NCBI GenBank assembly: GCA_000402775.1 | Contig: AQSC01000061.1 | Span: 6,496 to 70,495, forward strand | Direction of reading: 5' to 3' | Length of the DNA: 64,000 nucleotides | Origin: Euryarchaeota archaeon SCGC AAA252-I15 | Lineage (GTDB): Archaea > Altiarchaeota > Altiarchaeia > IMC4 > SCGC-AAA252-I15 | Part shown: in pieces, positions 1-64,000 of the stretch | How positions within the stretch are numbered: the stretch's first letter is position 1 | Layout: each line of letters starts with the position of its first letter | The notes under the pieces: model-generated | Told to the model about the DNA's origin: nothing | Database searches by the model: none | What the model saw: the letters and a program-made list of their open reading frames with translations, nothing else | Made by a program: the position numbers and the translations under genes

Positions 1-252
1 ATTGGGGGACATTCGGATGTTGGGGCGGTTATTTCTGCGACTAACAAGGGTTTCGTCGCACATCCGGATCTTGAAGGAGAGTTGGATGAGATTGAGCAAG
101 TGCTTAAGGTTAAGGGATTGTGTAGTACAGTGAATTTTGGATCCCCTTATGTTAAGGCGGGATTGATTGCGAATTCAAAGGGGTACATCGCAGGTCTTAG
201 AACCTCTGGAATCGAATTGGGGCGCGTTGACGACGCCTTCGGATTCATCTGA
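1..252 (+). CDS. eif6: Translation initiation factor 6 (aIF6/eIF6), C-terminal part; the gene begins upstream of the window
   Basis: Frame 1 translates to ...ISATNKGFVAHPDLEGELDEIEQVLKVKGLCSTVNFGSPYVKAGLIANSKGYIAGLRTSGIELGRVDDAFGFI*, which follows the repeated-subdomain pattern of aIF6 (ATNKG..HPD..E..VL.V.....GTVN.GS..V.AG..AN..G...G..TT..EL). Stop codon at 250-252. Confidence 0.65.
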   Translation: MGGHSDVGAVISATNKGFVAHPDLEGELDEIEQVLKVKGLCSTVNFGSPYVKAGLIANSKGYIAGLRTSGIELGRVDDAFGFI

Positions 253-1378
253 AATTTTCGATTATCTTTAAAAGAACCGGCTTTCTAATGTCTATTGCCT
301 TGTGAGGGCAGGTTTCATGACAACAATAGCATCTAATGCACTTTGAAAGATTCATGAATGCACGACCCTTAATTGTTATGGCGTTTACAGGGCAATTTGT
401 TTTACAGACTCCGCAGGCGACACAGTCACTGTTTGAGCGGGGGTAGGGTGTAAGCTGCCATTTCATAATCTTTTCGATTGAGTTGGGCATAAACCAGGGT
501 CGAGCAGCCTTCGCTGGGGGGGTGAAGTCGGATATGGAAAGGTCGTTGAGATTATCACCGATGATTTCAATGTCTCCGAGTTTTCCGGATGTTTTGCCCA
601 TTTTTACTGCGGCTTTTATTGTTTGAACTTCAAGGGGGTTGAACCCAACCAGTGAGGATGCGACCACGTCAACTGCAATATGGTCTTCGCCGGAAATGAT
701 TGCACCGATTTTCTTGGGGTTTCCTCCGGAAGGACCGTTTCCGTCCATGCCAACTACTGCATCCATGATGGAAAGCCGGGGTTGGACGAGTTGAAGCAGG
801 TCCAAGAGCATGGTCGAGAAATTGTCGACGTCAGTAAGCTTTGCATGGTATGCGGCTTTGGAAAGTCCCGGAACAATGCCGAAAAGGATTTTGGTTGCTC
901 CGGTCAAGTACGTGAGGGTGTGAGTCTTAAGTTTTGGTAGAGTAATCACTGCGTCAGCCCGCACAGCCTCGTCCATAACCTCGAAAGCCTTGATGAGTTT
1001 TCCGGATGGAAAGGGGACGATAGAGGATTTGGTGTTGTAAAGAAGTTTAGCGCCCGTCTCCCGTGCGACCTCAATCAAGCCAGCCTTTTCATAAGCTCTA
1101 TTAAGCATCCTCTGGTTTAAGGGTCCTCCAGGGCTGTCGAAAATAACAGGGTGGCCTCCAGCCTCCTTGACCAGTATTACGCAAGCCGCAACAATTGAGG
1201 GATGAGTAACAATCGCAGAGTCTGGAGTCGCCGGCCGAAGCAGATTAGGTTTTATGAGAACTCGCTCACCTTTTTCAACGAAAGATTCCATGCCGCCGAG
1301 AAGGTCTACGGATTGCCTAACTTTTTTCAAAACATCGTCATAAGACTTGCAGGATACTAGAGATACCTTTGATTTCAT
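245..1378 (-). CDS. DUF362-family protein with a C-terminal 2x[4Fe-4S] ferredoxin domain
   Basis: 377-aa ORF. The C-terminus carries CVACGVCKTNCP and CIRCYCCHETCP, two CxxCxxCxxxCP ferredoxin motifs. The N-terminal region has the DUF362-type architecture. Confidence 0.55.
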   Translation of the reverse strand: MKSKVSLVSCKSYDDVLKKVRQSVDLLGGMESFVEKGERVLIKPNLLRPATPDSAIVTHPSIVAACVILVKEAGGHPVIFDSPGGPLNQRMLNRAYEKAGLIEVARETGAKLLYNTKSSIVPFPSGKLIKAFEVMDEAVRADAVITLPKLKTHTLTYLTGATKILFGIVPGLSKAAYHAKLTDVDNFSTMLLDLLQLVQPRLSIMDAVVGMDGNGPSGGNPKKIGAIISGEDHIAVDVVASSLVGFNPLEVQTIKAAVKMGKTSGKLGDIEIIGDNLNDLSISDFTPPAKAARPWFMPNSIEKIMKWQLTPYPRSNSDCVACGVCKTNCPVNAITIKGRAFMNLSKCIRCYCCHETCPHKAIDIRKPVLLKIIENFR

Positions 1379-1579
1379 CGTTTTATTGAATAAGAGTAAA
1401 ATAGTTTAAAAAGAATGTTGGGTGAAATCTTATCACCTTGTTCCGGAAGGTGTTAAGGGTGTTTCAATATCGCTGGTAATATCAAAGCTTATGGGAGTGT
1501 TAGGAATATACCTTGCCGCAAAGCTATCAATTAAAATCATCTTAAGGGTTATCCGAAGGTTGATGAAGCAGTCTCAACT

Positions 1580-2206
1580 GTGGATCTTTCTGAACACAGT
1601 TACAAGGTTTCAGCGAACATTATTTCGTTTGGAATATACTTTCTCGCGGTTCTGGCAGTATTCTGGTTGTTTGGACTGCTTCCAGCATTATACACTCTTT
1701 TAACGGCTGCTGGATTTGTGGGTATTGTAATCGGATTCGGGCTTAAGGATGTTTTGTCGAATTTCGTTTCTGGAATCATCATTGCCTTAGACAGGCCATT
1801 TAGAATCGGTGATGAAATAGAGGTTAAAGAATTCGGGGGGGTAGTTGAAGACGTAAATATCAGAATGACCACAATACGAGTTTGGGACGGAAGGTTAGTC
1901 TACATGCCCAATTCGATGATGCTGAACACTCCCGTAATAAATTTGAATAGGAGCGGGAAAAGACAGGTTACTGTTGAAGTAAAGTTTGATCCCGCGGTTG
2001 ATTTGGGAAGTGTTTTGGAAGAGATAAAAAAAGTTTATGAAAAACAAAAAATCATTTTAATTGATCCTGCGCCAACAATCGTAGTAGACTCGATAACTAC
2101 GAAAGAGGTGGTCATTAGGCTTAAGTTTTGGTTTGATGTCAAAGAGACAGACTACCTCACCGTTAAATCAAAGGTTATGAAGCAGGTGGGCAAAATCATT
2201 CCATAA
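1580..2206 (+). CDS. Small-conductance mechanosensitive channel (MscS family), probably N-terminally interrupted by a frameshift
   Basis: IALDRPFRIGDEIEVKEFGGVVEDVNIRMTTIRVWDGRLVYMPNS matches the MscS beta-domain, preceded by a single TM (TM3-like). ORF 1422..1703 in another frame encodes MscS-like TM1/2 (LVISKLMGVLGIYLAAKLSIKIILRVIRRLMK). The track start is a GTG. Confidence 0.6.
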   Translation: MDLSEHSYKVSANIISFGIYFLAVLAVFWLFGLLPALYTLLTAAGFVGIVIGFGLKDVLSNFVSGIIIALDRPFRIGDEIEVKEFGGVVEDVNIRMTTIRVWDGRLVYMPNSMMLNTPVINLNRSGKRQVTVEVKFDPAVDLGSVLEEIKKVYEKQKIILIDPAPTIVVDSITTKEVVIRLKFWFDVKETDYLTVKSKVMKQVGKIIP

Positions 2207-2729
2207 GACTTTTCAACCGGGCAACTCCCCCAAACTTTTCAATGATTTTTACAGACTCGGAAGGAACGAGCTCCCTCCAAGAACCCTCCTGGGCCATAAG
2301 ATTTCTGATCCTGGTCCCGGAATAAACTTTTCTTTTAAAGTATGGGATCTCCACAACAGTGTAACCGGCTTCGGAAAACAATCGTTTCTCTATGGGACTA
2401 CTTGTATAGACGACATCAAACGAGGGGACGGAAGACAAAACATGTTCAACCCACTTCGGCTCATTGTGAATGTCGGAAACGGGAGCGATCACAATTTTAT
2501 CGAGGGAGGAACTAAAAACCATCTCAATCATTTCCTTTCGCTCATCCACAGTGAAAGGATTATCTAGCGTGTTATTGTATTGGGCGCTTCCAATGCCGAG
2601 TATGAGTTTATCGACTTCACTCAGAATGTGTTCTATCGCGCTTTTATGACCTAAATGGAGGGGTTGAAATCTCCCGATAAATAACGCAGTCACCATGTCA
2701 ATTTTTTTTAGATAGGTTATTGTGATCAA
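2196..2729 (-). CDS. nadM: Nicotinamide-nucleotide adenylyltransferase (archaeal NMNAT)
   Basis: ALFIGRFQPLHLGHKSAIEHIL is the (H/T)xGH nucleotidyltransferase motif in the archaeal NMNAT arrangement (GRFQPxHxGH). 177 aa. Confidence 0.8.
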   Translation of the reverse strand: MITITYLKKIDMVTALFIGRFQPLHLGHKSAIEHILSEVDKLILGIGSAQYNNTLDNPFTVDERKEMIEMVFSSSLDKIVIAPVSDIHNEPKWVEHVLSSVPSFDVVYTSSPIEKRLFSEAGYTVVEIPYFKRKVYSGTRIRNLMAQEGSWRELVPSESVKIIEKFGGVARLKSLME

Positions 2730-3090
2730 TGAAAGCTAGAATAACAAGGAGTATGGGTTGAAGGAACTGTTCGAACACAATAAGTAATATTTTAAGTTCT
2801 GGAACTTCAAGGTAGAATAAAATCCCGGTAAACCCTAGCAGAAGCATTCTAACGCAACCCAAAACGAGAGCGAGAATGGGACCCCAAAGGCGTCTTTTAA
2901 TAACGCCGTAAAGCGACACGATATAGAGTACTGTGAATAAGGGCGCGAAAATTAGCTCCGTCTTGTCACACTCCGCACCCATAGTGCAGTTTACGTATGC
3001 AGTATAAGAAAACCATGTGTGGAGGATAACGAAGAATAATAATACAACAGCTAGTAGTGCTTCGATTTTAAAGTTTAATTTGCTCATCAT
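2698..3090 (-). CDS. Hypothetical small integral membrane protein
   Basis: 130-aa ORF with about 4 hydrophobic helices. It overlaps the NMNAT start by ~30 nt. No recognisable motifs. Confidence 0.35.
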   Translation of the reverse strand: MMSKLNFKIEALLAVVLLFFVILHTWFSYTAYVNCTMGAECDKTELIFAPLFTVLYIVSLYGVIKRRLWGPILALVLGCVRMLLLGFTGILFYLEVPELKILLIVFEQFLQPILLVILAFIDHNNLSKKN

Positions 3091-3132
3091 GATTTTTCAA
3101 TTAATTTATTCGTAGAGTTATTTATAGATACC

Positions 3133-4671
3133 ATGCCAGACGATGTTGGACAAGTGATAGGCACGACGACTCTTCGACTCTTCCGTTTCGTCATAAAGGA
3201 GGGAAAAGAAAACTTTGTGAAAAGGGACGAGTTCGTCATAGTCCCCGAAGCTGTGACCGGGAGGGATGTTTTGGGGGTTGTAAAAGAGATCATGATTTCG
3301 AACGAACTACTTCCAGACGAGTTCGGCCGAGACCTTCGGTTAACTGACATGGTCTTATCTGAAGGGGAATACCCTATTGCAACTGTCAAGGTTTTAGGCT
3401 ATGAGGCTGAAGATGGGTTGGAGACTCCAAGGCATGGGGTTTATCCGGGAGCGAAAGTTTCTCTTGCACCTGACGAGTTGATTAAGCGCCTTCTACAGCA
3501 GGATCTTTCAAAGGCTGCGCACATTGGAAGTTTATCTACAAGGGATAGTATTCCCGTTCACATTTCGATTAATGAGCTTATTTCACGGCATTGTGCGGTT
3601 TTGGCTATGACTGGTGCGGGAAAAAGTTATACTGTCGGGGTTTTGATTGAGGAGCTTTTGGAAAAGAAGGGTTCGGTTATTGTTTTTGACCCCCACGGAG
3701 AGTATAAGGAGCTTAAGATGCCCGGATCTGAAACTAAGGTTTTCGGGGTTGACGGGGACTTAAAGATTAGGGTTGAGGTTTCAACGCTTACTTCAAGTGA
3801 TTACGCAAATCTTATTCCTGACATAACTGCGACTCAGCGGGATCTTTTAGACGAGATCGTAAGCATTGCATCGCGATTCTACGACAAGTATGACCTGAAA
3901 AATGTTTTAGATTTGTTGTCTGTGGTATATGACATGAAAAACACGGGAAACAGTCAGAATGGTGCGGCAGAAGTATTCCCGCCGGAAATCATAAAATCGG
4001 TGACAAAAAAGGTTAGTCTCTCAACTATCGGAGCGCTCATGCGAAGGCTTAGAAGGCTTGAGAGGATGGGAGTATTCAATGTTGACGGCACCTCACTGGA
4101 CGTGATTGTCGCTCCCAACCAGCTTAGCGTGATAAACTTGTCTGAAGCAGACGAGAGGATTTCGGAAACCATTATTGCAGCCACAACAAGAAACATCTTC
4201 GACGCGAGGAAAAGGTTCGTAAAAGATGAGGGTGATGGACCGCGACTTGAAATCCCGACATTCATCGTGATTGAGGAAGCGCACAACTTCGCACCGCGAA
4301 GCATGGACGAGCGACTCATACTCTCCCGCTCGATTCTTAGAAAGATCGCTAGGGAGGGTAGGAAATTCGGCGTCGGTCTTTGCATGGTAAGCCAGCGGCC
4401 GGGAAAGCTTGATAGTGATGTTTTAAGTCAGTGTAATACTCAGATTATTATGAAAATTATGAATCCGTCAGATCAGGAGTATATCCGGCAGTCTGTTGAG
4501 ACTGTGACGGAGGATATCGTGCGCGACCTTCCCAGCCTGTCTCGCGGGGAGGCTATTGTCGTGGGGTCGGCGATTAACTTGCCTGTCGCAACCAAGATTA
4601 GGGAGCGAAAGACCAAGGTTGGAGGCGGCGACATAGATTTTGTGGAGATTTGGCGTGAGAAAAGCAAATGA
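3133..4671 (+). CDS. herA: HerA-like (DUF87) FtsK/HerA-superfamily ATPase
   Basis: N-terminal HAS-barrel-like segment (VIGTTTLRLFRFVIKEG..FVIVPE..VLGVVKEI). Walker A is AMTGAGKSY and Walker B is FIVIEEAHNF. 512 aa. No NurA partner gene is adjacent. Confidence 0.7.
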   Translation: MPDDVGQVIGTTTLRLFRFVIKEGKENFVKRDEFVIVPEAVTGRDVLGVVKEIMISNELLPDEFGRDLRLTDMVLSEGEYPIATVKVLGYEAEDGLETPRHGVYPGAKVSLAPDELIKRLLQQDLSKAAHIGSLSTRDSIPVHISINELISRHCAVLAMTGAGKSYTVGVLIEELLEKKGSVIVFDPHGEYKELKMPGSETKVFGVDGDLKIRVEVSTLTSSDYANLIPDITATQRDLLDEIVSIASRFYDKYDLKNVLDLLSVVYDMKNTGNSQNGAAEVFPPEIIKSVTKKVSLSTIGALMRRLRRLERMGVFNVDGTSLDVIVAPNQLSVINLSEADERISETIIAATTRNIFDARKRFVKDEGDGPRLEIPTFIVIEEAHNFAPRSMDERLILSRSILRKIAREGRKFGVGLCMVSQRPGKLDSDVLSQCNTQIIMKIMNPSDQEYIRQSVETVTEDIVRDLPSLSRGEAIVVGSAINLPVATKIRERKTKVGGGDIDFVEIWREKSK

Positions 4672-5753
4672 AAAAAGAGATTGAGGGTTTGAGAAAGCGG
4701 ATAGATGAGATTGATGATTCAATCCTAAGTCTTTTAGAGGAGAGATTGAGTATTGTTCGAAAGGTTGGTAAGTTTAAGGCTGAAAAAGACGTTGCAATGT
4801 ATGATCCACTCCGAGAACAAGACATCCTGAAAAGGCTTACATCAGCCACAAGCCTTGACCAGTCTTTTGTGATGCGCGTATTCCGCGAGATCATATCATT
4901 TTGCAGGGGAGACGAGCAGAGGATTGAGAGGAAGGATGTTGGGGGTGGAAAAACTGCGAGGAAGACAAGCTCGAGTGTCGCAGTGTTAGGACCTGCAGGG
5001 ACTTTCACAGAGAATGCTGCAAAAAAAATCTTCGGGGATGCGAAAGTCACTTACTGTGAAAACGTCGAAGACATCTTCAAGCTCGTTGAGGACGGGCAAG
5101 TTGAGCAGGGTGTAGTCGCCATGGAAAACTCTCTTGAAGGAAGTGTGGGAAAGACTATGGAAGCTTTGATGGAATACAATACGAGCATTGTAGGAGAGCT
5201 TACACTCGACATAAACTTGTGTTTGATGACTCGGAAAGGCACAGATAAAATCGATTTGATTTTATCCCACCCTCACGCGCTCGCACAGTGTGCAGGATAC
5301 TTGAAGGAGAATTACCCTAAAGCCAGGCAGGTTAGTGCTAAAAGCACAGCACAGGCTATGAAGGATTTAAGCTCGTATGAGAATGCTGCGGCAATAGGAT
5401 TTAAGGAGGGGGCGAAAACCTATGGTTTGAATATTGTCGCTGAAAACATTCAAGACGACTTCAGCCAGACCCGATTCATCGTGATTTCGAAAGAAAAAGT
5501 CTTCGGAGGTAAGACTTCGCTCATTTTCGCCGTGAAAGACGAGCCGGGAGCGCTCTACAGTATTTTGAAGACTTTCGCGGATAAGGGGATTAATCTCACC
5601 AAGATTGAGAGCAGGCCTAGCAAGAGGAAGCTGGGTGAATACTTGTTTTTCCTGGACTTTGAGAACGTCGAATTAACTGAAAAAGAGATTGGAAGGGTTG
5701 TGGAGTCGGTGAAGCCTAAGACCACTTTCCTCAAAATCCTTGGAAGCTACTGA
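4668..5753 (+). CDS. pheA: Bifunctional chorismate mutase / prephenate dehydratase
   Basis: N-terminal AroQ chorismate mutase helix (LRKRIDEIDDSILSLLEERLSIVRKVGKFK). Central PDT domain (VAVLGPAGTFTE ... ESRP). C-terminal ACT domain. The start overlaps the herA stop (ATGA). Confidence 0.85.
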   Translation: MKKEIEGLRKRIDEIDDSILSLLEERLSIVRKVGKFKAEKDVAMYDPLREQDILKRLTSATSLDQSFVMRVFREIISFCRGDEQRIERKDVGGGKTARKTSSSVAVLGPAGTFTENAAKKIFGDAKVTYCENVEDIFKLVEDGQVEQGVVAMENSLEGSVGKTMEALMEYNTSIVGELTLDINLCLMTRKGTDKIDLILSHPHALAQCAGYLKENYPKARQVSAKSTAQAMKDLSSYENAAAIGFKEGAKTYGLNIVAENIQDDFSQTRFIVISKEKVFGGKTSLIFAVKDEPGALYSILKTFADKGINLTKIESRPSKRKLGEYLFFLDFENVELTEKEIGRVVESVKPKTTFLKILGSY

Positions 5754-5787
5754 ATTTAAAGTTTGAATTTCATATTAGTTAAGGAGT

Positions 5788-6159
5788 ATGGTTACGAAGA
5801 GGAAGCATCTGGCTTTTGAAAGGGAGATAGACAGGTACAATCGGACGCTTGACAGGTCAGGACTTGACGGGGAAACCGTCAAGGAGATTAAGGACCGGTT
5901 CGACAGGATGCACCTTGTTGTGATGCACGGGACTGATGAAGGAATAGTGGTTGAGGGAAAATACGTCCAGGATACGGAATCTGTAGAGGATACTGAGGCC
6001 ATAAACGAGCGTTTAAGCTTTCTGTGGGGAGATAGCGCAGTATTCAAATTAAAGGCGGCAGACGAGAAACCCAAGGAAATGTTCAGAGACACAGTAGCCT
6101 CCCTGAAAAACAAAAACGCATTAGTAGACGCCCTAGCCAGACAATTGAGATTAGAGTAA
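5788..6159 (+). CDS. Hypothetical protein (123 aa, charged)
   Basis: ORF with coding-like composition in a tight intergenic context. No recognisable motif. Confidence 0.4.
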   Translation: MVTKRKHLAFEREIDRYNRTLDRSGLDGETVKEIKDRFDRMHLVVMHGTDEGIVVEGKYVQDTESVEDTEAINERLSFLWGDSAVFKLKAADEKPKEMFRDTVASLKNKNALVDALARQLRLE

Positions 6160-6783
6160 TCCCAATACCCTTTCGACGTTTTTGTAGTCGTGGTCGTAGA
6201 CGTGGGCGCTAATCGACTGGGTTGTGATGGAGCCTGCTTTCGCCTTGATTTTTTTTGCGACAAACTCGTTAACGTGGTTTAAGCCGTATGCGTTGGCAGG
6301 CCACGCCCCGAACATGTCATTGGAACGGAAGACTGCGGAAGCGTCAAGCACGCCACCGCGGACCTTGAAATCAAGAAGGATGAGACACGGCACTTCAGAG
6401 GACTCCAAGTCTCTGGGCGGAATCCAAGTCGAACAAGTGGCGCGGCGTGTTGAAGCGTCCTTTTTCAAAATTTTAATGACCTCGCTAATCTGGTCGACAG
6501 GTTTTTCGATTACATCCTCACCCCACGAGCGAAGCCGCTCGCCATAAGTGTAGTCGAAGCCCGCGCGATCTGGGGAAAGGAGTTGGTCAGCGTATTTTTT
6601 AAGTTCCTCAACACCCATTGGAAACCCCGGGATTTCCCCGTCCTTAGGCTCTGCGACCCGCACAAGGAGGTTTCTAACCTCACGGGTTGCGCCGCGCTGA
6701 CTCTTAAACTCGCAACCACTATACCAGATTACCTCAAGAATCCTCCGCCACCCATCCGAAATAGTCTTAGCTCTCACAAACAT
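6151..6783 (-). CDS. thyA: Thymidylate synthase, short archaeal ThyA type
   Basis: The segment ISEVIKILKKDASTRRATCSTWIPPRDLESSEVPCLILLDFKV...RSNDMFGAWPANAYGLNHV...SAHVYDHD aligns motif-for-motif with ThyA (DSRR..SAWN....PCH.FFQF...RS.D.FLG.PFNIASY...THLY), including the catalytic Cys. Confidence 0.65.
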   Translation of the reverse strand: MFVRAKTISDGWRRILEVIWYSGCEFKSQRGATREVRNLLVRVAEPKDGEIPGFPMGVEELKKYADQLLSPDRAGFDYTYGERLRSWGEDVIEKPVDQISEVIKILKKDASTRRATCSTWIPPRDLESSEVPCLILLDFKVRGGVLDASAVFRSNDMFGAWPANAYGLNHVNEFVAKKIKAKAGSITTQSISAHVYDHDYKNVERVLGLL

Positions 6784-6794
6784 GGATATAATAT

Positions 6795-9059
6795 TTGATT
6801 GAAGTTTATAATCTATACACCATGAGCATCAAGCATCCGCTAATAAAGCCCGGGAAAGTTACTTTGAGAGCGTATCAGGAGGCTTTGATAGCCCGATCAG
6901 TCGAAAAAAACACTTTAGTAGTGCTGCCGACGGGATTGGGAAAGACCATGGTCGCGGTCATAATAGCCGTCCAAAGGTTGAGTGAGCATCCGGGTTCCAA
7001 GATTCTTTTTCTAGCACCCACCAGACCGCTCGTCGAGCAGCATAAAAAGACGTTTGATGATCTTACCAACATCACGGACTCGGTGATTTTGACTGGATTG
7101 ATTCCGGTAAAGAAAAGGGGGGAGTTTTGGAGTGAAAACACATTGATTTTCGCGACCCCGCAAACAATTGAAAACGACTTGTTGAGGGGACTGGATTTAA
7201 GTGATGTTTCACTTGTCGTATTCGATGAAGCCCACAAGGCTATGGGAGAGTATGCGTACGTGTATATTGCGGGAAAGTATGCGAAAGCGTCAAAACACCA
7301 GCTCATACTCGGTCTTACAGCGTCTCCTTCCGCTCAAAAGGAAAAGATCGATGAGATAGTTAAAAACCTGTACGTAGAGCGGATTGAGGCTAAGACCGAG
7401 CAGGATGGGGATGTGAAACCTTATGTTGCTGACGTGAAAGTCAAGTGGGTTCAAGTAGAGCTTCCCCAAGAGTTTAAGAAACTCAAGGTTAAAATCGAGG
7501 AGATTTTAAGGGATAGAGTTGGAAAACTCAAAACTTTTGAATACCTTAAAAGCGCGGACTTAAGAAAGGTTAATAAGAGAACACTTCTTGCCATTCAATC
7601 AGAAATTAGAAAGGAGATAACTCAGGGCAAGGACTCGTTTCAGCCTGCGTCCCTTGTTGCCGAAACCATAAAAGTTAACCACGCACTAGAGCTTCTTGAA
7701 ACGCAAGGACTATCCCCTTTAAACGAATATTTTGGGGGGCTTTCAAGCCAGAGGAGTAAGGCGGTAAAAAATCTTTTCGCTGACGCGAGGATGCGGGAAG
7801 TTGTGAAAATCGTACACGACCTGGTTGTGTTGGGGGTAGAGCATCCCAAGCTTGATGAGGTTGGAAGGATTGTAGCGGAATACAAGGATAGGAAGGTGTT
7901 GATTTTCAGCCAGTACCGGGATTCAGTGGAAAAGATTATTGAGCGGTTGAATGAGATGGATATTTTAGCACACGAGTTCATCGGCCAGGCTTCAAGAGGT
8001 GCGAAGTCGGGTATGAGCCAGAAAAAACAGGTTGAGGTACTGGATAAGTTCAGGAAAGGAGATTACACTGCCCTGGTTGCGACTTCAGTCGCTGAGGAGG
8101 GGCTTGACATACCGGCAGTAGACCTCGTCATATTTTACGAGCCAATACCCTCTGAAATACGCTCTATTCAAAGGCGGGGTAGGACTGGTCGCGGGCAGTC
8201 GGGGGAAGTCGTAGTTCTTATGGCCAAGGGTACGAGAGACGAAGGATACTTTTGGTCTTCGGTTCACAAGGAGAGGAAGATGGGGAAACTCGTTAAAAGC
8301 ATGAGGGATGAAGGCTTCATAGAAACGGAGAAGCAAGTAAACGTTAGGAAGGAGGATAAAATTTTTCCAGGGCAAAAAAGCCTTTTAGAGTACGGCGTCA
8401 CCTTTGGTGGTGGATTGAAAATCTATATCGACGGCCGGGAAAAAAGCAGGAAAATAATTGAATGGCTCTCCTCAAAAGCAACAATCGAAATTAGAAACCT
8501 TCCAGTCGGAGACTACCTAGTTTCGGATCGAGTCGCAATAGAGAGGAAGACGATAAACGATTTCCTCCAGTCCATGATAGATAAAAGGCTTTTATCACAG
8601 ATGAGGGAGCTTTCAAGAAACTTTGAGAATGTGATAATGATTTTGGAGGGTACGCAAAATCTTTACTCGCAAAGAAACATACATCCAAACGCAATTAGGG
8701 GGGCTCTCGCATCAATCATGATCGACTTCAAAGTGCCGATAATCTCAACCGAGGACGAACAGGATACTGCAGCCATAATTTACGCTCTCGCGAAGAGAGA
8801 GCAGGAGGCTGAAGGAAGGCTTGTGGCACTTCGGGGTGAGCGGAAACCATTAACCTTGTTTGAACGGCAAATATTTGTCGTGGAATCGCTTCCAAACGTT
8901 TCGGCTGTTTTGGCTAGAAGACTTCTCACCCACTTCGGAAGCATTGAAAATATTGTGAAGGCGGGTGAAAAAGAGCTTATCAAGGTTGAGGGGATTGGTG
9001 GCGCTAAGGCGTCTGAAATCAGGAAAGTTTTGAAAAGCAGGTTTCAAAAAAAAGTTTAG
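6795..9059 (+). CDS. hef: Hef (helicase-associated endonuclease for fork-structured DNA): SF2 helicase fused to an XPF/Mus81-type nuclease and HhH2
   Basis: N-terminal DEAD/DEAH helicase motifs (LPTGLGKT, DEAH: VFDEAHKA, helicase C with QRRGRTGR). C-terminal ERK nuclease motif GDYLVSDRVAIERKTINDFLQS. Tandem HhH at the end. 754 aa. Confidence 0.9.
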   Translation: MIEVYNLYTMSIKHPLIKPGKVTLRAYQEALIARSVEKNTLVVLPTGLGKTMVAVIIAVQRLSEHPGSKILFLAPTRPLVEQHKKTFDDLTNITDSVILTGLIPVKKRGEFWSENTLIFATPQTIENDLLRGLDLSDVSLVVFDEAHKAMGEYAYVYIAGKYAKASKHQLILGLTASPSAQKEKIDEIVKNLYVERIEAKTEQDGDVKPYVADVKVKWVQVELPQEFKKLKVKIEEILRDRVGKLKTFEYLKSADLRKVNKRTLLAIQSEIRKEITQGKDSFQPASLVAETIKVNHALELLETQGLSPLNEYFGGLSSQRSKAVKNLFADARMREVVKIVHDLVVLGVEHPKLDEVGRIVAEYKDRKVLIFSQYRDSVEKIIERLNEMDILAHEFIGQASRGAKSGMSQKKQVEVLDKFRKGDYTALVATSVAEEGLDIPAVDLVIFYEPIPSEIRSIQRRGRTGRGQSGEVVVLMAKGTRDEGYFWSSVHKERKMGKLVKSMRDEGFIETEKQVNVRKEDKIFPGQKSLLEYGVTFGGGLKIYIDGREKSRKIIEWLSSKATIEIRNLPVGDYLVSDRVAIERKTINDFLQSMIDKRLLSQMRELSRNFENVIMILEGTQNLYSQRNIHPNAIRGALASIMIDFKVPIISTEDEQDTAAIIYALAKREQEAEGRLVALRGERKPLTLFERQIFVVESLPNVSAVLARRLLTHFGSIENIVKAGEKELIKVEGIGGAKASEIRKVLKSRFQKKV

Positions 9060-9111
9060 TCCTTTAGGCCTTAAAGTCCCATTTTTTAAAATTCCTTCTA
9101 AATTAGTAATT

Positions 9112-9285
9112 ATGGAGGTTCTCAAATTCTATGTTTCTGAAGAGACCGCTGAGAAATTCAGGGAGAAGGCACTGAGGAAATACAAGTTCAAGAAGGGAGC
9201 CCTATCTAAAGCCGCTGAAATGGCGCTTTCCATGTGGATTAAAAAAAGGGAAGAGGAAGATCTGGGTGAATTATTAGATGAGTAA
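9112..9285 (+). CDS. Small ribbon-helix-helix (CopG/Arc-like) protein, 57 aa. It is not in the ORF track because it is under 60 aa
   Basis: ATG at 9112. Translation is MEVLKFYVSEETAEKFREKALRKYKFKKGALSKAAEMALSMWIKKREEEDLGELLDE*. The beta-strand then two helices pattern is typical of RHH proteins. It overlaps the start of the next gene. Confidence 0.4.
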   Translation: MEVLKFYVSEETAEKFREKALRKYKFKKGALSKAAEMALSMWIKKREEEDLGELLDE

Positions 9286-11308
9286 GAAAGTAAGCGATGA
9301 TTTGAGGGAAGAGTGGAGTTCCATCATGAGCAATGAGGGGGAGAGGAAGAAAAACTTGAGTGAAATACAAAAGATGATAGACTCAGGCTCATCCCGGAAA
9401 AAAAGTGCAAGACTTCTTTTACGGCTTATCGCATACAGCCACGAGATTTCTGTTTCCGATGCATCGAGAATTTTAGGTATGGACAAAAAAATCATTTTAA
9501 CTTGGTCTTTGTTGTTGAAAAAAAAGGGTTTCATTCAAATCTCAGGATTAAAAACAAATAACCCTGTGTTAAAGGCTGAGAGAAAGCTTTTAGAAAAAAT
9601 AAAGCCCCCCAAGGAAAAAGAGGTGGGAGAGAAAAAACCGGTTGAGAGAAAAGATGATCAAGAAGTCAAGGAGAAAACTGAAGAATTAAAGAATAAGCAA
9701 AAAGAGCTTGAGCAAGAGCGGGGAAAAAGAGCTGAACTCGAAGAACAACTTAAAAACATTGAAAAACAACTTTCTGAAGACAATAAAGACAATGACCGGC
9801 TTGAAGAGCTTCGGAATCAATTGATGAAGGAGCGTGAAGAGCGGATTAGAATAGAGGAGCGTTTAAAAAAGGAGGAGGAGGTAATATCTCAAAAGGAGGC
9901 GGAACTTAAAAAACGTGATGCAAGCTTACAGGAGAAAGACTTCGAAATCCGAAAGCGCCTTGAAAAAATAGAGGAGGAGGAGGAGGAGCTAGAGATTTTA
10001 TTCGGTGAAGAAAAAGATTTTGATAAAAAAAGAAGTAGATTAAAAAAGGAATTGAAAAAGATATCTGAAACAGAAAAAAACGTGGATAAAAAAGAGAAGG
10101 AGATAAGCGACCTTGAAGCTGAAATCTCCGAGAAAGGAAAGAAGCTTGAGAGGCTCGAACTCTCGATAAAAAGTCGGGAGGAAGGAGTAGAGAAAAAAGA
10201 GCATGAAGTCATTGAGAGGGAGGGGGATTTAGAGGGTCTTGAAGAAGAAGTATCCAAGAAACAAAATGAGTTAGTAGAGCATGAGAAGGAGTTGGAGAAG
10301 AAGGCTAAGATCTTAAGGAGGATAAAGCAGAAACTCACCCAGGAAAGAGCGGAGATAGAGGAGAAGGCGGAAGAACTTAAGAAGGCTGTGGAAGTCGTGA
10401 TGGAGGAGGGAGAGAAGTTAGAAAAACGGATCAGCGATGAGAGCAGTACCCTTCGTGAGAGGCAGAAAAAGCTTCAAATAATATTTGAGAATGAATACTC
10501 AAAACTCTCTGGCGAGGAGGAGGGTGAGCTCGAAAGTTTTGATGATGAAGTCAGTCCACCTCCACCACCTGATATTCCACCTGAAAACTCCCCCCCTTCC
10601 GGTCCGCCCGACAATGAGGGTGAAGGCGAGGAGACACAAGGAGTGGAAGGCGAAGAGATAGTGGGGGAGAAGGAGTTTGAGGAAGCTATCGAACAATCCG
10701 AAGAGAAACAGGTTGATGAGGCCTCTGAGGTTGACGTGGAAGAACCAGTGGAAAGTAAGCCACCAATACCGGTTGAAGAAGAGTTGGTAAAAACAGAGGC
10801 CGGGCAAACTCCACAAGAAACCGCCACCGTTAATATTACTTCCACGCCGGCCGAGCCAGCAAGCCCCCCAGAACCCCCTAAACCTGAAGCTCCTACTAAA
10901 GAGATACCTTCACCCGAAACCCCAAGTGTTGAACCAGATGAAAGAAGGGTTGCGGAGCTTAAGAAAAAGGAGGCTCTTGAATTCATGGATGAGAAGGTGG
11001 AGGATACTCCGGCTAAAGAACCAGATAATCCCACCCCGAAAAAGTTGTTGGAAGACCTTAAGGAAAGAGGTCCGATAAGAGTTAGCGATTACATTAGGGA
11101 GAACAACCTCGAAAAAGCGGTAGTTGACGGTTGGATTAAGGATTTGAAAGGGAAAGGCGTAATTGAACTTCAGAAACACATTATCGGTGGATTAGAGATT
11201 AAACTCACAGCTCAACCTAAACAGAAAAAAACTGAGAAGGCTGAGAGTGAGGAGATCAAGCAGATTAGGGATGAGCTTCGGCGCTTAAGAGATGAGTCTA
11301 AGGAATAA
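9278..11308 (+). CDS. Large coiled-coil protein (676 aa) with a wH-like N-terminus, a K/E-rich coiled coil, an acidic proline-rich linker and a C-terminal wH-like domain
   Basis: Long heptad-like KE-rich stretch (EELKNKQKELEQERGKRAELEEQLKNIEKQL...). Linker PPPPDIPPENSPPSGPPDNEGEGEE...PASPPEPPKPEAPTKEIPSPETPSVEP. C-terminal GPIRVSDYIRENNLEKAVVDGWIKDLKGKGVIEL. Confidence 0.5.
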   Translation: MSKKVSDDLREEWSSIMSNEGERKKNLSEIQKMIDSGSSRKKSARLLLRLIAYSHEISVSDASRILGMDKKIILTWSLLLKKKGFIQISGLKTNNPVLKAERKLLEKIKPPKEKEVGEKKPVERKDDQEVKEKTEELKNKQKELEQERGKRAELEEQLKNIEKQLSEDNKDNDRLEELRNQLMKEREERIRIEERLKKEEEVISQKEAELKKRDASLQEKDFEIRKRLEKIEEEEEELEILFGEEKDFDKKRSRLKKELKKISETEKNVDKKEKEISDLEAEISEKGKKLERLELSIKSREEGVEKKEHEVIEREGDLEGLEEEVSKKQNELVEHEKELEKKAKILRRIKQKLTQERAEIEEKAEELKKAVEVVMEEGEKLEKRISDESSTLRERQKKLQIIFENEYSKLSGEEEGELESFDDEVSPPPPPDIPPENSPPSGPPDNEGEGEETQGVEGEEIVGEKEFEEAIEQSEEKQVDEASEVDVEEPVESKPPIPVEEELVKTEAGQTPQETATVNITSTPAEPASPPEPPKPEAPTKEIPSPETPSVEPDERRVAELKKKEALEFMDEKVEDTPAKEPDNPTPKKLLEDLKERGPIRVSDYIRENNLEKAVVDGWIKDLKGKGVIELQKHIIGGLEIKLTAQPKQKKTEKAESEEIKQIRDELRRLRDESKE

Positions 11309-12621
11309 TGGACAGACCTCGTGAGGTTTTGATTTTAAAATCTGGAAGGTGCAGTTGGGGAAAGTGTATTTTCTGTGGATACGGTAGTATTTTCGGGGAT
11401 ATTGTGTGTGTTGAATCCTTGAACGTCAAGTTTGATGAGTTCTTCAAAAAGATTAAACCGGGCGTGAAAGAGGTTTGTGTTTATGGGAGTGGGAGTTTCT
11501 TTGACGAAGAGCAGGTTCCAAATGATTCTAGGGGACACTTCATCAGCCTTTGCAAGAAAAAGGGTATTGAAAAGATTACCGTTGAATCAAGACCTGAATT
11601 TTTAAGTGGAAAGTTATTGTCTGAGTTTAAGGGTTTTGACTATACAATATCCATCGGGCTTGAGGTGGCAGACGACAAAATACTTCGAAAGCTGAATAAG
11701 GGATTCAAGCTGAAAGACTTTGAAGAAGGTGCGAAGAAGATACACAATGCAGGCGGGAAAGTAAGAGCGTATCTTCCCGTCAATCCGCCGTTTGTAGGTG
11801 ACGTGGAAAAATCAATTGACAAGTCCGTGAAATACGCCTTAAAGCATGCGGATTCTGTGGTTTTGATAAACACACTCCCACATGCTAATGCACCCTTGTT
11901 CGACTTTTGGGTTCGGGGGGAATGGAACTTTCTGAGTAAAGAGGATTTCGCGAAAGTAACTTTGAAGTGGGCGGACCACCCGAAAATCGATCTTGATTTC
12001 GAGACCTTCCGTTTCACACCCAAGTTTCCGAAAAGACTTAGGAAAAAACTCGCCGGAGTCGGGGAGGAATACCTCACTCACCCATACTTTGAGGTTTGGC
12101 AGGACTGGCTTTGCAGGTGGTATAAACCCCCGGAAAAACGAAGAACCATTTTGTTTCTGTCGTGCGCGTTCAAAAAACCCTACAGCGAGTCAGAAACCCA
12201 CAAAAAAATAATCGAGGTCCTCAATGAAAGCGGGAAAAGAGGTAGTATACACGAAGTAATGCTGTCTAATGCCGGAGTAATCCCCAGAGAATTTGAAGAC
12301 CACTACCCATTCAACGACTATGACTGGAGTGAAAAAAACGAGACTCCAGAAATACGGCTCAGATACGTTGAAGTTACGGGAAAACGAATAGGAGAGTATT
12401 TAAGCGCGCACAAAACATGTTATGACAAGTTTTTATGCTACCTGAAACCCGACTCAGACTCATACAAAGCGCTTGAAATGGCAGTTAGTGAGGTTGACGG
12501 GTCAATAAAGAATTTGTTGACCGGTGAAACCTATATGAAAGTTAGGGGTGGAAGCAAACCGTTAACACAGAATGAATCTTTAAAAGACTTGGAAAAAGGA
12601 TTAGAAAATGAAGTGCGCTAA
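11308..12621 (+). CDS. Radical-SAM-like protein (Cx4Cx2C variant) with a C-terminal domain of unknown function
   Basis: N-terminal SGRCSWGKCIFCGYGS cysteine triad at the start of a TIM-barrel-sized region. The C-terminal ~200 aa contains ILFLSCAFKKPYSESE. 437 aa. Confidence 0.45.
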   Translation: MDRPREVLILKSGRCSWGKCIFCGYGSIFGDIVCVESLNVKFDEFFKKIKPGVKEVCVYGSGSFFDEEQVPNDSRGHFISLCKKKGIEKITVESRPEFLSGKLLSEFKGFDYTISIGLEVADDKILRKLNKGFKLKDFEEGAKKIHNAGGKVRAYLPVNPPFVGDVEKSIDKSVKYALKHADSVVLINTLPHANAPLFDFWVRGEWNFLSKEDFAKVTLKWADHPKIDLDFETFRFTPKFPKRLRKKLAGVGEEYLTHPYFEVWQDWLCRWYKPPEKRRTILFLSCAFKKPYSESETHKKIIEVLNESGKRGSIHEVMLSNAGVIPREFEDHYPFNDYDWSEKNETPEIRLRYVEVTGKRIGEYLSAHKTCYDKFLCYLKPDSDSYKALEMAVSEVDGSIKNLLTGETYMKVRGGSKPLTQNESLKDLEKGLENEVR

Positions 12622-13045
12622 ATTCCATTTAATCGGGGAAGACTCAGACTGGTATAAAATCCGAGTTCAAAAAGAAATTGAAGCCCACGGACTTGCAGGA
12701 AACGTCCTCGATTCAGGAGAAGGAAAACTAGTAATCGTAGTGGAAGGCGAGGAAGCAAAGATAAACTCCATGTACAACACGCTCAAGGAGGCAAGCCCAT
12801 CCAACGTCGTCTTCAGTTTGGTGGAGTACGGGAGAATCAAAAAAGAGAAGACGAGGGAAGAGGAGAAATGGGATGAAGTAACCGAACTTTTAAGAGAGAT
12901 TGAAAAGACTATGAGGCGTGTAAACAACAAGCTTGATGGACTGCAAGGAGTAGTTGTAAACTCAGATGAGCAAATGGAAGATGAACCAATTGTAAGCGAG
13001 GGGGAAGAGGAGGCTGAAAACGCCTTCGCCTTCATGTTCGGTTGA
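12608..13045 (+). CDS. Hypothetical acidic protein (145 aa)
   Basis: ORF with an acidic C-terminus (EDEPIVSEGEEEAENAFAFMFG). Overlaps the upstream stop. No motif recognised. Confidence 0.35.
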   Translation: MKCAKFHLIGEDSDWYKIRVQKEIEAHGLAGNVLDSGEGKLVIVVEGEEAKINSMYNTLKEASPSNVVFSLVEYGRIKKEKTREEEKWDEVTELLREIEKTMRRVNNKLDGLQGVVVNSDEQMEDEPIVSEGEEEAENAFAFMFG

Positions 13046-13046
13046 A

Positions 13047-13406
13047 ATGGTAAAGCTTGAAGTAGATCTTAGAAGAAAAGACTCTGAAAAGTTCATCGAA
13101 ATTTGCGGGGAAGCGAAAATCAAGCCCGATGACCTGCTTCACACTTTTATCAGTGCGGTTGTGGAATACTATTCGGAAACACCCCAGCTTTTACGTGAGT
13201 TTTCTGGCGAAAAATTTTTTCCCGCGCCGATAATGGAAACTGTTTACCGGTTTAATGAGAAAACCGGGAAGATTGAGAGGCTTGGGTTGACTGGGAAGGG
13301 AAAGCTTCTGAAACTTGAGGAGGCGACACCCAAAACCATTAAATCTGAGGTGGAATCCATGCAGGATTCTTTAAGGCATTACTTCAAATATTTAGAGGAA
13401 CAGTAA
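13047..13406 (+). CDS. Hypothetical protein (119 aa)
   Basis: ORF immediately following the previous one. No recognisable motif. Confidence 0.35.
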   Translation: MVKLEVDLRRKDSEKFIEICGEAKIKPDDLLHTFISAVVEYYSETPQLLREFSGEKFFPAPIMETVYRFNEKTGKIERLGLTGKGKLLKLEEATPKTIKSEVESMQDSLRHYFKYLEEQ

Positions 13407-13412
13407 GATAGC

Positions 13413-14129
13413 ATGAAAGTTATTCCAGCAGTAGACATTTTAGGGGGTGAATGCGTGCAGCTTGTGGGAGGAGACCCTAAAACGAAAAAATCCTATGGAG
13501 ACCCCATTGAGGTGGGATTGGGGTGGATTGAGAAAGGAGCGAGGATACTGCATATAGTTGACCTTGATGCGGCATTGGATATCGGAGAAAACCACAATAC
13601 AATAAAAGTTTTCCGGAGTAAGACGAGCGCGCCGATGTTTGTTGGAGGGGGGATCAGAGACAAAAACAGGGTGGATGAGCTCGTGCACTTAAGTGTTGAC
13701 AAGATAATTTTAGGTACCAACGCCATAGAAGACATTGGAAAAGACTTCGAGTTTTTAAAATTGGTTTGTGATTGGTACGGAAAAGAAAAATTCATAATCT
13801 CTGTAGACTCGAAAGACGGATACGTTGTTACTAAAGGCTGGCAGGAAAAGACTAAGATTAAGACTGGGGATGCCATAAGAGAGCTTGAACCATATTGTTG
13901 GGGTTTTTTATACACTGATGTTGATGTGGAAGGTCAGATGAAGGGGTCTCGAATTGAGAGAATACGAGAGGTTCTAGACGCGTCATCGCTTCCGGTGATA
14001 GCTTCAGGCGGGATTAAGAGCCAAAAAGAGATTGACGCTTTAAAGGCTGAGGGTGCTTGGGGTGTTATTGTAGGTAAGGCCTTGTATGAAGGGAAGATTC
14101 CTATAGAAGTTTTGGGTGAATACAGGTAA
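13413..14129 (+). CDS. hisA: HisA/HisF-family (beta/alpha)8 barrel, ProFAR-isomerase-like
   Basis: MKVIPAVDILGGECVQLVGGD matches the HisA N-terminal signature (IPAIDL.dG.cVrL.qGd). C-terminal phosphate-binding GG..G.....GA...VIVGKAL. Confidence 0.55.
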   Translation: MKVIPAVDILGGECVQLVGGDPKTKKSYGDPIEVGLGWIEKGARILHIVDLDAALDIGENHNTIKVFRSKTSAPMFVGGGIRDKNRVDELVHLSVDKIILGTNAIEDIGKDFEFLKLVCDWYGKEKFIISVDSKDGYVVTKGWQEKTKIKTGDAIRELEPYCWGFLYTDVDVEGQMKGSRIERIREVLDASSLPVIASGGIKSQKEIDALKAEGAWGVIVGKALYEGKIPIEVLGEYR

Positions 14130-14138
14130 AACAAAAAG

Positions 14139-14882
14139 ATGTTTGTTGACTCCCATTGTCATTTAACTTTTACTCAATTCGATGAGGATCGGGGGGAAGT
14201 AATTGAGCGTGCGGTCAAATCGGATGTTTTGATTGTGAATTCTATCGTAAGTCCCTTGGAAGTGGATGATGGATTAAAATTTTTGAGGGATTTTGATAAC
14301 GTTTATTCAACTCTGGGTTTAAGTGCCTCCTGCTTAGATGATGGTGAGGTTGAGGAGACCATCAATCTTATAAGGCAAATGCGTGAAGAAATCGTTGGTT
14401 TGGGCGAGGTTGGGTTAGATTACTATTGGGTTAAAGGTGAGGGAGAGCGAGCGGTATTGAAAGAAAATTTTGGAAAATTTATCGAACTGTCGAAAGAAGT
14501 AGACCTTCCATTGGTAGTGCATTCCAGAGATGCGGAAGCCGACTGCATAAAAATGCTCGAAAAACATGACAAGCCCGCATTAATGCATTGTTTCTCGGGA
14601 AGGCTTGAGCAAGCTTTGAATGCTATTGAATTAGGGTGTCTGATTTCAATACCAACGAATGTGGTGTATGTTAAGAAAAGGCAGGAATTGGCAGGCGAGA
14701 TTCCAGTTGAATCACTGGTTCTTGAGACTGATGCACCATACCTGTCCCCAACCCCAAAGACGAGGAACGAGCCCATAAACGTTGTCAAGGCTGCCCAGAA
14801 AATTGCCGAGATAAAGGGGATTTCAGTCGAGGAAGTTGAAGATTCCACTACAGAGAATGCGAAAAAGTTTTTCAGGATTTAA
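14139..14882 (+). CDS. tatD: TatD-family metal-dependent hydrolase/DNase
   Basis: MFVDSHCHL N-terminal HxH motif. GEVGLDYYW and VVHSRDA motifs characteristic of TatD. 247 aa. Confidence 0.8.
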   Translation: MFVDSHCHLTFTQFDEDRGEVIERAVKSDVLIVNSIVSPLEVDDGLKFLRDFDNVYSTLGLSASCLDDGEVEETINLIRQMREEIVGLGEVGLDYYWVKGEGERAVLKENFGKFIELSKEVDLPLVVHSRDAEADCIKMLEKHDKPALMHCFSGRLEQALNAIELGCLISIPTNVVYVKKRQELAGEIPVESLVLETDAPYLSPTPKTRNEPINVVKAAQKIAEIKGISVEEVEDSTTENAKKFFRI

Positions 14883-14924
14883 GCTTGCTTTTATTTCAAC
14901 GCCTCCAATAAGAATAACCTTAAA

Positions 14925-15941
14925 ATGGAAAACAATAAACCCTCAACGTATGCGAAAGCCGGAGTTGACATAAGACGCGAAGAGCTTGCAATAAAAGGCA
15001 TTAGCGGTTGGTTGGAGAAGACTTTCAAGTTTCGGGAAGGGAAAATTGGCGCAGTAATGAAGGGGATTGGAGGCTACGCAAACCTAGTTGATCTAGGCGA
15101 ATACGCGCTTGCAATGACGACGGACGGAGTTGGGAGTAAAGTACTGGTTGCTCAGGAATTGGATAAATACGATACAGTTGGTATAGACTGTATCGCCATG
15201 AACGTTAATGACCTGATTTGCGTTGGTGCCGAACCGATCGCTCTCGTAGACTACCTTGCAGTGGAAAGTGTTAATGAAAAGATTACTAGTGAGATTTCGA
15301 TAGGACTGTATGAAGGCGCCCGGCAGGCTGAAATAACAATTGTTGGGGGGGAGACTGCGACACTGCCTGACGTGATCCGGGGTGTAGACAAGAAGGGATT
15401 TGATCTGGCCGGAACCGCGGTCGGAGTAGTGAAAAAGGATAAGATAATCACCGGGGGAGACATTATTGTGGGAGACAAGGTTGTTGGAATTCGAAGTAAC
15501 GGCATACACTCAAACGGGCTTACATTAGCTAGAAAAGTCCTTCCGAAAAACATGTGGAGCCAGCTTTTAAAGCCAACCAGGATTTATGTCAGAGAGGTTT
15601 TAAGCATTATAGACGAGTTCCCAGTTCACGGGCTAGCGCACATTACGGGAAGCGCATATCTTAAGCTTCGAAGGATTACGGAACTCGGATTCATACTCGA
15701 TAACCTGCCTGAACCAGGCATGATATTCAAGAAGATACAGGAGTTGGCAAACATAACAGACGAGGAGATGTACAAGACTTTCAACATGGGCATAGGATTT
15801 TGCGTTATCACAGACGAGGAAAGCGCGAAATCGATAGTCGAGAAATACAAAAGCGAATACAAGCTGGAAATAATCGGCACAGTAGTCGAAGAACCTGAAG
15901 TAACCATAAAAAGAGGAGACCTTGAATTTAAGTTGAAGTAA
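14925..15941 (+). CDS. purM: Phosphoribosylformylglycinamidine cyclo-ligase (AIR synthetase)
   Basis: YAKAGVDIRREELAIKGI..., the DGVGSK...DCIAMNVNDL motifs, and PurM N- and C-domain organisation. 338 aa. Confidence 0.8.
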   Translation: MENNKPSTYAKAGVDIRREELAIKGISGWLEKTFKFREGKIGAVMKGIGGYANLVDLGEYALAMTTDGVGSKVLVAQELDKYDTVGIDCIAMNVNDLICVGAEPIALVDYLAVESVNEKITSEISIGLYEGARQAEITIVGGETATLPDVIRGVDKKGFDLAGTAVGVVKKDKIITGGDIIVGDKVVGIRSNGIHSNGLTLARKVLPKNMWSQLLKPTRIYVREVLSIIDEFPVHGLAHITGSAYLKLRRITELGFILDNLPEPGMIFKKIQELANITDEEMYKTFNMGIGFCVITDEESAKSIVEKYKSEYKLEIIGTVVEEPEVTIKRGDLEFKLK

Positions 15942-15970
15942 ACCGAAATATTAGACTAGGTGAGATAAAC

Positions 15971-16885
15971 ATGCCTTTAACTGAAGTCGAAAAAATATGG
16001 ATGAACGGTAAGCTCATAGACTGGGCTGATGCTAAAGTTCACGTGCTCACTCACGCCTTACATTATGGTAGCGGAGTCTTTGAGGGATTACGCTGCTATA
16101 ATGCGAAGAAGGGTCCTGCAGTATTCAGGCTAGTCGACCATATGGAAAGGTTTTTAGATTCCGCGAAAATTTATTTCATGGACTTACCTTACACTATTGA
16201 ACAATTGTGTGAGGGGGCCCGGGAGGTCGTTAGAGTCAACAAGCTTAAGGAGTGCTACATCCGCCCCATCGCATTTAGGGGTTACGGGGAGATGGGTTTG
16301 AATCCGTTAAACGCTGTCATAGACGTTGCGATTGCAGCCTGGCCTTGGGGTACTTACTTGGGTGAGGAAGGGTTGGAGACGGGAATCAGGGTTAAGATTT
16401 CCAGCTACGAAAGAATCAATGCAAACGTGATGCCGCCCGCAGCCAAGGCGACCGGACAATACATAAACTCCATACTTGCGAAAATAGAATCCTTAAAGGC
16501 GGGATACGATGAAGCGTTAATGCTCGACAACCGGGGCATGGTCAGTGAAGGACCTGGAGAAAATATTTTTATGGTTAAAGAAGGATTCCTCTACACGCCA
16601 CCCGAACACGCAAGCATACTTCCGGGAATAACCCGGGACAGCATCATACATCTCGCGGGAGACTTAAACATCCCCGCCTGCATAACCGACATAGACCGAG
16701 GCATGCTCTTAACAGCGGACGAGCTGTTTTTCACCGGCACGGCCGCGGAAGTCACACCCATCCGGGAAGTCGACGGAATAGGAATAGGAAAGCCAGGACC
16801 AATCACGAAAAAACTCCAGAAAAAGTTCTTTGAAGCCGCAAAAGGAAAAGACAAGAAACACGAAGACTGGATAGACTACGTTTGA
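15971..16885 (+). CDS. ilvE: Branched-chain-amino-acid aminotransferase (fold-type IV PLP enzyme)
   Basis: GSGVFEGLRCY, a lysine-containing core, the ...EVTPIREVDG... C-terminal motif and a ~300-aa length all fit IlvE. Confidence 0.8.
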   Translation: MPLTEVEKIWMNGKLIDWADAKVHVLTHALHYGSGVFEGLRCYNAKKGPAVFRLVDHMERFLDSAKIYFMDLPYTIEQLCEGAREVVRVNKLKECYIRPIAFRGYGEMGLNPLNAVIDVAIAAWPWGTYLGEEGLETGIRVKISSYERINANVMPPAAKATGQYINSILAKIESLKAGYDEALMLDNRGMVSEGPGENIFMVKEGFLYTPPEHASILPGITRDSIIHLAGDLNIPACITDIDRGMLLTADELFFTGTAAEVTPIREVDGIGIGKPGPITKKLQKKFFEAAKGKDKKHEDWIDYV

Positions 16886-16961
16886 AGTATAATACCACCA
16901 AAAAGAACAAAAAAGTGAGATAATTAGTGTTATCTGTAATTCCCGAGGGCGCAAAAGAAAA

Positions 16962-17717
16962 TTAACCCCATTTTTTACTATCCTTCAATCTTGTTGTTTC
17001 TTCGTCTTTTTCCGGTTTCCGGAAAACATAGAGGTGTTCGTGCATGATTAGTAGGAAGTTTGATTCTTGGGATTTTTTTTTCCAGAAGCCGGTGGCTTTG
17101 CAGTTCCATTGTTGTTTGATTATGTCTTCTTTGAGTATGAATCCTGCTTTTAGGAAGGCTTGTAGGATTCTAGCTGAAATGGGGACATAGTGTTTATGTC
17201 TCCGGGTGTCGCCGATTAGTATTCCACAATATTTTCCTGATTTTAGGACTCGAATGCTTTCCTGAGCCACGATTTTCATTTCTTCTGCGAATTCGTTTAA
17301 GTCGTGGACTGAGGATAAATCGCCTTTAACTTGTTCTTGTGTGTAAGGGATGATATTCAAATAAGGAGGGTGTGTTGCTATCAAGTCTATTGATTCGTCT
17401 GATATTTTATCGAGATTCCGAGCGTTGCCAACATATGTTTTTTGCCCTGTTTCAGGGAAGTTTTCGTCTATCGAATCAAACCTTAATCGGTCTCGCGTTA
17501 TCATTATTGCATCTGAATTGATATCTACTCCAATCCCGTTTCTTCCTAACAGCTTACATTCGATTAGTGTCGTTCCTCCGCCGACCATCTGATCTAGAAC
17601 CGTATCGCCTTCCGTAGAATAACGTAGAATAAGGTTTCTTGGTATCTCGGGGGCCCAGTTCCCCCTATAATCTCCTCTATGGGTGGCCCAATCCCCTCTT
17701 TTCGGGAAAGACCACAC
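16962..17717 (-). CDS. N6-adenine/N4-cytosine DNA methyltransferase (PF01555-like). Motif I precedes motif IV, so it is a gamma-type order
   Basis: Motif I is VLDQMVGGGTTLIEC (FxGxG). Motif IV is SIDLIATHPPYLN ((D/N/S/H)PPY). C-terminal HEHLYVFRKP is a typical ending for this family. 251 aa. Confidence 0.65.
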   Translation of the reverse strand: MWSFPKRGDWATHRGDYRGNWAPEIPRNLILRYSTEGDTVLDQMVGGGTTLIECKLLGRNGIGVDINSDAIMITRDRLRFDSIDENFPETGQKTYVGNARNLDKISDESIDLIATHPPYLNIIPYTQEQVKGDLSSVHDLNEFAEEMKIVAQESIRVLKSGKYCGILIGDTRRHKHYVPISARILQAFLKAGFILKEDIIKQQWNCKATGFWKKKSQESNFLLIMHEHLYVFRKPEKDEETTRLKDSKKWG

Positions 17718-17776
17718 TGTTGAACACTCTAGTTCGAAATCCTTTTATTTTTGATCTCCTAATCAGAGTTCATATT

Positions 17777-18553
17777 ATGGATTTACACTTGTTCAACGAA
17801 TCTATTTTTAGGCGTTATAAAAGCAATTCCCAAAGGATTAGAAGATTATCAGAGGATTGGTTTGAAGAACAGATGTATTGTCCAGCATGTAAGTGCGATA
17901 ATCTGGAATCCTTTCAGAATAACACACCTGTCGCTGATTTTTACTGCCCAAAGTGCATGAGCCAATTCCAGCTGAAGAGTCAGTCAAATCCTTTTGGAAA
18001 TCGAATTCTTGATGGAGCATATTCAAAAATGATAGAATCTATTCATAAAGGAGATCAACCCCACTTCTTCCTTTTGCACTATACACTCAATGATTGGTCT
18101 GTCTTGAATTTAGAAGTAATACCTAACTACTTTTTTTCAGAATCAATAATCGAGAAGCGTAAACCCTTAGCCCCAACAGCTAGACGGGCCGGTTGGGTAG
18201 GCTGTAACCTTCTCTTATCTAGGATTCCAGAAGACGGGAGGATTCAGACAATAACTGATTCAATAATCCATGAATCCAAAGAGGTGAGAACCAATTGGCT
18301 GAAAGTCTCATTTCTCAAGAATCAGAAATCCCCGAGTAGAGGCTGGATTACTGATATTATGTGGTGCATCAAAGACCTTGATAAAAAAGAATTCACTCTG
18401 GATGAAATTTACTCCTATAAGAACCATTTAGCCAAACTACATCCATTGAACAAGAATATTAAGCCGAAAATCAGACAGCAACTACAATTCTTGAGAGACA
18501 AAAAATACCTCAAATTCCTAGGAAGTGGGGAATACCAGCTAAAAAAAAGATAA
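17777..18553 (+). CDS. Putative restriction endonuclease, DpnI-like (methyl-directed Type IIM): N-terminal PD-(D/E)xK-type domain with a Cys4 element plus a C-terminal winged helix
   Basis: The likely true start is ATG at 17777 (MDLHLFNES...); the track ORF begins at 17639 and overlaps the divergent methyltransferase. Motifs: YKSNSQ, CPACKCDN...PVADFYCPKC, RKPLAPTARRAGWVGCN, C-terminal IRQQLQFLRDKKYL. The arrangement matches what I recall of R.DpnI, but this needs a database or HHpred check. Confidence 0.5.
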   Translation: MDLHLFNESIFRRYKSNSQRIRRLSEDWFEEQMYCPACKCDNLESFQNNTPVADFYCPKCMSQFQLKSQSNPFGNRILDGAYSKMIESIHKGDQPHFFLLHYTLNDWSVLNLEVIPNYFFSESIIEKRKPLAPTARRAGWVGCNLLLSRIPEDGRIQTITDSIIHESKEVRTNWLKVSFLKNQKSPSRGWITDIMWCIKDLDKKEFTLDEIYSYKNHLAKLHPLNKNIKPKIRQQLQFLRDKKYLKFLGSGEYQLKKR

Positions 18554-18585
18554 TAGCTTTTAAATTTAGAATCGATCTGGATCAC

Positions 18586-18786
18586 ATGAAAAGATTTCTT
18601 ATTATTGGCGATAGAGGAAAATATGGTTGGATGATAGATTTTGTAGTCCTGTGGATAGGTCAAGCAAAAAATGAGAAACACGCCTTATACCAGTTTAAAA
18701 AAATCATAAGTAGAGAACCGCATGATGTCTATAAGATAATTGAGATATGCAACGAAACTGAATTTCTATCATATAGCGGTTTCTAG
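18586..18786 (+). CDS. Hypothetical small protein (66 aa) between the nuclease and the Dam-like gene
   Basis: ORF only. It overlaps the 3' end of the convergent Dam-like gene by 18 nt. No motif. Confidence 0.25.
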   Translation: MKRFLIIGDRGKYGWMIDFVVLWIGQAKNEKHALYQFKKIISREPHDVYKIIEICNETEFLSYSGF

Positions 18787-19368
18787 TTTATACGGGTCGA
18801 AGTATACTAAATCATTCTCAGTAACCATCTTTTCGACTCCTTCAAAATCCATTAATTTAATTTCAACTCCTTGAAGTAATTCGCTGGCTTTACGTAATGC
18901 CTTTTCGTTCACGATATTGGGATTTTTGTAACGACCGAATGGTACATTAAACTCTCCCTTCGAGTTTTCTCGATATAATCCATTAAAGCAGGTTTTATTC
19001 AGATACAAAAACATGGCTGATTCCTCAATTCCCCCAGACTTTGAATTGAATCGATCACGTATTGAATAGAAATACTCCTTGGAATGGTTCTTATCATGGA
19101 TCTGAAGGAAGTCGATAATATCGCCAACCGAATCCCTAACATTAATGTAACAGTCAACAAGGGTTTTATTAGAATCGGATAAGACTATCTTTTCCGGAGA
19201 GAACTTCTGTTTAACATAATAAAAGACTGCTCCGCCTCCGATAAATGGTTCAAAATAGCTGTTAAAATCGGGGGGAAAATAATGTTCAAACTGTTTCAAT
19301 AATTGAGATTTTCCGCCCGCCCATTTTACAAAAATAGGAATTTCATATCCGTTCATATGATATATCAT
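18769..19368 (-). pseudogene. Dam-family (D12-class) N6-adenine DNA methyltransferase, C-terminally truncated a few residues after motif IV
   Basis: N-terminal IFVKWAGGKSQLL and FEPFIGGGAVF are Dam motifs X and I. The ORF ends ...LVYFDPYKLETAI*: motif IV is degenerate (DPY instead of DPPY) and the ~100 aa that follow in full-length Dam are missing. No continuation is seen in other frames downstream. Confidence 0.55.
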
Positions 19369-19714
19369 TTGTGGGGAATTCTAATAAAAACCCACAGAGT
19401 CCAATAAAAAAATAAAAATATTGTGGCTCGCAACTCTTCACCCTATCGAGCTTGATTCGACTTTTCGAGTCTTGGTTGTTTAAAAAGTGGCTAAACGGGA
19501 AATCCTTCGGATTTCCCCAAGTTTTCTCCCTACATTCGTAAACTGAGTTTACTCACATATGTTAAATCCTATCGCGGAGAGTATATCTGTTGGTAATGAT
19601 TTATTTTTTGAAAAAGTCATTGTGCTTGCTTCTATGGAATTCTCTGACGTCTTTGGTGTGGTAAGTTTTGGTCAGAAGCATGTAGCTGAAGACGAAATTG
19701 GGTTGTTTGAGTAG

Positions 19715-20392
19715 TCAGTTTATTACTGTCCCAGTAAAGGATTCCCCATTTATCACGTCTTTTAGGTTTTCTAAGTCGTGCCCGTGAAGGATTATGGTTT
19801 TTACTTTTGAGCGGATTATTGACTCTACTGCCATCTTGTCCATGAGCGCGTAGTTGCCGGGGGATTGGGGGATGCCTTCTACCAGCGTTAGTAGTTCATC
19901 GGCCGACATTTCCTCGATAAGGGTTGCGTCACTAAATTTCTTCGGGTCTTTGTTGTAGACGCCGTCGATGTTGGAGGCGTTTATGAGAAGGTCCGCGCCA
20001 ACTGTTTCGGCGAGTTGTGCGGCAACAGCGTCTGTCGAGTGTTTGGGGTCGGTCCCTCCCATAACCACGATTTCTTTCGACTTGGCCTGCGCGATCGCTT
20101 CCGCTACTGTCTGAGGTATCTGCCTGTTTGCCCGCTTCCCAATCGCAGATGAGAGTAGAAGCGCGTTCAAGCGGGTGGCGTAAATGCCAAGCCAGTCAAG
20201 AAGTTCGTCAGAGGCGTCAAGTTTTCTTGCGGCTTGCTGGTATTTCCTGGCGATTTTTCCCCCGCCCACAACCACGTAAACCTTGTGCCTTTGGGTTAAT
20301 TCCCTTAAAAACTCTGCGACTTCCTCTAGAAAACTCGGATCTATTTCATCAGGAGCTAGTATGCTTCCCCCCAGCGAGAAAACAATCTTCAT
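19715..20392 (-). CDS. pyrH: Uridylate (UMP) kinase, archaeal type
   Basis: MKIVFSLGGSIL...VYVVVGGGKIARKY...GGTDPKHSTDAVAAQLA is the amino-acid-kinase fold with the archaeal PyrH signature. 225 aa. Confidence 0.85.
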   Translation of the reverse strand: MKIVFSLGGSILAPDEIDPSFLEEVAEFLRELTQRHKVYVVVGGGKIARKYQQAARKLDASDELLDWLGIYATRLNALLLSSAIGKRANRQIPQTVAEAIAQAKSKEIVVMGGTDPKHSTDAVAAQLAETVGADLLINASNIDGVYNKDPKKFSDATLIEEMSADELLTLVEGIPQSPGNYALMDKMAVESIIRSKVKTIILHGHDLENLKDVINGESFTGTVIN

Positions 20393-20437
20393 CGTATTTT
20401 ATTAGCCTTGTGTAAATAAAATAGCGGAGAGTTTAAG

Positions 20438-21340
20438 GTGAGTGGATTACTTGATTTACTGGTTTTCGGGGATACGGCAATAGACCATTTTTATGAAGTG
20501 GACTCGTTTCCAAAGACGAACACTGCAGCTGAAATATTTAATAGTCGAAAGTTTTACGGGGGTATGGGAGCAAATACTGCCGTTGTTGCGAAATCTTTGG
20601 GTTTGAGTGTTGGTCTTGTCTCGGTTATTGGAACGGATGTTGAAGACTACCGGAGGTACTTGGATAACTTGGGGATTGAATTACATTTGAAGGGTGTTTT
20701 CGGAGACACGACTCAATCGCTTTTCTTCAAAAATAACGGCTCGCAAATCAGTTTCTTCTACAAGGGAGTGACCGAAAAACTAGATGAATTAGAGCCGGGC
20801 AAAACATTTGAAAAAGAATTGATTAAGCGAACTAGCACGGTTTATCTCGGAAGAACATACTTAAACTTGCAGAAAAAAGTTGTAAAGTCGTGCAGGAGCA
20901 AGCTTTTAGTATATAATCCGGGATATGGAGTTTTCGAGTTTACGACCATACCTGAAGACTTCAAGCAGATTTTGTCTAAGACTTCCGTCTTGATTTTAAA
21001 CCAGCATGAACTAGACCACCTTATGGCTTTAGGTTTTAAGATTGGGGGTTCTCACGGACCCAAAACAACGATTATTACCAAGGGGGCTAAAGGTTGCTCG
21101 GTTTACGGTAGAAACACTGAAGTTGATATCGGCGGTTTTAAAACGGACGTGATTGACGCTTCAGGCGCAGGTGATGCCTTTAATGCAGGCTTTATCGCCG
21201 GGCAGGTTAAGGGTTATGACATCTTCGATTCCGTAAGATTTGGGAATGCGACTGCGTCATTTATTGTTGAGGCGTGGGGTTGTCAGACAAATCTTGCCGA
21301 CTGGGATAAAGTCAAAAACAGGTTCAACAGCATAAAATGA
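20438..21340 (+). CDS. PfkB-family carbohydrate/nucleoside kinase (ribokinase-like)
   Basis: C-terminal DASGAGDAFNAGFIAG matches PfkB signature 2 (DTxGAGD). N-terminal GG...N Rossmann-like region. 300 aa. Confidence 0.75.
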   Translation: MSGLLDLLVFGDTAIDHFYEVDSFPKTNTAAEIFNSRKFYGGMGANTAVVAKSLGLSVGLVSVIGTDVEDYRRYLDNLGIELHLKGVFGDTTQSLFFKNNGSQISFFYKGVTEKLDELEPGKTFEKELIKRTSTVYLGRTYLNLQKKVVKSCRSKLLVYNPGYGVFEFTTIPEDFKQILSKTSVLILNQHELDHLMALGFKIGGSHGPKTTIITKGAKGCSVYGRNTEVDIGGFKTDVIDASGAGDAFNAGFIAGQVKGYDIFDSVRFGNATASFIVEAWGCQTNLADWDKVKNRFNSIK

Positions 21341-22347
21341 GTGAATGGATTGCGTTTGATTGTGTTGGAAAGAGTGTTGAAAAGACAATTGATTTGTTGT
21401 TCAAGTCTTTTAATCTTAAATTTTGGCTTAAGCTTGCATTAGTTGTTTTTTTAATAAATGGGAGCGTTGGAAACAGCCTTAATTTACGTTTTTATGAATT
21501 TGATTCTGGGAATTTTGATTTGATGCAGTATCTCCCCATCTTGATTGTAATTACACTATTGCTCGTATTGATTGTTGTTTTTTTCACTTTTATCGGGAAT
21601 GTGGCTGTATTTGTGTTTCTTGATTCTGTTTTGAAAAAAAGCGTTAAACTAGTGGATGGATTGCACGAGAATCTTGGCCGGGGATTAAAATTGTTTTTGT
21701 TTATGATTTGTTTGTCGTTAATTTTCATTGTTTTCACGGGAATTTTATTCATTCCATTAATACTTATTTTACAGTTACTGTCAGGTGGTTTGAAATTCGC
21801 ACTAATTTTAGTTTACGGTTTCATTGCATTCATAATTTTATTCACAGCCTTGATTTTTTTGAGTGTTGTGGGTTTATTCACGGTTGATTTTGTAGTACCC
21901 TTGATGTATAGTAAGGGGGAGGGTATCCTCGACTCTTGGAAGAGTTTGTTGAAGGTCATAAAAAAGAATCAAGGACAATTCGTGATGTATGTGATTGCGA
22001 GAATACTATTAGGGATTGCAACCGGGATTTTATCCGCAATTTCTGGTTTCATCTTGGTTTTCATTCCATTTTTCATTATCGGGATTATTGTTGCAGTTAT
22101 CTCTGAATCGGGAAACTTACTATTTTCAAATCCAGCAATACTTGTTTCTTCCGGAATGATAATATTTTTAATAGCGATGGTTTTAGGATATTTGATGTCA
22201 ATAATCCTACTTCCAATATACGTATTCTACAGGTATTTTAGCCTTATTTTCATAGGAAAAATCATTCCAGAACTTGAGTTTTTCAAAGGGGAAAAAGAGG
22301 CTGATGAACCGAAAGTAAAGAAGGAACTTTACGTTGAGGTTGAGTGA
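21337..22347 (+). CDS. Hypothetical polytopic membrane protein (336 aa)
   Basis: Very hydrophobic, with about 8 predicted TM helices rich in F/I/L. It overlaps the stop of the upstream kinase. No catalytic motifs. Confidence 0.45.
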   Translation: MSEWIAFDCVGKSVEKTIDLLFKSFNLKFWLKLALVVFLINGSVGNSLNLRFYEFDSGNFDLMQYLPILIVITLLLVLIVVFFTFIGNVAVFVFLDSVLKKSVKLVDGLHENLGRGLKLFLFMICLSLIFIVFTGILFIPLILILQLLSGGLKFALILVYGFIAFIILFTALIFLSVVGLFTVDFVVPLMYSKGEGILDSWKSLLKVIKKNQGQFVMYVIARILLGIATGILSAISGFILVFIPFFIIGIIVAVISESGNLLFSNPAILVSSGMIIFLIAMVLGYLMSIILLPIYVFYRYFSLIFIGKIIPELEFFKGEKEADEPKVKKELYVEVE

Positions 22348-23307
22348 ATGAAAGCATACGTTGTTGGAGGATCAGGTTACACGGGTCGTGAGCTTATAAG
22401 AATCCTCGAATCTCATCCGAAAGTCGAAGAGGTTAAGGTGTCCTCTACGAGATTTTCCGGGAAGAAAGTGTCTGACGTTCATAAAACTCTCACGACAAGC
22501 CTTGTTTTCGAAGAGTTTAATGCATCAAGTGCAAATAGTTGCGACGTTGCTTTCTGTTGTGTGCCGCATACTAAGGCCATGGAGATCGTAAGTGAGCTTG
22601 AAACAAAGGTTATTGATTTGAGCGCCGACTTTAGGTTGAAGGATGTTTCAGTCTATGAAAAGTTTTACGGTGTCAAACACTCGAATCCAAAACTCGTGGA
22701 AAATGCGGTTTACGGTCTTCCAGAGTATTATCGCAAGGAGATTAAGGATGCCAGGATCGTTGCAAATCCGGGGTGTTATCCCACTGCAGTAGTGTTAGCT
22801 GTGAGGCCTTTAATTGAATCCTTTGACGTGCAAAGTGTAATCGCGGATGCGAAAAGCGGGGTTTCAGGGGCGGGAATGGTTAAGGAAGATGAGTATCAAA
22901 AGTTTGTGGGAGATGAGAATTTTAAGGCTTACAAGCTTACAACACACCAGCACGCTCCGGAAATAGATCAGGAGGTGGGTTTTCCTGTTTTTTTCACGCC
23001 GCATCTCGCCCCCTTCGATCAGGGAATTTTCACAACAATACACGCCTTAACACTTGCAAATCCGCAGGAAGTTAAGAGATGCTATGAGGAAAAATACAAG
23101 GATGAACCATTTGTGAAATTAGTAAAAGAGCCTGATGTCGCCTCCGTCAGAAATACGAACATGTGCCAGATTGGGGGGTTTGAATCCGACGGGAAACGGT
23201 GTGTTATCACTTCTGCAATTGACAATCTGGTTAAGGGAGCGAGCGGACAGGCAGTGCAGAACATGAACCTGATGTTTGGATTCAAAGAGACGATTGGTTT
23301 AGTGTAA
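22348..23307 (+). CDS. argC: N-acetyl-gamma-glutamyl-phosphate reductase (ArgC/LysY family)
   Basis: MKAYVVGGSGYTGRELIRIL is the N-terminal NAD(P) Rossmann motif. The catalytic-Cys motif is ANPGCYPTA. 319 aa. Confidence 0.85.
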   Translation: MKAYVVGGSGYTGRELIRILESHPKVEEVKVSSTRFSGKKVSDVHKTLTTSLVFEEFNASSANSCDVAFCCVPHTKAMEIVSELETKVIDLSADFRLKDVSVYEKFYGVKHSNPKLVENAVYGLPEYYRKEIKDARIVANPGCYPTAVVLAVRPLIESFDVQSVIADAKSGVSGAGMVKEDEYQKFVGDENFKAYKLTTHQHAPEIDQEVGFPVFFTPHLAPFDQGIFTTIHALTLANPQEVKRCYEEKYKDEPFVKLVKEPDVASVRNTNMCQIGGFESDGKRCVITSAIDNLVKGASGQAVQNMNLMFGFKETIGLV

Positions 23308-23308
23308 G
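23272..23308 (+). repeat. Direct repeat, copy 1: the native 3' end of argC (ATGTTTGGATTCAAAGAGACGATTGGTTTAGTGTAAG)
   Basis: 37 nt encoding MFGFKETIGLV*. It recurs at 25439..25475 with two substitutions, both synonymous. Confidence 0.85.
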
Positions 23309-23452
23309 ATTAACAAAGGCGAGTAAACGAAGCTACGAGCGTAGCGAGCAGTTTGGGGAAATTTGAAGTTTCCCGTTTAGTCGCTGTTAACTGAACGAAG
23401 CCAAAGGGGTGAGGAAAGTCCCATAAGGGATGTAGAGTTGCGAGCCGCCGCC

Positions 23453-25297
23453 TTAGATTATTAATGATAGGCTGATGAGATTCCAACCTGTAAGTAATTC
23501 ACAGAGGTGGCAGCGGTATACGCAACCTGACATGATATTACTTGAATCATTGTAGTTGAAGACTGTGTTACATGTGTTATTGTCTCCTGTTGTTGCATCG
23601 CCGTCGTATATGTCGTAGTATGCACCCCCTGAGATATTGTTAAAACAAAAGTAGTTATCATACAATGCATTCCCTGTGCTGAGATTGTCAATGTAAGAGC
23701 CCCAAGTATTGTAATCTGCAGTATTGTTGATTAAAGTGTTATTAGTTGATTCTAAAATTATTATACCTGCACTGTTGTTCCTAGCTGTGTTTGATGTCAA
23801 TGTGTTGAAATTACTAGATGATATGAGGATAATCCCTCCCTCATCGTTGTTAGTTACAACATTATTAGATAGAGTATTGTTACTCGACAACTCAAAAAAC
23901 ATGCCATATTCGAAATTCGATACATTACATTTTTTAACCGTTACATTACTCACATTTAGTCCAACAATACCAAAATAAAGCCCTTTTCCTTGTATTTTAT
24001 GTCCACGACAATCTAACGTTATGCTGTCGGTTCCAACGATTAATCCCTCCAACGAATCCTTATCAGAGCAATTAAGGTCGGCATTCAAACTAATGTCGGA
24101 CGTTAAAATCTCACCGCAGGGGACACAGGGATTCACACACCCTGTCGTGTTCGTGTCATTGTATTTGTAGGTTGTGTCACAGGTGTTGTTTTCACCTAGC
24201 GTGTTACCATTTATATAGATGTCATTGTAGATAGTCCGTTGTAGATTATTAAAACAAACGCGATTACCATACAATTTATTTTCCATACTTGAATTATCAA
24301 TGGACAAACCATGACGTAGATTATAGTTGACTGTGTTATTACTAAATGTGTTATTGAAACTATATGGAATAAGTTTTATTCCAAGTCCATTATTGTTAAC
24401 TGTGTTTTCTTCGATTTGAGTATGGCTAGATGATTCGAGATATATTCCCTCATCATCATTATTGCTCACCGTGTTGTTTATTATTAAGGAATTAGTAACT
24501 GTATCGAAGAAAACACCAACATCATTTCCAATAATACTATTATTGAAAAGCTTATTGCCAGTTGACAAGAAAGAAAAAACACCATAATCGCCGTTAATAA
24601 TTGTGTTAGATATTATTGAATTGTAGTCACTTGACGGGCGCATGTATATACCTTCGTCATTATTGGATATAGTGTTATATGAAAGAATATTACCATCCGA
24701 CTCATCAATAACGATGCCATCATCGCTATTATCATTGATAAAGTTGCCAATAATCGAGTTATTGTGTGACCCAACAAGATAAATCGCTTCTGCACTCCCG
24801 TTAATAATAGTATTGTTTAAGATTGTATTGCTTTCACCCAAAAGTATCCCTATGCCTCCATTGTTATTTGTGAGAGTATTAGATGTGACATTGGTTAGAT
24901 TTGATGAAAAAATGAGGATAGTACCCTCACTAAAACTCAGAGTATTATTGTAGAGGAGACAATTATTCGATAAATCTAGGAATATGCCGTAGTCAAAATC
25001 CCGGATTACACAATTCTTTATTGTAACGTTTGAAATATTATGAAGCTGGATGCCAAAGAAGAACGGCTCACCTGAATCATTCAATGACTCATTTCTAGAA
25101 ATCAAATAACCATTACAGTCAAGTGTGATATCGTCAACACCCATTATCAAACCATGGCCACCGCAGTCAAGATTCGAAGATAAGTTAGTGTCCACAAGGA
25201 TTGTGTCTCCACAAGATACAGCATCAGCTACGGAGATAAGAAAAACAAGTAACACAATACACCTAAAGAACCTACTAGTTACGCCCATATTATCCAC
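23453..25297 (-). CDS. Secreted surface protein with two tandem parallel beta-helix (PbH1/NosD-like) domains, very rich in N-glycosylation sequons, with a C-terminal hydrophobic anchor
   Basis: Signal peptide MDNMGVTSRFFRCIVLLVFLISVADA. Two ~290-aa modules with repeated NxxxN/GIxL beta-helix rungs (NTISNNDEGIYM..NTIINGDYGVF..NSIIGNDVGVFF..NTVSNNDDEGIYL). Cys-rich caps (NNTCDTTYKYNDTNTTGCVNPCVPC / NNTCNTVFNYNDSSNIMSGCVYRCHLC). Dozens of N-x-S/T sites. Ends LISLSLII. Confidence 0.7.
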   Translation of the reverse strand: MDNMGVTSRFFRCIVLLVFLISVADAVSCGDTILVDTNLSSNLDCGGHGLIMGVDDITLDCNGYLISRNESLNDSGEPFFFGIQLHNISNVTIKNCVIRDFDYGIFLDLSNNCLLYNNTLSFSEGTILIFSSNLTNVTSNTLTNNNGGIGILLGESNTILNNTIINGSAEAIYLVGSHNNSIIGNFINDNSDDGIVIDESDGNILSYNTISNNDEGIYMRPSSDYNSIISNTIINGDYGVFSFLSTGNKLFNNSIIGNDVGVFFDTVTNSLIINNTVSNNDDEGIYLESSSHTQIEENTVNNNGLGIKLIPYSFNNTFSNNTVNYNLRHGLSIDNSSMENKLYGNRVCFNNLQRTIYNDIYINGNTLGENNTCDTTYKYNDTNTTGCVNPCVPCGEILTSDISLNADLNCSDKDSLEGLIVGTDSITLDCRGHKIQGKGLYFGIVGLNVSNVTVKKCNVSNFEYGMFFELSSNNTLSNNVVTNNDEGGIILISSSNFNTLTSNTARNNSAGIIILESTNNTLINNTADYNTWGSYIDNLSTGNALYDNYFCFNNISGGAYYDIYDGDATTGDNNTCNTVFNYNDSSNIMSGCVYRCHLCELLTGWNLISLSLII

Positions 25298-25438
25298 TAG
25301 AATTGAGGAATTTAATACTTACAAAAAAACATTTATTGTTCAGCGGTGAGTTAACATTTCAGTGAACACATAATATTCGTTAGAGTCATCGAGACTTAAA
25401 GTCGAGGATGGCTCATTTGTCGTCGGCAAACTCCGACA

Positions 25439-25475
25439 ATGTTTGGGTTCAAGGAGACGATTGGTTTAGTGTAAG
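25439..25475 (+). repeat. Direct repeat, copy 2: a displaced remnant of the argC 3' end (ATGTTTGGGTTCAAGGAGACGATTGGTTTAGTGTAAG)
   Basis: 35/37 identity with 23272..23308. Both differences are third-position and synonymous (GGA>GGG, AAA>AAG). The sequence upstream of the remnant has no argC similarity. Confidence 0.85.
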
Positions 25476-26800
25476 TGTTTTTTCTGGGTCTTCCAGCTTC
25501 CCCTTCTGAACCAGGCGACTGCAACAATAAATGCGATTAGGGATGAAAATAGTATTCCGTACCATATTCCTTGGATGCCCATGGTTCTTGAAAAAATGTA
25601 TGCTAGTGGGATATTGAATATTATCACCCTGATTATTGTTAGGGCGAGCGATGGTAGGGCGTGGCCGGAGCCTAAGAAAGCCCCTGAGATTACAATGCTT
25701 ACGCCTATGAAGAAATATGAGAGGGGTACAATCCTTAGAAAGCTGGATCCGTATGAGACGACTAGGGGATCATTGTTGAATAGCATGATAATCTGTTTTG
25801 AAAAGATTATGAAGAATAATCCGAGTATTGCCATGCAAGCAGTGGCAAGAAGCCCTGCCTTATAAGTCATTTCTTCAGCCCGCTTAAATTGCCCGGCACC
25901 CACGTTTTGACCGACTAGCGATACTACCGAGATTGAGACTCCAAGTGCTGGGAGGATTGCAAGACTATCCAGGCGGAAGCCGATCCCAAAGGCTGCGAGA
26001 GCTTCAGTCCCGAAACCGGCAACAATTATTGTTAAAAGAAACATGCCAATACTCATTGAAAGGTTCGAAATAGATGATGGTACTCCAACACTGAATATAC
26101 CCTTCACGTATTCGAGGTTGAAGGAAAACTTGTGAAGCTTTATCTTAAGCCAAGTCTTATCCATGAAAAAGTAGGCGAATATTATTAGCATCCCAAAAGC
26201 CCTAGCAGCAATAGTCGCAATAGCCGCCCCCTTAACACCCCAACCCAAAGTGAAAATGCAGATGGGATCCAAGATGATATTTAAGATGGCTGCAGCCCCC
26301 ATACCGTACATTGGAAACTTCATCTCGCCTTCACCACGGATTATGCTGTTTCCGACCATAGCCAGAAAAAAGATGGGGGAACCGAGAAGAATGATGTGGA
26401 TGTAGTCAAGTGCCAGATCATTTACGACTTCTGTCACACCCATCAAAGAGAAAAGAAAACCTGTGGAGGCAATACCACCGACCATGAAAAAAATTGAGAG
26501 GACAAATGCGAGAACAAGAGCGTGTTCCGCGACCTCACCTGCCTTGACGTAGTTTTTCGCCCCGAAACATCGGGCGATTAAGGAGGTTGAGCCGACACCC
26601 AAACCCGTTGCAAGAGAGATTATGAGAAATACTACTGGAAAACTCACACTTACCGCGGCAAGTGCGTCTGCGCTTATTTTCCCGACAAAGTATGCGTCAA
26701 CAATGTTGAAGGCGCTCTGCAATGCGAAGGCGACGACCATAGGCCATGACGTCGACAAAATAGTCAGTAAAACAGACCCTTCAGTTAGATCCTTAGCCAT
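25466..26800 (-). CDS. MATE-family efflux transporter
   Basis: 444 aa, 12 predicted TM helices with a two-fold internal repeat. The N-terminus MAKDLTEGSVLLTILSTSWPMVVAFALQSAFNIVDAYFVGKI is typical of the MATE (NorM/DinF) start. Confidence 0.75.
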   Translation of the reverse strand: MAKDLTEGSVLLTILSTSWPMVVAFALQSAFNIVDAYFVGKISADALAAVSVSFPVVFLIISLATGLGVGSTSLIARCFGAKNYVKAGEVAEHALVLAFVLSIFFMVGGIASTGFLFSLMGVTEVVNDLALDYIHIILLGSPIFFLAMVGNSIIRGEGEMKFPMYGMGAAAILNIILDPICIFTLGWGVKGAAIATIAARAFGMLIIFAYFFMDKTWLKIKLHKFSFNLEYVKGIFSVGVPSSISNLSMSIGMFLLTIIVAGFGTEALAAFGIGFRLDSLAILPALGVSISVVSLVGQNVGAGQFKRAEEMTYKAGLLATACMAILGLFFIIFSKQIIMLFNNDPLVVSYGSSFLRIVPLSYFFIGVSIVISGAFLGSGHALPSLALTIIRVIIFNIPLAYIFSRTMGIQGIWYGILFSSLIAFIVAVAWFRRGSWKTQKKHLH

Positions 26801-26830
26801 CCAAGAGAAAAGGTAGTAAGCCTTAAAAAA

Positions 26831-29800
26831 TCAGTCGTTCCTCTTAGCTTCAAGTTTCAGAAGTTTCCCGTGCAAATCCCGAAGAAGGGGTACCCCAATG
26901 TCCTCATCGATTTTCCCAGACTTGATTTTACGCTTCAAAAGCTTAATCTGCTCGGAAACCTCCCTTATCTCGTATTCAAGACCTGAAGCAACCTGTCTTT
27001 TAGTCTGCTCTTTAGGGACTTGTTTTCCGATAACATCCCAAAGCTCGGTATAAAGGTCTTTTTCACCGCTTTGTTCAAGTTGTTTTTCAGCAAGCCTATA
27101 CCAGGCGGGAAGAGTTGAAGATCGTGTATTTATAACTTCCATAAAATCCGAGAAATCCACTTTCCGTTCGGGCTTGCCCGAAAGCGCCTCAGCCCAAGGC
27201 CGCTCTAAAGCCAAATCCACGCAAGTTTTAACGTCCGCTGAAGAAAAACCCTCCATGAATCCAGACAATTTCTTGAAATCCAATCCAGTTTCAACCTGCT
27301 TGCCCTGAGTGTGTAAACTAAGAATCTCGGACCTCGTTTCAGCATCAGGGGCTGAAACAAAAACCTGTTCCGTAAACCTTCCAGCACGTCTAAGCGCAGG
27401 ATCAACAGCCCACGGAGCATTCGTGGACGCCAAAACCATGACACCATCACGGTCTTTGAATCCGTCTAATTCAGTTAGAAACTGGTTTACAAGAGTCCTA
27501 GATTTACCGGCAGCCTCTCGTCTCGGTGCTATCGCATCAATCTCATCAAAGAATATTATTGAGGGAGTGTTTCGGACAGCACGCTCAAAAATCGCGTTAA
27601 GCCTTCGCTCGCTTTCACCCACTTCTTCAGAGAGAATGTCAGTGATTTTCACGTTGAAAAAAGTTGCATTACATTCTCCGGCAGTAGCCCGCGCAAGATA
27701 TGTTTTACCGCAACCGGGGGGGCCGTAAAAGAGGATTCCGCCTCCCACATCGCGAGAGTACTTCGCGGAAAGTTTTGGTTTGGTTAAAGGGTAAACTATG
27801 GTTCTTTTGATTTTTTCCTTGGTTGAAGACAAGTCCGCAACATCCTTAAACTTTAATTTGGGCTTGATTGCAGCCTCAATACCGCCAGCATACTTCATGA
27901 TGTCTTCCAACATGTTTGAGAAAACCTCAGCCTCACCACTCTCATTAATCTGGGTTAAAGCAAGCTTAAACCAGGGTGGAAGAGAACTATTCCGCTCTTC
28001 TATTGCGGAAATAAAATCTTTTTGATTTGCCTTTCGAGCCGTCGTGCCGGAAAGAGCCTCAGCCCAAGGCTTGTCAATCGCGTCATCGCATACAGCTTTA
28101 ATGTCAGCGCTAGAGTATCCTTCAGTCAATTTTGAAAGTTGCTTGAAGTCGACGTTAGAGGATATTGGACGGTCCCGAGTATGGATTTCGAAAATCTTTT
28201 CTCGAACATCCTTCCCGGGAGGTGGAACATATATCTGGTCGGTTAAACGTCCAGCCCGCCTTAAGGCAGGATCAACATCCCAAGGAGTGTTAGTAGAAGC
28301 CAAGACCATGACACCTTCACGGTCTTTGAAGCCGTCAAGTTCTGATAAAAACTGGTTTACCAAAGTCCGGGATATTCCGGCAGACTCCCTTCTGGGAGCC
28401 AGGGCATCAATCTCGTCGAAAAATACGATTGCCGGAGTGTTTTGGTAAGCGCGTTCGAAAACATACTTAAGGTTTTTTTCAGGGTCTCCAATCTCGCTTG
28501 AAAGAATGTCGGTGACTTTGATGTTGAAGAAGGTTGCATCACATTCGCCGGCAGTAGCCCTTGCAATGTAGGTTTTCCCGCAACCAGGAGGACCGTAGAG
28601 TATGGCACCTCCACCAACCTTTTTCTTGTATTTCCTGGCAATCTCCGGTTTAACGAGAGGATTGATGATTGAGTTGGTGACCTTATCCTTGACATCCTCC
28701 ATATTCGCAACATCAATAAACCTGAGTTTGGGCTTAACCTCCTGGTCAACACCGCCCGCATGCCTTAAAATTTGACGCGACAAATCAGCAAACAACTCGA
28801 CTTCCCCGCTTTTCCTGATCTGCTTTTCAGCCTGCTTGTACCAGGCAGTCAAAGAACTAGGCCTTACACCCAAAACAATCAAGAAATCATTCATAGTCGC
28901 CTTACGCGCGGGAGCGCCCTTTAAAGCCTCCGCCCAAGGAATCTCAAGAGCATCATCACAAACAGCCTTGATATCGGCACTGGAATAACCTTCAGTAAGC
29001 TCTCCAAGCTTTTCAAGATCTACTTTAGATGAGACGGGCCGCTTTTTCGTGTTTAATTTGAAAATCTCGAGACGAGTCAAGTAATTTGGGGGGGGGATGA
29101 AAATCAGATCTGCAAATCTCCCAGGCCTTCTAAGGGCGGGATCAAGATCCCATGGAACGTTAGTGGAACCAAGAATTAGAACATTCTCGGAGTAATTTTC
29201 AACGCCATCCATCTCCATTAAAAACTGGTTCACTATAACCCTTGAACTAGATCCTGCACTGTCACGCCGCTCAGCCAACGCATCAATCTCGTCGAAAAAC
29301 AGGATGCAGGGAGCACTCTTGCTCGCTGTCGAAAAAACCTCGTGAATGTTTTTTGCTCCGGCCTCATCACCCCCTGAAATTATGTCTGAAGTGTTTATGT
29401 TAAAGAAATTTAGTCCGCATTCACCCACAGTAGCCCGTGCGATATAGGTTTTACCGCAGCCGGGAGGACCGTAAAAGAGAATCCTTCCCCCGCCCTTCTT
29501 CTCATATTTCTTAGAGACTTCAACGTGTTGGAGGGGGTAGATTATTGCTTCCCTGATCTTCTCCTTAACCTCCTTTAAATCCGCAACGTGAGAGAAGTTT
29601 ATTGTGGAGGCCTCAATCGGAACCGAACCCCCAGCACCCATCTCAGTTGAAAATGAGATGGGTTCAAGCTTCACTTCAGAGGGAAACCCAGTCTTAAGTC
29701 TCTTGTAGCCTTTCGGACAGGCGAGATATTTTATTTCCGTTGCAGGACCCTCACCGCCCTTATGCTCAATTATTGCATAGGGTAAGTACACAAGTCCCTT

Positions 29801-30463
29801 AAGTATTACTTTTCCACCGAAAAATTGGCCTAACACCTCAGCAACCCTGTCGTGGTTGAATTGAATCGGATCTTTTATGTAATCATCATCTCCCATATCG
29901 GATGTGTGCAAAGCAGCGCCTATATCATACCTTAGGTTTGAAAAAACGGGTAGGTGAAAACCCAACCGTACATAATACCGGTGCATTATTATGTCGTCTT
30001 CAAGGTAGTATCTTAAGAAATTGAACATTTGACTTGACTCCCTCTCATAAGTTTCGATAAAACCTTCATTTTTAAGTTCAGCGACCACTTCACGATCAAG
30101 TTGGTCGTAGGGAATGCTCCCATACTCGTATAATTGGCCTAATGTGGTGATTATCACGTCCTTGTAGTCGATTATTTGCCGTACTAATCCGTCTTTAACA
30201 AGCTTGGGATCCTTGAATATGCTCCCTCTTTTAGTGTAATATAGGTCACAATGTGATAAGTCGACGTAAAAATTGTTTTCTCTCCGGTCAAAAGAAGTTG
30301 TCTTGAAAAAAACCCCTTTTTTTACTTCCTCAGTCCTCAATACCTTAAAAACTCCTAAGGGTGCATAACGTTTTGTTACGGACCCTTGAGCGGATTTCAA
30401 TATTTTTTCTTCAATGTCTTCAGGTATTGTGAAGGCTTGAGTTTGAACTTTTGTAATCTTCAT
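26831..30463 (-). CDS. Giant AAA+ ATPase (1210 aa): a Cdc48-like N-terminal region followed by three tandem Vps4/meiotic-clade-like AAA modules, each with its own C-terminal helical subdomain
   Basis: Three Walker A sites (ILFYGPPGCGKTYIARATVGEC / AILYGPPGCGKTYIARATAGEC / ILFYGPPGCGKTYLARATAGEC). Three Walker B sites (FFDEIDA). Three copies of STN(V/T/A)PW.(L/V)DPALRR(P/A)GR. Three copies of TEGYSSADIKAVCDDA..PWAEAL. The modules are about 75-80% identical at nucleotide level between units 2 and 3. Confidence 0.75.
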   Translation of the reverse strand: MKITKVQTQAFTIPEDIEEKILKSAQGSVTKRYAPLGVFKVLRTEEVKKGVFFKTTSFDRRENNFYVDLSHCDLYYTKRGSIFKDPKLVKDGLVRQIIDYKDVIITTLGQLYEYGSIPYDQLDREVVAELKNEGFIETYERESSQMFNFLRYYLEDDIIMHRYYVRLGFHLPVFSNLRYDIGAALHTSDMGDDDYIKDPIQFNHDRVAEVLGQFFGGKVILKGLVYLPYAIIEHKGGEGPATEIKYLACPKGYKRLKTGFPSEVKLEPISFSTEMGAGGSVPIEASTINFSHVADLKEVKEKIREAIIYPLQHVEVSKKYEKKGGGRILFYGPPGCGKTYIARATVGECGLNFFNINTSDIISGGDEAGAKNIHEVFSTASKSAPCILFFDEIDALAERRDSAGSSSRVIVNQFLMEMDGVENYSENVLILGSTNVPWDLDPALRRPGRFADLIFIPPPNYLTRLEIFKLNTKKRPVSSKVDLEKLGELTEGYSSADIKAVCDDALEIPWAEALKGAPARKATMNDFLIVLGVRPSSLTAWYKQAEKQIRKSGEVELFADLSRQILRHAGGVDQEVKPKLRFIDVANMEDVKDKVTNSIINPLVKPEIARKYKKKVGGGAILYGPPGCGKTYIARATAGECDATFFNIKVTDILSSEIGDPEKNLKYVFERAYQNTPAIVFFDEIDALAPRRESAGISRTLVNQFLSELDGFKDREGVMVLASTNTPWDVDPALRRAGRLTDQIYVPPPGKDVREKIFEIHTRDRPISSNVDFKQLSKLTEGYSSADIKAVCDDAIDKPWAEALSGTTARKANQKDFISAIEERNSSLPPWFKLALTQINESGEAEVFSNMLEDIMKYAGGIEAAIKPKLKFKDVADLSSTKEKIKRTIVYPLTKPKLSAKYSRDVGGGILFYGPPGCGKTYLARATAGECNATFFNVKITDILSEEVGESERRLNAIFERAVRNTPSIIFFDEIDAIAPRREAAGKSRTLVNQFLTELDGFKDRDGVMVLASTNAPWAVDPALRRAGRFTEQVFVSAPDAETRSEILSLHTQGKQVETGLDFKKLSGFMEGFSSADVKTCVDLALERPWAEALSGKPERKVDFSDFMEVINTRSSTLPAWYRLAEKQLEQSGEKDLYTELWDVIGKQVPKEQTKRQVASGLEYEIREVSEQIKLLKRKIKSGKIDEDIGVPLLRDLHGKLLKLEAKRND

Positions 30464-30564
30464 GATGTGAAAGGATATTTGAGTTTGTTTTTTTATATGA
30501 CGTGATTGTATTTTTAAATTCAGGTGAAGATATTTTAAGTGTCATTGTTCTTTGAGGTTGGTTT

Positions 30565-31026
30565 ATGGAATTATTCAAGAAAAATATTGGAGATTACTTG
30601 GACGTTTTGAAGACGCCGATTGTATTGTTAATTGCTTTGTCTGTTATTCAATTTGTGGTGAGAGTAATAGGGTATTTTCTGAAAAACGGGATAATAAGAA
30701 TTCTGGGGTGGGTTATTCTAGCATTTATGGAATTGTTCTGGCTCCTCATCCTGATTTACGTTAGCTGGATAGTAGTCCACTCGAAAAGATGGGATGCAAT
30801 GAATACCCTTTTTGCGGGGGTAATTTTTGGATTAATCGGCGGATTGGTCGTAGGAATCGGCCTTGTTTTTGGAAATATTGTAGCCTTGATACTTTCCGAT
30901 AGTTGGACTCTGTTTAAAGTCGGGGTCTGGTCCCTGGCAATAACGGTTTTAATACCGATAACAATGTGTGTTTTCGGAGGGTTTATATCCGGGATAATTG
31001 GTATATTATTGGAAAACAGGGGGTAA
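30565..31026 (+). CDS. Hypothetical membrane protein (153 aa, 4 TM)
   Basis: Hydrophobic ORF with Gly-rich TM helices (GVIFGLIGGLVVGIGLVFG). Confidence 0.4.
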   Translation: MELFKKNIGDYLDVLKTPIVLLIALSVIQFVVRVIGYFLKNGIIRILGWVILAFMELFWLLILIYVSWIVVHSKRWDAMNTLFAGVIFGLIGGLVVGIGLVFGNIVALILSDSWTLFKVGVWSLAITVLIPITMCVFGGFISGIIGILLENRG

Positions 31027-31030
31027 AAAA

Positions 31031-31555
31031 ATGCATGTCGACTATGGAGTGTGTGTGAAAAAAGGAATTGATGTATTCAAGGATAATGCACTAGCTTTTA
31101 TCATAGCGACATTCATTGCTATTGTTGGTATGATACCAGTCATCACTGCACCACCTCTTATCGCAGGTCTTTTTTACATGGCAGACAAGGGAATGAAGGG
31201 TAGAAAAGTTGAGGTAAGCGATATCTTCGAGGGATTAGACTATCTTATACCATCACTTATTTATGGATTAATCGTCCTTGTAGGACTTATGGTCTTCATA
31301 GTTCCTGGCGTAGTGATACTAATCCTTGGAATCTACGCCATGCCAATACTAGTAATAGACAAAGTTGACGGGCTTACAGCTGTTAAAAAGGCCTTGAACT
31401 TTGGTAAAGAAAACTTCCTCGATGTTTTAGGAGTGTCATTTATGACAATGGTCCTCTTTATTGTAGGAGAATCCGTATTTATGGTCGGAAGCCTTATAAC
31501 GATTCCAATTGCGATTATTGCGATAACAAAGGCGTATGAAGTGTCAATGAGCTAG
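31031..31555 (+). CDS. Small polytopic membrane protein, paralog of 44228..44824
   Basis: Start placed at ATG 31031, which is preceded by AGGGGG. It shares PPLIAGLFYMADKGMKG..V..SDIFEGLDYL with the 44228 protein ([32 protein letters not shown]), then 3-4 TM helices. Confidence 0.55.
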   Translation: MHVDYGVCVKKGIDVFKDNALAFIIATFIAIVGMIPVITAPPLIAGLFYMADKGMKGRKVEVSDIFEGLDYLIPSLIYGLIVLVGLMVFIVPGVVILILGIYAMPILVIDKVDGLTAVKKALNFGKENFLDVLGVSFMTMVLFIVGESVFMVGSLITIPIAIIAITKAYEVSMS

Positions 31556-31585
31556 TTCAGCAGGGTGTTGGTTGCACCCTTATTC

Positions 31586-32389
31586 TTATTGTTTTTTGTG
31601 TTTTATTTCCACTGATTTTATTTTTCCACCTCGGTCGGCGATGGATGTTACAACTATGTTTAATGCCTGGTCTACTGCAAGCTGGCTTTTCCCGGTGACT
31701 TCGATGAACAAGTTTTTTGTTTCTTCAGTAATTCTTGTTAATTCCCCGTTAATGATTGGTGGAAATGATAGGACGTTTTGTTGCGAGTCCACGATGATTG
31801 GGTATTTTTCGGCTCCTTCAAGTGTGAATGCGTAGTCTACGCCCTTAGGGTGTTTTTCCAAGATTTCGATTAAATTCATTTCATCTTGAGTATCCAAGGG
31901 TATAAAAGAGATGCTGTCTGGTTTGACTGCCTTGTAAGTGTAGGGTGGAGTGAGTTTGTCGGAATCATGGACTCCTATCGCAACCTTAACCCTGTTTCTT
32001 CCGTGAGTTGTGTGAAGCTTTTCCTGAACGTTCATAAGAGAGCGTAACCCAAAATCGTTTATTTTAACGCCGTCTATTTGGGCTGCGCAAACAAAAGGCC
32101 TGATTTTTTCAACTGAGGGGTCAACATACAGTGTTATGTCAGATTTTAAAACTTCATAATCAATAAAGCCTTTCTCAAGGCCGAAAAAACCCTTAAACGC
32201 GCGTACGAAACCTTCTATACTTAGCATGTCAGGCCTGTTTGGAAAAACCTCTAAAACCATTTTTTCTTCATCAATTTCCTCAAGGCTTACTCCAATCATG
32301 GGGATAGATTCCTCAAGCTCGGTTAGTGACAAATCCTTTCCCCCCAGAAGGTTAAGCAAATCTTCTGTTGCGAATTCTACTGTTGGCAT
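31586..32389 (-). CDS. Phenylalanyl-tRNA synthetase beta-subunit N-terminal (B1 + B3/4 domain) homolog, a stand-alone or split gene
   Basis: Its N-terminal segment (MPTVEFATEDLLNLLGGKDLSLTELEE...EVFPNRPDMLSIEGFVRA) matches the start of archaeal PheT (B1 domain). RPFVCAAQIDGV and LSFPPIINGELTRI match the B3/4 domain. The protein stops at 267 aa, where full-length PheT continues with B5 and catalytic-like domains. Confidence 0.5.
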   Translation of the reverse strand: MPTVEFATEDLLNLLGGKDLSLTELEESIPMIGVSLEEIDEEKMVLEVFPNRPDMLSIEGFVRAFKGFFGLEKGFIDYEVLKSDITLYVDPSVEKIRPFVCAAQIDGVKINDFGLRSLMNVQEKLHTTHGRNRVKVAIGVHDSDKLTPPYTYKAVKPDSISFIPLDTQDEMNLIEILEKHPKGVDYAFTLEGAEKYPIIVDSQQNVLSFPPIINGELTRITEETKNLFIEVTGKSQLAVDQALNIVVTSIADRGGKIKSVEIKHKKQ

Positions 32390-32444
32390 TTTGTACTTTT
32401 TTTAACTCATTCAAATACATTCATATTAGGACGAGGTGATTTAA

Positions 32445-32837
32445 ATGAAGGTTCTTATCGCGGGGGGAGGGACTATGGGACGCGAAATTGCAAAAGCCCT
32501 TCCAGACCATGAAATAATAATTATTGAGGAGAATCCTGACGTATGTAACAGGGACTCAAACGAACTTAACGCGACAGTACTGTGTGGAGACTGCAATAAA
32601 GTACATATGCTCAAAGAAGCCGGCTTTGAAGATGCGGGGGCAGTGATTTCGGTGACAAACAGCGATGAAGTAAACCTTCTTTTAGCCCTTTATGCGAAAA
32701 AACACGGAAAGCATGTTATCGCCCGTGTGAAAGAAGATGAATACATTCAACTTTTCGAGGATTATGGTATTGATCACATAATCTCCCCTGAAAAACGCGC
32801 TGCATTGGATATTGCAAATAAAGTTGTGTGGGATTAA
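32445..32837 (+). CDS. trkA: TrkA-N NAD-binding regulatory subunit of the K+ transporter
   Basis: MKVLIAGGGTMGREIAKAL is a Rossmann GxGxxG. A 130-aa single RCK_N domain overlapping the start of the downstream TrkH gene. Confidence 0.75.
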   Translation: MKVLIAGGGTMGREIAKALPDHEIIIIEENPDVCNRDSNELNATVLCGDCNKVHMLKEAGFEDAGAVISVTNSDEVNLLLALYAKKHGKHVIARVKEDEYIQLFEDYGIDHIISPEKRAALDIANKVVWD

Positions 32838-34339
32838 GTCAAATGCCTCTTCTAGATTCAGAAGATTTAAAAATCGCGCTTCGAGATTTAACTGGAATAT
32901 TCAAGATTGCATGCATTATAATGCTCATACCAATCTTGTTCACAATTTATTACAGTCAGGATAAGAGCCCCCTCAATTTAGTATTAAGGTCTTTGGTTTT
33001 TACGGTGCCGTCTCTAGTTTTTCTGATGTTGTATAAATATTTTAAAAAATTTTATGTAATAGACAAGCAAACCCAGACAAAACACGCATTGATTTCAGTG
33101 TCAATAGCATGGCTAGTGTTTGCCGCAGTAGGCTCACTCCCTTTTATGATCCGGGGGACTTTGAATCCTGTAGACGCATTTTTTGAGAGTATGAGTGGTT
33201 GGTCAACTACGGGTATGACCATGATAGAATACCCTGAATTGTTGTTTGGAGGTAACGAAGACATTTTATTTTACAGGAGTTTAACACACCTTGTTGGTGG
33301 AGTTGGAATTATTGCATTAGGACTTATGATCCTGATACACTCTGGAACTGCAGCCATGACTTATTATTCCTCTGAAGTGGGATCCCATAGGATTAAGCCG
33401 GGCATAAAAAATACTGTTTACGAGACTTGGAAGATTTACCTTCTTTATACACTTGCGGGTGTTGTATTGTTTTATCTCGCAGGGATGACTCCCTTCGACG
33501 CCTTAAACCACGCTTTCGCAGCGATAGCCACTGGTGGTTTTTCAACCCACAGCAAAAGTATTGCGTATTTCGACAGCGCAATGATTGAAGTCGTGGCAAT
33601 ATTTTTAATGTTGATAGGGAGCATCAGTTTCCTAGTGCACTACAGGTTTTTCATTGGAGACTACAAGTATTTTCAAAAAAACATTGAAACAAGGTATATG
33701 TTCACCATAATCTTGATTGCTACGTCAGTCATATCATTATCTTTTTTACTATCAAACGACATTATTGGAGTTAATGTAGCATCAATCTTTGATGTGTTTA
33801 GAAAAGCTGTTTTTCAGGTCGTATCTTCAGTCTCATGCACTGGATTTTCAACGGTTAACGCTGGAGACTGGCCGCCTTTATCACAAACGGTTCTCATGGT
33901 CTTAATGTATACTGGAGGATTCTACGGGTCAACTGCGGGAGGTATAAAGCTTCTCAGGCTTGCAGTGGTGGTTAAGGCCATCCATTATACCACAATGAAG
34001 ATGGCACTGCCAAAATCTGCGGTTGTATCACTAAAAGTTTCAGAAAAAACTATTGAAGACAAAGAGATATTGTATGTCCTGGGGCTTTCAATGGCATATC
34101 TAATGATATCAATATTGGGTGCGGGAATTCTCATGGCCCTTGGATACGATGGATTAGACAGTATGAGCGTGAGTTTGTCTGCCATGGGTAATGTGGGTAT
34201 TGTGTATATCACTGGTGATTCATGGTTTAATATGCCGGCGGTTGGAAAACTTGTACTTGCGGGATTAATGTGGGTTGGAAGGCTTGAGATTTTCCCAATC
34301 CTCCTAGTCTTAAGGTCGGTTATGAATGTGAGAAGATGA
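32828..34339 (+). CDS. trkH: TrkH/KtrB-family K+ transporter membrane subunit
   Basis: 503 aa with repeated M-P-M modules and selectivity-filter-like glycine motifs (SGWSTTGM, IATGGFS, SCTGFST, TAGGIKL). Confidence 0.8.
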   Translation: MGLSQMPLLDSEDLKIALRDLTGIFKIACIIMLIPILFTIYYSQDKSPLNLVLRSLVFTVPSLVFLMLYKYFKKFYVIDKQTQTKHALISVSIAWLVFAAVGSLPFMIRGTLNPVDAFFESMSGWSTTGMTMIEYPELLFGGNEDILFYRSLTHLVGGVGIIALGLMILIHSGTAAMTYYSSEVGSHRIKPGIKNTVYETWKIYLLYTLAGVVLFYLAGMTPFDALNHAFAAIATGGFSTHSKSIAYFDSAMIEVVAIFLMLIGSISFLVHYRFFIGDYKYFQKNIETRYMFTIILIATSVISLSFLLSNDIIGVNVASIFDVFRKAVFQVVSSVSCTGFSTVNAGDWPPLSQTVLMVLMYTGGFYGSTAGGIKLLRLAVVVKAIHYTTMKMALPKSAVVSLKVSEKTIEDKEILYVLGLSMAYLMISILGAGILMALGYDGLDSMSVSLSAMGNVGIVYITGDSWFNMPAVGKLVLAGLMWVGRLEIFPILLVLRSVMNVRR

Positions 34340-34377
34340 TATTTTTTTATTTTAGCTTGAAAATTTAATTTTGTAAG

Positions 34378-35331
34378 ATGGTTTTGGATAAATTCGTCGA
34401 CGCGAGACTTCTTAGAACTCGAACAGTTTATGCAGTGCCGACCGCATTCTTCTTCGTGTTACTCGGATTCGTATCCTCAATGCTTGTTTTCTCCTCCCAG
34501 ATAAGCGTGGTCATGGTCGCATTCTCAAGCCTTCTGATACTACCTTACGTAATCAAGATATTCGAATTCGATGAATTAGATGTGGATATTGAAGGCTCAA
34601 GTTCAGATGATATAAGACAATGGGTGGTAAAGTGTTTGAGGGATGGTTACTCTCCAAAGCAGATTAAAGACAATCTAATTCGAGACAATTTGGATCGGAT
34701 AGATTCATTAATGCTGGATTTAGGCGTCATCGATGAAGTAAGAGATGAATACTTAAGTTTCTCAAACCCATTTTCAAGGCATAAGAAAACAATCCAATTT
34801 TACATAAGCCTGTTTTTCGGGATGTTTATAGCATACTCACTTCTTTACAGTGTTTTGCCAACATGGCTTAGTATTGAAGTATTCGAAAACCAACTGGACG
34901 TCCTAAGACCCGGACCCGTAGGATATTTCGGGTATGAGGGATTCTTCATGGAGATTGTGAAAAACAATTTGATTATAACGTTAGTGTGTGTACTATTATC
35001 CCTCATCTACGGGTCAGGTGCGATCTTCATCCTAAATTATAACGCATCAATTGCTGGAGTATTATACGGAAGCTCCATGCGGGCGATACTTCAGGGTGGA
35101 GGGGCATTTCTGTCAAACCCTTATGCATTCATACCGCATACCGTCATTGAAATACTCGCTTATCTCTTCGCCGCAATCGCAGGGGCAATACTCTCTAAAG
35201 CAGCCATGGGAGTCCTACCTGGAAACCCGAAAATGCTTTTAAAAGACGGGTTATTCTACTTGATGATTGCAGTAGTTCTCATCTTCGTCGGAGCAGCCGT
35301 AGAAGTAACAGTACCATTCATGTACCTTTAA
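34378..35331 (+). CDS. DUF95 / SpoIIM-like membrane protein
   Basis: C-terminal half has the GSGAIFILNYNASIAG ... IPHTVIEILAYLFAAIAGAILSKA pattern typical of the DUF95 family. 317 aa. Confidence 0.4.
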   Translation: MVLDKFVDARLLRTRTVYAVPTAFFFVLLGFVSSMLVFSSQISVVMVAFSSLLILPYVIKIFEFDELDVDIEGSSSDDIRQWVVKCLRDGYSPKQIKDNLIRDNLDRIDSLMLDLGVIDEVRDEYLSFSNPFSRHKKTIQFYISLFFGMFIAYSLLYSVLPTWLSIEVFENQLDVLRPGPVGYFGYEGFFMEIVKNNLIITLVCVLLSLIYGSGAIFILNYNASIAGVLYGSSMRAILQGGGAFLSNPYAFIPHTVIEILAYLFAAIAGAILSKAAMGVLPGNPKMLLKDGLFYLMIAVVLIFVGAAVEVTVPFMYL

Positions 35332-35458
35332 AAAAAATACGCCCCACACCACCAAAAAGAGCATAAAGCTTAATAAAATACAGGATAATTGTTGTTATAC
35401 GAAATCGTGCTACGCAGTGGCTCAAACCAAACTTTTATAAATTTATAAGAGATACAAT

Positions 35459-35788
35459 ATGAATATGAAAATACCAATCAAAAATTTTCTCAAAATAACA
35501 AAGAAAAAGGTAGTTATAACTATCATATTTCCTATTATAGCTATTTTAATCCTTTTTTCTTTTTTTGTATTTGATGAAATTCTTGGGTTAGGTGGCAATA
35601 TAATTGTCAATACAATTTGTGCATTTGAAGAATATCTTTACAATTTTATATTATTGCCACTAAATTTTGTTGATAGTGATTTCACCCCACCAATTATTTT
35701 TAAAATAGTTATTGTACTAATACCTATTTGGTGGTATTTTCTATCATGTGTATCAATATTTATAAAAGAAAAAAGATGGAAAAGATAA
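35459..35788 (+). CDS. Small AT-rich membrane protein (109 aa), part of an inserted cassette
   Basis: Coding region with a strongly lower GC fraction than its neighbours. Two or three TM helices. Preceded by an AT-rich spacer. Confidence 0.35.
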   Translation: MNMKIPIKNFLKITKKKVVITIIFPIIAILILFSFFVFDEILGLGGNIIVNTICAFEEYLYNFILLPLNFVDSDFTPPIIFKIVIVLIPIWWYFLSCVSIFIKEKRWKR

Positions 35789-36031
35789 TCACGCCACTGC
35801 TCCGCCCGACTCTGTGCTCCATTTCATTCCGCTTGAGGACGCTGCGCTTTCGCTTCACTGCGTTACGCTCACCCTCGTATAACAAAGGATAAAAGGAAAA
35901 TTGCTCGGCTCGCAATTTTCCCAAATTTTTCTTCCACTTCGTTCCAGAAAAACTTCTTTTATCCCTGATGTTAACTGTAATTACGGGGGGGGTTTTGATT
36001 TATATGGATATGTTATATATACTTATATAAG

Positions 36032-36298
36032 ATGGAAAATGTCACTGTTATGCATAGTCCAACGCTTGAATCGGTGTTGATGGTAGAGAAAGCAATCCAA
36101 AAATATAGTGCCGAAAAGGGAAAGTATCAACTTTGGAAGAAGTTACCGCGTAAAATGATGTATCAAACTTACCAAACAATATTAGACTACTTGGCTGAAT
36201 CAGGCAAGATAATAATCGACAAAGACGGTATCGTAATCTGGACATACAATCCGGAGCGGATAAAGAGGCTGATATCTGAGGATTTACTAGTAAGATGA
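36032..36298 (+). CDS. Putative antitoxin of a type II TA pair (88 aa)
   Basis: Immediately upstream of, and overlapping by 4 nt (ATGA), the RelE/ParE-like toxin gene. A TATA-like element (TTATATATACTTATATAAG) lies ~10-25 nt upstream. Confidence 0.45.
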   Translation: MENVTVMHSPTLESVLMVEKAIQKYSAEKGKYQLWKKLPRKMMYQTYQTILDYLAESGKIIIDKDGIVIWTYNPERIKRLISEDLLVR

Positions 36299-36630
36299 AC
36301 AAAGAAAGACGCGTCGGATTCATAACAAAAAAATTAAGGGTAGAATTCGACTCACTTAACAAGGGAAAAAGTAGTGATAAACAACTTTATGAATTCATCA
36401 ACAGGGCAATCGACGACTTGAAGGAAAAACCAACGTGCGGAATAAAAATTCCCAAGAAACTATGGCCTAAAACATACATAAAGAAATACGACATCACTAA
36501 CCTCTGGAAATATGATCTCCCTACTGGTTGGAGATTAATATACACTATTGAAACCGACGAGATAATGATTGTTGCAATAATCTTAGAATGGTTTGACCAC
36601 AAAAACTACAAAAAAAGATTCAACTACTGA
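36295..36630 (+). CDS. relE: RelE/ParE-superfamily toxin
   Basis: The C-terminal motif NLWKYDLPTGWRLIYTIETDEIMIVAIILEWFDHKNY matches the RelE/ParE consensus (LW.YRIGDYRIIY.I.D....V.IL.IGHRKDVY). 111 aa, basic. Confidence 0.6.
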   Translation: MNKERRVGFITKKLRVEFDSLNKGKSSDKQLYEFINRAIDDLKEKPTCGIKIPKKLWPKTYIKKYDITNLWKYDLPTGWRLIYTIETDEIMIVAIILEWFDHKNYKKRFNY

Positions 36631-36695
36631 ACGCCCCCCGCAACTCTGCGCTTCGCTTGCCTCAGCCCTACGGGCCTCGGACGGCTAACAGCGAT

Positions 36696-37910
36696 TTACG
36701 TGTAGTCGGTTAGTCTTTTTTGTTTTAGGATTTCGCTTTTTTCCGTGTATTTTTTCAAGGGTATTCGAAGGCGGGTGGCTGCGTCCTTTAATGCTTCGCT
36801 GAGTGTTTGGAATTTCTTTGGTTTGGACTTCATCGCCCACCTCACGTTTTCCCTGACTTCCCAGACGCCTACAGGCACGACATAGCCCTCGTAAATTTCC
36901 CGGAAAACAATTGCACGAGCCTGCCTTCGCATCCGATCCATTGCCTCGCACACCCCGAATCGGCCGGCATAGTAGCCTCCACCCTCATTTAACGCATAAT
37001 CCCACCTCCCTTCATGTTTCTCGTGCTCGTAAGCTATTTGAGGTTCAGTCGCACCTGACGTCCAAAATGTTTGTGGCGCCCACGCCTCGAATTGCTCAAA
37101 CTCCCAAGCGCCTGGAATAAGCAGTATTTCAAAGTGGTTTTCAAGGTAAGTGTTTGAAAAAAGTTGGAACTCGTTGATTGAAGGGTAATCTCTGATACGC
37201 TTCATCAAATGTTTTCCAAGAATATCATCCACTGCAGTAATGCTCCACCTAGTTGGAACGAGTTTTTTCTTGTCTTGTATTCCGAGGCTTCCTGAAGATA
37301 AGACCCGAGTTAGGTAGTAGACGTTAAAGTCTTTCTCAAATAAAGTCGATAGTGCATACGATGAAGTTACCTCGTCAGAAGCAATATAATCGACTTTTTG
37401 GGGAATTGTAGGGTTGGATGAAACATCAAAACTTAAAAGGTCGGCTGAAGGGCCCATGGGTTGTGAAACAGGGGAGAATGACATGGAAAATGAAGGTTTT
37501 TTCTTAAAATGCGTTTCAACATCAACAGGTTTTACAGACATTGCAATCTGCTGGTTCTCGGAAATAAACCTATTTTTCAATTTCACATTAACCCTGCTTT
37601 TCGACCGAATAAGAGAGGATCTAATGCGAATGATATCTTCAAAACCGAGACTCTGCCAGGAAGAGGGATCATCAGAGATATACACGTCATCTCCGTGCAT
37701 GGAAGTGAGCGGTCCAACAGATACATCCGGCCAGCCGCCCCATCCCACGAAAATTGAGGGGCTTGGTCCAAACATATGACTTGAAAGTTTTAATTCAGAT
37801 GGTTTTTGATATTCAACTTTCTTTAAAATCGGGCAGTAGTGTAAACCGCATAAAAGCCTTCCGCCCTTGCAAGTTAAACACATCTGTCCAGTTAAAGGCT
37901 TCAAATTCAA
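36696..37910 (-). CDS. nreA: NreA-like archaeal DNA repair protein (Nre family)
   Basis: N-terminal C4 motif CLTCKGGRLLCGLHYCP (the CxxCKGxxxLCGxxxCP pattern I recall for Nre proteins). 404 aa. Confidence 0.5.
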   Translation of the reverse strand: MNLKPLTGQMCLTCKGGRLLCGLHYCPILKKVEYQKPSELKLSSHMFGPSPSIFVGWGGWPDVSVGPLTSMHGDDVYISDDPSSWQSLGFEDIIRIRSSLIRSKSRVNVKLKNRFISENQQIAMSVKPVDVETHFKKKPSFSMSFSPVSQPMGPSADLLSFDVSSNPTIPQKVDYIASDEVTSSYALSTLFEKDFNVYYLTRVLSSGSLGIQDKKKLVPTRWSITAVDDILGKHLMKRIRDYPSINEFQLFSNTYLENHFEILLIPGAWEFEQFEAWAPQTFWTSGATEPQIAYEHEKHEGRWDYALNEGGGYYAGRFGVCEAMDRMRRQARAIVFREIYEGYVVPVGVWEVRENVRWAMKSKPKKFQTLSEALKDAATRLRIPLKKYTEKSEILKQKRLTDYT

Positions 37911-37914
37911 GACC

Positions 37915-40017
37915 CTACTTCATTGTAAAATGGTAGTAAGATAAGTTTGATGATCGGATTATATCCTTGAGCCTTGATTCGATAAACTCTGAACTCAGGC
38001 TTCGTCTGTTAAGGTAAATATTAGAAAGGGCTCCGCCGTTTACTATTTTGTGGAATGGTGATTCAACTTCAATCCGTTTTTTAGAGGATATGCGAGCGTT
38101 AGGCCTGACTTGGAATGAATTAGTGTATTTTTTTACTACAATTGAATTTTGAAATCTTTTAGAATCAACATCTGGAAATCGTATAGAAGCTGCTTCGGCA
38201 GAAGTCCTAGCTATTGTGAAAAACAATCCCGACTCCGCATTGAATTCGTCTGAAATACGCTTCATTTTCTGTATAAATCTTAAACCGAATTTTTGAGCTG
38301 ATTTTGATTCATGCAATTCTGATCCTACAGCAGTTGAAACCATTTCGTTCAGACCAACAAAGCCTATAACGTATGCTTGTTTTTCCGGGTTTAGATATGT
38401 TAGGTCGTTTCGAGCAACCTTCTGGGACATGAATGGTAGGAGATTATTTTTTAGGTTTTTTTCGAGAATCTTCTTCTTAAGTAGTAGAATGTTTTTAGCT
38501 TTTAACATTCGATTATAAAGGAGTTCTCGCATTACACTCTCCTTGCCATTTGCCTCATAAGCTATGTGGGGTAGATTAATCGAAATAAGCTGCGCTACTC
38601 CCCCGCGAAGAGTTCCGGGCCGGGCAAGATCCACTAGCATGGAATCATCCGAAGGCATGATGAACGAGCTTCCTTGAAGGCAGAGTATTTTCGGTGAGAA
38701 TTTTCGAGAGGTTATGAAGTAGGGTGTTCGGGTTTTCGCCGCTACTTGGCAGAGTTTTTCAACTATTTCTGATTGTTTTGAAACCTGTTTTTTAGTAATC
38801 CTCACGTTGAATTTAGGGAATATGAATGGTTTTTTATGGTAGTCTCCAGCCAAGTATATGTCGCATAACGTGCTGAGTAGTTGTTCTGATTCCTGAGTGA
38901 AGTCCCCGTAAGTTAAGCCTCCGCTAATACGACCTTTTGGTAAAACCGCTGGAACATCCCGGAGAAAATGCGGGATCTCGATATCACAGTCAATGCTTGA
39001 GTACACGACTTGACCTCCACGCATCCCATACATTTGACTTAACTCGAACACAAACATTTGGGCAAGCTGTTTAACCTTATCTTTAGAAAGCCCTCTAATG
39101 TATGGAGCCATGAACGTGTTGAAATAATTTAATCCTTGCCCACCACTGCAGTTTGTTTGAGCTGCAGCCAAGATTCGGCCAGCGTGTAAAAAAGCCACTT
39201 CAGCCTTTTTAGGAGGCCCAGAAATCGCTGTGTATTTTCCTGTTCCATCAGGCTTGAAACCGTTTTTCAAGAAAAATCTAAGGTCGTGTGAAAAAGAATG
39301 AGAACGCGTTGCGAAGTAATCCAAATCGTGTATGTTCAATTCGGCCTTCATGTGAGAGTCGGAAAGACTCAACGGCAAAACATTAATCAGGGTGTATTCC
39401 CTGCTAATCTGATCTCCCATAAGCTTGTGAACAGCCTCGGGATTAAACTGCCTTCCATTAGTATGCTTGAAACCACTGTCAATCAAATCATGCACGTCGT
39501 GAACAGGCATTCCAAGACGAGTATAGCGGGCACGAGTATTCTCCAAACCATGCTCTAAAAGCTTAACGTTAACGACCTCCCTGATAAGGGGTGCGGTAAC
39601 ATAATCGAGTTTAAGCTTTACAAGCTCCTTCTCAACTTCAGAGGCTACACCCTTGGCTAGATCACTGTCTAATTTAGTCTCGGAAATTAGGGAATCGACA
39701 ATACGCTTCTTATTAAAGGACTCGACGATAATCTTGGACGTCCTAACCCTAAGTCCAGTACGCCCCATATAACGCCTCGCAACAGAAGGCTTAACACTAT
39801 AAAGCTCACCATGGATTATGTCTCTGATTTTTTTAGTAGGGATTCCGTCAAATAAAATACGCCTAATCTTCCTCTCGATTTTCGCAGCCTGAGCAAGCGA
39901 AGCCCCTGAATTCATGCAAGACGTTATTAACTTATCTCGGCTGTAAGGCTCAGAGGTACCACTTGCTTTAATAACATTCATAAAAACACCCCAACTGGGG
40001 TTATTATTTGACTCCAA
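37915..40017 (-). CDS. nrdD: Anaerobic (class III) ribonucleotide-reductase-like protein with an N-terminal ATP-cone. The C-terminal glycyl-radical/Zn-ribbon motifs are not recognisable
   Basis: N-terminal ATP-cone (MNVIKASGTSEPYSRDKLITSCMNSG...KIRDIIHGEL). Central 10-stranded-barrel-like region (NIHDLDYFATRSHSFSHDL, AAQTNCSGGQGLNYFNTF). The C-terminus ...KIVNGGALSNIYLNRRS... has no CxxC pairs and no clear RVxGY. 700 aa. Confidence 0.55.
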   Translation of the reverse strand: MESNNNPSWGVFMNVIKASGTSEPYSRDKLITSCMNSGASLAQAAKIERKIRRILFDGIPTKKIRDIIHGELYSVKPSVARRYMGRTGLRVRTSKIIVESFNKKRIVDSLISETKLDSDLAKGVASEVEKELVKLKLDYVTAPLIREVVNVKLLEHGLENTRARYTRLGMPVHDVHDLIDSGFKHTNGRQFNPEAVHKLMGDQISREYTLINVLPLSLSDSHMKAELNIHDLDYFATRSHSFSHDLRFFLKNGFKPDGTGKYTAISGPPKKAEVAFLHAGRILAAAQTNCSGGQGLNYFNTFMAPYIRGLSKDKVKQLAQMFVFELSQMYGMRGGQVVYSSIDCDIEIPHFLRDVPAVLPKGRISGGLTYGDFTQESEQLLSTLCDIYLAGDYHKKPFIFPKFNVRITKKQVSKQSEIVEKLCQVAAKTRTPYFITSRKFSPKILCLQGSSFIMPSDDSMLVDLARPGTLRGGVAQLISINLPHIAYEANGKESVMRELLYNRMLKAKNILLLKKKILEKNLKNNLLPFMSQKVARNDLTYLNPEKQAYVIGFVGLNEMVSTAVGSELHESKSAQKFGLRFIQKMKRISDEFNAESGLFFTIARTSAEAASIRFPDVDSKRFQNSIVVKKYTNSFQVRPNARISSKKRIEVESPFHKIVNGGALSNIYLNRRSLSSEFIESRLKDIIRSSNLSYYHFTMK

Positions 40018-40018
40018 G

Positions 40019-40636
40019 TTAAAATACGTTTAGATTCGAAGATAGGATTACGCCGTCAGAATCCTTGAAAAGTCCTTCAACAACACCTTCCTGCCTGAAA
40101 TTATAATTTTTCAGGTGCCCTATTGTAGCTTTCTGTTTATTAGGTAGAACAGTCCAAATTTTATTTCGACCAGTCTCCTTTGCAAGAGTAGATACTGTTT
40201 CTACAAACTCACCTATTTTTTGAGGATCATCCCCGTGAACGACAGGCCCGTGCATGTAAATGCCATCTTCCTTGTCGAAAAGAGTTCCTACAAAACCCTT
40301 ACTAGATTCACCCCCCTTAAGGCAAAAAAGGCCTCCGATTAATGCTAATGCTTTGATGAAAAAGATTGATGATGGGGGGGAGAAGGCTGATTCATCCAAT
40401 TCCATGATTCGTCCAAGATCATTTTGACTGGCGAACTTTACATTAGAGTTTTCGTTAATCGAGGGTGAGTCCTCGTGTTTAGTAATATTTCTAGTTTTTG
40501 GATTTGGTTTTACAAAACCAAGGTGATTATCTGAATTACTCTTGCCACGCAAAAGTGTATTAGCCACAAAGCCTCGAGAAAAAGCATCAGATAAACCATC
40601 CGAATCATCCACAGAAACAGTGAATTCAGAATCCAT
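40019..40636 (-). CDS. GNAT-family N-acetyltransferase with a low-complexity N-terminus (205 aa)
   Basis: IMELDESAFSPPSSIFFIKALALIGG is a GNAT beta1-alpha1 start, followed by beta-strands and ...GVVEGLFKD...VILSS. The start codon lies 12 nt downstream of the 13-nt poly-G run on this strand. Confidence 0.5.
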   Translation of the reverse strand: MDSEFTVSVDDSDGLSDAFSRGFVANTLLRGKSNSDNHLGFVKPNPKTRNITKHEDSPSINENSNVKFASQNDLGRIMELDESAFSPPSSIFFIKALALIGGLFCLKGGESSKGFVGTLFDKEDGIYMHGPVVHGDDPQKIGEFVETVSTLAKETGRNKIWTVLPNKQKATIGHLKNYNFRQEGVVEGLFKDSDGVILSSNLNVF

Positions 40637-41190
40637 TGCCTCTTGTGCCCCCCCCCCCCCGAAATAAAATCTTTTGTAATGAGCAATCTGTCCACTCCAA
40701 CACCATAATCCGCAAAGCCTGTGAAATATGCAGGATAAAAATCTGATGCTTGAAAACCCATTTTATTTAAATAGCTGTTAAGTTGAGGGCCATTTCGGGG
40801 GCTAGCCAACGTGTAAAACATTCCAGAGCCGTCATGGACTGATATTTCACGTGTCCTTTCAGCCATCATAGTCCCAATTCCCATTCCCTGAAACCCTGGA
40901 TTTACAGAAGTCGAGAGGGGAAAAACTCTTTTATCACGGTCAAACAGTAAAGCCTTAACACCGGTTAATTCCTCATTTAGTCTAGTACCCAATAGTACAC
41001 CCGCTCTTGAGGCAATAAACATAGTGTGTGGAGTTTCACCGTTTCCCCCAAAGGCCGTGTCATCAACAACGGATGCGGCAAAAACAGCAGCAAGTGTTGA
41101 CAAATGTTCTACATCACAAGCCCTGTAGGATGAAGGTAAGTCCCCAACCCTATTTTTTACTTTTGACATCCTGTTTTTTTGATAATACAA
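40510..41190 (-). CDS. GNAT-family N-acetyltransferase. The genuine domain is roughly 41190..40662; the track ORF runs past a poly-G tract into out-of-frame hydrophobic read-through
   Basis: GNAT motif A (VNPGFQGMGIGTMMAER) and ...DRLLITKDFISGGGG at the poly-G (40648-40660 on the + strand are 13 C). The residues after GGGG (HKRQWILNSLFLWMIRMVYLML...) look like non-coding read-through. Confidence 0.5.
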   Translation of the reverse strand: MYYQKNRMSKVKNRVGDLPSSYRACDVEHLSTLAAVFAASVVDDTAFGGNGETPHTMFIASRAGVLLGTRLNEELTGVKALLFDRDKRVFPLSTSVNPGFQGMGIGTMMAERTREISVHDGSGMFYTLASPRNGPQLNSYLNKMGFQASDFYPAYFTGFADYGVGVDRLLITKDFISGGGGHKRQWILNSLFLWMIRMVYLMLFLEALWLIHFCVARVIQIITLVL

Positions 41191-42928
41191 GCATTGACTC
41201 AGACGTTTTAAATCTACCAGCCAACCTGTCTGGAGTTACAAGATACTTAGCAGAAAACCCAGCATTAAAAAGCATGTCAATCAACTTGTAATCATGGGCG
41301 TAAACCAACACAGACCCATTCTGAAAAACCTCATTTGAAAAATTAGATTCTTTCCCAATAAAAGGGAGGTTATGCCAATTAGGCTCAGAAGGAATATCAA
41401 AACCCAACCTCTTCTCAATAACCATCCTGTGTTTACCACGACCATAATAATCAAATAATACACGTTTACCAGAAAAACCACGCCAATTCAAATCAACAAT
41501 CATTGGAGGAAAATCACGTGTATCACAAGTCGTCCAAACCTTATTTTTATTATAAGCGAGTGCAACCTGCTCTACAAAGTCCATTAAATAATACCTAAAA
41601 TCATATTCATCATATTGCGGTGCTACGGCAACGCCATGACAAAACAAACCCCCGTTAATATCAAAGACTAATGGGACATCACCCACAATATTTCCTTTAG
41701 AGTCCTTCACACAAATCAAAAGGCCTGTCCGCATAATCCGGATGAGAGTATGCGGCTCTTCTCCCGCAACACCTTGAACTTGTTTCTCAAGATTTGATGC
41801 TTTTATAGCATCGTGAGGACCACTGGCTATGAAAGCGGATAAATCCATGAAATCAGATTTCATATTGATTAATGGGGGAGAAGGCTTCCAGGATATAGAA
41901 TGTTTTTTCGCGATAAGATCGATTCCCCCATCATCATTAATTAATCCTGAAATCTCACATCCCTGGTTAGTAACGTATTCCTCCAAATCAATTTGACTAT
42001 TAAGAGATAAATGCAGACCCTCTTTCTGATTACCCCCCACATGTCCTTGGGATTGATTTATATTGCTAGAAGGAGGACGCTGAACCAAAAGCTGATCAAG
42101 ACCCTCCCCGAAATAATTTTTTAAGTGCTCGGTAATGGTGAAACCGCCAGTAAGATACCTTCTTAGCGAGTTAATGTTACCCTCCTCAAGAGTACCCCAA
42201 AAACGTTTGTGAGGATACAAAGAAATAGCCTTCTTAAGGATTCCAGCCCCCACACCATAACCCTCAAAACCCGTCCTCACACAAATATTGAATATGTAAA
42301 AACACTCATTACGATCATAAATGAATTCTCCAAAACCAATAAGATCCCTAAACTGATCCCGCACACCCAGCAACATGCTAGTAGTCGCAAGCATTGAAAG
42401 AGAGAACATGTCTCCCGACTCAATACCAAAAAGCTCGCGATTTAATTTAAGAGCCTCAGAAACCTGAGTTGGATTAACAAGTAATTCATAGATGTAAGGT
42501 GACTTCTGTAAGCTTAAAGCCAGACTATTTTTTTCAACCCCGAATTTTTCAGAGATATAGTCTAAAGCCTGCTGTGTTGAGCCCGCCTTATGAACCATGG
42601 AGTTAAGACTATCGAGAATAAAAGTGGATTTAACAAGTGATTTAAGAACATTAGGCTCAATCCTACCCTTGTAAATACGAGCGATCACGGAGTTTAATCC
42701 CTTATACAACACCTCGTATTTATCATCTTTTAATAAGACTTTGAAAAACTTATTCGAATCCACTTGAGTGATGTGGGCTAAATCGTCAAGCTCAAGCGAT
42801 ACGAATCCGTAAGCCTGTATGCTCTCAAGCCTATCAGATACAACCTGATCAAGTACGGAATTAATACGATTAATAGTCGTAAATTCTCCGAATTCCTTCA
42901 GGCCCAAATCAGATAGTTCATCAACCAC
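41150..42928 (-). CDS. Large (592 aa) protein with an internal GNAT acetyltransferase domain and a second GNAT-like C-terminal region
   Basis: Central CVRTGFEGYGVGAGILKKAISLY (GNAT motif A). The C-terminal region has GNAT-like beta-strands (IVGDVPLVFDINGGLFCHGVAVAPQYDE). The N-terminal ~200 aa have no recognised domain. Confidence 0.45.
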   Translation of the reverse strand: MVDELSDLGLKEFGEFTTINRINSVLDQVVSDRLESIQAYGFVSLELDDLAHITQVDSNKFFKVLLKDDKYEVLYKGLNSVIARIYKGRIEPNVLKSLVKSTFILDSLNSMVHKAGSTQQALDYISEKFGVEKNSLALSLQKSPYIYELLVNPTQVSEALKLNRELFGIESGDMFSLSMLATTSMLLGVRDQFRDLIGFGEFIYDRNECFYIFNICVRTGFEGYGVGAGILKKAISLYPHKRFWGTLEEGNINSLRRYLTGGFTITEHLKNYFGEGLDQLLVQRPPSSNINQSQGHVGGNQKEGLHLSLNSQIDLEEYVTNQGCEISGLINDDGGIDLIAKKHSISWKPSPPLINMKSDFMDLSAFIASGPHDAIKASNLEKQVQGVAGEEPHTLIRIMRTGLLICVKDSKGNIVGDVPLVFDINGGLFCHGVAVAPQYDEYDFRYYLMDFVEQVALAYNKNKVWTTCDTRDFPPMIVDLNWRGFSGKRVLFDYYGRGKHRMVIEKRLGFDIPSEPNWHNLPFIGKESNFSNEVFQNGSVLVYAHDYKLIDMLFNAGFSAKYLVTPDRLAGRFKTSESMLVLSKKQDVKSKK

Positions 42929-43002
42929 AATAACAAATTGTTTTTAAGAGAGAAAAAGGTGTGGTGGGTGAATATTAATTAGCCTTCACATACTCGTAAA
43001 TC

Positions 43003-44199
43003 ATGATCGAATTGTTGGTTTTAGTTTTAATAGGTTGCATACTTGGCGTGTTGACGGGGATTACGCCGGGTATTCACGTCAACATGGTGTGTCTTTTAGG
43101 TTTTATTTTGTATAATGGTTTGGGTTTGACCTCGACTCAGTTTGCGGTTGCTATGATTTCAATGGCTGTGACGCACACTTTCCTGGATTTTATTCCTGCC
43201 ATATTTATCGGAGTGCCGGAAGAACAGACTGCCCTTTCGGTTTTGCCGGCCCACAGGATGGTTTTAGAGGGGAACGCTTATGAAGCGGTTAAAATCACTG
43301 GTTACGGTAGTATAATCGGGTTGTTTTTCGCAACCGCGTCCATTCCCGCAGCATTATATTTTGTGCCGAAAATATATTTTCTATTAAGAGGGGTGATTGT
43401 GTATGTACTCATAATTGCCGTTGCATACCTTATCTTTAGAGAAAAAACATGGAAGAAAAGATTGTGGGCGGTGACAATCTTTACTCTCGCTGGATGGTTG
43501 GGTTTTGTGGCATTCAACCAAAAAATAATTTCTGAAAACCTAATCCTCTTTCCCCTTTTCACCGGACTCTTCGGATTAAGCACTATTATTTACTCACTTC
43601 GACAGGAAAACACGTTCATACCTCAAAAGGAATACGCAATAGTTGACGTTGACAAAAATTTTGTAACTTCCGGGTTCTTAGGGGCGTTAGGAGGAATGTT
43701 GGTCGGAATTCTCCCGGCAATGAGCCCCTCCCAGGTTGGAATAATACTTACTAGATTTTACAAGGAGAGTACCAGGAACTTTTTGGTTGCGGTTTCGGCA
43801 ATAAACACTTCAGATGCCATATATTCTTTCATAGCTCTTTACACGATTCGAAATCCTAGAAGCGGAGTTGCCACAATATTGGGCAAGATAATTGATTTGG
43901 ATTACAATACACTGCTTTTATTTCTAGGTGTAATAATGTTTACTGCACCCATTGCCCTTGCATTGCATCTTAAAATCGGGAGAATCGCATTGAAATTCTC
44001 CCGAAAAATAAATTTCAGAAACCTAAATATCGCAGCCTTTGCAATCGTTGTATTCCTAGTATACTACTTGACTGGTTTTTGGGGTTTTTTATTCGCAATA
44101 ACGGCCACTGCATTAGGATTGTTGCCTATTCAAACCGGAGTTAGCAGAACACACTCGATGGGAGTATTAATTCTTCCAACAATAATATACTTTTTATAG
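43003..44199 (+). CDS. TctA-family (DUF112) tripartite tricarboxylate transporter-like membrane protein
   Basis: The N-terminal GCILGVLTGITPGIHVNM fits the TctA G-x-x-P-G signature. About 10 TM helices. 398 aa. Confidence 0.55.
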   Translation: MIELLVLVLIGCILGVLTGITPGIHVNMVCLLGFILYNGLGLTSTQFAVAMISMAVTHTFLDFIPAIFIGVPEEQTALSVLPAHRMVLEGNAYEAVKITGYGSIIGLFFATASIPAALYFVPKIYFLLRGVIVYVLIIAVAYLIFREKTWKKRLWAVTIFTLAGWLGFVAFNQKIISENLILFPLFTGLFGLSTIIYSLRQENTFIPQKEYAIVDVDKNFVTSGFLGALGGMLVGILPAMSPSQVGIILTRFYKESTRNFLVAVSAINTSDAIYSFIALYTIRNPRSGVATILGKIIDLDYNTLLLFLGVIMFTAPIALALHLKIGRIALKFSRKINFRNLNIAAFAIVVFLVYYLTGFWGFLFAITATALGLLPIQTGVSRTHSMGVLILPTIIYFL

Positions 44200-44227
44200 T
44201 TGATTCTAAGGTTATTATGTGTTGTAA

Positions 44228-44824
44228 ATGAAATCAATAGAGGTTATTATTTCAAGTTTCAAGGTCCTTTTTGATAACATAGTGGCATTTTTCCTTGCTT
44301 TTCTTATCTGGATTTTCCTCGGATTTTTTATTATTCCAATACCACCCCTATTATTCGGCTTGTATTACATGGCGAATAAGGCAATTAAAGGAGATAAACC
44401 AAGTTGGAAAGATGTGTTTAAAGGATTTGATTATCTCGTAATATCATGGGCTCTTGTAATATTAGGTTTTATAATATGTGGTATTTTAATTGGAATTTTT
44501 CTTACTATTGCATATTCAGATATTGGAGGATTTTTTATTATCCTAATATCCTTTCTCGTCACTATAATTATCGTTGGTATTATGGGTTATGTATCCAATT
44601 ATGCAATACCTGTAATAATCGAGAAAAACGTTGGATTATTCCCGGCGATAAAGGAAAGCATATCACTATTTAGGAGGAAATTCATCACCACAATAACAGT
44701 AAGTGTACTTATAATAATAATTCAATTTGCCCTAGTTATGACTGTTATAGGGATCGTAGTAGCTTATGTTATTCCAGTCGTTATTCCAGCCATTGTATTT
44801 ACAAAACTAGCAATAGAAGAGTAA
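44228..44824 (+). CDS. Small polytopic membrane protein (198 aa), paralog of 31031..31555. It sits between a host gene 3' end and that end's duplicated remnant
   Basis: PPLLFGLYYMANKAIKGDKPSWKDVFKGFDYL plus 4 TM helices. It shares this loop and the overall topology with the 31031 protein. Confidence 0.55.
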   Translation: MKSIEVIISSFKVLFDNIVAFFLAFLIWIFLGFFIIPIPPLLFGLYYMANKAIKGDKPSWKDVFKGFDYLVISWALVILGFIICGILIGIFLTIAYSDIGGFFIILISFLVTIIIVGIMGYVSNYAIPVIIEKNVGLFPAIKESISLFRRKFITTITVSVLIIIIQFALVMTVIGIVVAYVIPVVIPAIVFTKLAIEE

Positions 44825-44918
44825 TAATTCCGTCTTCATTAATATTGTGCCATACTCTCCTCTACGGATAGGAAAAACTTCGTTTACCTGCTTTTTGTTA
44901 GTTGAATTATTCTTAAAT

Positions 44919-45002
44919 ATGTTAAGGCGTTCTGATTCAGGTCTACCTCTCTCCATGGGAGTTTTAATTCTTCCCACGATAATATACTTTCTAGGATTAT
45001 GA
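44919..45002 (+). repeat. Remnant of a TctA-family 3' end. It is a 28-codon ORF ending ...SMGVLILPTIIYFLGL* and duplicates the last 13 codons of gene 43003..44199
   Basis: 44955..44990 versus 44158..44193: 32/36 identical. All four differences are synonymous third-position changes (GTA/GTT, CCA/CCC, ACA/ACG, TTA/CTA). Confidence 0.8.
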
Positions 45003-45192
45003 AAAGCCGAACGAAAGTCTTTATTGGGATATTGATTTTATTGACTGCGAAACAATTAGACACCGTTGTAGGGCCGGTATTGGAGAGTCTGATCTTGATT
45101 ATCCTGATTGTTTATGGGATTTCGATTTTAAGAGGTAGCTTCGACGTTAAGAGAATTAAATAGGTTATATTTCATAAACAACAAGGTATATC

Positions 45193-45723
45193 ATGCGCTT
45201 AATAATCACATTTTGCTTAATCGTACTACTTAGTGGTTGCGTGGGTACTGATAAGACGGGAGATGATTGGGATTTACTAATCAATGCAATAGAAGGCAAA
45301 GATGCTTCAATTTGTATTGAAATGAACAAATCGCATATGAGAGACACATGTTTTCAGCTTACTGCTCAATTATTGAAAAATTTGTCTATTTGTTTAAGAA
45401 CTGATGATGTTTGGATGGGGAATCTGTGCAAAAAAGCTGTTGCTAGGGAGACAAAGGATTTAACTTTGTGTGAAATGTTTGAGGATCCCGTATTTAAGGA
45501 TTATTGTTTGAGAGATGTGATTATAGAACAGCGGAATTCTCAATTTTGTGATAAAATACAGGATAATAGTGTTAGAGATGATTGTTACTACGCAGTGGGG
45601 ATTGATTTAAACAGGTCTTTCATATGTGATAAAATCATTGACAAATACAGGAAATATGAGTGTTATTTGAAGACTGGGGGGGAATATAAATCGTCAACCA
45701 CAATAGTTGGAAATGAAAGTTAA
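45193..45723 (+). CDS. Cys-rich secreted or lipid-anchored protein (176 aa) with five repeats of a ~30-aa Cys-containing module
   Basis: Lipobox-like N-terminus MRLIITFCLIVLLSGCVGT. Repeated (R/K)D.C(F/Y/L) motifs: RDTCFQL, GNLCKKAV, KDYCLRDV, RDDCYYAV, KYECYLK. Confidence 0.45.
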   Translation: MRLIITFCLIVLLSGCVGTDKTGDDWDLLINAIEGKDASICIEMNKSHMRDTCFQLTAQLLKNLSICLRTDDVWMGNLCKKAVARETKDLTLCEMFEDPVFKDYCLRDVIIEQRNSQFCDKIQDNSVRDDCYYAVGIDLNRSFICDKIIDKYRKYECYLKTGGEYKSSTTIVGNES

Positions 45724-46753
45724 CGGAATGATTAAGGGTTGCCTCACTGAAAGACGCATAAACAAGAAAGTATTAGAGGACATGTATAGAGATGGTTTTC
45801 TATATGCTACATTTGGGGAATATTTTAGAAGAAGCCATGGATACGAGATATTCAAGGTTCCAATGAATGCTGAATTCACATGCCCCAACTGGGACGGTAG
45901 ATTAAGCAACAAGGGGTGTATATACTGTCCAAACCTCGCCAAACAATTCACATATGAAAGCTTTCGAAGAGTGATAGGAGATGGTTTGAGGGCCCAACTC
46001 AAGGACCAAGTAGCATATTACAAGAATAAAGGTGCTGGAGACAAGGGTTTAGTATACCTTGCTTTTGGAACTAACACTTACAAGCCTGTTGACGAGTTAA
46101 AGGAGATATTTGATTTGGCTTTGAATCACCCCGACGTTGTAGGACTATCTATAGGCACGAGACCTGATTGCCTTCCAAAAGAGGTTTTAAACCTTCTTGG
46201 AGGTTATGTGAAGGAAGGTTATGAAATTTGGCTTGAATTAGGACAGCAAAGCGTACATTATCATACAACAAATCGGATAAACCGTCAGCACGGTTTAAGC
46301 GAGTCGATAAATGCGGTAAATGAAGCTAGAAAGAGGGGTATACTCACCCTAATCTTTTTGATTTTTGGCCTCCCGTATGAAACGCCGCAAGAAGTTATTG
46401 AGACTGCAAAAGTGGTTTCGCAGATGAATGTTGACGCGGTCAAACTATACCCCTGCTTGGTTATGAAAGATACAAGACTTGCGAAAGATTATTCTAATGG
46501 AAAATACAGGCCGATAAGCCGGAGAGAGTATATTAAAACAATAGTTGATTTTCTGGAAAACGTCAGCCCCCACATGTTAATACAACGAATTTCAAAAGAC
46601 TGCGGACTAGACGGTAAAATAGTTCCAAACTGGAACACACACCGTTTTATTGTGGGGCCTGAAGTGGAGAAAATAATGGAGCTTAGAAATACCAGACAAG
46701 GTAGTAAATACAACATAGGTTTGGATGTTGAAGAGCTTTCACCCTTATCATGA
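45707..46753 (+). CDS. Radical SAM protein, TIGR01212 (YhcC-like) family
   Basis: TCPNWDGRLSNKGCIYCPN matches the CPN.DG...GC.YC cysteine motif of TIGR01212. A TIM-barrel-sized core follows. 348 aa. Confidence 0.65.
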   Translation: MEMKVNGMIKGCLTERRINKKVLEDMYRDGFLYATFGEYFRRSHGYEIFKVPMNAEFTCPNWDGRLSNKGCIYCPNLAKQFTYESFRRVIGDGLRAQLKDQVAYYKNKGAGDKGLVYLAFGTNTYKPVDELKEIFDLALNHPDVVGLSIGTRPDCLPKEVLNLLGGYVKEGYEIWLELGQQSVHYHTTNRINRQHGLSESINAVNEARKRGILTLIFLIFGLPYETPQEVIETAKVVSQMNVDAVKLYPCLVMKDTRLAKDYSNGKYRPISRREYIKTIVDFLENVSPHMLIQRISKDCGLDGKIVPNWNTHRFIVGPEVEKIMELRNTRQGSKYNIGLDVEELSPLS

Positions 46754-47650
46754 AAGAATTCCAAATTCTCTGGCGCCTTCAAGTTTTAAGAAATCCTTAA
46801 GTTTATAGATTCTCCGGGATTTCTCAAGAACTTTAACACCTTCATTCAAAATTGAAAGTAAATTTGTGTTGTTCCGGTCTTGTGATTTAGAGTTCTCGCG
46901 ATAAAGGTGAGCGGTGAATCCACCCTCAACCGAGCAGGCGAGACTACCCTTGGAAATTTCCTTGATTATGTTATCACGATTCTTACTTGAAGAAGAGAGT
47001 AATGCGGACAAATTCATTGGAGAGTAGAAATTACCACGGTAAACCTCATTCCACAAAAGCTCTCGTTCATTCGACAGTACTGTTTTAAACCCCTTTTTCT
47101 TGTTTATCGGGGTTTCAATTATTTTTACTTTGAATTCTTCCATTTCACCACTTCGAAGAAGGTTTGTGTCCCTCGAAACCGCAAATCCCCCATAAAAACA
47201 GGCACATAGTTTAGCAAAAGACAAGCCTGAAATATTTGATAGTTTAAGGATGAGATTTTTTTCCAATACTCTGTCGGATACTTGGAAAAATTGTTCTCGA
47301 AGATACTTGTCAACACGCAACTCATGTATAGAGCCGTTTTTCCGTGCAATATCTCCTAAAAGAGATGCGACTGCGACAATGCATGATGATTCCAGCTCGC
47401 CGGGAAGACCAAGAAGTTTAGAATCGACGATATTAATTCGTGCACCACAACGTAGATTAAAATAATTAAGTGTGTTTTTAGCAACCTTTCGTACGAAAGA
47501 TTTAAGGTGGAGCGGTGTGTTGACGATTATTTTTTTCCCAGCAGTTACTTCTGAATCGAATATTACTTTCTGATCTAAATTGAATGCAGCACCCAAATCA
47601 CCTATAGGGGCGATTAAATCAAACGGAGTTCCAGAATTTGCCTTAGTCAT
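46748..47650 (-). CDS. GHMP-kinase-family protein, possibly the archaeal GHMP-type shikimate kinase
   Basis: Gly/Ser-rich phosphate-binding-like segment LGLPGELESSCIVAVASLLG (the P.GSGLGSSAA-like motif). 300 aa. An aromatic-pathway gene (pheA) lies in the same window. Confidence 0.4.
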   Translation of the reverse strand: MTKANSGTPFDLIAPIGDLGAAFNLDQKVIFDSEVTAGKKIIVNTPLHLKSFVRKVAKNTLNYFNLRCGARINIVDSKLLGLPGELESSCIVAVASLLGDIARKNGSIHELRVDKYLREQFFQVSDRVLEKNLILKLSNISGLSFAKLCACFYGGFAVSRDTNLLRSGEMEEFKVKIIETPINKKKGFKTVLSNERELLWNEVYRGNFYSPMNLSALLSSSSKNRDNIIKEISKGSLACSVEGGFTAHLYRENSKSQDRNNTNLLSILNEGVKVLEKSRRIYKLKDFLKLEGAREFGILS

Positions 47651-48924
47651 TTCCGATTAAATCTTACGAGTGGCTTACTTAAATGTCTTCTAGCCCGGGG
47701 AGGAACTTCAAACCACCCCAATTCAATATCCCGGAAGACCTTAGTTTTCATGACTTTTCGGATTTTATTATTGCATTTACGACATTTAAAACCCTTGTTT
47801 TTTCCTGAAGAAGTCATCTTCCGACCGCAGCATAATGGGGGAGTATCAAGAAGAATAGACTTCAGCTTTTCAATGCAAATTTTCTCTAAGTTAAGCGTGT
47901 TTGAATGCCTTCCAATACCACCGTAAACAATAATCTCATCACCAGTACACAATTGCTTCATTACATCCCTAAACTCCCCTGTTTGACGGTAGGCTCCGCA
48001 ATCGATTTCACCAGTTTCATCCATTAATTTGAAGAAAACGTGACCACCTTGAATCGTTTTTGGATTACTTGAAACTTTACCTGAAATTTTCACACAATCG
48101 AAGGGTTTAATTTCTCTTATTTTCTTCCATTTAAGATGATCATCTGAAGCTTGGTTTGTCTCAAATACTTGAATAAATTCAATTTTTTCTAAGGGTATAA
48201 TATCATTCCAGGCTTTCTTAACAACCATAGAAGACTTCCCCCTGATTCCACAAAAAATGGGGTCAGGACCGTGCGGGGTAATAAGAATTTGATTTGATAC
48301 AATATCTACACTATCAAAACATTTTGGATAAAATTTTTCATTCATAGAAAAAACACTTTGAAAATTGATTTTCCTTTCCTGTCCATAATTCCTTTTTTCC
48401 CGATACGCAATCAACTCAAATGTCTTATCATCAAGAACTGCCCCACACGCAGCTAAAGCACCGATAATTCCCCGACCATTTTTAAATTTTATTACTTCAG
48501 CCCCGATTTCAACTGCAGTATCCTCAGCTTCAATAATAGAAACATGCTCACTTACTACCTTTCGATAGAATTTTTCAAGTATTATTTGTTTTTTCCTGCT
48601 TAATTTTGGGACAAAAGCAATTCCGGGGTTTGTTTTTTTATGTGATAGATGAGAGTAAGTCGTGATGTAATCTATGACTTCTTTTCTAATTTTATGGTTA
48701 AAGTCGGTTACTATTGCAACAGCCCCATTTCCACGTGTTTTGTAGGGTATGTTTGGGTTAAGTCTAATTAGACGAAGAGTTGATTTAATTTTAAATTTTT
48801 TCTTAAGTTTCGCTGCAAGGTATGTCGTACACATTCCGTTGGGAGAATCCGTATCATCAATTCCAATAATCATGTTTTCTCTTTTATTTTTTAGGTTAAT
48901 TAATTTATAGGTTAAATAAATCAT
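47647..48924 (-). CDS. tiaS: tRNA(Ile2) 2-agmatinylcytidine synthetase TiaS
   Basis: N-terminal MIIGIDDTDSPNGMCTTYLAAKL ... LIRLNPNIPYKTRGNGAV matches the TiaS DUF1743/kinase-like start. C-terminal Zn ribbon CCGRKMTSSGKNKGFKCRKCNNK. 425 aa. Confidence 0.6.
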   Translation of the reverse strand: MIYLTYKLINLKNKRENMIIGIDDTDSPNGMCTTYLAAKLKKKFKIKSTLRLIRLNPNIPYKTRGNGAVAIVTDFNHKIRKEVIDYITTYSHLSHKKTNPGIAFVPKLSRKKQIILEKFYRKVVSEHVSIIEAEDTAVEIGAEVIKFKNGRGIIGALAACGAVLDDKTFELIAYREKRNYGQERKINFQSVFSMNEKFYPKCFDSVDIVSNQILITPHGPDPIFCGIRGKSSMVVKKAWNDIIPLEKIEFIQVFETNQASDDHLKWKKIREIKPFDCVKISGKVSSNPKTIQGGHVFFKLMDETGEIDCGAYRQTGEFRDVMKQLCTGDEIIVYGGIGRHSNTLNLEKICIEKLKSILLDTPPLCCGRKMTSSGKNKGFKCRKCNNKIRKVMKTKVFRDIELGWFEVPPRARRHLSKPLVRFNRK

Positions 48925-49127
48925 AATTATAAGTCAAGGAATATGTTATGACTTATTTTTATGACTTATTTTATTGTTTGATTTTCCGTATGATGTTTAT
49001 TTTTGAGATTAAATTGTATTTTCAAAATCGGTGATATTAAAAATTAGAATCATAGCATTTTTATATAAGTAAGTCAAATACAGTAGCATAATATAAGTCA
49101 TATGGTTTATTTTTTTGACTTACTAAG
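48925..49127. promoter_or_regulatory. AT-rich spacer with six copies of the inverted 7-mer TAAGTCA/TGACTTA. A candidate origin or operator array upstream of the Orc1/Cdc6-like gene
   Basis: TAAGTCA at 48930, 49070 and 49094. TGACTTA at 48949, 48962 and 49116. The last pair forms TAAGTCA-N15-TGACTTA ending 5 nt before the ATG at 49128. Confidence 0.5.
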
Positions 49128-50264
49128 ATGGATAGGGAATCATATTATAAAAAATTCAATTGGAACAAGAGCCCGTTTATTAAATCTACTTCAATTGATA
49201 CGCCAATAATTCGAAGAACAGAAGAATACGAAAAAGTAGTTGAATGCATTGGTGGATGGGATAGAATAATGGTTGTTACGGCTCCCATAGGATACGGTAA
49301 AACAACATTTATGAATCTTCTAATAAAAGAAAAAATACATGAAATCGACTATATCATCTCCTTTGATTCATACGATCCAGTATACGCAGTAATAAAGAAG
49401 ATACTCAGTAGTCTGCCCTTATGGAAGAGGTTATTTTCTCGAGAAGTTAACAGAAGCGAATTTGGAAAATTATTACAAAAAAAACTAGGATCGGAAAAAA
49501 TGCTCATTTTATTTGATGAAGCACAAGATTACGACGAGGAATTGTTCAGGTGGCTTAGGATAATAAACGACAGAGCCAACAATGTTTTTATGATTTTTTT
49601 TGGTTTACCTACTCTTGAGAATAAGATAACTTCTGAATCCTCTTTTAGGGATAGGAAGTCGAAATCCATTAAATTAAATCCTCTTGACTTAGATGTTATG
49701 GGGAAAATAATTCGAGAGCGTATTAAGTGGGTTGGTGGAGAGGGTATTAAACCCTTCAATGAGGGGGGTTTAAAGAGGGTTTGCGAATCTGCTAATAGTA
49801 TTCCAAGAAAGCTTCTTGAAAATGGGCAACTTGTTATTAGGGAGGCTGCTATTAGGGAAAAAATTAGTATTGATGAAACGTTTGTTGAGGGTGTTTTGGG
49901 TTGTTTTGAAGAGCCGGTAAGAGATTATGTTGAGCCTTATGAAGTTCCAAAAACAATTGAGAAAGAGTCTTCTATTGTTGATTTTTTAAGTGATTTGTCT
50001 CCAATGCAAAGAAGTATTGTTGAATTATTACAGGTTAATGAGGAGTTGAGTATTTCCGAGTTGAGTGAAGAGCTTGCAAGTGATATTCGAAGTGTTGGTT
50101 CTTTGATTAGAAAGCTTAGGGGTTTGGATAAGGATGAGTTACTTAGAAAACCTAATGTTCCTTATCCTATCGTTGTTAGGAAGGGTAAGGATAAGAGGTC
50201 GGGTAGAGTTCAATATGTTTATGGTTTATCAGATAATGTTAGGAGGTTAATTGCAAAAAGATAA
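49128..50264 (+). CDS. Orc1/Cdc6-like AAA+ ATPase with a C-terminal winged helix
   Basis: Walker A is VTAPIGYGKTTF. Walker B is LILFDEAQDY. Sensor-2-like SIPRKLLENGQLVIREAA. C-terminal wH with the wing KGKDKRSGRVQYVYGLS. 378 aa. Confidence 0.5.
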   Translation: MDRESYYKKFNWNKSPFIKSTSIDTPIIRRTEEYEKVVECIGGWDRIMVVTAPIGYGKTTFMNLLIKEKIHEIDYIISFDSYDPVYAVIKKILSSLPLWKRLFSREVNRSEFGKLLQKKLGSEKMLILFDEAQDYDEELFRWLRIINDRANNVFMIFFGLPTLENKITSESSFRDRKSKSIKLNPLDLDVMGKIIRERIKWVGGEGIKPFNEGGLKRVCESANSIPRKLLENGQLVIREAAIREKISIDETFVEGVLGCFEEPVRDYVEPYEVPKTIEKESSIVDFLSDLSPMQRSIVELLQVNEELSISELSEELASDIRSVGSLIRKLRGLDKDELLRKPNVPYPIVVRKGKDKRSGRVQYVYGLSDNVRRLIAKR

Positions 50265-50283
50265 GTCATGCTCCTTAGTTAGG

Positions 50284-50347
50284 GGTGGTTGGGTCAATCC
50301 GTCTTTGGCGCGCACACCCAACCATTTATTTTTTTAATATTTTTTTA
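50284..50347 (+). terminator. Stem-loop (10-bp stem, 50285-50294 / 50326-50335) followed by a T-run
   Basis: GTGGTTGGGT ... ACCCAACCAT, followed by TTTATTTTTTTAATATTTTTTTAT, directly after the Orc1-like stop. Confidence 0.4.
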
Positions 50348-50562
50348 TGGAAACAAAACTTGTGAGTTGTCAGGGTAAGGCGAGCCGCCTAATGTATGAG
50401 TACGTTAAGAAAAAGGTTTCTGTAAGCTATATGGAGGTTATTTGTGAGGCGGGGGTGATGGGTATTGATGAGGATACGGCTTACAGGATTATTGATTTTC
50501 TTTTGGTTTCTGGGAAGGTTTATGAGCCTGAAAGAGGTATTTTAGAGTTTGTAGATTATTAG
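50347..50562 (+). CDS. Hypothetical small protein (71 aa), possibly wH-like
   Basis: ORF downstream of the Orc1-like gene. No motif. Confidence 0.3.
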   Translation: METKLVSCQGKASRLMYEYVKKKVSVSYMEVICEAGVMGIDEDTAYRIIDFLLVSGKVYEPERGILEFVDY

Positions 50563-50668
50563 TAATATTCAGTGTACTGTAAGGTTGTTGTTTTGTCTCT
50601 TGGAAAAACCCAGAATTATGTATGAAAAGTTAGTTTTTATATATATGTGGGATATATATTGTTAATAT

Positions 50669-50830
50669 ATGAGAAAGAAAATCATGGTTACCCTTAGCGA
50701 GGAACAGTATCAACGACTTCAAGAGTTGCCTGCATTAGGGTCGACTGACTCTGAGAAACTCCGAAATGCATTCTTAATCTACGACAACCTGAAAGATTTA
50801 ATGGAGGTTATTAAGAAACTGAAGGAATAG
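50669..50830 (+). CDS. Small ribbon-helix-helix (CopG-like) protein, 53 aa. It is not in the ORF track
   Basis: ATG at 50669. Translation is MRKKIMVTLSEEQYQRLQELPALGSTDSEKLRNAFLIYDNLKDLMEVIKKLKE*. A TATA-rich region lies upstream (TTTATATATATGTGGGATATATATTG). Confidence 0.4.
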   Translation: MRKKIMVTLSEEQYQRLQELPALGSTDSEKLRNAFLIYDNLKDLMEVIKKLKE

Positions 50831-50831
50831 T

Positions 50832-52124
50832 TTACTTGAAATCCTCTTTGATGATTGTTTTTTCTGAAATCTCACCAACGAAGTTTTTTAGCATCATGGT
50901 TTTTGCTTCATCTGGTTTGTTTGTTTGAGCTAAAACCCACATTAACTTGACATACGCCGTTTCTGAAAGCATGTCTTCACAATAGATGACGCCTCTAGAG
51001 CTTACTTCTCGAAGGTTTGAGTAGACGTGGGGGTGTACGCGCCCGTTTAAACATTGAGTTGTCATTGCCATGATTACTTTTTCATTTCTTGCAGCTTCTA
51101 TTTTTGGGATTAATGTTGTTTTGGGGATTGTTGTTGGAATATGACCTAATGCCGTTCCTTCAAATACTATTCCCCTGATTTTCTTGTCTAGGTAAAAGTC
51201 GATTATTTCGGGATCCATTCCTGGATAAATTCGTATTAAGGCGACTTTTTCTTCTAAATCCAGTTTTGTTTTGGGGTGTTTTTCACCCTTATTTTGGGGG
51301 GGACCCCCCACTTCCCGTATTTTTCCATTTGGGAAAACTTTCGCGACAGGTTCGGAATTAATGGACTTGAATGCGTCCCTCCGAGTGGTGTGCATTTTTC
51401 GGACTCGGGCCCCATTGTGTGCGAAACAAAAATCGTCGTTTAGTGAACCATGCATTACCAAGTACACTCCATTGTATTTGCTGGTCGAAAAAATTGTTGA
51501 GCATAGTAGATTAAGGAATGTGTCGCTTGATCCGCGGTCGCTTGACCTTTGAGCTCCAGTGAGGATAATGGGGGTATCAGAGTTAGGTAGTAGGAAGCTT
51601 AGTGCTGCGCAAGAATAATGCATTGTGTCTGTTCCGTGTGTTAATACGACACCGTCTGCTCCAGACTTGGTTTCCGTTATAATTGATTTTGCCATTTTAA
51701 TCCAAAGTTTCGGATTCATATCCTCCGACATGACGTTCATCAAAGGGGTGGTTTTAATGTTTGCGATATCACTTAACTCGGGAATTGATGAAAAAAGATC
51801 CTCGGCAGTAAATGAAGTGTGGACTCCACCTGTTCTGTAGTCAATCTTGGATGAGATTGTTCCTCCAGTAGAAATAATTGAAATTGAGGGTTTGTCTTTA
51901 CTGTGACTTACTTTTACACCCATATTGTTTTTTTTACCTGAAATTTTTTCCAAAACCTTAATTTCCTTAATTGAGTTTTTTCCCAGGCCCATATTATAAC
52001 CACTGTCAAGTTTGATTGAGATGAATTCATCATCTGAAAGTGAAGGCCTTGGCATCAGAATCCCCTCAAAAGACTCAGAGTCTGTTTTAACGACTATTTT
52101 ATCTCCTGGATTTGGTTTAGCCAT
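50832..52124 (-). CDS. gatD: Glutamyl-tRNA(Gln) amidotransferase subunit D
   Basis: N-terminal GatD-specific domain plus an asparaginase-family core (ISIISTGGTISSKIDYRTGGV, HGTDTM). 430 aa. Confidence 0.8.
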   Translation of the reverse strand: MAKPNPGDKIVVKTDSESFEGILMPRPSLSDDEFISIKLDSGYNMGLGKNSIKEIKVLEKISGKKNNMGVKVSHSKDKPSISIISTGGTISSKIDYRTGGVHTSFTAEDLFSSIPELSDIANIKTTPLMNVMSEDMNPKLWIKMAKSIITETKSGADGVVLTHGTDTMHYSCAALSFLLPNSDTPIILTGAQRSSDRGSSDTFLNLLCSTIFSTSKYNGVYLVMHGSLNDDFCFAHNGARVRKMHTTRRDAFKSINSEPVAKVFPNGKIREVGGPPQNKGEKHPKTKLDLEEKVALIRIYPGMDPEIIDFYLDKKIRGIVFEGTALGHIPTTIPKTTLIPKIEAARNEKVIMAMTTQCLNGRVHPHVYSNLREVSSRGVIYCEDMLSETAYVKLMWVLAQTNKPDEAKTMMLKNFVGEISEKTIIKEDFK

Positions 52125-52621
52125 TTATTAAACACTTTGTAAAGTTCATCGGAATAAGCCACTAAAAAAATCTTTTCAATTGAGGAATTAGGATTGGAAT
52201 TTGAAAAACCAAAGATTGAATGTATCATAGCCTTCGACGCATCATCATAAGATAAACCACCAACACCGGTTCCCATACCGGGAAAGGCAATAGTCTTGAA
52301 TGTGCGGGAGTTAGCACGGGACAATGCCGCTGAAACTGCTTTTTTAACATTCCCAACCCCAATTTTCTCGGATGGGTTTTCCATGGTTGAAGCATGTATT
52401 ACATTACTCACTTTAAGCAACCCCCCGGTCGTTAAAACGGCAGAACCCACATGAATCGGGGCTTTAGAGCAAGCCTCCTCTTCTATTACAACCCCCCCCT
52501 TTTTTTTAATAGTGTAAGCGACTCCACCCCCCATAAATCCGAAAGAATTCGATGGATTAACAATCACTTCAACAACAATTTCAGTTAAGTCTCCCTTAAC
52601 CACCTCCACGCTGAAACCCAT
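52094..52621 (-). CDS. Macro-domain (ADP-ribose-binding / Appr-1''-p processing) protein. The start is probably at the internal Met at 52621
   Basis: VIVNPSNSFGFMGGGVAYTI ... FPGMGTGVGGL are macro-domain motifs. The track ORF extends to 52771, but that extension overlaps a convergent Zn-ribbon gene. Confidence 0.65.
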   Translation of the reverse strand: MGFSVEVVKGDLTEIVVEVIVNPSNSFGFMGGGVAYTIKKKGGVVIEEEACSKAPIHVGSAVLTTGGLLKVSNVIHASTMENPSEKIGVGNVKKAVSAALSRANSRTFKTIAFPGMGTGVGGLSYDDASKAMIHSIFGFSNSNPNSSIEKIFLVAYSDELYKVFNKWLNQIQEIK

Positions 52622-52655
52622 GATATTTATATCCAAATCGACGCATATATATCCC

Positions 52656-52811
52656 ATGGAAAAATGCTCAAGCTGCGGAATAGAAGTGTTGAGAGGATAT
52701 GTTGAATTCAATTGTCCAATGTGTAATAAACATAAAATAGTGAGATGCGAATCCTGCAGGACACTTGGCACTAAATACAGTTGTAACGACTGTGGATTTG
52801 AAGGACCCTAA
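52656..52811 (+). CDS. Small double zinc-ribbon protein (4 CxxC pairs, 51 aa)
   Basis: MEKCSSCGIEVLRGYVEFNCPMCNKHKIVRCESCRTLGTKYSCNDCGFEGP. Confidence 0.45.
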   Translation: MEKCSSCGIEVLRGYVEFNCPMCNKHKIVRCESCRTLGTKYSCNDCGFEGP

Positions 52812-52816
52812 CAAAA

Positions 52817-53089
52817 CTATTTTTTAGTCGAAACAGGTTGTTTTTCAACAAGGATAATATCACCAACCTCAAGAACTTCTTCGTAAGGAATACTCTCTTG
52901 TTGTAAAATACGTTTAACATCATCCCCTGATAAAACATCCCCTCTTAAGGGGTGGAGGCTTAACCGCATTATCTCTCCTTTCTCGAGATTTAGGATTACA
53001 TCGGAAAGCTTGCCCACAAATTGGGCTTTTTGGGTGTACATATCCATACCATAATACTCTGATAATGCCTTACTCATTGATATCACCAT
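52817..53089 (-). CDS. PRC-barrel domain protein (90 aa)
   Basis: Size and pattern (…FVGKLSDVILNLEKGEI…GDIILV…) fit archaeal PRC-barrel proteins. Confidence 0.4.
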   Translation of the reverse strand: MVISMSKALSEYYGMDMYTQKAQFVGKLSDVILNLEKGEIMRLSLHPLRGDVLSGDDVKRILQQESIPYEEVLEVGDIILVEKQPVSTKK

Positions 53090-53189
53090 TAACTATAGTG
53101 TTAATTTATGTAAGAGTATTATAAAAATGAGGGATAATTGTTTGGAGGGGTCACTTCCCGTATTTAAGACTTAAATTGGAATATAATTT

Positions 53190-54146
53190 ATGATGAGTAT
53201 TGAAGAAGTGGTATTAACGACCGGATTCCTTATTTTATCAGTTATATTAATCATTAAATCCGTTGTCATAGTTCGCCCACACGAGCGGGGAGTAGTTGAG
53301 CGTGTTGGAAAATATAATCGAACAATGACTTCAGGTTTGAATTTCGTAATCCCTGGTTTTGAATCCACGAAAAAGGTTGATATGCGAGAAACTTTAATAG
53401 ATGTTCCAGCACAAGAAGTTATCACTAAAGATAATGTTAATGTTGGAGTTGACGCCGTAATATACTTTCAAGTGATAGACCCATTCAAGGTTATTTACAA
53501 TGTCGCCTTGTTCGAGCTTGCTGCAGTTAAACTCGCTCAAACAAATTTAAGAAATATTATGGGTGATATGAGTCTTGATGAAGCTTTAGTTTCTCGTGAA
53601 AAGATTAATTTGGAGTTGCGTAGAATTCTCGATGATGCAACGGATAGGTGGGGTGTTCGAGTAACACGTGTTGAAATTCAAAAGATTGATCCCCCAACAG
53701 ATATTGTCGAGGCTATGAGCCGTCAGATGAAGGCTGAGAGGACTAAGCGGGCTGCAATACTTGAAGCTGAGGGATTGAAGCGGGCTGCAGTATTGCGGGC
53801 TGAAGGTGAAAAACAAGCTGCAATACTCAAATCTGAAGGTCAGGCGCAGGCAACATTAAAACTAGCACAAGCTGAAAGGGAAAAGAGGACTGTGGTGGCT
53901 GATGGGGAGGCGAACGCGATAAGACAGGTTTATGGTGCGATACATAAAGGAAGACCTACCAAGGACTTGCTCACAATTAAATATCTTGAGTCACTGGAAA
54001 AAATAGCGGATGGAAAGTCCACGAAAATATTCATGCCACTAGAAACAACAGGTATTCTATCCAGTGTAGCTTCACTCGGTGAAATGTTTAGAGATGGGGG
54101 TAAACTACTCCCCCCATCAAATAAACCCAATAAGAAGGGTAAATAA
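53190..54146 (+). CDS. Stomatin/prohibitin (SPFH, band-7) family protein
   Basis: N-terminal TM, SPFH core (VRPHERGVVERVGKY...IDVPAQEVITKDNVNVGVDAVIYFQV), and a coiled-coil EA-repeat tail (AAILEAEGLKRAAVLRAEGEKQAAILKSEGQAQA). Confidence 0.85.
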   Translation: MMSIEEVVLTTGFLILSVILIIKSVVIVRPHERGVVERVGKYNRTMTSGLNFVIPGFESTKKVDMRETLIDVPAQEVITKDNVNVGVDAVIYFQVIDPFKVIYNVALFELAAVKLAQTNLRNIMGDMSLDEALVSREKINLELRRILDDATDRWGVRVTRVEIQKIDPPTDIVEAMSRQMKAERTKRAAILEAEGLKRAAVLRAEGEKQAAILKSEGQAQATLKLAQAEREKRTVVADGEANAIRQVYGAIHKGRPTKDLLTIKYLESLEKIADGKSTKIFMPLETTGILSSVASLGEMFRDGGKLLPPSNKPNKKGK

Positions 54147-54224
54147 ACCCTGTAGTAAAATCTCGTTTGGGAAGGCTGAGTAATTTTTTTGATTTTTATA
54201 GAGTAATTCAATAGTTATTGTACC

Positions 54225-54512
54225 ATGGATATAAAGGATTTAAAGCCGAATGCAAGTGTAGACTCTATTTCAGGGGAGATTACCAGTGTTGAGGAGCCAC
54301 GGGAATTTACCAACTTCAGAGGTAGTGGTAGGGTTGCAAACGCCGTACTCAAGGATGATAGTGGTGAAGTAAAAATAACCTTGTGGAACGAGCAGGTTGA
54401 CCAAGTAACAATAGGATCTAAAGTTGTTATTGAAAATGGTTGGTGTAAGGAGTACCGCGGGGAGCTTCAGGTAAGTACTGGGAAATTCGGCACATTAAAG
54501 GCGATTGAATAA
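54225..54512 (+). CDS. OB-fold nucleic-acid-binding protein (95 aa)
   Basis: Beta-rich small protein with an anticodon-binding/RPA-like OB pattern (VDSISGEITSVEEPREF...GEVKITLWNEQVDQVTIGSKVVIENGW). Confidence 0.4.
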   Translation: MDIKDLKPNASVDSISGEITSVEEPREFTNFRGSGRVANAVLKDDSGEVKITLWNEQVDQVTIGSKVVIENGWCKEYRGELQVSTGKFGTLKAIE

Positions 54513-54515
54513 GCT

Positions 54516-55337
54516 TTAGGTTCCGATTTGTAGGGTTTTGTCTGAAAGTTTCTGAAGTGTGTTAAGCGCTGACAGGCAAGCCATATATGAAGTTTTTGGG
54601 TTCTGTGGTGACTGGACATTCCTAACTTCAGTAAAAAATTCACCAAAACCCCCTTTAACTCTTATTTTGTGGATTATTATCTTAGCATTAGGGTCTACTA
54701 CAACTTTTACTTTCGTTTTTTCAGCTCCGATTCCTGCAAGACTCAATGTCGCGCAAACATTAACACTCTTCGGGAAATGTTTGACTGCTTCTTTCGCAAA
54801 ACCATCAAAAACAACTGTTTTAGCTGATATTTTGCTTATGTCAACTCCTTTTTCATTCAGGAACCTGTTGTTTACAAATGCTTCTTTAGGTTTTATTGAG
54901 GTTATTTCAACTTCATAAACATTTGCGGACATTGCAGATTTCAAACCGTCTAAACCAACAACAGCTCCTGAAGGTACGTAAATTCGTGTGTTTTTCTCAC
55001 TACAAATTCTGAGTGCGTTATTCAATAATTGCTCGTCCAACAATGCTCCAACACTCATAATCAAAACGTCCGATCCGGATGTAATTATCTTATTTAGATT
55101 TTCATTAACTGCTTTCTGGGATGCCGCTTCAACAACTAAATCTAAATTATTTTCAAGTAATTGTTGTATTGATTTAGATACGAAAATTTTATTTTTTAGT
55201 TCTTCATTTAGTTTAACAACAAGAGAAGTGTTTTTATCGTAAATACAAATTAACTCCGTGTTTGAGACTTTACCATCATCTATTTTTTTCGCTACATATG
55301 ATCCTATACTTCCACACCCAAGCAACCCAACCCTCAT
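54516..55337 (-). CDS. nadX: L-aspartate dehydrogenase-like NAD(P) oxidoreductase
   Basis: MRVGLLGCGSIGSYVAKKI Rossmann start. ~270-aa length and pattern are typical of NadX / homoserine-DH-like enzymes. Confidence 0.5.
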   Translation of the reverse strand: MRVGLLGCGSIGSYVAKKIDDGKVSNTELICIYDKNTSLVVKLNEELKNKIFVSKSIQQLLENNLDLVVEAASQKAVNENLNKIITSGSDVLIMSVGALLDEQLLNNALRICSEKNTRIYVPSGAVVGLDGLKSAMSANVYEVEITSIKPKEAFVNNRFLNEKGVDISKISAKTVVFDGFAKEAVKHFPKSVNVCATLSLAGIGAEKTKVKVVVDPNAKIIIHKIRVKGGFGEFFTEVRNVQSPQNPKTSYMACLSALNTLQKLSDKTLQIGT

Positions 55338-56578
55338 TTTCCCTTATTATTATTCATTTTGTTTAATAGTTTGACCATTTCCTTTAAATTTACTCCTTGA
55401 GGTATGTATGTGGGGTAAGGGCTTTTCCCTTTCATATAATCCACCCACACCTCCTCAGTTATTAATCCCTCTTTTAAAGCGATTTTGTATATTTTAGTTT
55501 CAGGGACAATATCCGTAATCCTTACGACAAAATCATCTGCTTTCAGGCTTTTCAGAAAACGTATTGTTTCCTCCATGTCTTTTATCGTCTCCCCAGGATG
55601 ACCTAACATACCGTAGGCCCTACAGGATATGTTCAATTCCCGACAAAGCTTAAAGGTTCGTTCAATCTGGTCGTTGGAAATATTCTTCCCCACATTTACC
55701 CTCAACTCTTCAGATCCTGTTTCAACACCAAAAGATATATGTCTCAATCCAGCAGATTTCATAAGTCTTAACAGTTTTTCATCTATTAAGTCTACCCTGG
55801 TCGTACAAGCCCATTTAAATTCAATCTTCTCTCTTTTCAATTGATGGCAGAGTGTTTCAACATAATCCCTATTTTGGGTGAAGACATCATCAATGAAGTC
55901 TAAAATTCTTATTTTTGATGAGTGTATCTCTTTAAGTTCTGAAATTACATCCTCCAGCAACCTTACTCTAAAATTCGTGCAAGACATGGAACAGTAAATG
56001 CATGAAAAAGGGCATCCTCGAGAAATATTTGTTGTTGTGAATTCATACTTGTATTGATTGAACAGGTGTCTTGCTGGTGTGGGGATTTTTTCCGGGGGAA
56101 CAAACTGTCTTTCAACCTGTTTTCTCGTTTTATCCCCAATAGAAAGAATCCCATTCCCACTACCCAACTCTTTTCCTTCTGCGAGTGCACACACAAATTC
56201 CTTGAATGTTTCATCTCCTTCCCCCAAAAATCCATAATCTACACCCAAATGTGCGACACTATCCGGATCACAGGTTATGTGAGCACCCCCAACAACGATA
56301 CGATTAACACCCGCTTGCTGAAGCAATTTTATTAAAACATAAACCTTTGGAAGCGAGGCCGTCAAGGCACTTATCCCAACAATCAACGGGTTTTCACGAG
56401 ATATCTCAGCTACAACCTCGTTTAAACCCATTAAACTTGCGCATAAATCAAAGCATTTCACACTGAAACCAGATGATAAAACACTTTCACCAAGACAAGC
56501 AATACCTAACGGAATACTCCCCCCCAAACTATTTCCAAATCCCTCAACTGGCGGGTTAATCAAAACAACATCAACCAT
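55334..56578 (-). CDS. B12-binding-domain radical SAM protein
   Basis: N-terminal cobalamin-binding-like Rossmann region. ISRGCPFSCIYCSM is the CxxxCxxC motif. 414 aa. Confidence 0.7.
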   Translation of the reverse strand: MVDVVLINPPVEGFGNSLGGSIPLGIACLGESVLSSGFSVKCFDLCASLMGLNEVVAEISRENPLIVGISALTASLPKVYVLIKLLQQAGVNRIVVGGAHITCDPDSVAHLGVDYGFLGEGDETFKEFVCALAEGKELGSGNGILSIGDKTRKQVERQFVPPEKIPTPARHLFNQYKYEFTTTNISRGCPFSCIYCSMSCTNFRVRLLEDVISELKEIHSSKIRILDFIDDVFTQNRDYVETLCHQLKREKIEFKWACTTRVDLIDEKLLRLMKSAGLRHISFGVETGSEELRVNVGKNISNDQIERTFKLCRELNISCRAYGMLGHPGETIKDMEETIRFLKSLKADDFVVRITDIVPETKIYKIALKEGLITEEVWVDYMKGKSPYPTYIPQGVNLKEMVKLLNKMNNNKGK

Positions 56579-56610
56579 TGTAAAACAAATAATACGGGAA
56601 GTAAGGCCCC

Positions 56611-58074
56611 TCAGAGGTAGCTCTTATCCCCTTCAACACCCTGCAAGTTCGAAGTCTCATCACGCCGTAACGCATCCCAGTAAGACCCGTAACGCTCCTT
56701 TAATTGATGTTCTATTGAACGGGATTCCTTAATGCTTTTTTCAACATGTTTTTTCAAGATAAGATCACTTCCCTCGTGCACGGCGTAGTCACCAGCCATT
56801 CGAACCACTCCCCCCAAATCCCTAAGCCTCAACGTAAGCGAATCCCGGGTCTTGTCAAGCGCCTCAGCCATTTTCACAGACTCATCGATTATCACTTCAA
56901 CAGCATCCCCTGTGGCATGTGGTATTCGAGAGTCATTGTTAATCTCTTGAGTTATGAATTGCACGACCTTGAAACGGTTTTCATCATTATCCGGCATTGT
57001 CGTCTCCAACAAGATTTCATAACCATTTCCAACAACCCTTGAACGAAGCGGTGGCAATATATCCTTCAATTCTCGAATGTTACATGCCCCAACAAATAGG
57101 AAGTCACACGGTACATCAACGACTTTAACGGACGCGCCGGCTGACTGAGGATTCCTTCCCACAATTGGGAATTTCCTCTCCTGCATTGCAGTGAGAATAT
57201 AAGCCTGAAGGTTCCCTAGCTGAGGCAACTCATCGACAAACAAGACACCTTCATGGGCTTCGTGTATTGCCCCTGCAACAACCCGAAGATAAGCTGGAGT
57301 TCCTATTTCAGGGTGACTTCCATAAGGATCGTGGCGGACGTCTCCCAGAAGCTCAGTCTCCGAGGCACCAGTAGCGTGAACGAATGTTTTACGGTCCAAA
57401 GGCAATAAAACCATCTCCTTTAGCTTCATCCGCTCCTCTTTAATCGTGTTTATCGCTTGTTGGTCTAAAACCCGAATTTTATCGTCTTGAATTCTCTGGT
57501 AAATTAGAGTCTCCTCCGAACCTTCCTTGTTAATTCTCGTCGCATGAATCTCCCTTTCAGGCTCCTGCGGAAAAGCCTCAATAACCTCCGTAATAAGATC
57601 GCTGTACAAACTCGCACGTTTCCTCTGAGCGATCTTGCGGTACTTGTCTTCCCCGCAATTAGGGCATATTCGATCCTTGGATCTACTGGTGTTACCGCAA
57701 GTAATGCATCTGAATCCTAAGACTTCGGATACATATGTTGGGACTTCATTTGCGGTTTGGATTTTTCCAAACTCATTTACCGGGTCTTTTTCAGCTTCCG
57801 ACTCTCCTCTAGATCTAATTTTTATTAATGGTTTGTTAGTATTTTGTGGATTATCCGTGATTAAAATCTCAACAGTGGGTGGGCTTAGAAGGTCGGACAT
57901 GGCTTTAGCAAGCATTGATTTTCCAATTCCGGGAGGCCCGACCAACAAAATGTTTCTTCTTTGTTTAACGGCGAATTTAACTTTTTCGACTGCGGTATCT
58001 TGTCCGATAATCTGTTTTATTAACGTTTTTGGTGTTACAACCTCTTTGGTTGTTTCGAAATCACCCATATTCAT
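56611..58074 (-). CDS. LonB-like AAA+ ATPase lacking the C-terminal protease domain, with a Zn-ribbon insertion in place of the LonB TM insert
   Basis: IIGQDTAVEKVKFAVKQRRNILLVGPPGIGKSMLAKAMSDLL matches the archaeal LonB start. Insert CITCGNTSRSKDRICPNCGED. Walker B VLFVDELPQL. Lon-type helical lid (LRLRDLGGVVRMAGDYAV). The protein ends at 487 aa with no Ser-Lys protease domain. Confidence 0.55.
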   Translation of the reverse strand: MNMGDFETTKEVVTPKTLIKQIIGQDTAVEKVKFAVKQRRNILLVGPPGIGKSMLAKAMSDLLSPPTVEILITDNPQNTNKPLIKIRSRGESEAEKDPVNEFGKIQTANEVPTYVSEVLGFRCITCGNTSRSKDRICPNCGEDKYRKIAQRKRASLYSDLITEVIEAFPQEPEREIHATRINKEGSEETLIYQRIQDDKIRVLDQQAINTIKEERMKLKEMVLLPLDRKTFVHATGASETELLGDVRHDPYGSHPEIGTPAYLRVVAGAIHEAHEGVLFVDELPQLGNLQAYILTAMQERKFPIVGRNPQSAGASVKVVDVPCDFLFVGACNIRELKDILPPLRSRVVGNGYEILLETTMPDNDENRFKVVQFITQEINNDSRIPHATGDAVEVIIDESVKMAEALDKTRDSLTLRLRDLGGVVRMAGDYAVHEGSDLILKKHVEKSIKESRSIEHQLKERYGSYWDALRRDETSNLQGVEGDKSYL

Positions 58075-58154
58075 CGATTATTCTTTAGCATAATAGGATA
58101 AAAACAACCTACTACCTAACTCAGTTTGATTTCGAACCCACTTAAAAAAGATAA

Positions 58155-58505
58155 TCACACTATTTTTTCAATTTTTCCGTGGAACTCAACATCCTTTATA
58201 AGGCCTGAGGGGGCTATGTCATCGATAAACTCTATTTCTTTCAAGTATACGTAAACCCTATCCTCACCCGCTCCGACAGTAATCTTTAAGGATACGGAAG
58301 GTCCCTCCCTAGTGTTGAACTCGGGAATAAGTTGCTTATCCTCTAAGACCCCTGATGCAGTACCATAACATTCACTACCATCGTCTTCGTCGAGTCCAAC
58401 GTTTTGAAAGGTGAATTGAACTTCATCCACAATCCCTATCTCTCGGTCACCGTATAACACTATTCCACTCCCAAAGTGAACGGAGTCGCGATCTAAATCA
58501 ACCAT
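58155..58505 (-). CDS. Hypothetical acidic protein (116 aa)
   Basis: ORF in an operon-like position downstream of the DnaG gene. No motif. Confidence 0.35.
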   Translation of the reverse strand: MVDLDRDSVHFGSGIVLYGDREIGIVDEVQFTFQNVGLDEDDGSECYGTASGVLEDKQLIPEFNTREGPSVSLKITVGAGEDRVYVYLKEIEFIDDIAPSGLIKDVEFHGKIEKIV

Positions 58506-58506
58506 A

Positions 58507-59676
58507 TTATTTACTACTTTTATCAGTTATAATATTTACGTTCTTGGTATCTGTAACAGCAGACTTGTTAACACCTACAATATACTCAACACTTGATTTG
58601 CTTGCCGCATCAACAAGTCTCTGAGTAATAATACCGTCGAAAACCACATACTTTGGCTGAACGTCTGCGAGAGTGTTGACTAGATCCTTTATCTCAATCT
58701 CAGTAATAACTTTAACGTCCTTATCATATAATCTTGCGGTAAGCTTACCCTTAACATCCTTCAACTCATCTAAAAGCTTAGATGAAACTTCCGGAGAAGC
58801 GCTCTTTTTCGGAGCAATATAAGATTTCACAGGATAATTTTTCTCTTCAACGTGATTCGAAACCTTATCCTGCTTTGGAGGCATCTTCCTCCGGAGAGCC
58901 ATGATTACTTCCTTTTTAGTCAACTCTTCAACCTCTTTTCCTTGAGGTGCCTTAGCCACAAAATCAATATCAGCAACTGAGAGGAGTTCTTTCAATATCA
59001 TGTCGCCTCCACGATCACCATCAACGAAAGATATCGTAGTTTTGGTCTTACTAATCTCTGAAATAACTGGTGGAATGCTTGTACCACCAACAGCTAAAAC
59101 ATTCTTAATACCCTGCTTTAAAAGATTCAAAACATCAGCACGACCTTCAACGAGTATAACACTCTCAGCGGAATCAATACCCGGCCCTGCTGGAAGACCT
59201 TTATACGTGGTTATCTCACTTAACTGAACAGACTTCCTAACCTCATCAGTAAGCTCTCCACTTTCAGGGATCTCGTCATCCATAAGCTTCTTTAAAAGCG
59301 TTTTAGCACGGTCAACCATGACAATCCTCCTTTGAGTTCGAGCATCCTCAATATTCGTGACCCTGATTTTCCCGTTGCAAGGTCCAACACGGTCGACTCC
59401 TTCTATTGCAGCTGCAATAATTGAAGTTTCAACCATATCAAGGCTTGAAGGAACAGTCAAAATGCCGATAGACTTTCCTGCCTTGGTCTTAATCTCAACT
59501 TCAATTCTCCCAATCCGTCCAGTCTTCTGAAGGTCTCTAAGCTCTAATTCTTCACCTAAAAGTCCCTCAGATTGGCCGAAAACCGCGCCAACAACGTCTG
59601 GTTTCTCAACCACTCCATCAATAGTAATATCTGCGTAAATGTTGTATTTTATCGTATCAGCTGGTGCTTTAGCCAT
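58507..59676 (-). CDS. dnaG: Archaeal DnaG-type primase (Toprim)
   Basis: N-terminal KYNIYADITIDGVVEKPDVVGAVFGQSEGLLGEELELRDLQKTGRIGRI (archaeal DnaG signature). Toprim ILVEGRADVLNLLKQGIKNVLAVGG ... FVDGDRGGD. Confidence 0.85.
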   Translation of the reverse strand: MAKAPADTIKYNIYADITIDGVVEKPDVVGAVFGQSEGLLGEELELRDLQKTGRIGRIEVEIKTKAGKSIGILTVPSSLDMVETSIIAAAIEGVDRVGPCNGKIRVTNIEDARTQRRIVMVDRAKTLLKKLMDDEIPESGELTDEVRKSVQLSEITTYKGLPAGPGIDSAESVILVEGRADVLNLLKQGIKNVLAVGGTSIPPVISEISKTKTTISFVDGDRGGDMILKELLSVADIDFVAKAPQGKEVEELTKKEVIMALRRKMPPKQDKVSNHVEEKNYPVKSYIAPKKSASPEVSSKLLDELKDVKGKLTARLYDKDVKVITEIEIKDLVNTLADVQPKYVVFDGIITQRLVDAASKSSVEYIVGVNKSAVTDTKNVNIITDKSSK

Positions 59677-59875
59677 AATATCACCTCAAATATATTTTTT
59701 TTGGCTGCATTAACTAATCAAGAAAAAGTGTCACCCTGCACAATCAACCGCACAGTCTACCAAACCTATAAATCAAACACATGAATTGATATATAATCCT
59801 TAATTTCCTTGACTTAAAGTTAATGCAATGATAAACGTAAATTGTTTATTTTATAACACATCAATCAATAAAAGC

Positions 59876-60160
59876 TTATTTTTCGATTAACACATTAATC
59901 CTATCCTCAACCTCCTTTCTTGAAGTATTTTTAATAAAAACAACCTTCTTCGACGACTTAAAACCACGAATAATCTCACACTCACCGAAAATACCGCGCA
60001 GAAAACGGAGTAATCGACGATTAGCCTTACCGTCACGAGCAGGAGCTTTAACCCGAACCCTAAGAAATGATTCACCAGGATTCAAAGACAAACCATCACG
60101 AACTGCACTTGGTACAACCCTAATTGTAAGTAAAACGCCACTCGCATTCGGAACGAGCAT
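59876..60160 (-). CDS. DUF167 (YggU/UPF0235) family protein
   Basis: LTIRVVPSAVRDGLS...LRVRVKAPARDGKANRRLLRFL matches the DUF167 consensus. 94 aa. Confidence 0.65.
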   Translation of the reverse strand: MLVPNASGVLLTIRVVPSAVRDGLSLNPGESFLRVRVKAPARDGKANRRLLRFLRGIFGECEIIRGFKSSKKVVFIKNTSRKEVEDRINVLIEK

Positions 60161-60166
60161 AAACGA

Positions 60167-60445
60167 TCAGCCAATGGTGTTTGCTCGAATAACTTCCTCT
60201 AAAACCTTGAGGAAAGCTCCTTCGTCTTCCTTGGCAAGTGGGACAACGTTTCCGTCCTCTATCCTAAGGTCGTTGCCGTCGGCAACAACAACAAGAGCCC
60301 TTGACACTGGCACACCATACACTTTTTGAAGTTCTTCGTTGTCGTTTAAATCGCTTATAATATCGTCTAAAACATCCATGCGTATCCCAACCCTGTCAGG
60401 ATTAATTCGCGTTTCTTCGTTTTCTCCCATTTTATTACACCTCAA
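60167..60445 (-). CDS. Hypothetical protein (92 aa)
   Basis: ORF only. Acidic. No motif. Confidence 0.3.
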   Translation of the reverse strand: MRCNKMGENEETRINPDRVGIRMDVLDDIISDLNDNEELQKVYGVPVSRALVVVADGNDLRIEDGNVVPLAKEDEGAFLKVLEEVIRANTIG

Positions 60446-60498
60446 GTATTCTGAGCCAAAATATGTAAGTATATTAGACTTACTATATAAAACAAAGT

Positions 60499-61896
60499 TT
60501 AGCCCCTAAGTGATTTCATGTGTGCGATGCTGTTTTGAATGTGTTTTTTCGAGGCTACGTCACCTCTATTCCAAAGACCCCCCCCTTTAATGGATTCTAT
60601 CCCTTCAAGCGATTTTTCCCTTGCCTCCTCTATCGAGTCTCCAAGACCTACGCATGCTACAGTACGTGATTTCAACGAATAATTGTTGTTGTCTCGGACT
60701 TCCATTGAACCTGGGAATACCCTCAACCCTCCTCCATCACCCACAAGCTTGTATGCTGCACTCAAATCCACTACACCCCCGATTTCGTGACTGACAACCT
60801 TGTCGGGGTGTCTTTTATCGTATCCTCCATAGCTTTGGGGGACTTTGTATGTTACAACAGTGGCCTTAGGCTTCATTGACACCCTCTTTAAACTTCCTTC
60901 AAGCATTGCGTAGCACAAGTCGACGTAATCATCGGCGAGGGCGGGCATAATGTTCATTATCTCGGGGTCTCCAGGCCTTGAGTTTATCTCAAGGACTTTA
61001 GGATCGTCTTTTGTGTGTATGAATGCGACGTAAAACGGAAGTCCCAACAGACCCTTATTCCTTCCCTCACCCTTAACTTGCTTGAAAATCTTATCTACAA
61101 TATCCTCCTCCACTTCCCTATCTTTCGGAGTCATGAAAGGCAAGTGGTCACCCACATCCTTGTAGGATCCCATACCTCCCGTATTAGGGCCTATATCCCC
61201 TTCAAACGCCCGCTTATAGTCGCGGGTGTCCGGGAAAGGTGCGAGGGTCTTACCGTCACAGTAAGCCATAAACGAGGATTCTTCACCGTCAATCTTCTCC
61301 TCGACAATCACAATACCCGACTCATAATTAGACTTGAAATACTCGAAATAATCATCCTTCGAGTTAAAATGATCCCCCCAGACTCCAACACCTTTGCCGA
61401 AACCCGGCTTGTCAGGTTTCACCACGACCTGGCTTTCAAGCTCACCAAACCATTCATAAACATTATCTTTCACATTCGACAAAGACCAGTCTACGTGAGG
61501 GTCGAAGACCTTGTATCTCGGATTCGCACTCGGACAACATTCCGCTAAAAGTTCCCTCTGCTCTACCTTACTGGCTTCGATAGCGTACTCTTTCGCAGGA
61601 CATAAAACTGGAATACCCGTTTTTTCCAGCATTACGTCGTGAAGACCCTCGATTACCGGCCCCTCAGGCCCAACGACACAGAATTCGATTTCTTCTTTGT
61701 GTTTAAACGCGAAATCCGAAATAGAGTTCACATTCAAGTCCGGAACAACAACATGCTCATACGCTCTTTCAATATTGAAAGGATTTTTCTGTTTGTCGAC
61801 TATAAAAAGCCTTGTCTTATGGCTTGAACGGCACAGGGCGTCTACCATCGAGACACCTCGCGATCCATAGCTTACTACAAGTACTCCAACACTCAT
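60499..61896 (-). CDS. purD: Phosphoribosylamine--glycine ligase-like ATP-grasp enzyme
   Basis: ATP-grasp core with EINSRPGDPE (compare PurD E.N.RFGDPE) and VVKPDKPGFGKGVGV. 465 aa. Confidence 0.6.
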   Translation of the reverse strand: MSVGVLVVSYGSRGVSMVDALCRSSHKTRLFIVDKQKNPFNIERAYEHVVVPDLNVNSISDFAFKHKEEIEFCVVGPEGPVIEGLHDVMLEKTGIPVLCPAKEYAIEASKVEQRELLAECCPSANPRYKVFDPHVDWSLSNVKDNVYEWFGELESQVVVKPDKPGFGKGVGVWGDHFNSKDDYFEYFKSNYESGIVIVEEKIDGEESSFMAYCDGKTLAPFPDTRDYKRAFEGDIGPNTGGMGSYKDVGDHLPFMTPKDREVEEDIVDKIFKQVKGEGRNKGLLGLPFYVAFIHTKDDPKVLEINSRPGDPEIMNIMPALADDYVDLCYAMLEGSLKRVSMKPKATVVTYKVPQSYGGYDKRHPDKVVSHEIGGVVDLSAAYKLVGDGGGLRVFPGSMEVRDNNNYSLKSRTVACVGLGDSIEEAREKSLEGIESIKGGGLWNRGDVASKKHIQNSIAHMKSLRG

Positions 61897-61949
61897 GAAA
61901 ATTCACCCCGCTTTATTAGGTGAGATTATGTGCGTCTTCAAATAAATAT

Positions 61950-63035
61950 TTACTTCTTTCCGTAAACAACAGCACCCAAAACCAAGCCCGCTCCAACCAA
62001 AACATAGAGCATCCCTGACCTGTTCCTTGATCCTGACGCGACGACGTTTCCAGTCACTTTCCCAAGTTTTTTTATCGTCGTAGTTTGAGTGATGGTTGTT
62101 GTAGTATCACCTGTCATTGAAGTCGTTGTTGTCTTCAACTTCTCCTCAGCTAGGAAATGTGATAAAACCGTGGTGGTCGATGAACTACTCGAAGACACAT
62201 TTAGTGTTATCGAAGTTGTAGAGCTTGAAGTCGTAGTCTGTTCCACCGTAACCAGTACTGTGGCTTGTTTGTGGGGGTATCCGCGCGCCATAATCAGAAG
62301 CCGGTATTCACCCACCTCATCAAGGTTTATTCTTAATGTGCCGTTTTCATCAGCTTCAATCGTTTTTAACCACTTTAGATTTTCGTTTCTAACTTCAACA
62401 GTCACATCCTCAATAATTTTTCCCGTTTTTTCATCAAAAACATTAAATTCCATGAAATCATTAGTTGAAATGCTCATCATCTTCCCCGGAATGGGGGCTT
62501 TCCCCCCTGAAAAAACGAGGTTCCTCTCCTTCTTCGGCCTTTCCACAATCGGACAAACCTCGGAAAATTCCACATCCCCAGGGATCGAACCCCAAGGCCC
62601 AAAAGCGTACCCCAAAAGGTCTCCTTCTCGCGCGCAATAATGGCCGTCAAAAGATGTGAGATCACCATCCCAGCATGAATCACCGGCATCCCAACCCACG
62701 GGCATGTAATCCCAACCACCACCATCAGAAAAATGAAAGCTCCAGTATTCGTTAGAATTGCAATAACAGTCGTTTGCAGGGCATCCAACACTTTCAATAC
62801 CACAAAGACCATGACCCCACATTCCCCCATCACTCCAAGCCATAACAAGGCTTGTTTCCTGCATGACTTTGTAGCCGTCAGTTTCGGGTGCAACTTCCAC
62901 ACACTCCGTTTTCACAGTCCCGTCTGGGAATTCAACCACAACTCCGACGCGAACGGCGCTAGCTCCTAGTGAAATGAGCATTAATATTATTACTCCGGTA
63001 AGATTTTTCACATTATTATCCATTAATATCACCAA
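61950..63035 (-). CDS. Secreted protein with a Thr/Ser-rich linker and a C-terminal TM anchor ending in KK
   Basis: N-terminal signal/TM (VIILMLISLGASA). Cys-rich globular part. TTTSSSTTSITLNVSSSSSSTTT...TTTTITQTTTIKK linker. C-terminal GMLYVLVGAGLVLGAVVYGKK. Confidence 0.55.
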   Translation of the reverse strand: MVILMDNNVKNLTGVIILMLISLGASAVRVGVVVEFPDGTVKTECVEVAPETDGYKVMQETSLVMAWSDGGMWGHGLCGIESVGCPANDCYCNSNEYWSFHFSDGGGWDYMPVGWDAGDSCWDGDLTSFDGHYCAREGDLLGYAFGPWGSIPGDVEFSEVCPIVERPKKERNLVFSGGKAPIPGKMMSISTNDFMEFNVFDEKTGKIIEDVTVEVRNENLKWLKTIEADENGTLRINLDEVGEYRLLIMARGYPHKQATVLVTVEQTTTSSSTTSITLNVSSSSSSTTTVLSHFLAEEKLKTTTTSMTGDTTTTITQTTTIKKLGKVTGNVVASGSRNRSGMLYVLVGAGLVLGAVVYGKK

Positions 63036-63095
63036 TTACAATAAAGTTGGATAAATTATCCAACTTTTATATTCATTAACAATAATCATATAAAA

Positions 63096-63941
63096 ATGAA
63101 ATTAAAATTCAACACCATAACATGGACTGCTTGGATGCTTACTGGAGCCACCATAACCCTCCTCTCAAATAATCCCGCAAATATCATACTCTTATCCCTG
63201 ATACTTCTTGCATCCGCGAAAAAACACCACATTTCAACTTCAAACACGATAAAGGCTGCAATCTTTTTCAGCATACCGCTTCTTTTAATCAACGTGCTCT
63301 TCGTTCACGAAGGACAACATATCCTAACAGAAATACCCGCCGACATCCATCTAATTGGAATACAAATACCAATAACTCCCATCTCAGGCCCAATAACACT
63401 TGAGAGTGTTTCAGCCGCGTTTTTATTTTCAATACTTCTACTCAACACACTGCTACTGTTTACAATCTACAACAAGGAAACCTCAATCGACAACGTTCTA
63501 CGCCTAATACCCACAAGACTTTCCCACTCAACACTTCTCATCGCAATAGCACTCCGCTTCATACCCACCATAACACAAGACGCACAAGCAGTAACCGAAG
63601 CCCAACGCTGCCGAGGATTAATTTTTCAAACCGGCAGCCTAGCAAACAGGATTAAAGCAAACTCGTCGGTCATGATTCCAACATTTGTAAACTCTCTTGA
63701 AAGGTCTTACGTTTTGGCTGAAGCCCTTGAATCAAGAGGTTATTCTAAAAACAGAACTCGATATTTAAAGGAGGATTGGAGTTTAGGGGATTGGATATTG
63801 TCTTTCACTTATCTTCTTTCAATAACCTATCTTGTTTCTTCGTGGGCGGGATTCGGTTTTCCATACTGGAACAACCCTGAACTACTCTTCAGCCTCGACT
63901 TACGAGTTTTGATGACTCAAATGTTTTTACTTATCCCATGA
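63096..63941 (+). CDS. ecfT: ECF-transporter transmembrane (T) component, CbiQ family
   Basis: ...IALRFIPTITQDAQAVTEAQRCRG is the conserved EcfT A-R-G coupling motif region. 281 aa, ~5 TM. Confidence 0.65.
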   Translation: MKLKFNTITWTAWMLTGATITLLSNNPANIILLSLILLASAKKHHISTSNTIKAAIFFSIPLLLINVLFVHEGQHILTEIPADIHLIGIQIPITPISGPITLESVSAAFLFSILLLNTLLLFTIYNKETSIDNVLRLIPTRLSHSTLLIAIALRFIPTITQDAQAVTEAQRCRGLIFQTGSLANRIKANSSVMIPTFVNSLERSYVLAEALESRGYSKNRTRYLKEDWSLGDWILSFTYLLSITYLVSSWAGFGFPYWNNPELLFSLDLRVLMTQMFLLIP

Positions 63942-64000
63942 AAACCATCGAATTTAACGAAGTCTCATATTGGTATCCAAATGCGGACGAGCCCGCAATA
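63938..64000 (+). CDS. ecfA: ECF-transporter ATPase (EcfA-like ABC protein), N-terminal fragment that continues beyond the window
   Basis: The ATG overlaps the ecfT stop (ATGA). MKTIEFNEVSYWYPNADEPAI matches the start of ABC ATPases (I.f.nvsf.Y). Confidence 0.45.
   Translation, partial: MKTIEFNEVSYWYPNADEPAI

Follow-up and report, generated by a model that had tools for sequence, protein, structure and literature searches.

The window analysed here, a stretch of 64,000 nucleotides, contains a TctA-family permease gene whose last codons recur downstream, with a membrane-protein gene lying between the two copies. How did one gene end come to stand twice, and how did a further gene come to lie between the copies? 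A sequence-only reading had claimed that the last 13 codons of the permease gene are repeated inside a 28-codon orphan ORF, with 4 of 36 nucleotides differing, all synonymously. It had interpreted the intervening gene as a small cassette inserted at a gene 3′ end, leaving behind a displaced, selection-shaped remnant, as at an argC/PbH1 locus in the same window. The features of the TctA locus are as follows:

43003..44199, plus strand: TctA-family permease gene, 398 aa (Pfam PF01970, E = 4e-51), ending ..IIYFL*
44154..44196, plus strand: left repeat (attL-like), putative regenerated TctA 3′ end, with a new Leu-stop (TTA TAG) at 44194-44199
44194..44950, plus strand: inserted DNA, 757 nt, missing from sister genome locus L020 (BLAST vs L020)
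44228..44824, plus strand: cassette gene, 198-aa multi-pass membrane protein, predicted from sequence to be of the GPDPase_memb / DUF7847 / UPF0259 / DUF975-like superfamily
44825..44950, plus strand: cassette 3′ spacer, no significant structure
44951..44993, plus strand: right repeat (attR-like), within the putative displaced original TctA end ..SMGVLILPTIIYFLGL*, which ends at 45002
44999..45163, plus strand: 54-aa membrane-protein gene, start codon overlapping the stop of the displaced TctA end
Synthetic empty-site junction, TctA: ..CCAACAATAATATACTTTCTAGGATTATGAAAAGCC
Synthetic circle junction, hypothetical excised TctA cassette: ..GGTCTACCTCTCTCCATGGGAGTTTTAATTCTTCCCACGATAATATA[C/T]TTTTTATAGTTGATTC

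A repeat search of the window recovered the duplication as a direct repeat of 43 nt (44154-44196 versus 44951-44993; 88% identity, spacing 797), which spans 14 codons rather than 13. Read in the TctA frame (SMGVLILPTIIYFL), all five mismatches are synonymous. The nature of the changes had therefore been read correctly, but the count falls to three in the 36-nt span (44158-44193 / 44955-44990), with two further mismatches in the flanking Ser and Leu codons. The stranded remnant comprises the last 14-16 codons only, some 0.8 kb downstream of the gene, and the orphan ORF holding it is 27 aa long from an ATG at 44919, or 51 aa from a GTG at 44847. No part of TctA is more conserved than the repeated segment, which includes the invariant R382, H384, L389, P392 and T393. 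Comparable repeats within 6 kb were absent from 30 composition-preserving shuffles of the window, against six in the real window, four of which are internal repeats of a 1210-aa AAA gene; a chance origin of the repeats is excluded. Independent ENA, JGI and Logan assemblies, from separate samples and assemblers, show the same TctA arrangement in at least 14 of their contigs, some of which are 61-147 kb long and continuous across both repeats. Given this identical structure, and a remnant confined to the last 14-16 codons and followed by conserved downstream synteny, an origin of the duplication as an artefact of assembly, or as the beginning of another TctA paralog that was truncated, is scarcely credible. 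The duplication thus survives the two conditions that the sequence-only reading had named as refuting it, a truncated paralog and absence from independent assemblies, both of which are excluded.

The unoccupied state of the site is preserved in a sister Altiarchaeota genome (loci L020 and L072), which is 95-97% identical to the window at the nucleotide level. BLAST aligned L020 270-7764 with window 36695-44193 and L020 7725-10566 with window 44951-47792; the window corresponds to L020 plus 757 nt and a 40-43-nt duplication. In L020, TctA is 400 aa long and ends ..IIYFLGL*, its stop overlapping the start (ATGA) of the 54-aa gene. The displaced end in the window keeps the family-typical ..GL* and the ATGA overlap exactly as in L020, and the window TctA itself is 2 aa short at its C-terminus compared with its relatives, which are mostly 400 aa and end ..YFLG[FLI]. 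Because the empty site has TctA ending ..IIYFLGL* and overlapping the 54-aa gene, the downstream remnant appears to be the displaced original gene end and the in-gene copy a regenerated end, 2 aa shorter. The in-gene end is identical to L020 over its final 66 nt to 44193 and divergent thereafter, and the remnant differs from L020, taken as outgroup, at four sites, all of them third-codon positions. With L020 as outgroup for the native half, the in-gene copy matches and the remnant does not, and either crossover position would fit. The 54-aa ORF is conserved in L020 and in L004-type strains, and a homolog adjoins TctA in L015. In more distant relatives, TctA is followed directly by a radical-SAM gene (L017) or by other genes (L016), so that the gap after TctA is a variable spot. 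Comparative genomics of the TctA locus thus yielded both this empty site and a third case, in L034 (described below).

The inserted DNA has a GC content of 0.30-0.33, compared with 0.39-0.43 in its flanks, and is compositionally foreign. Its only long ORF (44228-44824) encodes a protein 31% identical (E = 3e-17) to that encoded at 31031-31555, in agreement with the claim of one intervening gene with a paralog there. A homolog search, which sought to reveal the donor locus, found no relatives of the cassette protein above 50% identity outside this species; the nearest homolog (P0243, 47% identity) is encoded by a gene that adjoins Sec61-beta, not TctA. No match to the cassette was found in phage, plasmid and viral collections (cassette protein against phage and plasmid, and a viral-contig scan), and neither a circular or episomal form nor a donor locus of the TctA cassette was found. 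The spacer folds no better than its shuffles (z = +0.87 and +1.04), and this comparison found no attC-like or other structure in it. It carries a putative archaeal TATA-like CTTAAATA at 44912-44919. The spacer weakly resembles the tail of a ~150-nt element found elsewhere in the window: local alignment gave a score of 36, which was reached by 1 of 300 shuffles, and the nhmmer match was not significant.

The argC/PbH1 locus has the same architecture, as had been proposed:

23272..23308, plus strand: argC left repeat, putative regenerated argC 3′ end including the stop
23306-23450, minus strand: one copy of the ~150-nt element, at the argC insert
23309..25438, no strand assigned: argC insert, ~2.13 kb, missing from sister genome locus L072
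23453-25297, minus strand: gene for a 614-aa beta-helix/NosD protein (Pfam) in the argC insert
25439..25475, plus strand: argC right repeat, putative displaced original argC end
25466-26800, minus strand: MatE gene, convergent, 3′ end overlapping the argC right repeat by 9 nt

The two argC repeats (23272-23308 versus 25439-25475) are 37 nt long and differ by two mismatches, both synonymous. The empty site is present in L072, with argC at 7731-8690, MatE at 8682-10016, a 9-nt overlap and nothing between; the window corresponds to L072 plus 2132 nt and a 35-37-nt duplication. The empty sites in L020 and L072 establish what had been suspected, that small cassettes were inserted at gene 3′ ends with displaced remnants. 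Both argC repeats share lineage-specific bases that are absent from L072, a pattern equally compatible with an imported copy, with duplication in place and with later homogenisation. No argC remnants were found in more distant relatives (L062-L065).

L034 belongs to a distant Altiarchaeota lineage, with a TctA that is 55% identical; here a UPF0175 + PIN pair stands between two copies of the TctA end, the repeat being 66-69 nt long. This is a third, independent case at TctA, with a toxin-antitoxin cargo. The L034 remnant has no ATG start, and some of its changes are non-synonymous, among them one at Met386, which is nearly invariant. Across ~40 Altiarchaeota TctA loci, with flanks of up to 8 kb downstream, a second TctA-end copy was found elsewhere only in L034, and in the other loci surveyed over this distance no such copy marking a larger element was found. 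Homology ends at or near the stop codon in the TctA, argC and L034 cases (3/3), the point at which a donor and a recipient would cease to be syntenic. Other candidates were rejected: the short repeats of L026, L037 and L044 are conserved protein motifs of paralogs and not gene-end duplications, and the 51-aa ORF at 19559-19714 is not a displaced aminotransferase end but the C-terminus of a 152-aa gene truncated by a restriction-modification island. A different type of insertion was observed at L072 1941-2601, where a 153-aa ORF has flanking 17-nt inverted repeats and a perfect 11-nt duplication containing the TatD stop. Insertions of transposon type that hit a stop codon exactly do, then, exist in this clade.

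Pfam searches of the inserts, of every large ORF of the window and of 20 kb beyond it gave no domain of an integrase, a transposase or any other recombinase. Each of the two window inserts (TctA and argC) contains one long ORF, and the L034 insert contains the UPF0175 + PIN pair only. None of the three inserts (TctA, argC, L034) has inverted repeats abutting its ends, and the 37-69-nt repeats are imperfect. The expectation of a conserved sequence motif at the cassette junctions failed, with no motif common to all of them. The ~150-nt structured element is found in three of the four lineage-specific insertions of the window (the argC insert, the restriction-modification island and an insert at 35.3-36.7 kb), and in two of these it lies just 3′ of the cassette ORF. 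It contains a hairpin; there are no matching attC core sites at its ends and its position at the junction is inconsistent. No known RNA family reached the gathering threshold in the window, and the element was not found in viral contigs. A metagenome scan for it gave six matches that were judged to be chance. An IntI-like protein was not found, and the inserts are 8-20 kb from one another, each at the end of a different housekeeping gene. Of the recurring mechanism suggested by the sequence-only reading, recurrence is supported by the independent L034 case; as to the choice it offered between a site-specific system and homologous cassette capture, neither a recombinase nor a motif common to all the junctions was found.

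The differences between repeats amount to 13 synonymous and 2 non-synonymous, a ratio that has a probability of 2.7e-4 under in-place duplication with a neutrally decaying remnant (P = 0.008 for TctA alone). The best explanation of this pattern appears to be that both copies descend from gene ends that were at work in different lineages. A synonymous-only pattern does not require a selected remnant, and the description of the remnant as selection-shaped is right about the pattern but assumes a cause that the pattern does not call for, since both copies could be working ends of different lineages. The longest perfect core between the repeats is 12 nt in the window TctA, 23 nt in L001/L004-type strains, 22 nt in argC and 24 nt in L034, lengths that a crossover core would allow but that do not identify one. 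Co-occurring strains differ from one another in the TctA repeats, the variants being shuffled across both copies, and the adjacent segment (45025-45642) is present as two alleles ~15% apart, one of which is nearly identical to L020. The shuffled variants and the two alleles show active recombination with diverged lineages at the TctA locus. Two population polymorphisms in the remnant ORF (44951 and 44954) are both synonymous in that frame (n = 2).

On balance, we think it rather probable that the TctA structure is an integration scar with attL/attR-type repeats, formed by a single crossover of a small circular DNA. In the course of events proposed below, three things are inferred: that the intermediate was a circle, that it recombined by a single crossover, and where the second gene-end copy came from. 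The ancestor of the population would have carried a TctA ending ..IIYFLGL*, with its stop overlapping the start of the 54-aa gene. The incoming DNA would have been small and foreign, most simply a circle of ~0.8 kb with a single gene, for a membrane protein, and a stretch of ~43 nt that resembled the 3′ end of TctA. One crossover inside this look-alike (Campbell-type) would have left a direct repeat on either side of the insert. The left repeat, fused to the body of TctA, would form the working end, which would be 2 aa shorter since the incoming copy supplies the Leu-stop; the right repeat would be the displaced original end, still joined to the downstream gene with its start context intact. 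The second gene-end copy may have travelled in with the insert, or later recombination with other strains may have overwritten the repeats; on this proposal, the repeats would differ only synonymously because both descend from TctA ends that worked in different lineages. Since the insert encodes no recombinase, the crossover would have been catalysed in trans, whether by an integrase encoded elsewhere or since lost (decayed, CIME-like), or by host homologous recombination acting on short homology. The argC/PbH1 and L034 TctA/toxin-antitoxin cases would have arisen by the same route. Against this proposal count the negative searches for a recombinase, a circular form and a donor locus, the position of the closest cassette homolog beside Sec61-beta, the perfect core of only 12 nt in the window TctA repeats, the lineage-specific bases common to both argC repeats, and the fit of either crossover position at TctA.

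Several other explanations bear on the same observations. Were the repeats a target-site duplication, staggered cuts 35-70 nt apart, introduced at the gene end by a nuclease of transposase-like or other type, would have been followed by ligation of the cassette and filling of the gaps, and the copies would have been identical at first and have diverged since. The window-specific bases shared by the argC repeats and absent from L072 would suit such an origin, as would the transposon-type insertion at the TatD stop in L072. However, inverted repeats are absent beside the long repeats in all three cases, and repeats of 37-69 nt that vary by event are far beyond the usual target duplications. The 13:2 synonymous excess (P = 2.7e-4 with a neutral remnant) and the restriction of all four TctA remnant differences from the outgroup L020 to third-codon positions also argue against it, and we consider target-site duplication unlikely. 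Selection could alternatively have kept the remnant as a small ORF (MGVLILPTIIYFLGL*, or the 27-aa ORF from 44919), either as a short membrane peptide or as a uORF with ATGA coupling of the 54-aa gene; the synonymous-only pattern would then be the mark of purifying selection acting today. Coupling would not need a conserved amino-acid sequence, no gene downstream of the argC remnant runs in its direction and could be coupled to it, and the L034 remnant has neither an ATG start nor freedom from non-synonymous changes, Met386 included. Both the remnant ORF and the 54-aa gene are, moreover, uncalled in the gene predictions of the loci compared. A selected remnant is consequently improbable, despite the in-frame ATG at which both window remnants begin, the overlap (ATGA) of the TctA remnant with a conserved downstream gene, and the synonymous polymorphisms at 44951 and 44954, two being too few to test selection.

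Recombination could also have been one-sided, with a linear TctA end plus cassette fragment from another strain held by homology in TctA, while an illegitimate join tied its other end to a point just upstream of the gene end of the recipient; alternatively, diverged sister chromosomes of a polyploid cell could have undergone an unequal exchange. The strong evidence of recombination with diverged alleles at the TctA locus, the lack of any recombinase found and the orthologous look of the repeat differences are all in keeping with it. However, it would need an illegitimate join 37-69 nt upstream of the stop in three independent events, simple replacement on one chromosome would give a deletion and not a duplication, and upstream in TctA neither microhomology nor the boundary of a tract came to light. 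We therefore give this explanation little credence.

Campbell-type insertion-duplication is the classical single-crossover integration of suicide plasmids. The integration scar favoured here resembles it in that the insert is flanked by a direct duplication of exactly the homologous segment, both repeats would be hybrids and a dedicated recombinase is unnecessary. It differs in that the homology is very short (37-69 nt) and mismatched. Among natural systems, archaeal elements integrate in the 3′-distal parts of genes for proteins, with repeats of 29-69 bp in crenarchaea (PMC6563490), and the logic of a regenerated target plus a displaced fragment is the Islander principle of islands (PMC4383910). 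Like integrated islands and archaeal elements, these inserts lie at the extreme 3′ end of a gene between direct repeats (37-69 nt versus 29-69 bp in crenarchaea), of which one restores the gene and its counterpart is a displaced piece of it. They likewise have a single-copy empty site in a close relative (L020, L072) and, in the TctA insert, a cargo of foreign composition; as in NitEve-E2 (PMC6563490), the stop codon region is replaced. Unlike them, they have no integrase or any mobility gene, their repeats are imperfect (88-95% identity), and they measure 0.8-2.1 kb with one or two genes where integrated elements usually have many. CIMEs are att-flanked elements without an integrase that have decayed, keeping attL/attR and losing integration and transfer genes; they were defined in Firmicutes as ICE/IME derivatives and are often in tandem with an intact element (PMC5704250). 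The present inserts are similar as att-flanked cargo without an integrase at a gene 3′ end, which could in principle be moved by a related integrase in trans, but neither a parent element nor a tandem partner nor a cognate integrase turned up here, and the ~40 TctA loci surveyed (flanks up to 8 kb) gave no larger element at the site.

With integron cassettes they share a small, promoter-poor, single-gene format without a recombinase of their own, a toxin-antitoxin cargo and the ~150-nt structured element in three of four window insertions, in two just 3′ of the cassette ORF. However, integron cassettes are arrayed at attI beside intI, whereas these are scattered at different gene ends, and no attC (an imperfect palindrome with RYYYAAC / GTTRRRY cores) is present 3′ of the TctA cassette ORF. 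In a study of archaeal integrons (PMC9668308), Altiarchaeota are named only as the root of a tree and not among the integron-bearing lineages. The terminal inverted repeats and short perfect target-site duplication of a DNA transposon or MITE are seen at L072 1941-2601, in contrast to the TctA, argC and L034 inserts. A more far-reaching reading, which we regard as a long shot, is that Altiarchaeota have a dedicated cassette-mobility system. Small circular cassettes of one or two genes, with a mimic of a gene 3′ end and in some cases the ~150-nt structured element, would home repeatedly to particular housekeeping gene ends (TctA in two lineages only 55% identical, and argC), with a recombinase supplied from another part of the genome, or by a virus or plasmid. 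If true, this would be an archaeal functional counterpart of integron cassettes, aimed at gene ends rather than at attI.

The structure is thus probably an integration scar of a familiar kind, unusual only in its tiny inserts, the lack of an integration enzyme and its recurrence at the same gene in a distant relative. The gain and loss of accessory genes in streamlined uncultured archaea such as Altiarchaeota are poorly documented, and this locus is a clean example at single-nucleotide resolution, with both occupied and empty sites. Accessory genes (a membrane protein, a surface beta-helix protein and a toxin-antitoxin pair) have been inserted at the ends of housekeeping genes, leaving neighbours undamaged even where these overlap. 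The locus also counsels caution, in that a seemingly selection-shaped pseudogene fragment can be no more than an orthologous gene end that recombination has brought in. Should the recurrence at TctA stem from a genuine preference for the site, the repeats could be used as markers for flexible-gene insertion across Altiarchaeota and in the search for the recombinase.

The TctA-family permease gene carries, within its 3′ end, a 43-nt segment that a repeat search found duplicated 797 nt downstream. The elements of the locus are as follows.

43003-44199: TctA-family permease gene (Pfam PF01970, E = 4e-51), C-terminus ..SMGVLILPTIIYFL*
44154-44196: repeat copy inside the TctA gene
44228-44824: cassette ORF encoding a 198-aa multi-pass membrane protein, the sole ORF between the repeats
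44951-44993: displaced repeat copy (the remnant)

The two copies differ by five mismatches, all of them synonymous in the TctA frame. The sequence-only reading had counted four over a 36-nt span; that span holds three, with two more in the flanking codons, and the claim that all are synonymous stands. Its description of a single gene with a paralogue at 31031-31555 was also borne out (31% protein identity), and the 198-aa protein falls into a loose GPDPase_memb / DUF7847 / UPF0259 / DUF975-like superfamily. No comparable repeat was found when the window was shuffled 30 times with its composition preserved. The window's remaining long direct repeats are all explained by three ~870-nt internal repeats, 72-76% identical, which are the three AAA modules of a 1210-aa AAA+ ATPase gene (26831-30463, reverse strand). 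The chromosome itself is Altiarchaeotal: TctA and ArgC have their nearest named relatives in Altiarchaeota MAGs, and the locus is flanked by TiaS, Nre, NrdD and other archaeal markers.

TctA homologues are mostly 400 aa long and end in ..YFLG[FLI]. The remnant reads through to ..YFLGL*, whilst the TctA gene of the window ends two codons sooner. A scan of the genome collection recovered an empty site on contig L020 of a sister Altiarchaeota MAG (95% nucleotide identity to the window upstream, 92.5% downstream). Here TctA is 400 aa, ends in ..IIYFLGL* and overlaps at its stop with the start of a gene for a 54-aa membrane protein (ATGA), which is followed by a 176-aa gene and then a radical-SAM gene. 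Aligned by BLAST, the window has 757 nt (44194-44950) that L020 lacks, together with a 40-43-nt duplication; the downstream repeat copy is the original TctA gene end. In more distant relatives, either the radical-SAM gene (L017) or unrelated genes (L016) lie 3′ of TctA, directly so in L017, and the GC content of the insert is 30-33% against 39-43% in its flanks. Given the empty site, the differing neighbours and the low GC, the cassette is a derived insertion of foreign DNA, and the place it occupies is a variable one. A 70-aa homologue of the 54-aa protein is encoded at another TctA locus, L015 (6165-6377, reverse strand; same contig as L021), on the strand opposite to TctA and overlapping its 3′ end by 39 nt; genes of this type therefore appear to be recurrent TctA neighbours in either orientation.

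The argC locus was said to share this architecture, and it does. On L072, a second contig of the sister MAG, argC and a convergent MatE gene overlap by 9 nt with no DNA between them; the window has an additional 2132 nt, holding one 614-aa beta-helix/NosD gene, and the argC end is duplicated over 35-37 nt. A search for repeated TctA C-termini in the downstream flanks of ~40 Altiarchaeota TctA loci gave one clear match, L034, whose TctA is only 55% identical to that of the window. Here a gene-end repeat of 66-69 nt (87-88% identity) flanks a 0.9-kb insert encoding a UPF0175 antitoxin-like protein and a PIN-domain protein. The proposed recurrence is thus upheld by a third case, and two of the three are at TctA, in very different lineages and with unrelated cargo. 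Directly after the displaced TctA end of L034, four irregularly spaced copies of the 13-mer GTTAGGCACTACA (10197-10436) precede the end of the contig. In another Altiarchaeota relative (L065), the gene next to argC on its downstream side encodes an IS1595-family transposase (1295-2230, reverse strand), and two further contigs of that lineage break just past argC, so the 3′ side of argC seems to be a variable spot in several lineages.

A single reciprocal crossover has a recognisable topology, in which the insert lies between direct copies of a host segment and one of them restores the host gene. Here, a circular molecule bearing a copy of the gene-end segment would cross over once with the chromosome, and overall we favour this reading with moderate confidence. 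The logic of a regenerated target and displaced fragment is known from tRNA- and gene-end-targeting islands (PMC4383910), and archaeal elements occur in 3′-distal regions of protein genes, with crenarchaeal repeats of 29-69 bp (PMC6563490). The inserts contain cargo gene(s) only and no recombinase gene, no integrase or transposase domain was found in the large ORFs of the 64-kb window or in 20 kb beyond, and the cassette spacer has no attC-like fold. Since inserts and surroundings lack a recombinase, the catalyst would have been supplied in trans. It may have been an integrase whose gene lies elsewhere or has been lost through decay, leaving CIME-like remnants, for which CIMEs offer an integrase-less precedent (PMC5704250). 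Alternatively, host homologous recombination could have used a short region of conserved homology; no segment of TctA is more conserved than the repeated one.

The three repeat pairs together show 13 synonymous differences against 2 that are non-synonymous. Under a null model of in-place duplication, in which the in-gene copy accepts synonymous changes only and the remnant drifts freely, ~40% would be synonymous; the observed excess has P = 2.7e-4 (TctA pair alone, P = 0.008). The pattern once taken for a selection-shaped remnant is thus real, but we reinterpret it: such differences would be expected if both copies were working gene ends that evolved in different lineages. Two routes would give this pattern: incoming DNA carrying an orthologous TctA end, or later overwriting of the repeats by recombination with other strains. 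Among co-occurring strains the in-gene repeat is polymorphic at 44178, 44181 and 44190 and the remnant repeat at 44954, and three of the four polymorphic positions show, in one strain, the base found in the other repeat. Among these strains, 45025-45642 (the 54-aa and 176-aa genes) exists as two alleles ~15% apart within otherwise near-identical flanks. One of them (L004 type) is nearly identical to the sister species L020, which indicates a recent allelic replacement by recombination. These alleles and the bases shared across repeats show that the overwriting route is active. The argC repeats have lineage-specific bases in common that are absent from L072; there the second copy would have come from a close relative, arisen in place or been homogenised. 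In L034 the remnant is altered at the nearly invariant Met386, which would fit a remnant not itself constrained.

An assembly artefact is excluded: the duplication was found in at least 14 independently assembled contigs. Target-site duplication from staggered cuts is argued against by the length and variability of the repeats, by the synonymous excess and by the lack of inverted repeats abutting the long repeats. A different mechanism does appear to place genes at gene ends in this clade as well, since L072 carries, at 1941-2601, a unit absent from the window in which a 153-aa ORF is bounded by 17-nt terminal inverted repeats (AGCCTTGCACAAAAAGT) directly abutting an 11-nt direct repeat without mismatches, TCAGGATTTAA, in which the TatD stop codon lies. 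The unit resembles a transposon or MITE carrying a passenger gene. The remnant could also be a selected ORF of 15 or 27 aa, ATGA-coupled to the 54-aa gene, and both polymorphisms within the remnant ORF are synonymous; however, this explanation does not hold at argC or in L034. One-sided homologous plus illegitimate recombination is disfavoured because it requires three illegitimate joins <70 nt from a stop codon.

Four insertions, each of them at a gene end, set the window lineage apart from the sister MAG.

44194-44950: TctA cassette
2132 nt at argC: argC cassette
35328-36694: 1.37-kb insert, absent from L020, exactly at the SpoIIM stop codon (TGA to TAA)
16901-19659: restriction-modification island of 2.8 kb, replacing 424 nt of the sister genome

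The 1.37-kb insert encodes a 109-aa membrane ORF and an 88-aa / 111-aa (YoeB-like) pair, and sits between convergent genes without gene-end duplication. The island comprises an N6/N4 methylase, a DpnI-family nuclease and a D12 methylase; at its right edge, a 51-aa ORF (19559-19714) is only the C-terminus of a 152-aa gene intact in L072, a remnant made by truncation and not duplication. Three of the four insertions contain a repeated element of ~150 nt (full copies, nhmmer E = 1e-28 to 1e-38).

19421-19570, forward strand: full copy
23306-23450, reverse strand: full copy
35798-35979, forward strand: full copy
36639-36694, forward strand: partial copy, terminating exactly at the insertion boundary

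The element has a hairpin conserved with compensatory changes (GGGAAA..TTTCCC, then CCAAA) and no Rfam match. All copies are confined to DNA missing from the sister genome, two of them directly 3′ of a cassette ORF. The presence of the element in three of four insertions, when neither the sister contigs nor 20 kb of flanking DNA contain it, points to a common source pool for the inserted DNA. No motif shared by all cassette junctions emerged: the element is not consistently at junctions and not significantly present in the TctA cassette, and for these reasons we do not treat it as a recombination site.

Overall, the empty sites and the third case support the insertion of cassettes first read from the sequence, although the synonymous differences are now read another way. 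A dedicated gene-end-homing cassette system seems improbable. The structure is most plausibly an integration scar of att type, left by a minimal gene cassette that has no recombinase; it recurs in Altiarchaeota and is a variant of an already known integration type.

Follow-up and report, generated by a model that had tools for sequence, protein, structure and literature searches.

To our knowledge, all mapped archaeal origins rely on Orc1/Cdc6, Sulfolobus WhiP excepted. The locus described here lies in the window, as we call the whole 64-kb stretch of archaeal DNA analysed, and resembles Orc1/Cdc6 with its ORB-flanked origins (S. solfataricus Orc1-1/Orc1-3 on oriC2, 2qby; P. aerophilum Cdc6, 1fnn) in that the protein has the same AAA+/lid/winged-helix plan of about 380 aa and its gene lies next to inverted repeat clusters which bracket A+T-rich DNA, at positions that imply autoregulation. 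Unlike Orc1/Cdc6, the protein fails the TIGR02928, Cdc6_C and Cdc6_lid models and has an ExeA-type W-x3-PF motif and an HTH_24/Lrp-type winged helix, while the 7-mer repeats have no relation to ORB or mini-ORB. Its best relatives in sequence are the ExeA/GspA-type AAA_22 ATPases (COG3267; TIGR03015 PEP-CTERM-associated ATPase), which differ in being bacterial, in being without a DNA-binding winged helix and in belonging to secretion or exopolysaccharide (EPS) loci; the context of the window ATPase is tiaS/gatD, whereas the bacterial match examined is in an EPS locus. We know of no repeat arrays with ATPases of the ExeA/GspA type, nor of any replication role for ExeA/TIGR03015 ATPases.

Iteron plasmids (pSC101 RepA, R6K pi, RK2 TrfA) and DnaA/oriC likewise have many short repeats beside the initiator gene, with repeats over the initiator promoter (autorepression), opposed arrays with a spacing of about one turn and an adjacent A+T-rich element, and in iteron systems the specificities of protein and repeat are swapped jointly between related elements, as they are here. 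The iteron-plasmid Rep is, however, a WH-WH protein without AAA+ domain, and the window locus is chromosomal, archaeal and only a putative replicator. Sulfolobus oriC3/WhiP shows by precedent that a chromosome can have an additional origin served by its own adjacent non-Orc1 initiator. The WhiP origin has a mobile-element ancestry and coexists with Orc1-dependent origins (Raymann et al. 2014, PMC3914693). WhiP is, in contrast to the window ATPase, a Cdt1-like winged-helix protein without ATPase domain, and the two have no sequence relation. Sulfolobus Orc1-2 is a transcription factor in the DNA-damage response, and resembles our case as an AAA+-winged-helix initiator-like protein acting as a sequence-specific regulator; it is a true Orc1/Cdc6 with a dispersed regulon, whereas for the window ATPase only sites clustered around its own gene were seen.

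The repeat array and its surroundings

The 203-bp spacer at 48925-49127 (78.8% A+T) contains six exact copies of TAAGTCA/TGACTTA against 0.039 expected (Poisson P ~5e-12), and shuffling of the spacer with its dinucleotides preserved (200,000 rounds), used as the null for the count, never gave more than three. The first-pass annotation was thus right in placing these six copies beyond chance, and also in describing an inverted pair TAAGTCA-N15-TGACTTA at 49094-49122. The distal cluster (48930-48968), positioned upstream of the divergent tiaS promoter, has TAAGTCA at 48930-48936 on the plus strand and TGACTTA at 48949-48955 and 48962-48968 (minus strand) with a 13-bp spacing. The proximal cluster (49070-49122) has TAAGTCA at 49070-49076 and 49094-49100 (plus strand) and TGACTTA at 49116-49122 (minus strand); it sits between TATA box and start codon and ends 5 nt short of the ATG, an operator-like placement. 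The TATA-like element TTTATATAAG (49060-49069, plus strand), read from the sequence and directly abutted by a repeat, is the putative promoter element of the ATPase gene, and the start site is likewise putative. Several relatives (among them L004, L005, L025, L013 and L023) keep a (G)GTTTTTATA block at an equal distance from their ATG, and in most chromosomal loci the sites lie directly against the TATA-like box and occupy the 60 bp between it and the ATG.

Between the two clusters lies an A+T-rich stretch (48969-49059). When DNA stability was scanned over the whole window by nearest-neighbour values in 100-bp stretches, those starting at 48875 and 48996 ranked first and fourth among the least stable of the 64 kb, and in every related locus the equivalent spacer ranks 1-3 for low stability in such a scan. 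The suggestion made earlier, that the repeats surround AT-rich DNA of the unwinding type, agrees with this, since the TAAGTCA repeats lie on both sides of the DNA that melts most easily in the window. The layout of an iteron replicon is present, with cognate repeats beside the gene, some of them over the promoter, and an easily melted A+T-rich stretch adjacent.

Among 203-bp stretches throughout the 64-kb window, no other 7-mer is as dense as TAAGTCA. The first-pass annotation had also raised a search for the 7-mer beyond the locus, which within the window gave a background level of seven copies in about 62 kb; no second TAAGTCA cluster was found in these remaining 62 kb. Near the gene the situation is different: a further copy lies within the ATPase gene (49685, minus strand), and a single TAAGTCA (50262-50268, plus strand) overlaps its stop codon and may be the counterpart of site clusters that relatives have just beyond the operon 3' end, namely five TAGTCA at 5605-5683 in L018, sites at +1416 and +1429 in L004 and a palindrome at +1539 in L007. 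Additional sites show an enrichment of about 8-fold in the +/-2 kb around the ATPase gene, some of them within adjacent coding regions, and such a sequence pattern would fit better with a binding zone than with a single promoter operator.

Two alternatives have to be weighed at this point. The first is a pure transcriptional switch, in which the ATPase would be an autorepressor, perhaps also of tiaS and gatD, with looping between the clusters and no replication role; we regard it as a serious possibility, although it falls clearly short of an even chance. It agrees with the location of the proximal sites between TATA-like box and ATG and of the distal sites upstream of the tiaS promoter, and with the palindromic site pairs found in L004, L005 and L007; the last two sites of L004, and likewise those of L005, together make the perfect palindrome TAAGTCATATGACTTA. 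On the other hand, five to eight sites (10-12 in mobile-element-like paralogs) in runs of the same orientation are more than a simple operator needs, further sites lie within neighbouring genes and past the operon 3' end, and a second cluster is missing from the other 62 kb of the window. The second alternative is a centromere-like or chromosome-organising module, comparable to ParB/parS or to AspA on pNOB8, in which the protein would nucleate on the clustered sites around its own gene and organise or segregate the DNA. The spread of sites over a zone of about 3 kb around the gene, coding regions included, and the existence of mobile-element-like paralogs with site specificities of their own are in line with it, but a ParA/SegA-type partner is absent from every locus looked at and the sites are arranged around the promoter. 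We also know of no AAA+ initiator-clade ATPase among centromere binders, and consider this alternative improbable.

Conservation of the layout and exchange of the repeat word

In at least 10 further lineages of Altiarchaeota, TAAGTCA is found in the same layout before the orthologous gene; the proteins of these lineages are only 48-60% identical and their spacers otherwise diverged. The shared order is a distal inverted cluster, the TATA box and a proximal cluster that ends just before the ATG; one or two forward followed by two or three reverse distal sites recur in most of the nine other chromosomal loci mapped, and the chromosomal arrays hold 5-8 sites each. The gene order TctA...TiaS / spacer / ATPase / small ORF / GatD-Macro...Band_7 is kept across the phylum, and the conservation of the ATPase equals that of its housekeeping neighbours (48-60% identity). 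The window locus is core syntenic chromosome. An integrated plasmid-like element, which the first-pass annotation had offered as its second interpretation, fails at this locus because the order of the housekeeping genes is conserved phylum-wide; the locus also showed no integrase, no att-like repeats and no compositional island. That a plasmid or provirus integrated here recently and left its replication/partition module is hardly credible, even with related proteins in mobile-element-like contexts. In L018, where tiaS is no longer the neighbour, the array stays with the ATPase gene, which speaks against a switch.

Divergent copies of the locus have exchanged the repeat word. It is TAGTCA in L018, a divergent chromosomal lineage, while the other word-swapped distant copies are in mobile-element-like contexts, with TACGTCA in L013, GAATGGTT in L015, L021 and L022, and TACAACA in L023 and L024 (10-12 copies in the arrays of the latter two). 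All of them keep the layout of two clusters around the TATA box, and the recognition-helix stretch of the protein shifts with the word (KDIRSxGS, KDYASTEV, KSIRSVNS, SSIEGVRN, KQQNYVGM). Because repeat word and recognition helix change together, we infer that the ATPase reads the DNA repeats. Binding of the repeats by the adjacent ATPase, together with autoregulation, is in our estimate well supported and very probable.

The mobile-element-like paralogs are preceded by non-coding regions of 520-680 bp that contain an A+T-only palindrome of 46-50 bp, a conserved non-coding block and iterons, an arrangement typical of Rep-origin modules, and one paralog stands at the head of a one-directional block of small genes without known function on a 22-kb contig. 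A terminal-overlap test for circularity gave no overlapping ends for the mobile-element-like contigs, and these had no match to known viruses or plasmids. The family was not found in archaeal elements of IMG/VR (scanned with two profiles), INPHARED (three proteins) or PLSDB (one protein); the PLSDB matches were only four bacterial exeA/'AAA family ATPase' genes, of which the one examined (H2) is in an EPS locus. Rfam and tRNA scans of the window and of the mobile-element-like loci found nothing.

Family and fold of the ATPase

The ATPase gene (49128-50264, plus strand) encodes an ExeA-like AAA+ protein of 378 aa with a C-terminal winged helix-turn-helix at residues ~285-378. Walker A (GYGKTT), Walker B (LFDEAQ), an Arg-finger-like FRDR and a sensor-2-like PR were identified, so that the Walker motifs, sensor 2 and winged helix reported from the first inspection are present. 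The catalytic motifs are invariant across 28 sequences (GxGKTT, D130, R176 and R227, with E131 nearly invariant), and that none of the ATPase and Arg-finger motifs has been lost is a further point against a mere switch. The protein matches Pfam AAA_22 at 3e-10 (41 bits, cutoff 27) and TIGR03015 at 7e-12, in the latter case with 45 bits and so far below the equivalog cutoff of 324.5. No TIGR02928, Cdc6_C (PF09079) or Cdc6_lid (PF22703) match was obtained in Pfam and NCBIfam at E <= 0.1, whereas canonical Orc1/Cdc6 proteins in a 5.8-billion-protein set carry PF22703, PF13401 and PF09079. Searches of the PDB with phmmer and with the family profile gave no Orc1/Cdc6 chain, only HTH and P-loop segments and nothing diagnostic, and the winged helix resembles by sequence HTH_24/Lrp-type domains and not Cdc6_C.

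By tblastn, bacterial exeA/'AAA family ATPase' genes align from residue 1. The identity to ExeA/GspA-type ATPases is about 25% over residues 1-271, which comprise the N-terminal motif and the whole AAA+ core. In the N-terminal W-x3-PF the residues W12, P16 and F17 are nearly invariant, and [FLW]-G-[LW]-x3-PF is what we take to be the ExeA N-terminal motif. By sequence the protein is thus an AAA_22 ATPase of the ExeA kind with a winged helix fused to it. The structural comparison has a different emphasis: an AF2 model (pLDDT 87.5) has three helices between beta2 and beta3, the top Foldseek matches over the full length including the winged helix are 1fnn (Cdc6) and 2qby_A (Orc1-DNA), and hhalign to the Orc1/Cdc6 profile gives 95% probability (E = 1.8e-8) for residues 29-207, an AAA+ core that takes in the segment of the initiator-specific helices. 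These initiator-type AAA+ features are not diagnostic of Orc1/Cdc6 because they also occur in other AAA_22-type ATPases. What the first-pass annotation called Orc1/Cdc6 therefore holds for the architecture, with Cdc6 and Orc1 as best structures, but does not hold for family membership, which is that of the ExeA/TIGR03015-type AAA_22 ATPases.

Full-length homologs number 77, and those that are named are essentially all from Altiarchaeota. The wider family has at least 700 clusters and is chromosomal in Aenigmarchaeota and other DPANN lineages, a distribution that agrees with a switch and suggests an old cellular role; its members are so far labelled 'ExeA' (JGI) or 'AAA family ATPase'. PADLOC gave no defence-system match for the ATPase, its best PHROG was a weak match to a MuB-like 'DNA transposition protein', and a BFVD structure search returned generic clamp-loader AAA+ proteins only.

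Origin signals and a possible replicator

At fourfold-degenerate sites the GC skew turns from plus to minus near 52-54 kb independently of the strand, which near the locus is the sign of a terminus under the bacterial rule. The switch is not reproduced in seven relatives (pooled t = -0.1), and the gene orientation converges around the locus and does not diverge. The GC-skew maximum was rejected as an origin mark, as it has the wrong sign and is not reproducible. The ORB-like core TCCANNGGAAA is absent from the window. Bird et al. (2016, PMC4975002, Data Sheet S1) report canonical Cdc6/Orc for each of the seven Altiarchaeales genomes that they surveyed, and an initiator is therefore not missing in these organisms. 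The top matches listed for the Orc1/Cdc6 profile in the 5.8-billion-protein set were only of the Crenarchaeota type and are uninformative for Altiarchaeota Orc1, and in the other literature consulted nothing lineage-specific was found on Altiarchaeota Orc1 or origins.

These data bear on the reading of the first-pass annotation, a principal chromosomal oriC beside a genuine Orc1/Cdc6 gene with the 7-mers as ORB elements. It has in its favour the best structural matches and the inverted repeats that flank A+T-rich DNA beside the gene; against it are the three Orc1/Cdc6 models that canonical members match and this protein does not, the ExeA-type N-terminus, the missing ORB-like core, the skew with the sign of a terminus and canonical Cdc6/Orc elsewhere in the phylum (Bird et al. 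2016, PMC4975002). The reading is abandoned on two of the three counts that the first-pass annotation had itself named as refuting it, the non-Orc1, ExeA-like class of the protein and Cdc6/Orc elsewhere; it is very improbable, and on family membership largely refuted. Cdc6/Orc elsewhere and the absence of an origin-type skew are also what a switch would lead one to expect, and Orc1-2 of Sulfolobus is an Orc1/Cdc6 paralog that has become a transcription factor.

Downstream of the ATPase gene, a 71-aa ORF (50347-50562, plus strand) encodes a stand-alone homolog of the winged helix at the C terminus of MCM. A profile of three orthologs matches 2ma3_A (M. thermautotrophicus MCM WH) at 4e-6 and 2m45_A (S. 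solfataricus MCM WH) at 4e-4, and also RPA32C, and Pfam MCM_C is matched at 2.4e-7 by two of the three members. The small wH-like gene of the first-pass annotation thus does have a winged helix, specifically of the MCM type. Orthologs also lie 3' of the ATPase gene in L011 (directly) and in L018 (after a 51-aa ORF), so that the pairing occurs in three lineages, including the most divergent one, and a switch leaves this neighbour unexplained.

The explanation that we tentatively favour, though with less than even confidence, is a self-regulated initiator-like protein with an iteron module, possibly a secondary origin akin to the replicons of mobile elements. The TAAGTCA repeats would be the cognate iterons/operators of the neighbouring ATPase, a DPANN/Altiarchaeota-specific member of the ExeA clade of AAA+ ATPases with C-terminal winged helix, and the recognition helix would, to judge from the co-variation, read AAAAR-TAAGTCA-WR. 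On runs of sites in the same orientation, 9-13 bp apart and in two opposed clusters about 140 bp apart, ATP-bound protomers may be aligned head-to-tail so that they flank the most meltable DNA of the region, as the intact Walker, sensor and Arg-finger motifs suggest. Binding would shut off the ATPase's own promoter, because the proximal sites are between TATA box and ATG. The assembly would be an initiator-like complex and the locus a replicator module, akin to those of the paralogs in mobile-element-like contexts, that became fixed at an early stage in the chromosome of Altiarchaeota. Such a module might serve as a secondary origin in addition to the canonical Orc1/Cdc6 origin(s), and the stand-alone MCM winged-helix protein might link to the MCM helicase as an adaptor or else mimic it.

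In favour of such a replicator are the non-random array with the same word and layout in 10 further chromosomal lineages, the joint swaps of word and recognition-helix stretch in a constant two-cluster-around-TATA layout, the Cdc6/Orc1 fold matches with the hhalign result for the core and the invariant catalytic motifs, and the spacer DNA as least stable in the window and of rank 1-3 in relatives. The roughly 8-fold site enrichment, the Rep-origin-like regions of the paralogs and the MCM-WH neighbour in three lineages point in the same direction. Against it are the failure of all Orc1/Cdc6 sequence models, with ExeA/TIGR03015 ATPases as nearest relatives, the canonical Cdc6/Orc elsewhere together with the terminus-sign, non-reproduced skew and the convergent gene orientation, sites from TATA to ATG exactly as in a plain autorepressor, the chromosomal occurrence of the wider family in DPANN, the absence of family members from the archaeal elements of IMG/VR, INPHARED and PLSDB, and the lack of a mobile-like contig with overlapping ends. 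A stronger version seems to us less likely than not, but far from negligible: that the non-Orc1, ExeA-clade AAA+-winged-helix family, widespread in DPANN and their mobile elements, is a genuine initiator, which would bind the 7-bp iterons, melt the A+T-rich spacer, engage MCM via or against the stand-alone MCM-WH protein and specify an Orc1-independent chromosomal origin in Altiarchaeota.

In any case the locus offers a conserved protein-DNA pair, with a 7-bp site, a recognition helix, natural swaps and a possible link to MCM. If it is a replicator, it would bring in a new family of initiators and allow replication to be followed in uncultivated Altiarchaeota and their mobile elements; if it is a switch only, DNA target and autoregulation would be the first functional clue for an unannotated family with hundreds of DPANN members.

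An RHH-like 53-aa ORF, also counted to the module in the first-pass annotation, was rejected as a part of it, as the ORF travels with gatD and in L018 is found with gatD apart from the ATPase gene. A conserved hairpin (50282-50336, plus strand) separates the ATPase gene from the small MCM-WH gene; it has the stem GGTTGGGT / ACCCAACC and a conserved 21-nt loop CAATCCGTCTTTGGCGCGCAC, and is followed by a T-run. By alignment and folding it has an MFE of -23.5 kcal/mol (z = -3.4); in L011 both stem arms are altered and the loop is kept, and L018 has a related element.

The repeat array and its layout

All six exact copies of TAAGTCA or its reverse complement TGACTTA reported in the first-pass annotation were located, at 48930(+), 48949(-), 48962(-), 49070(+), 49094(+) and 49116(-), within the 203-bp spacer (A+T 78.8%) between the tiaS ORF (47647-48924, minus strand) and the ORF of the 378-aa ATPase (49128-50264). 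The clustering is, as had been supposed, far beyond chance, since 200,000 dinucleotide-preserving shuffles of the spacer gave a mean of 0.039 sites and a maximum of 3 (Poisson P ~5e-12). No other 7-mer reaches an equal density anywhere in the 64-kb window, and a search for TAAGTCA elsewhere in it returned background level only; extra copies lie within the ATPase gene (49685) and on its stop codon (50262). TiaS probably starts at the internal Met18 (MIIGIDDTDSP...; segment 48873-48924), because the match to its TCKD domain begins at residue 19, and with this start the real spacer is probably ~254 bp, the size seen in relatives.

The word has been kept while the spacer diverged in ten further chromosomal lineages (loci L004, L005, L007, L008, L009, L011, L012, L025, L026 and L018), with one-base variants in L011 and L007 and TAGTCA in L018; the consensus from 56 sites is AAAAR-TAAGTCA-WR. 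The layout is largely conserved. A distal cluster of 1-2 forward and then 2-3 reverse sites, mostly 13 bp apart, is followed by an A+T-rich stretch of ~45-100 bp that closes with a TATA-like block, (G)GTTTTTATA (TTTATATAAG at 49060 in the window), which a forward site directly abuts, and a proximal forward/reverse pair, a perfect palindrome in L004 and L005, ends 5-10 nt before the ATG. Extra sites show an ~8-fold enrichment over the +/-2 kb around the ATPase gene, some inside the 3' part of tiaS and others in a cluster just beyond the operon end.

The ATPase and its relation to the repeats

The proposed Orc1/Cdc6 identity of the ATPase holds for the fold and fails for the family. The AF2 model (pLDDT 87.5) consists of an AAA+ base, in which additional helices separate beta2 from beta3, a lid, a disordered linker of 23 residues and a winged helix bearing a long beta-wing. 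In a Foldseek search of the PDB the leading matches are P. aerophilum Cdc6 (1fnn), origin-bound S. solfataricus Orc1-1 (2qby_A) and Drosophila Cdc6/Orc1, with RuvB, RFC and MuB behind them. Aligned by hhalign to a profile built from five solved archaeal Orc1/Cdc6 chains, the protein reaches a probability of 95%, over the AAA+ core only. As modelled, the protein would work like an Orc1-type DNA-bound AAA+ protein.

In the profile search, none of the Orc1/Cdc6 models of Pfam or NCBIfam matched; Pfam returned AAA_22 (3e-10), AAA_14 and a weak C-terminal HTH_24/HVO_A0114, and the best NCBIfam model was ExeA-like TIGR03015 (45 bits against a cutoff of 324.5). The AAA_22 match alone is not discriminating, because canonical Orc1/Cdc6 proteins in the same database carry Cdc6_lid, AAA_22 and Cdc6_C; the absent lid and Cdc6_C matches do discriminate. 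Bacterial exeA or 'AAA family ATPase' genes align to residues 1-271 at ~25% identity. A nearly invariant W12-x3-P16-F17 stands at the N-terminus, which we take to correspond to the ExeA-family motif. Walker A, the Walker B aspartate, the FRDR arginine and the PR sensor-2 arginine are invariant in 28 sequences, and the Walker B glutamate nearly so. The protein is an ExeA-clade ATPase with an acquired winged helix, outside the Orc1/Cdc6 family, and the module is best filed as an initiator-like AAA+-winged-helix protein with its cognate repeat array, built on an ExeA-clade ATPase instead of Orc1/Cdc6.

The wider family comprises 9,284 representatives (E <= 1e-3), among them a 350-390-aa subgroup of the same architecture (at least 700 close clusters), which in Aenigmarchaeota, Nanoarchaeia and 'DPANN group' MAGs lies on the chromosome and is named only 'AAA family ATPase' or 'ExeA'. 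No description of the family, its sites or the MCM-like neighbour discussed below was found in full text, PDB, Pfam, NCBIfam, PHROGs, PADLOC or Rfam.

Distant members (31-46% identity) sit among small unknown genes, with NucS_C, ScoMcrA_N, AbiEi, SNase and resolvase genes as neighbours, behind non-coding regions of 520-680 bp in which the two clusters around a TATA-like block are kept and the words differ. The recognition helix differs with them. Its variable stretch reads KD[IV]RS[VIL]GS at the chromosomal TAAGTCA-type loci, KSIRSVNS with TACGTCA (L013), SSIEGVRN with GAATGGTT (L015, L021, L022), KQQNYVGM with 10-12 copies of TACAACA (L023, L024) and KDYASTEV with TAGTCA (L018), while the remainder, LIRKLRGL, is constant. 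The best support for repeat reading by the winged helix comes from this co-variation, which is indirect but hard to account for in another way. Upstream of a distant DPANN member (27% identity; L019, 1-291) neighbouring radA and an RPA-like gene, the 291 bp seen hold several different short palindromes and TTCACG/CGTGAA repeats, which suggests that the repeat-array habit reaches beyond Altiarchaeota.

Chromosomal setting and downstream elements

Full-length homologs of the ATPase number 77 (42-70% identity), and those named are essentially all 'Candidatus Altiarchaeota/Altiarchaeales'. The order TctA ... TiaS(-), 200-300-bp spacer, ATPase(+), small ORF, GatD(-) Macro(-) ... Band_7 is found again on contigs as long as 537 kb in lineages throughout the phylum, and the deep lineage L018 has the same gene set rearranged. 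Identity across relatives is 48-60% for the ATPase, on par with its housekeeping neighbours TiaS (46-56%) and GatD (47-60%). Because the gene order recurs phylum-wide and the ATPase is as conserved as these neighbours, the locus is core chromosome rather than a recently integrated element. The alternative first offered, the replication/partition module of an integrated plasmid, would suit the distant members among resolvase genes; it is largely excluded by the conserved gene order, and we regard it as the least probable reading.

Nor does the RHH gene belong to an ATPase module. This 53-aa RHH-like ORF (50669-50830, +), without family assignment, is the neighbourhood's most conserved protein (62-74% identity across the phylum) and always lies tail-to-tail with gatD, also in L018, whose ATPase gene has been relocated.

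A 71-aa ORF 3' of the ATPase gene (50347-50562, +) encodes a free-standing homolog of the C-terminal winged helix of MCM (2ma3_A, 4e-6; 2m45_A, 4e-4; Pfam MCM_C, 2.4e-7 in two of three members). Within +/-10 kb of the ATPase gene it was seen in three lineages only, the others being L011 (11233-11430, directly 3' of the ATPase gene) and L018, the most divergent (5342-5596, behind a 51-aa ORF). It also resembles the RPA32 C-terminal WH and ends in a conserved motif, G-[LVI]-[IV]-Y-E-P-x2-G-[IL]-[LI]-E-[FL]-V-[DE]-[YW]. Between the ATPase stop codon and this ORF lies a conserved hairpin (50282-50336; L011 ~11166-11215; L018 ~5080-5150) with a G+C-rich stem, both arms of which are changed in L011, and a conserved 21-nt loop, CAATCCG(T)CTTTGGCGCGCAC; a T-run comes next, and the fold has an MFE of -23.5 kcal/mol (z = -3.4). 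The hairpin has no Rfam match and may serve as a terminator, an RNA element or a protein site.

The window carries many genes of DNA metabolism (3133-9059, 26831-30463, 36696-40017, 54225-54512, 56611-59676), encoding a HerA-like ATPase, a Hef-type helicase-ERCC4 nuclease, Nre, anaerobic ribonucleotide reductase NrdD, a 1,209-aa protein with three AAA domains, a 95-aa SSB-like OB protein, a Mg-chelatase/ComM-like ATPase and a Toprim (DnaG-like) protein; none has conserved linkage to the ATPase gene. A 676-aa ORF (9278-11308, +) has no Pfam match at E <= 1e-5.

Replicator, switch or organiser

On comparative evidence, the repeats are very probably the ATPase's own binding sites, and their position between TATA box and ATG would make autorepression unavoidable. 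A purely regulatory switch is a candidate reading, which we rank close behind an initiator-like replicator. The replicator, placed first with less than even confidence, would be a secondary origin related to the replicons of mobile elements and conceptually comparable to Sulfolobus oriC3/WhiP; the ATPase would assemble head-to-tail in an ATP-dependent manner on two opposed arrays across the meltable spacer. Several features speak for replication. The repeats form same-orientation runs that oppose each other, as DnaA-box or ORB arrays do. The 64-kb window has its least stable 100 bp in the spacer (z = 3.8), and the equivalent spacer ranks 1-3 for instability in every relative. The MCM winged-helix homolog encoded downstream of the ATPase gene and the spacers of the mobile-element-like paralogs, described below, point the same way. 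A centromere-like organiser seems improbable.

A canonical Orc1/oriC, as first annotated, would agree with the fold and is largely excluded by the failed Orc1/Cdc6 models and by canonical initiators elsewhere in Altiarchaeales; it is very improbable. Other observations weigh against a role in replication more generally. Bird et al. 2016 (PMC4975002) list Cdc6/Orc, a name never given to the ATPase family, for each of seven Altiarchaeales genomes, five of which also have a cluster called 'ORC1-type DNA replication protein'. Strand-corrected skew at fourfold-degenerate sites genuinely switches polarity near 52-54 kb of the window (t = -5.2); the change is from + to -, which by the bacterial rule is the sign of a terminus, and across seven related loci the effect was not consistent (pooled t = -0.1). 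Gene orientation converges on the locus instead of diverging, and genes converge also on ~52000-54000, where cumulative GC skew peaks.

Common to the mobile-element-like contigs that bear paralogs are a palindrome of 46-50 bp, A+T only, and after it a conserved G+C-rich non-coding block of ~200 nt, ATTCCGGGGTTTTC ... GAAAACCCC ... AAAAACGCATG ... TTCTGCAAGCTG ... GGGGTTTTTT, with a T-run at its end (L013 9505-9800; L015 2882-3300; L022 1-270; L023 950-1400). Such spacers look like a Rep-origin, and the block, which has no Rfam match, is possibly a small RNA or else an origin element. Counting against replication, circularity of these contigs could not be demonstrated, and no family members were found on catalogued archaeal viruses or plasmids. 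Contig L017 (1-67; ENA ERZ1742330 NODE_1681) starts with the Illumina Nextera adapter …GATACGGCGACCACCGAGATCTACAC-TATCCTCT-TCGTCGGCAGCGTCAGATGTGTATAAGAGACAG, so the odd N-terminus 'MCIRDS' of database protein P0069 is translated adapter and not biology.
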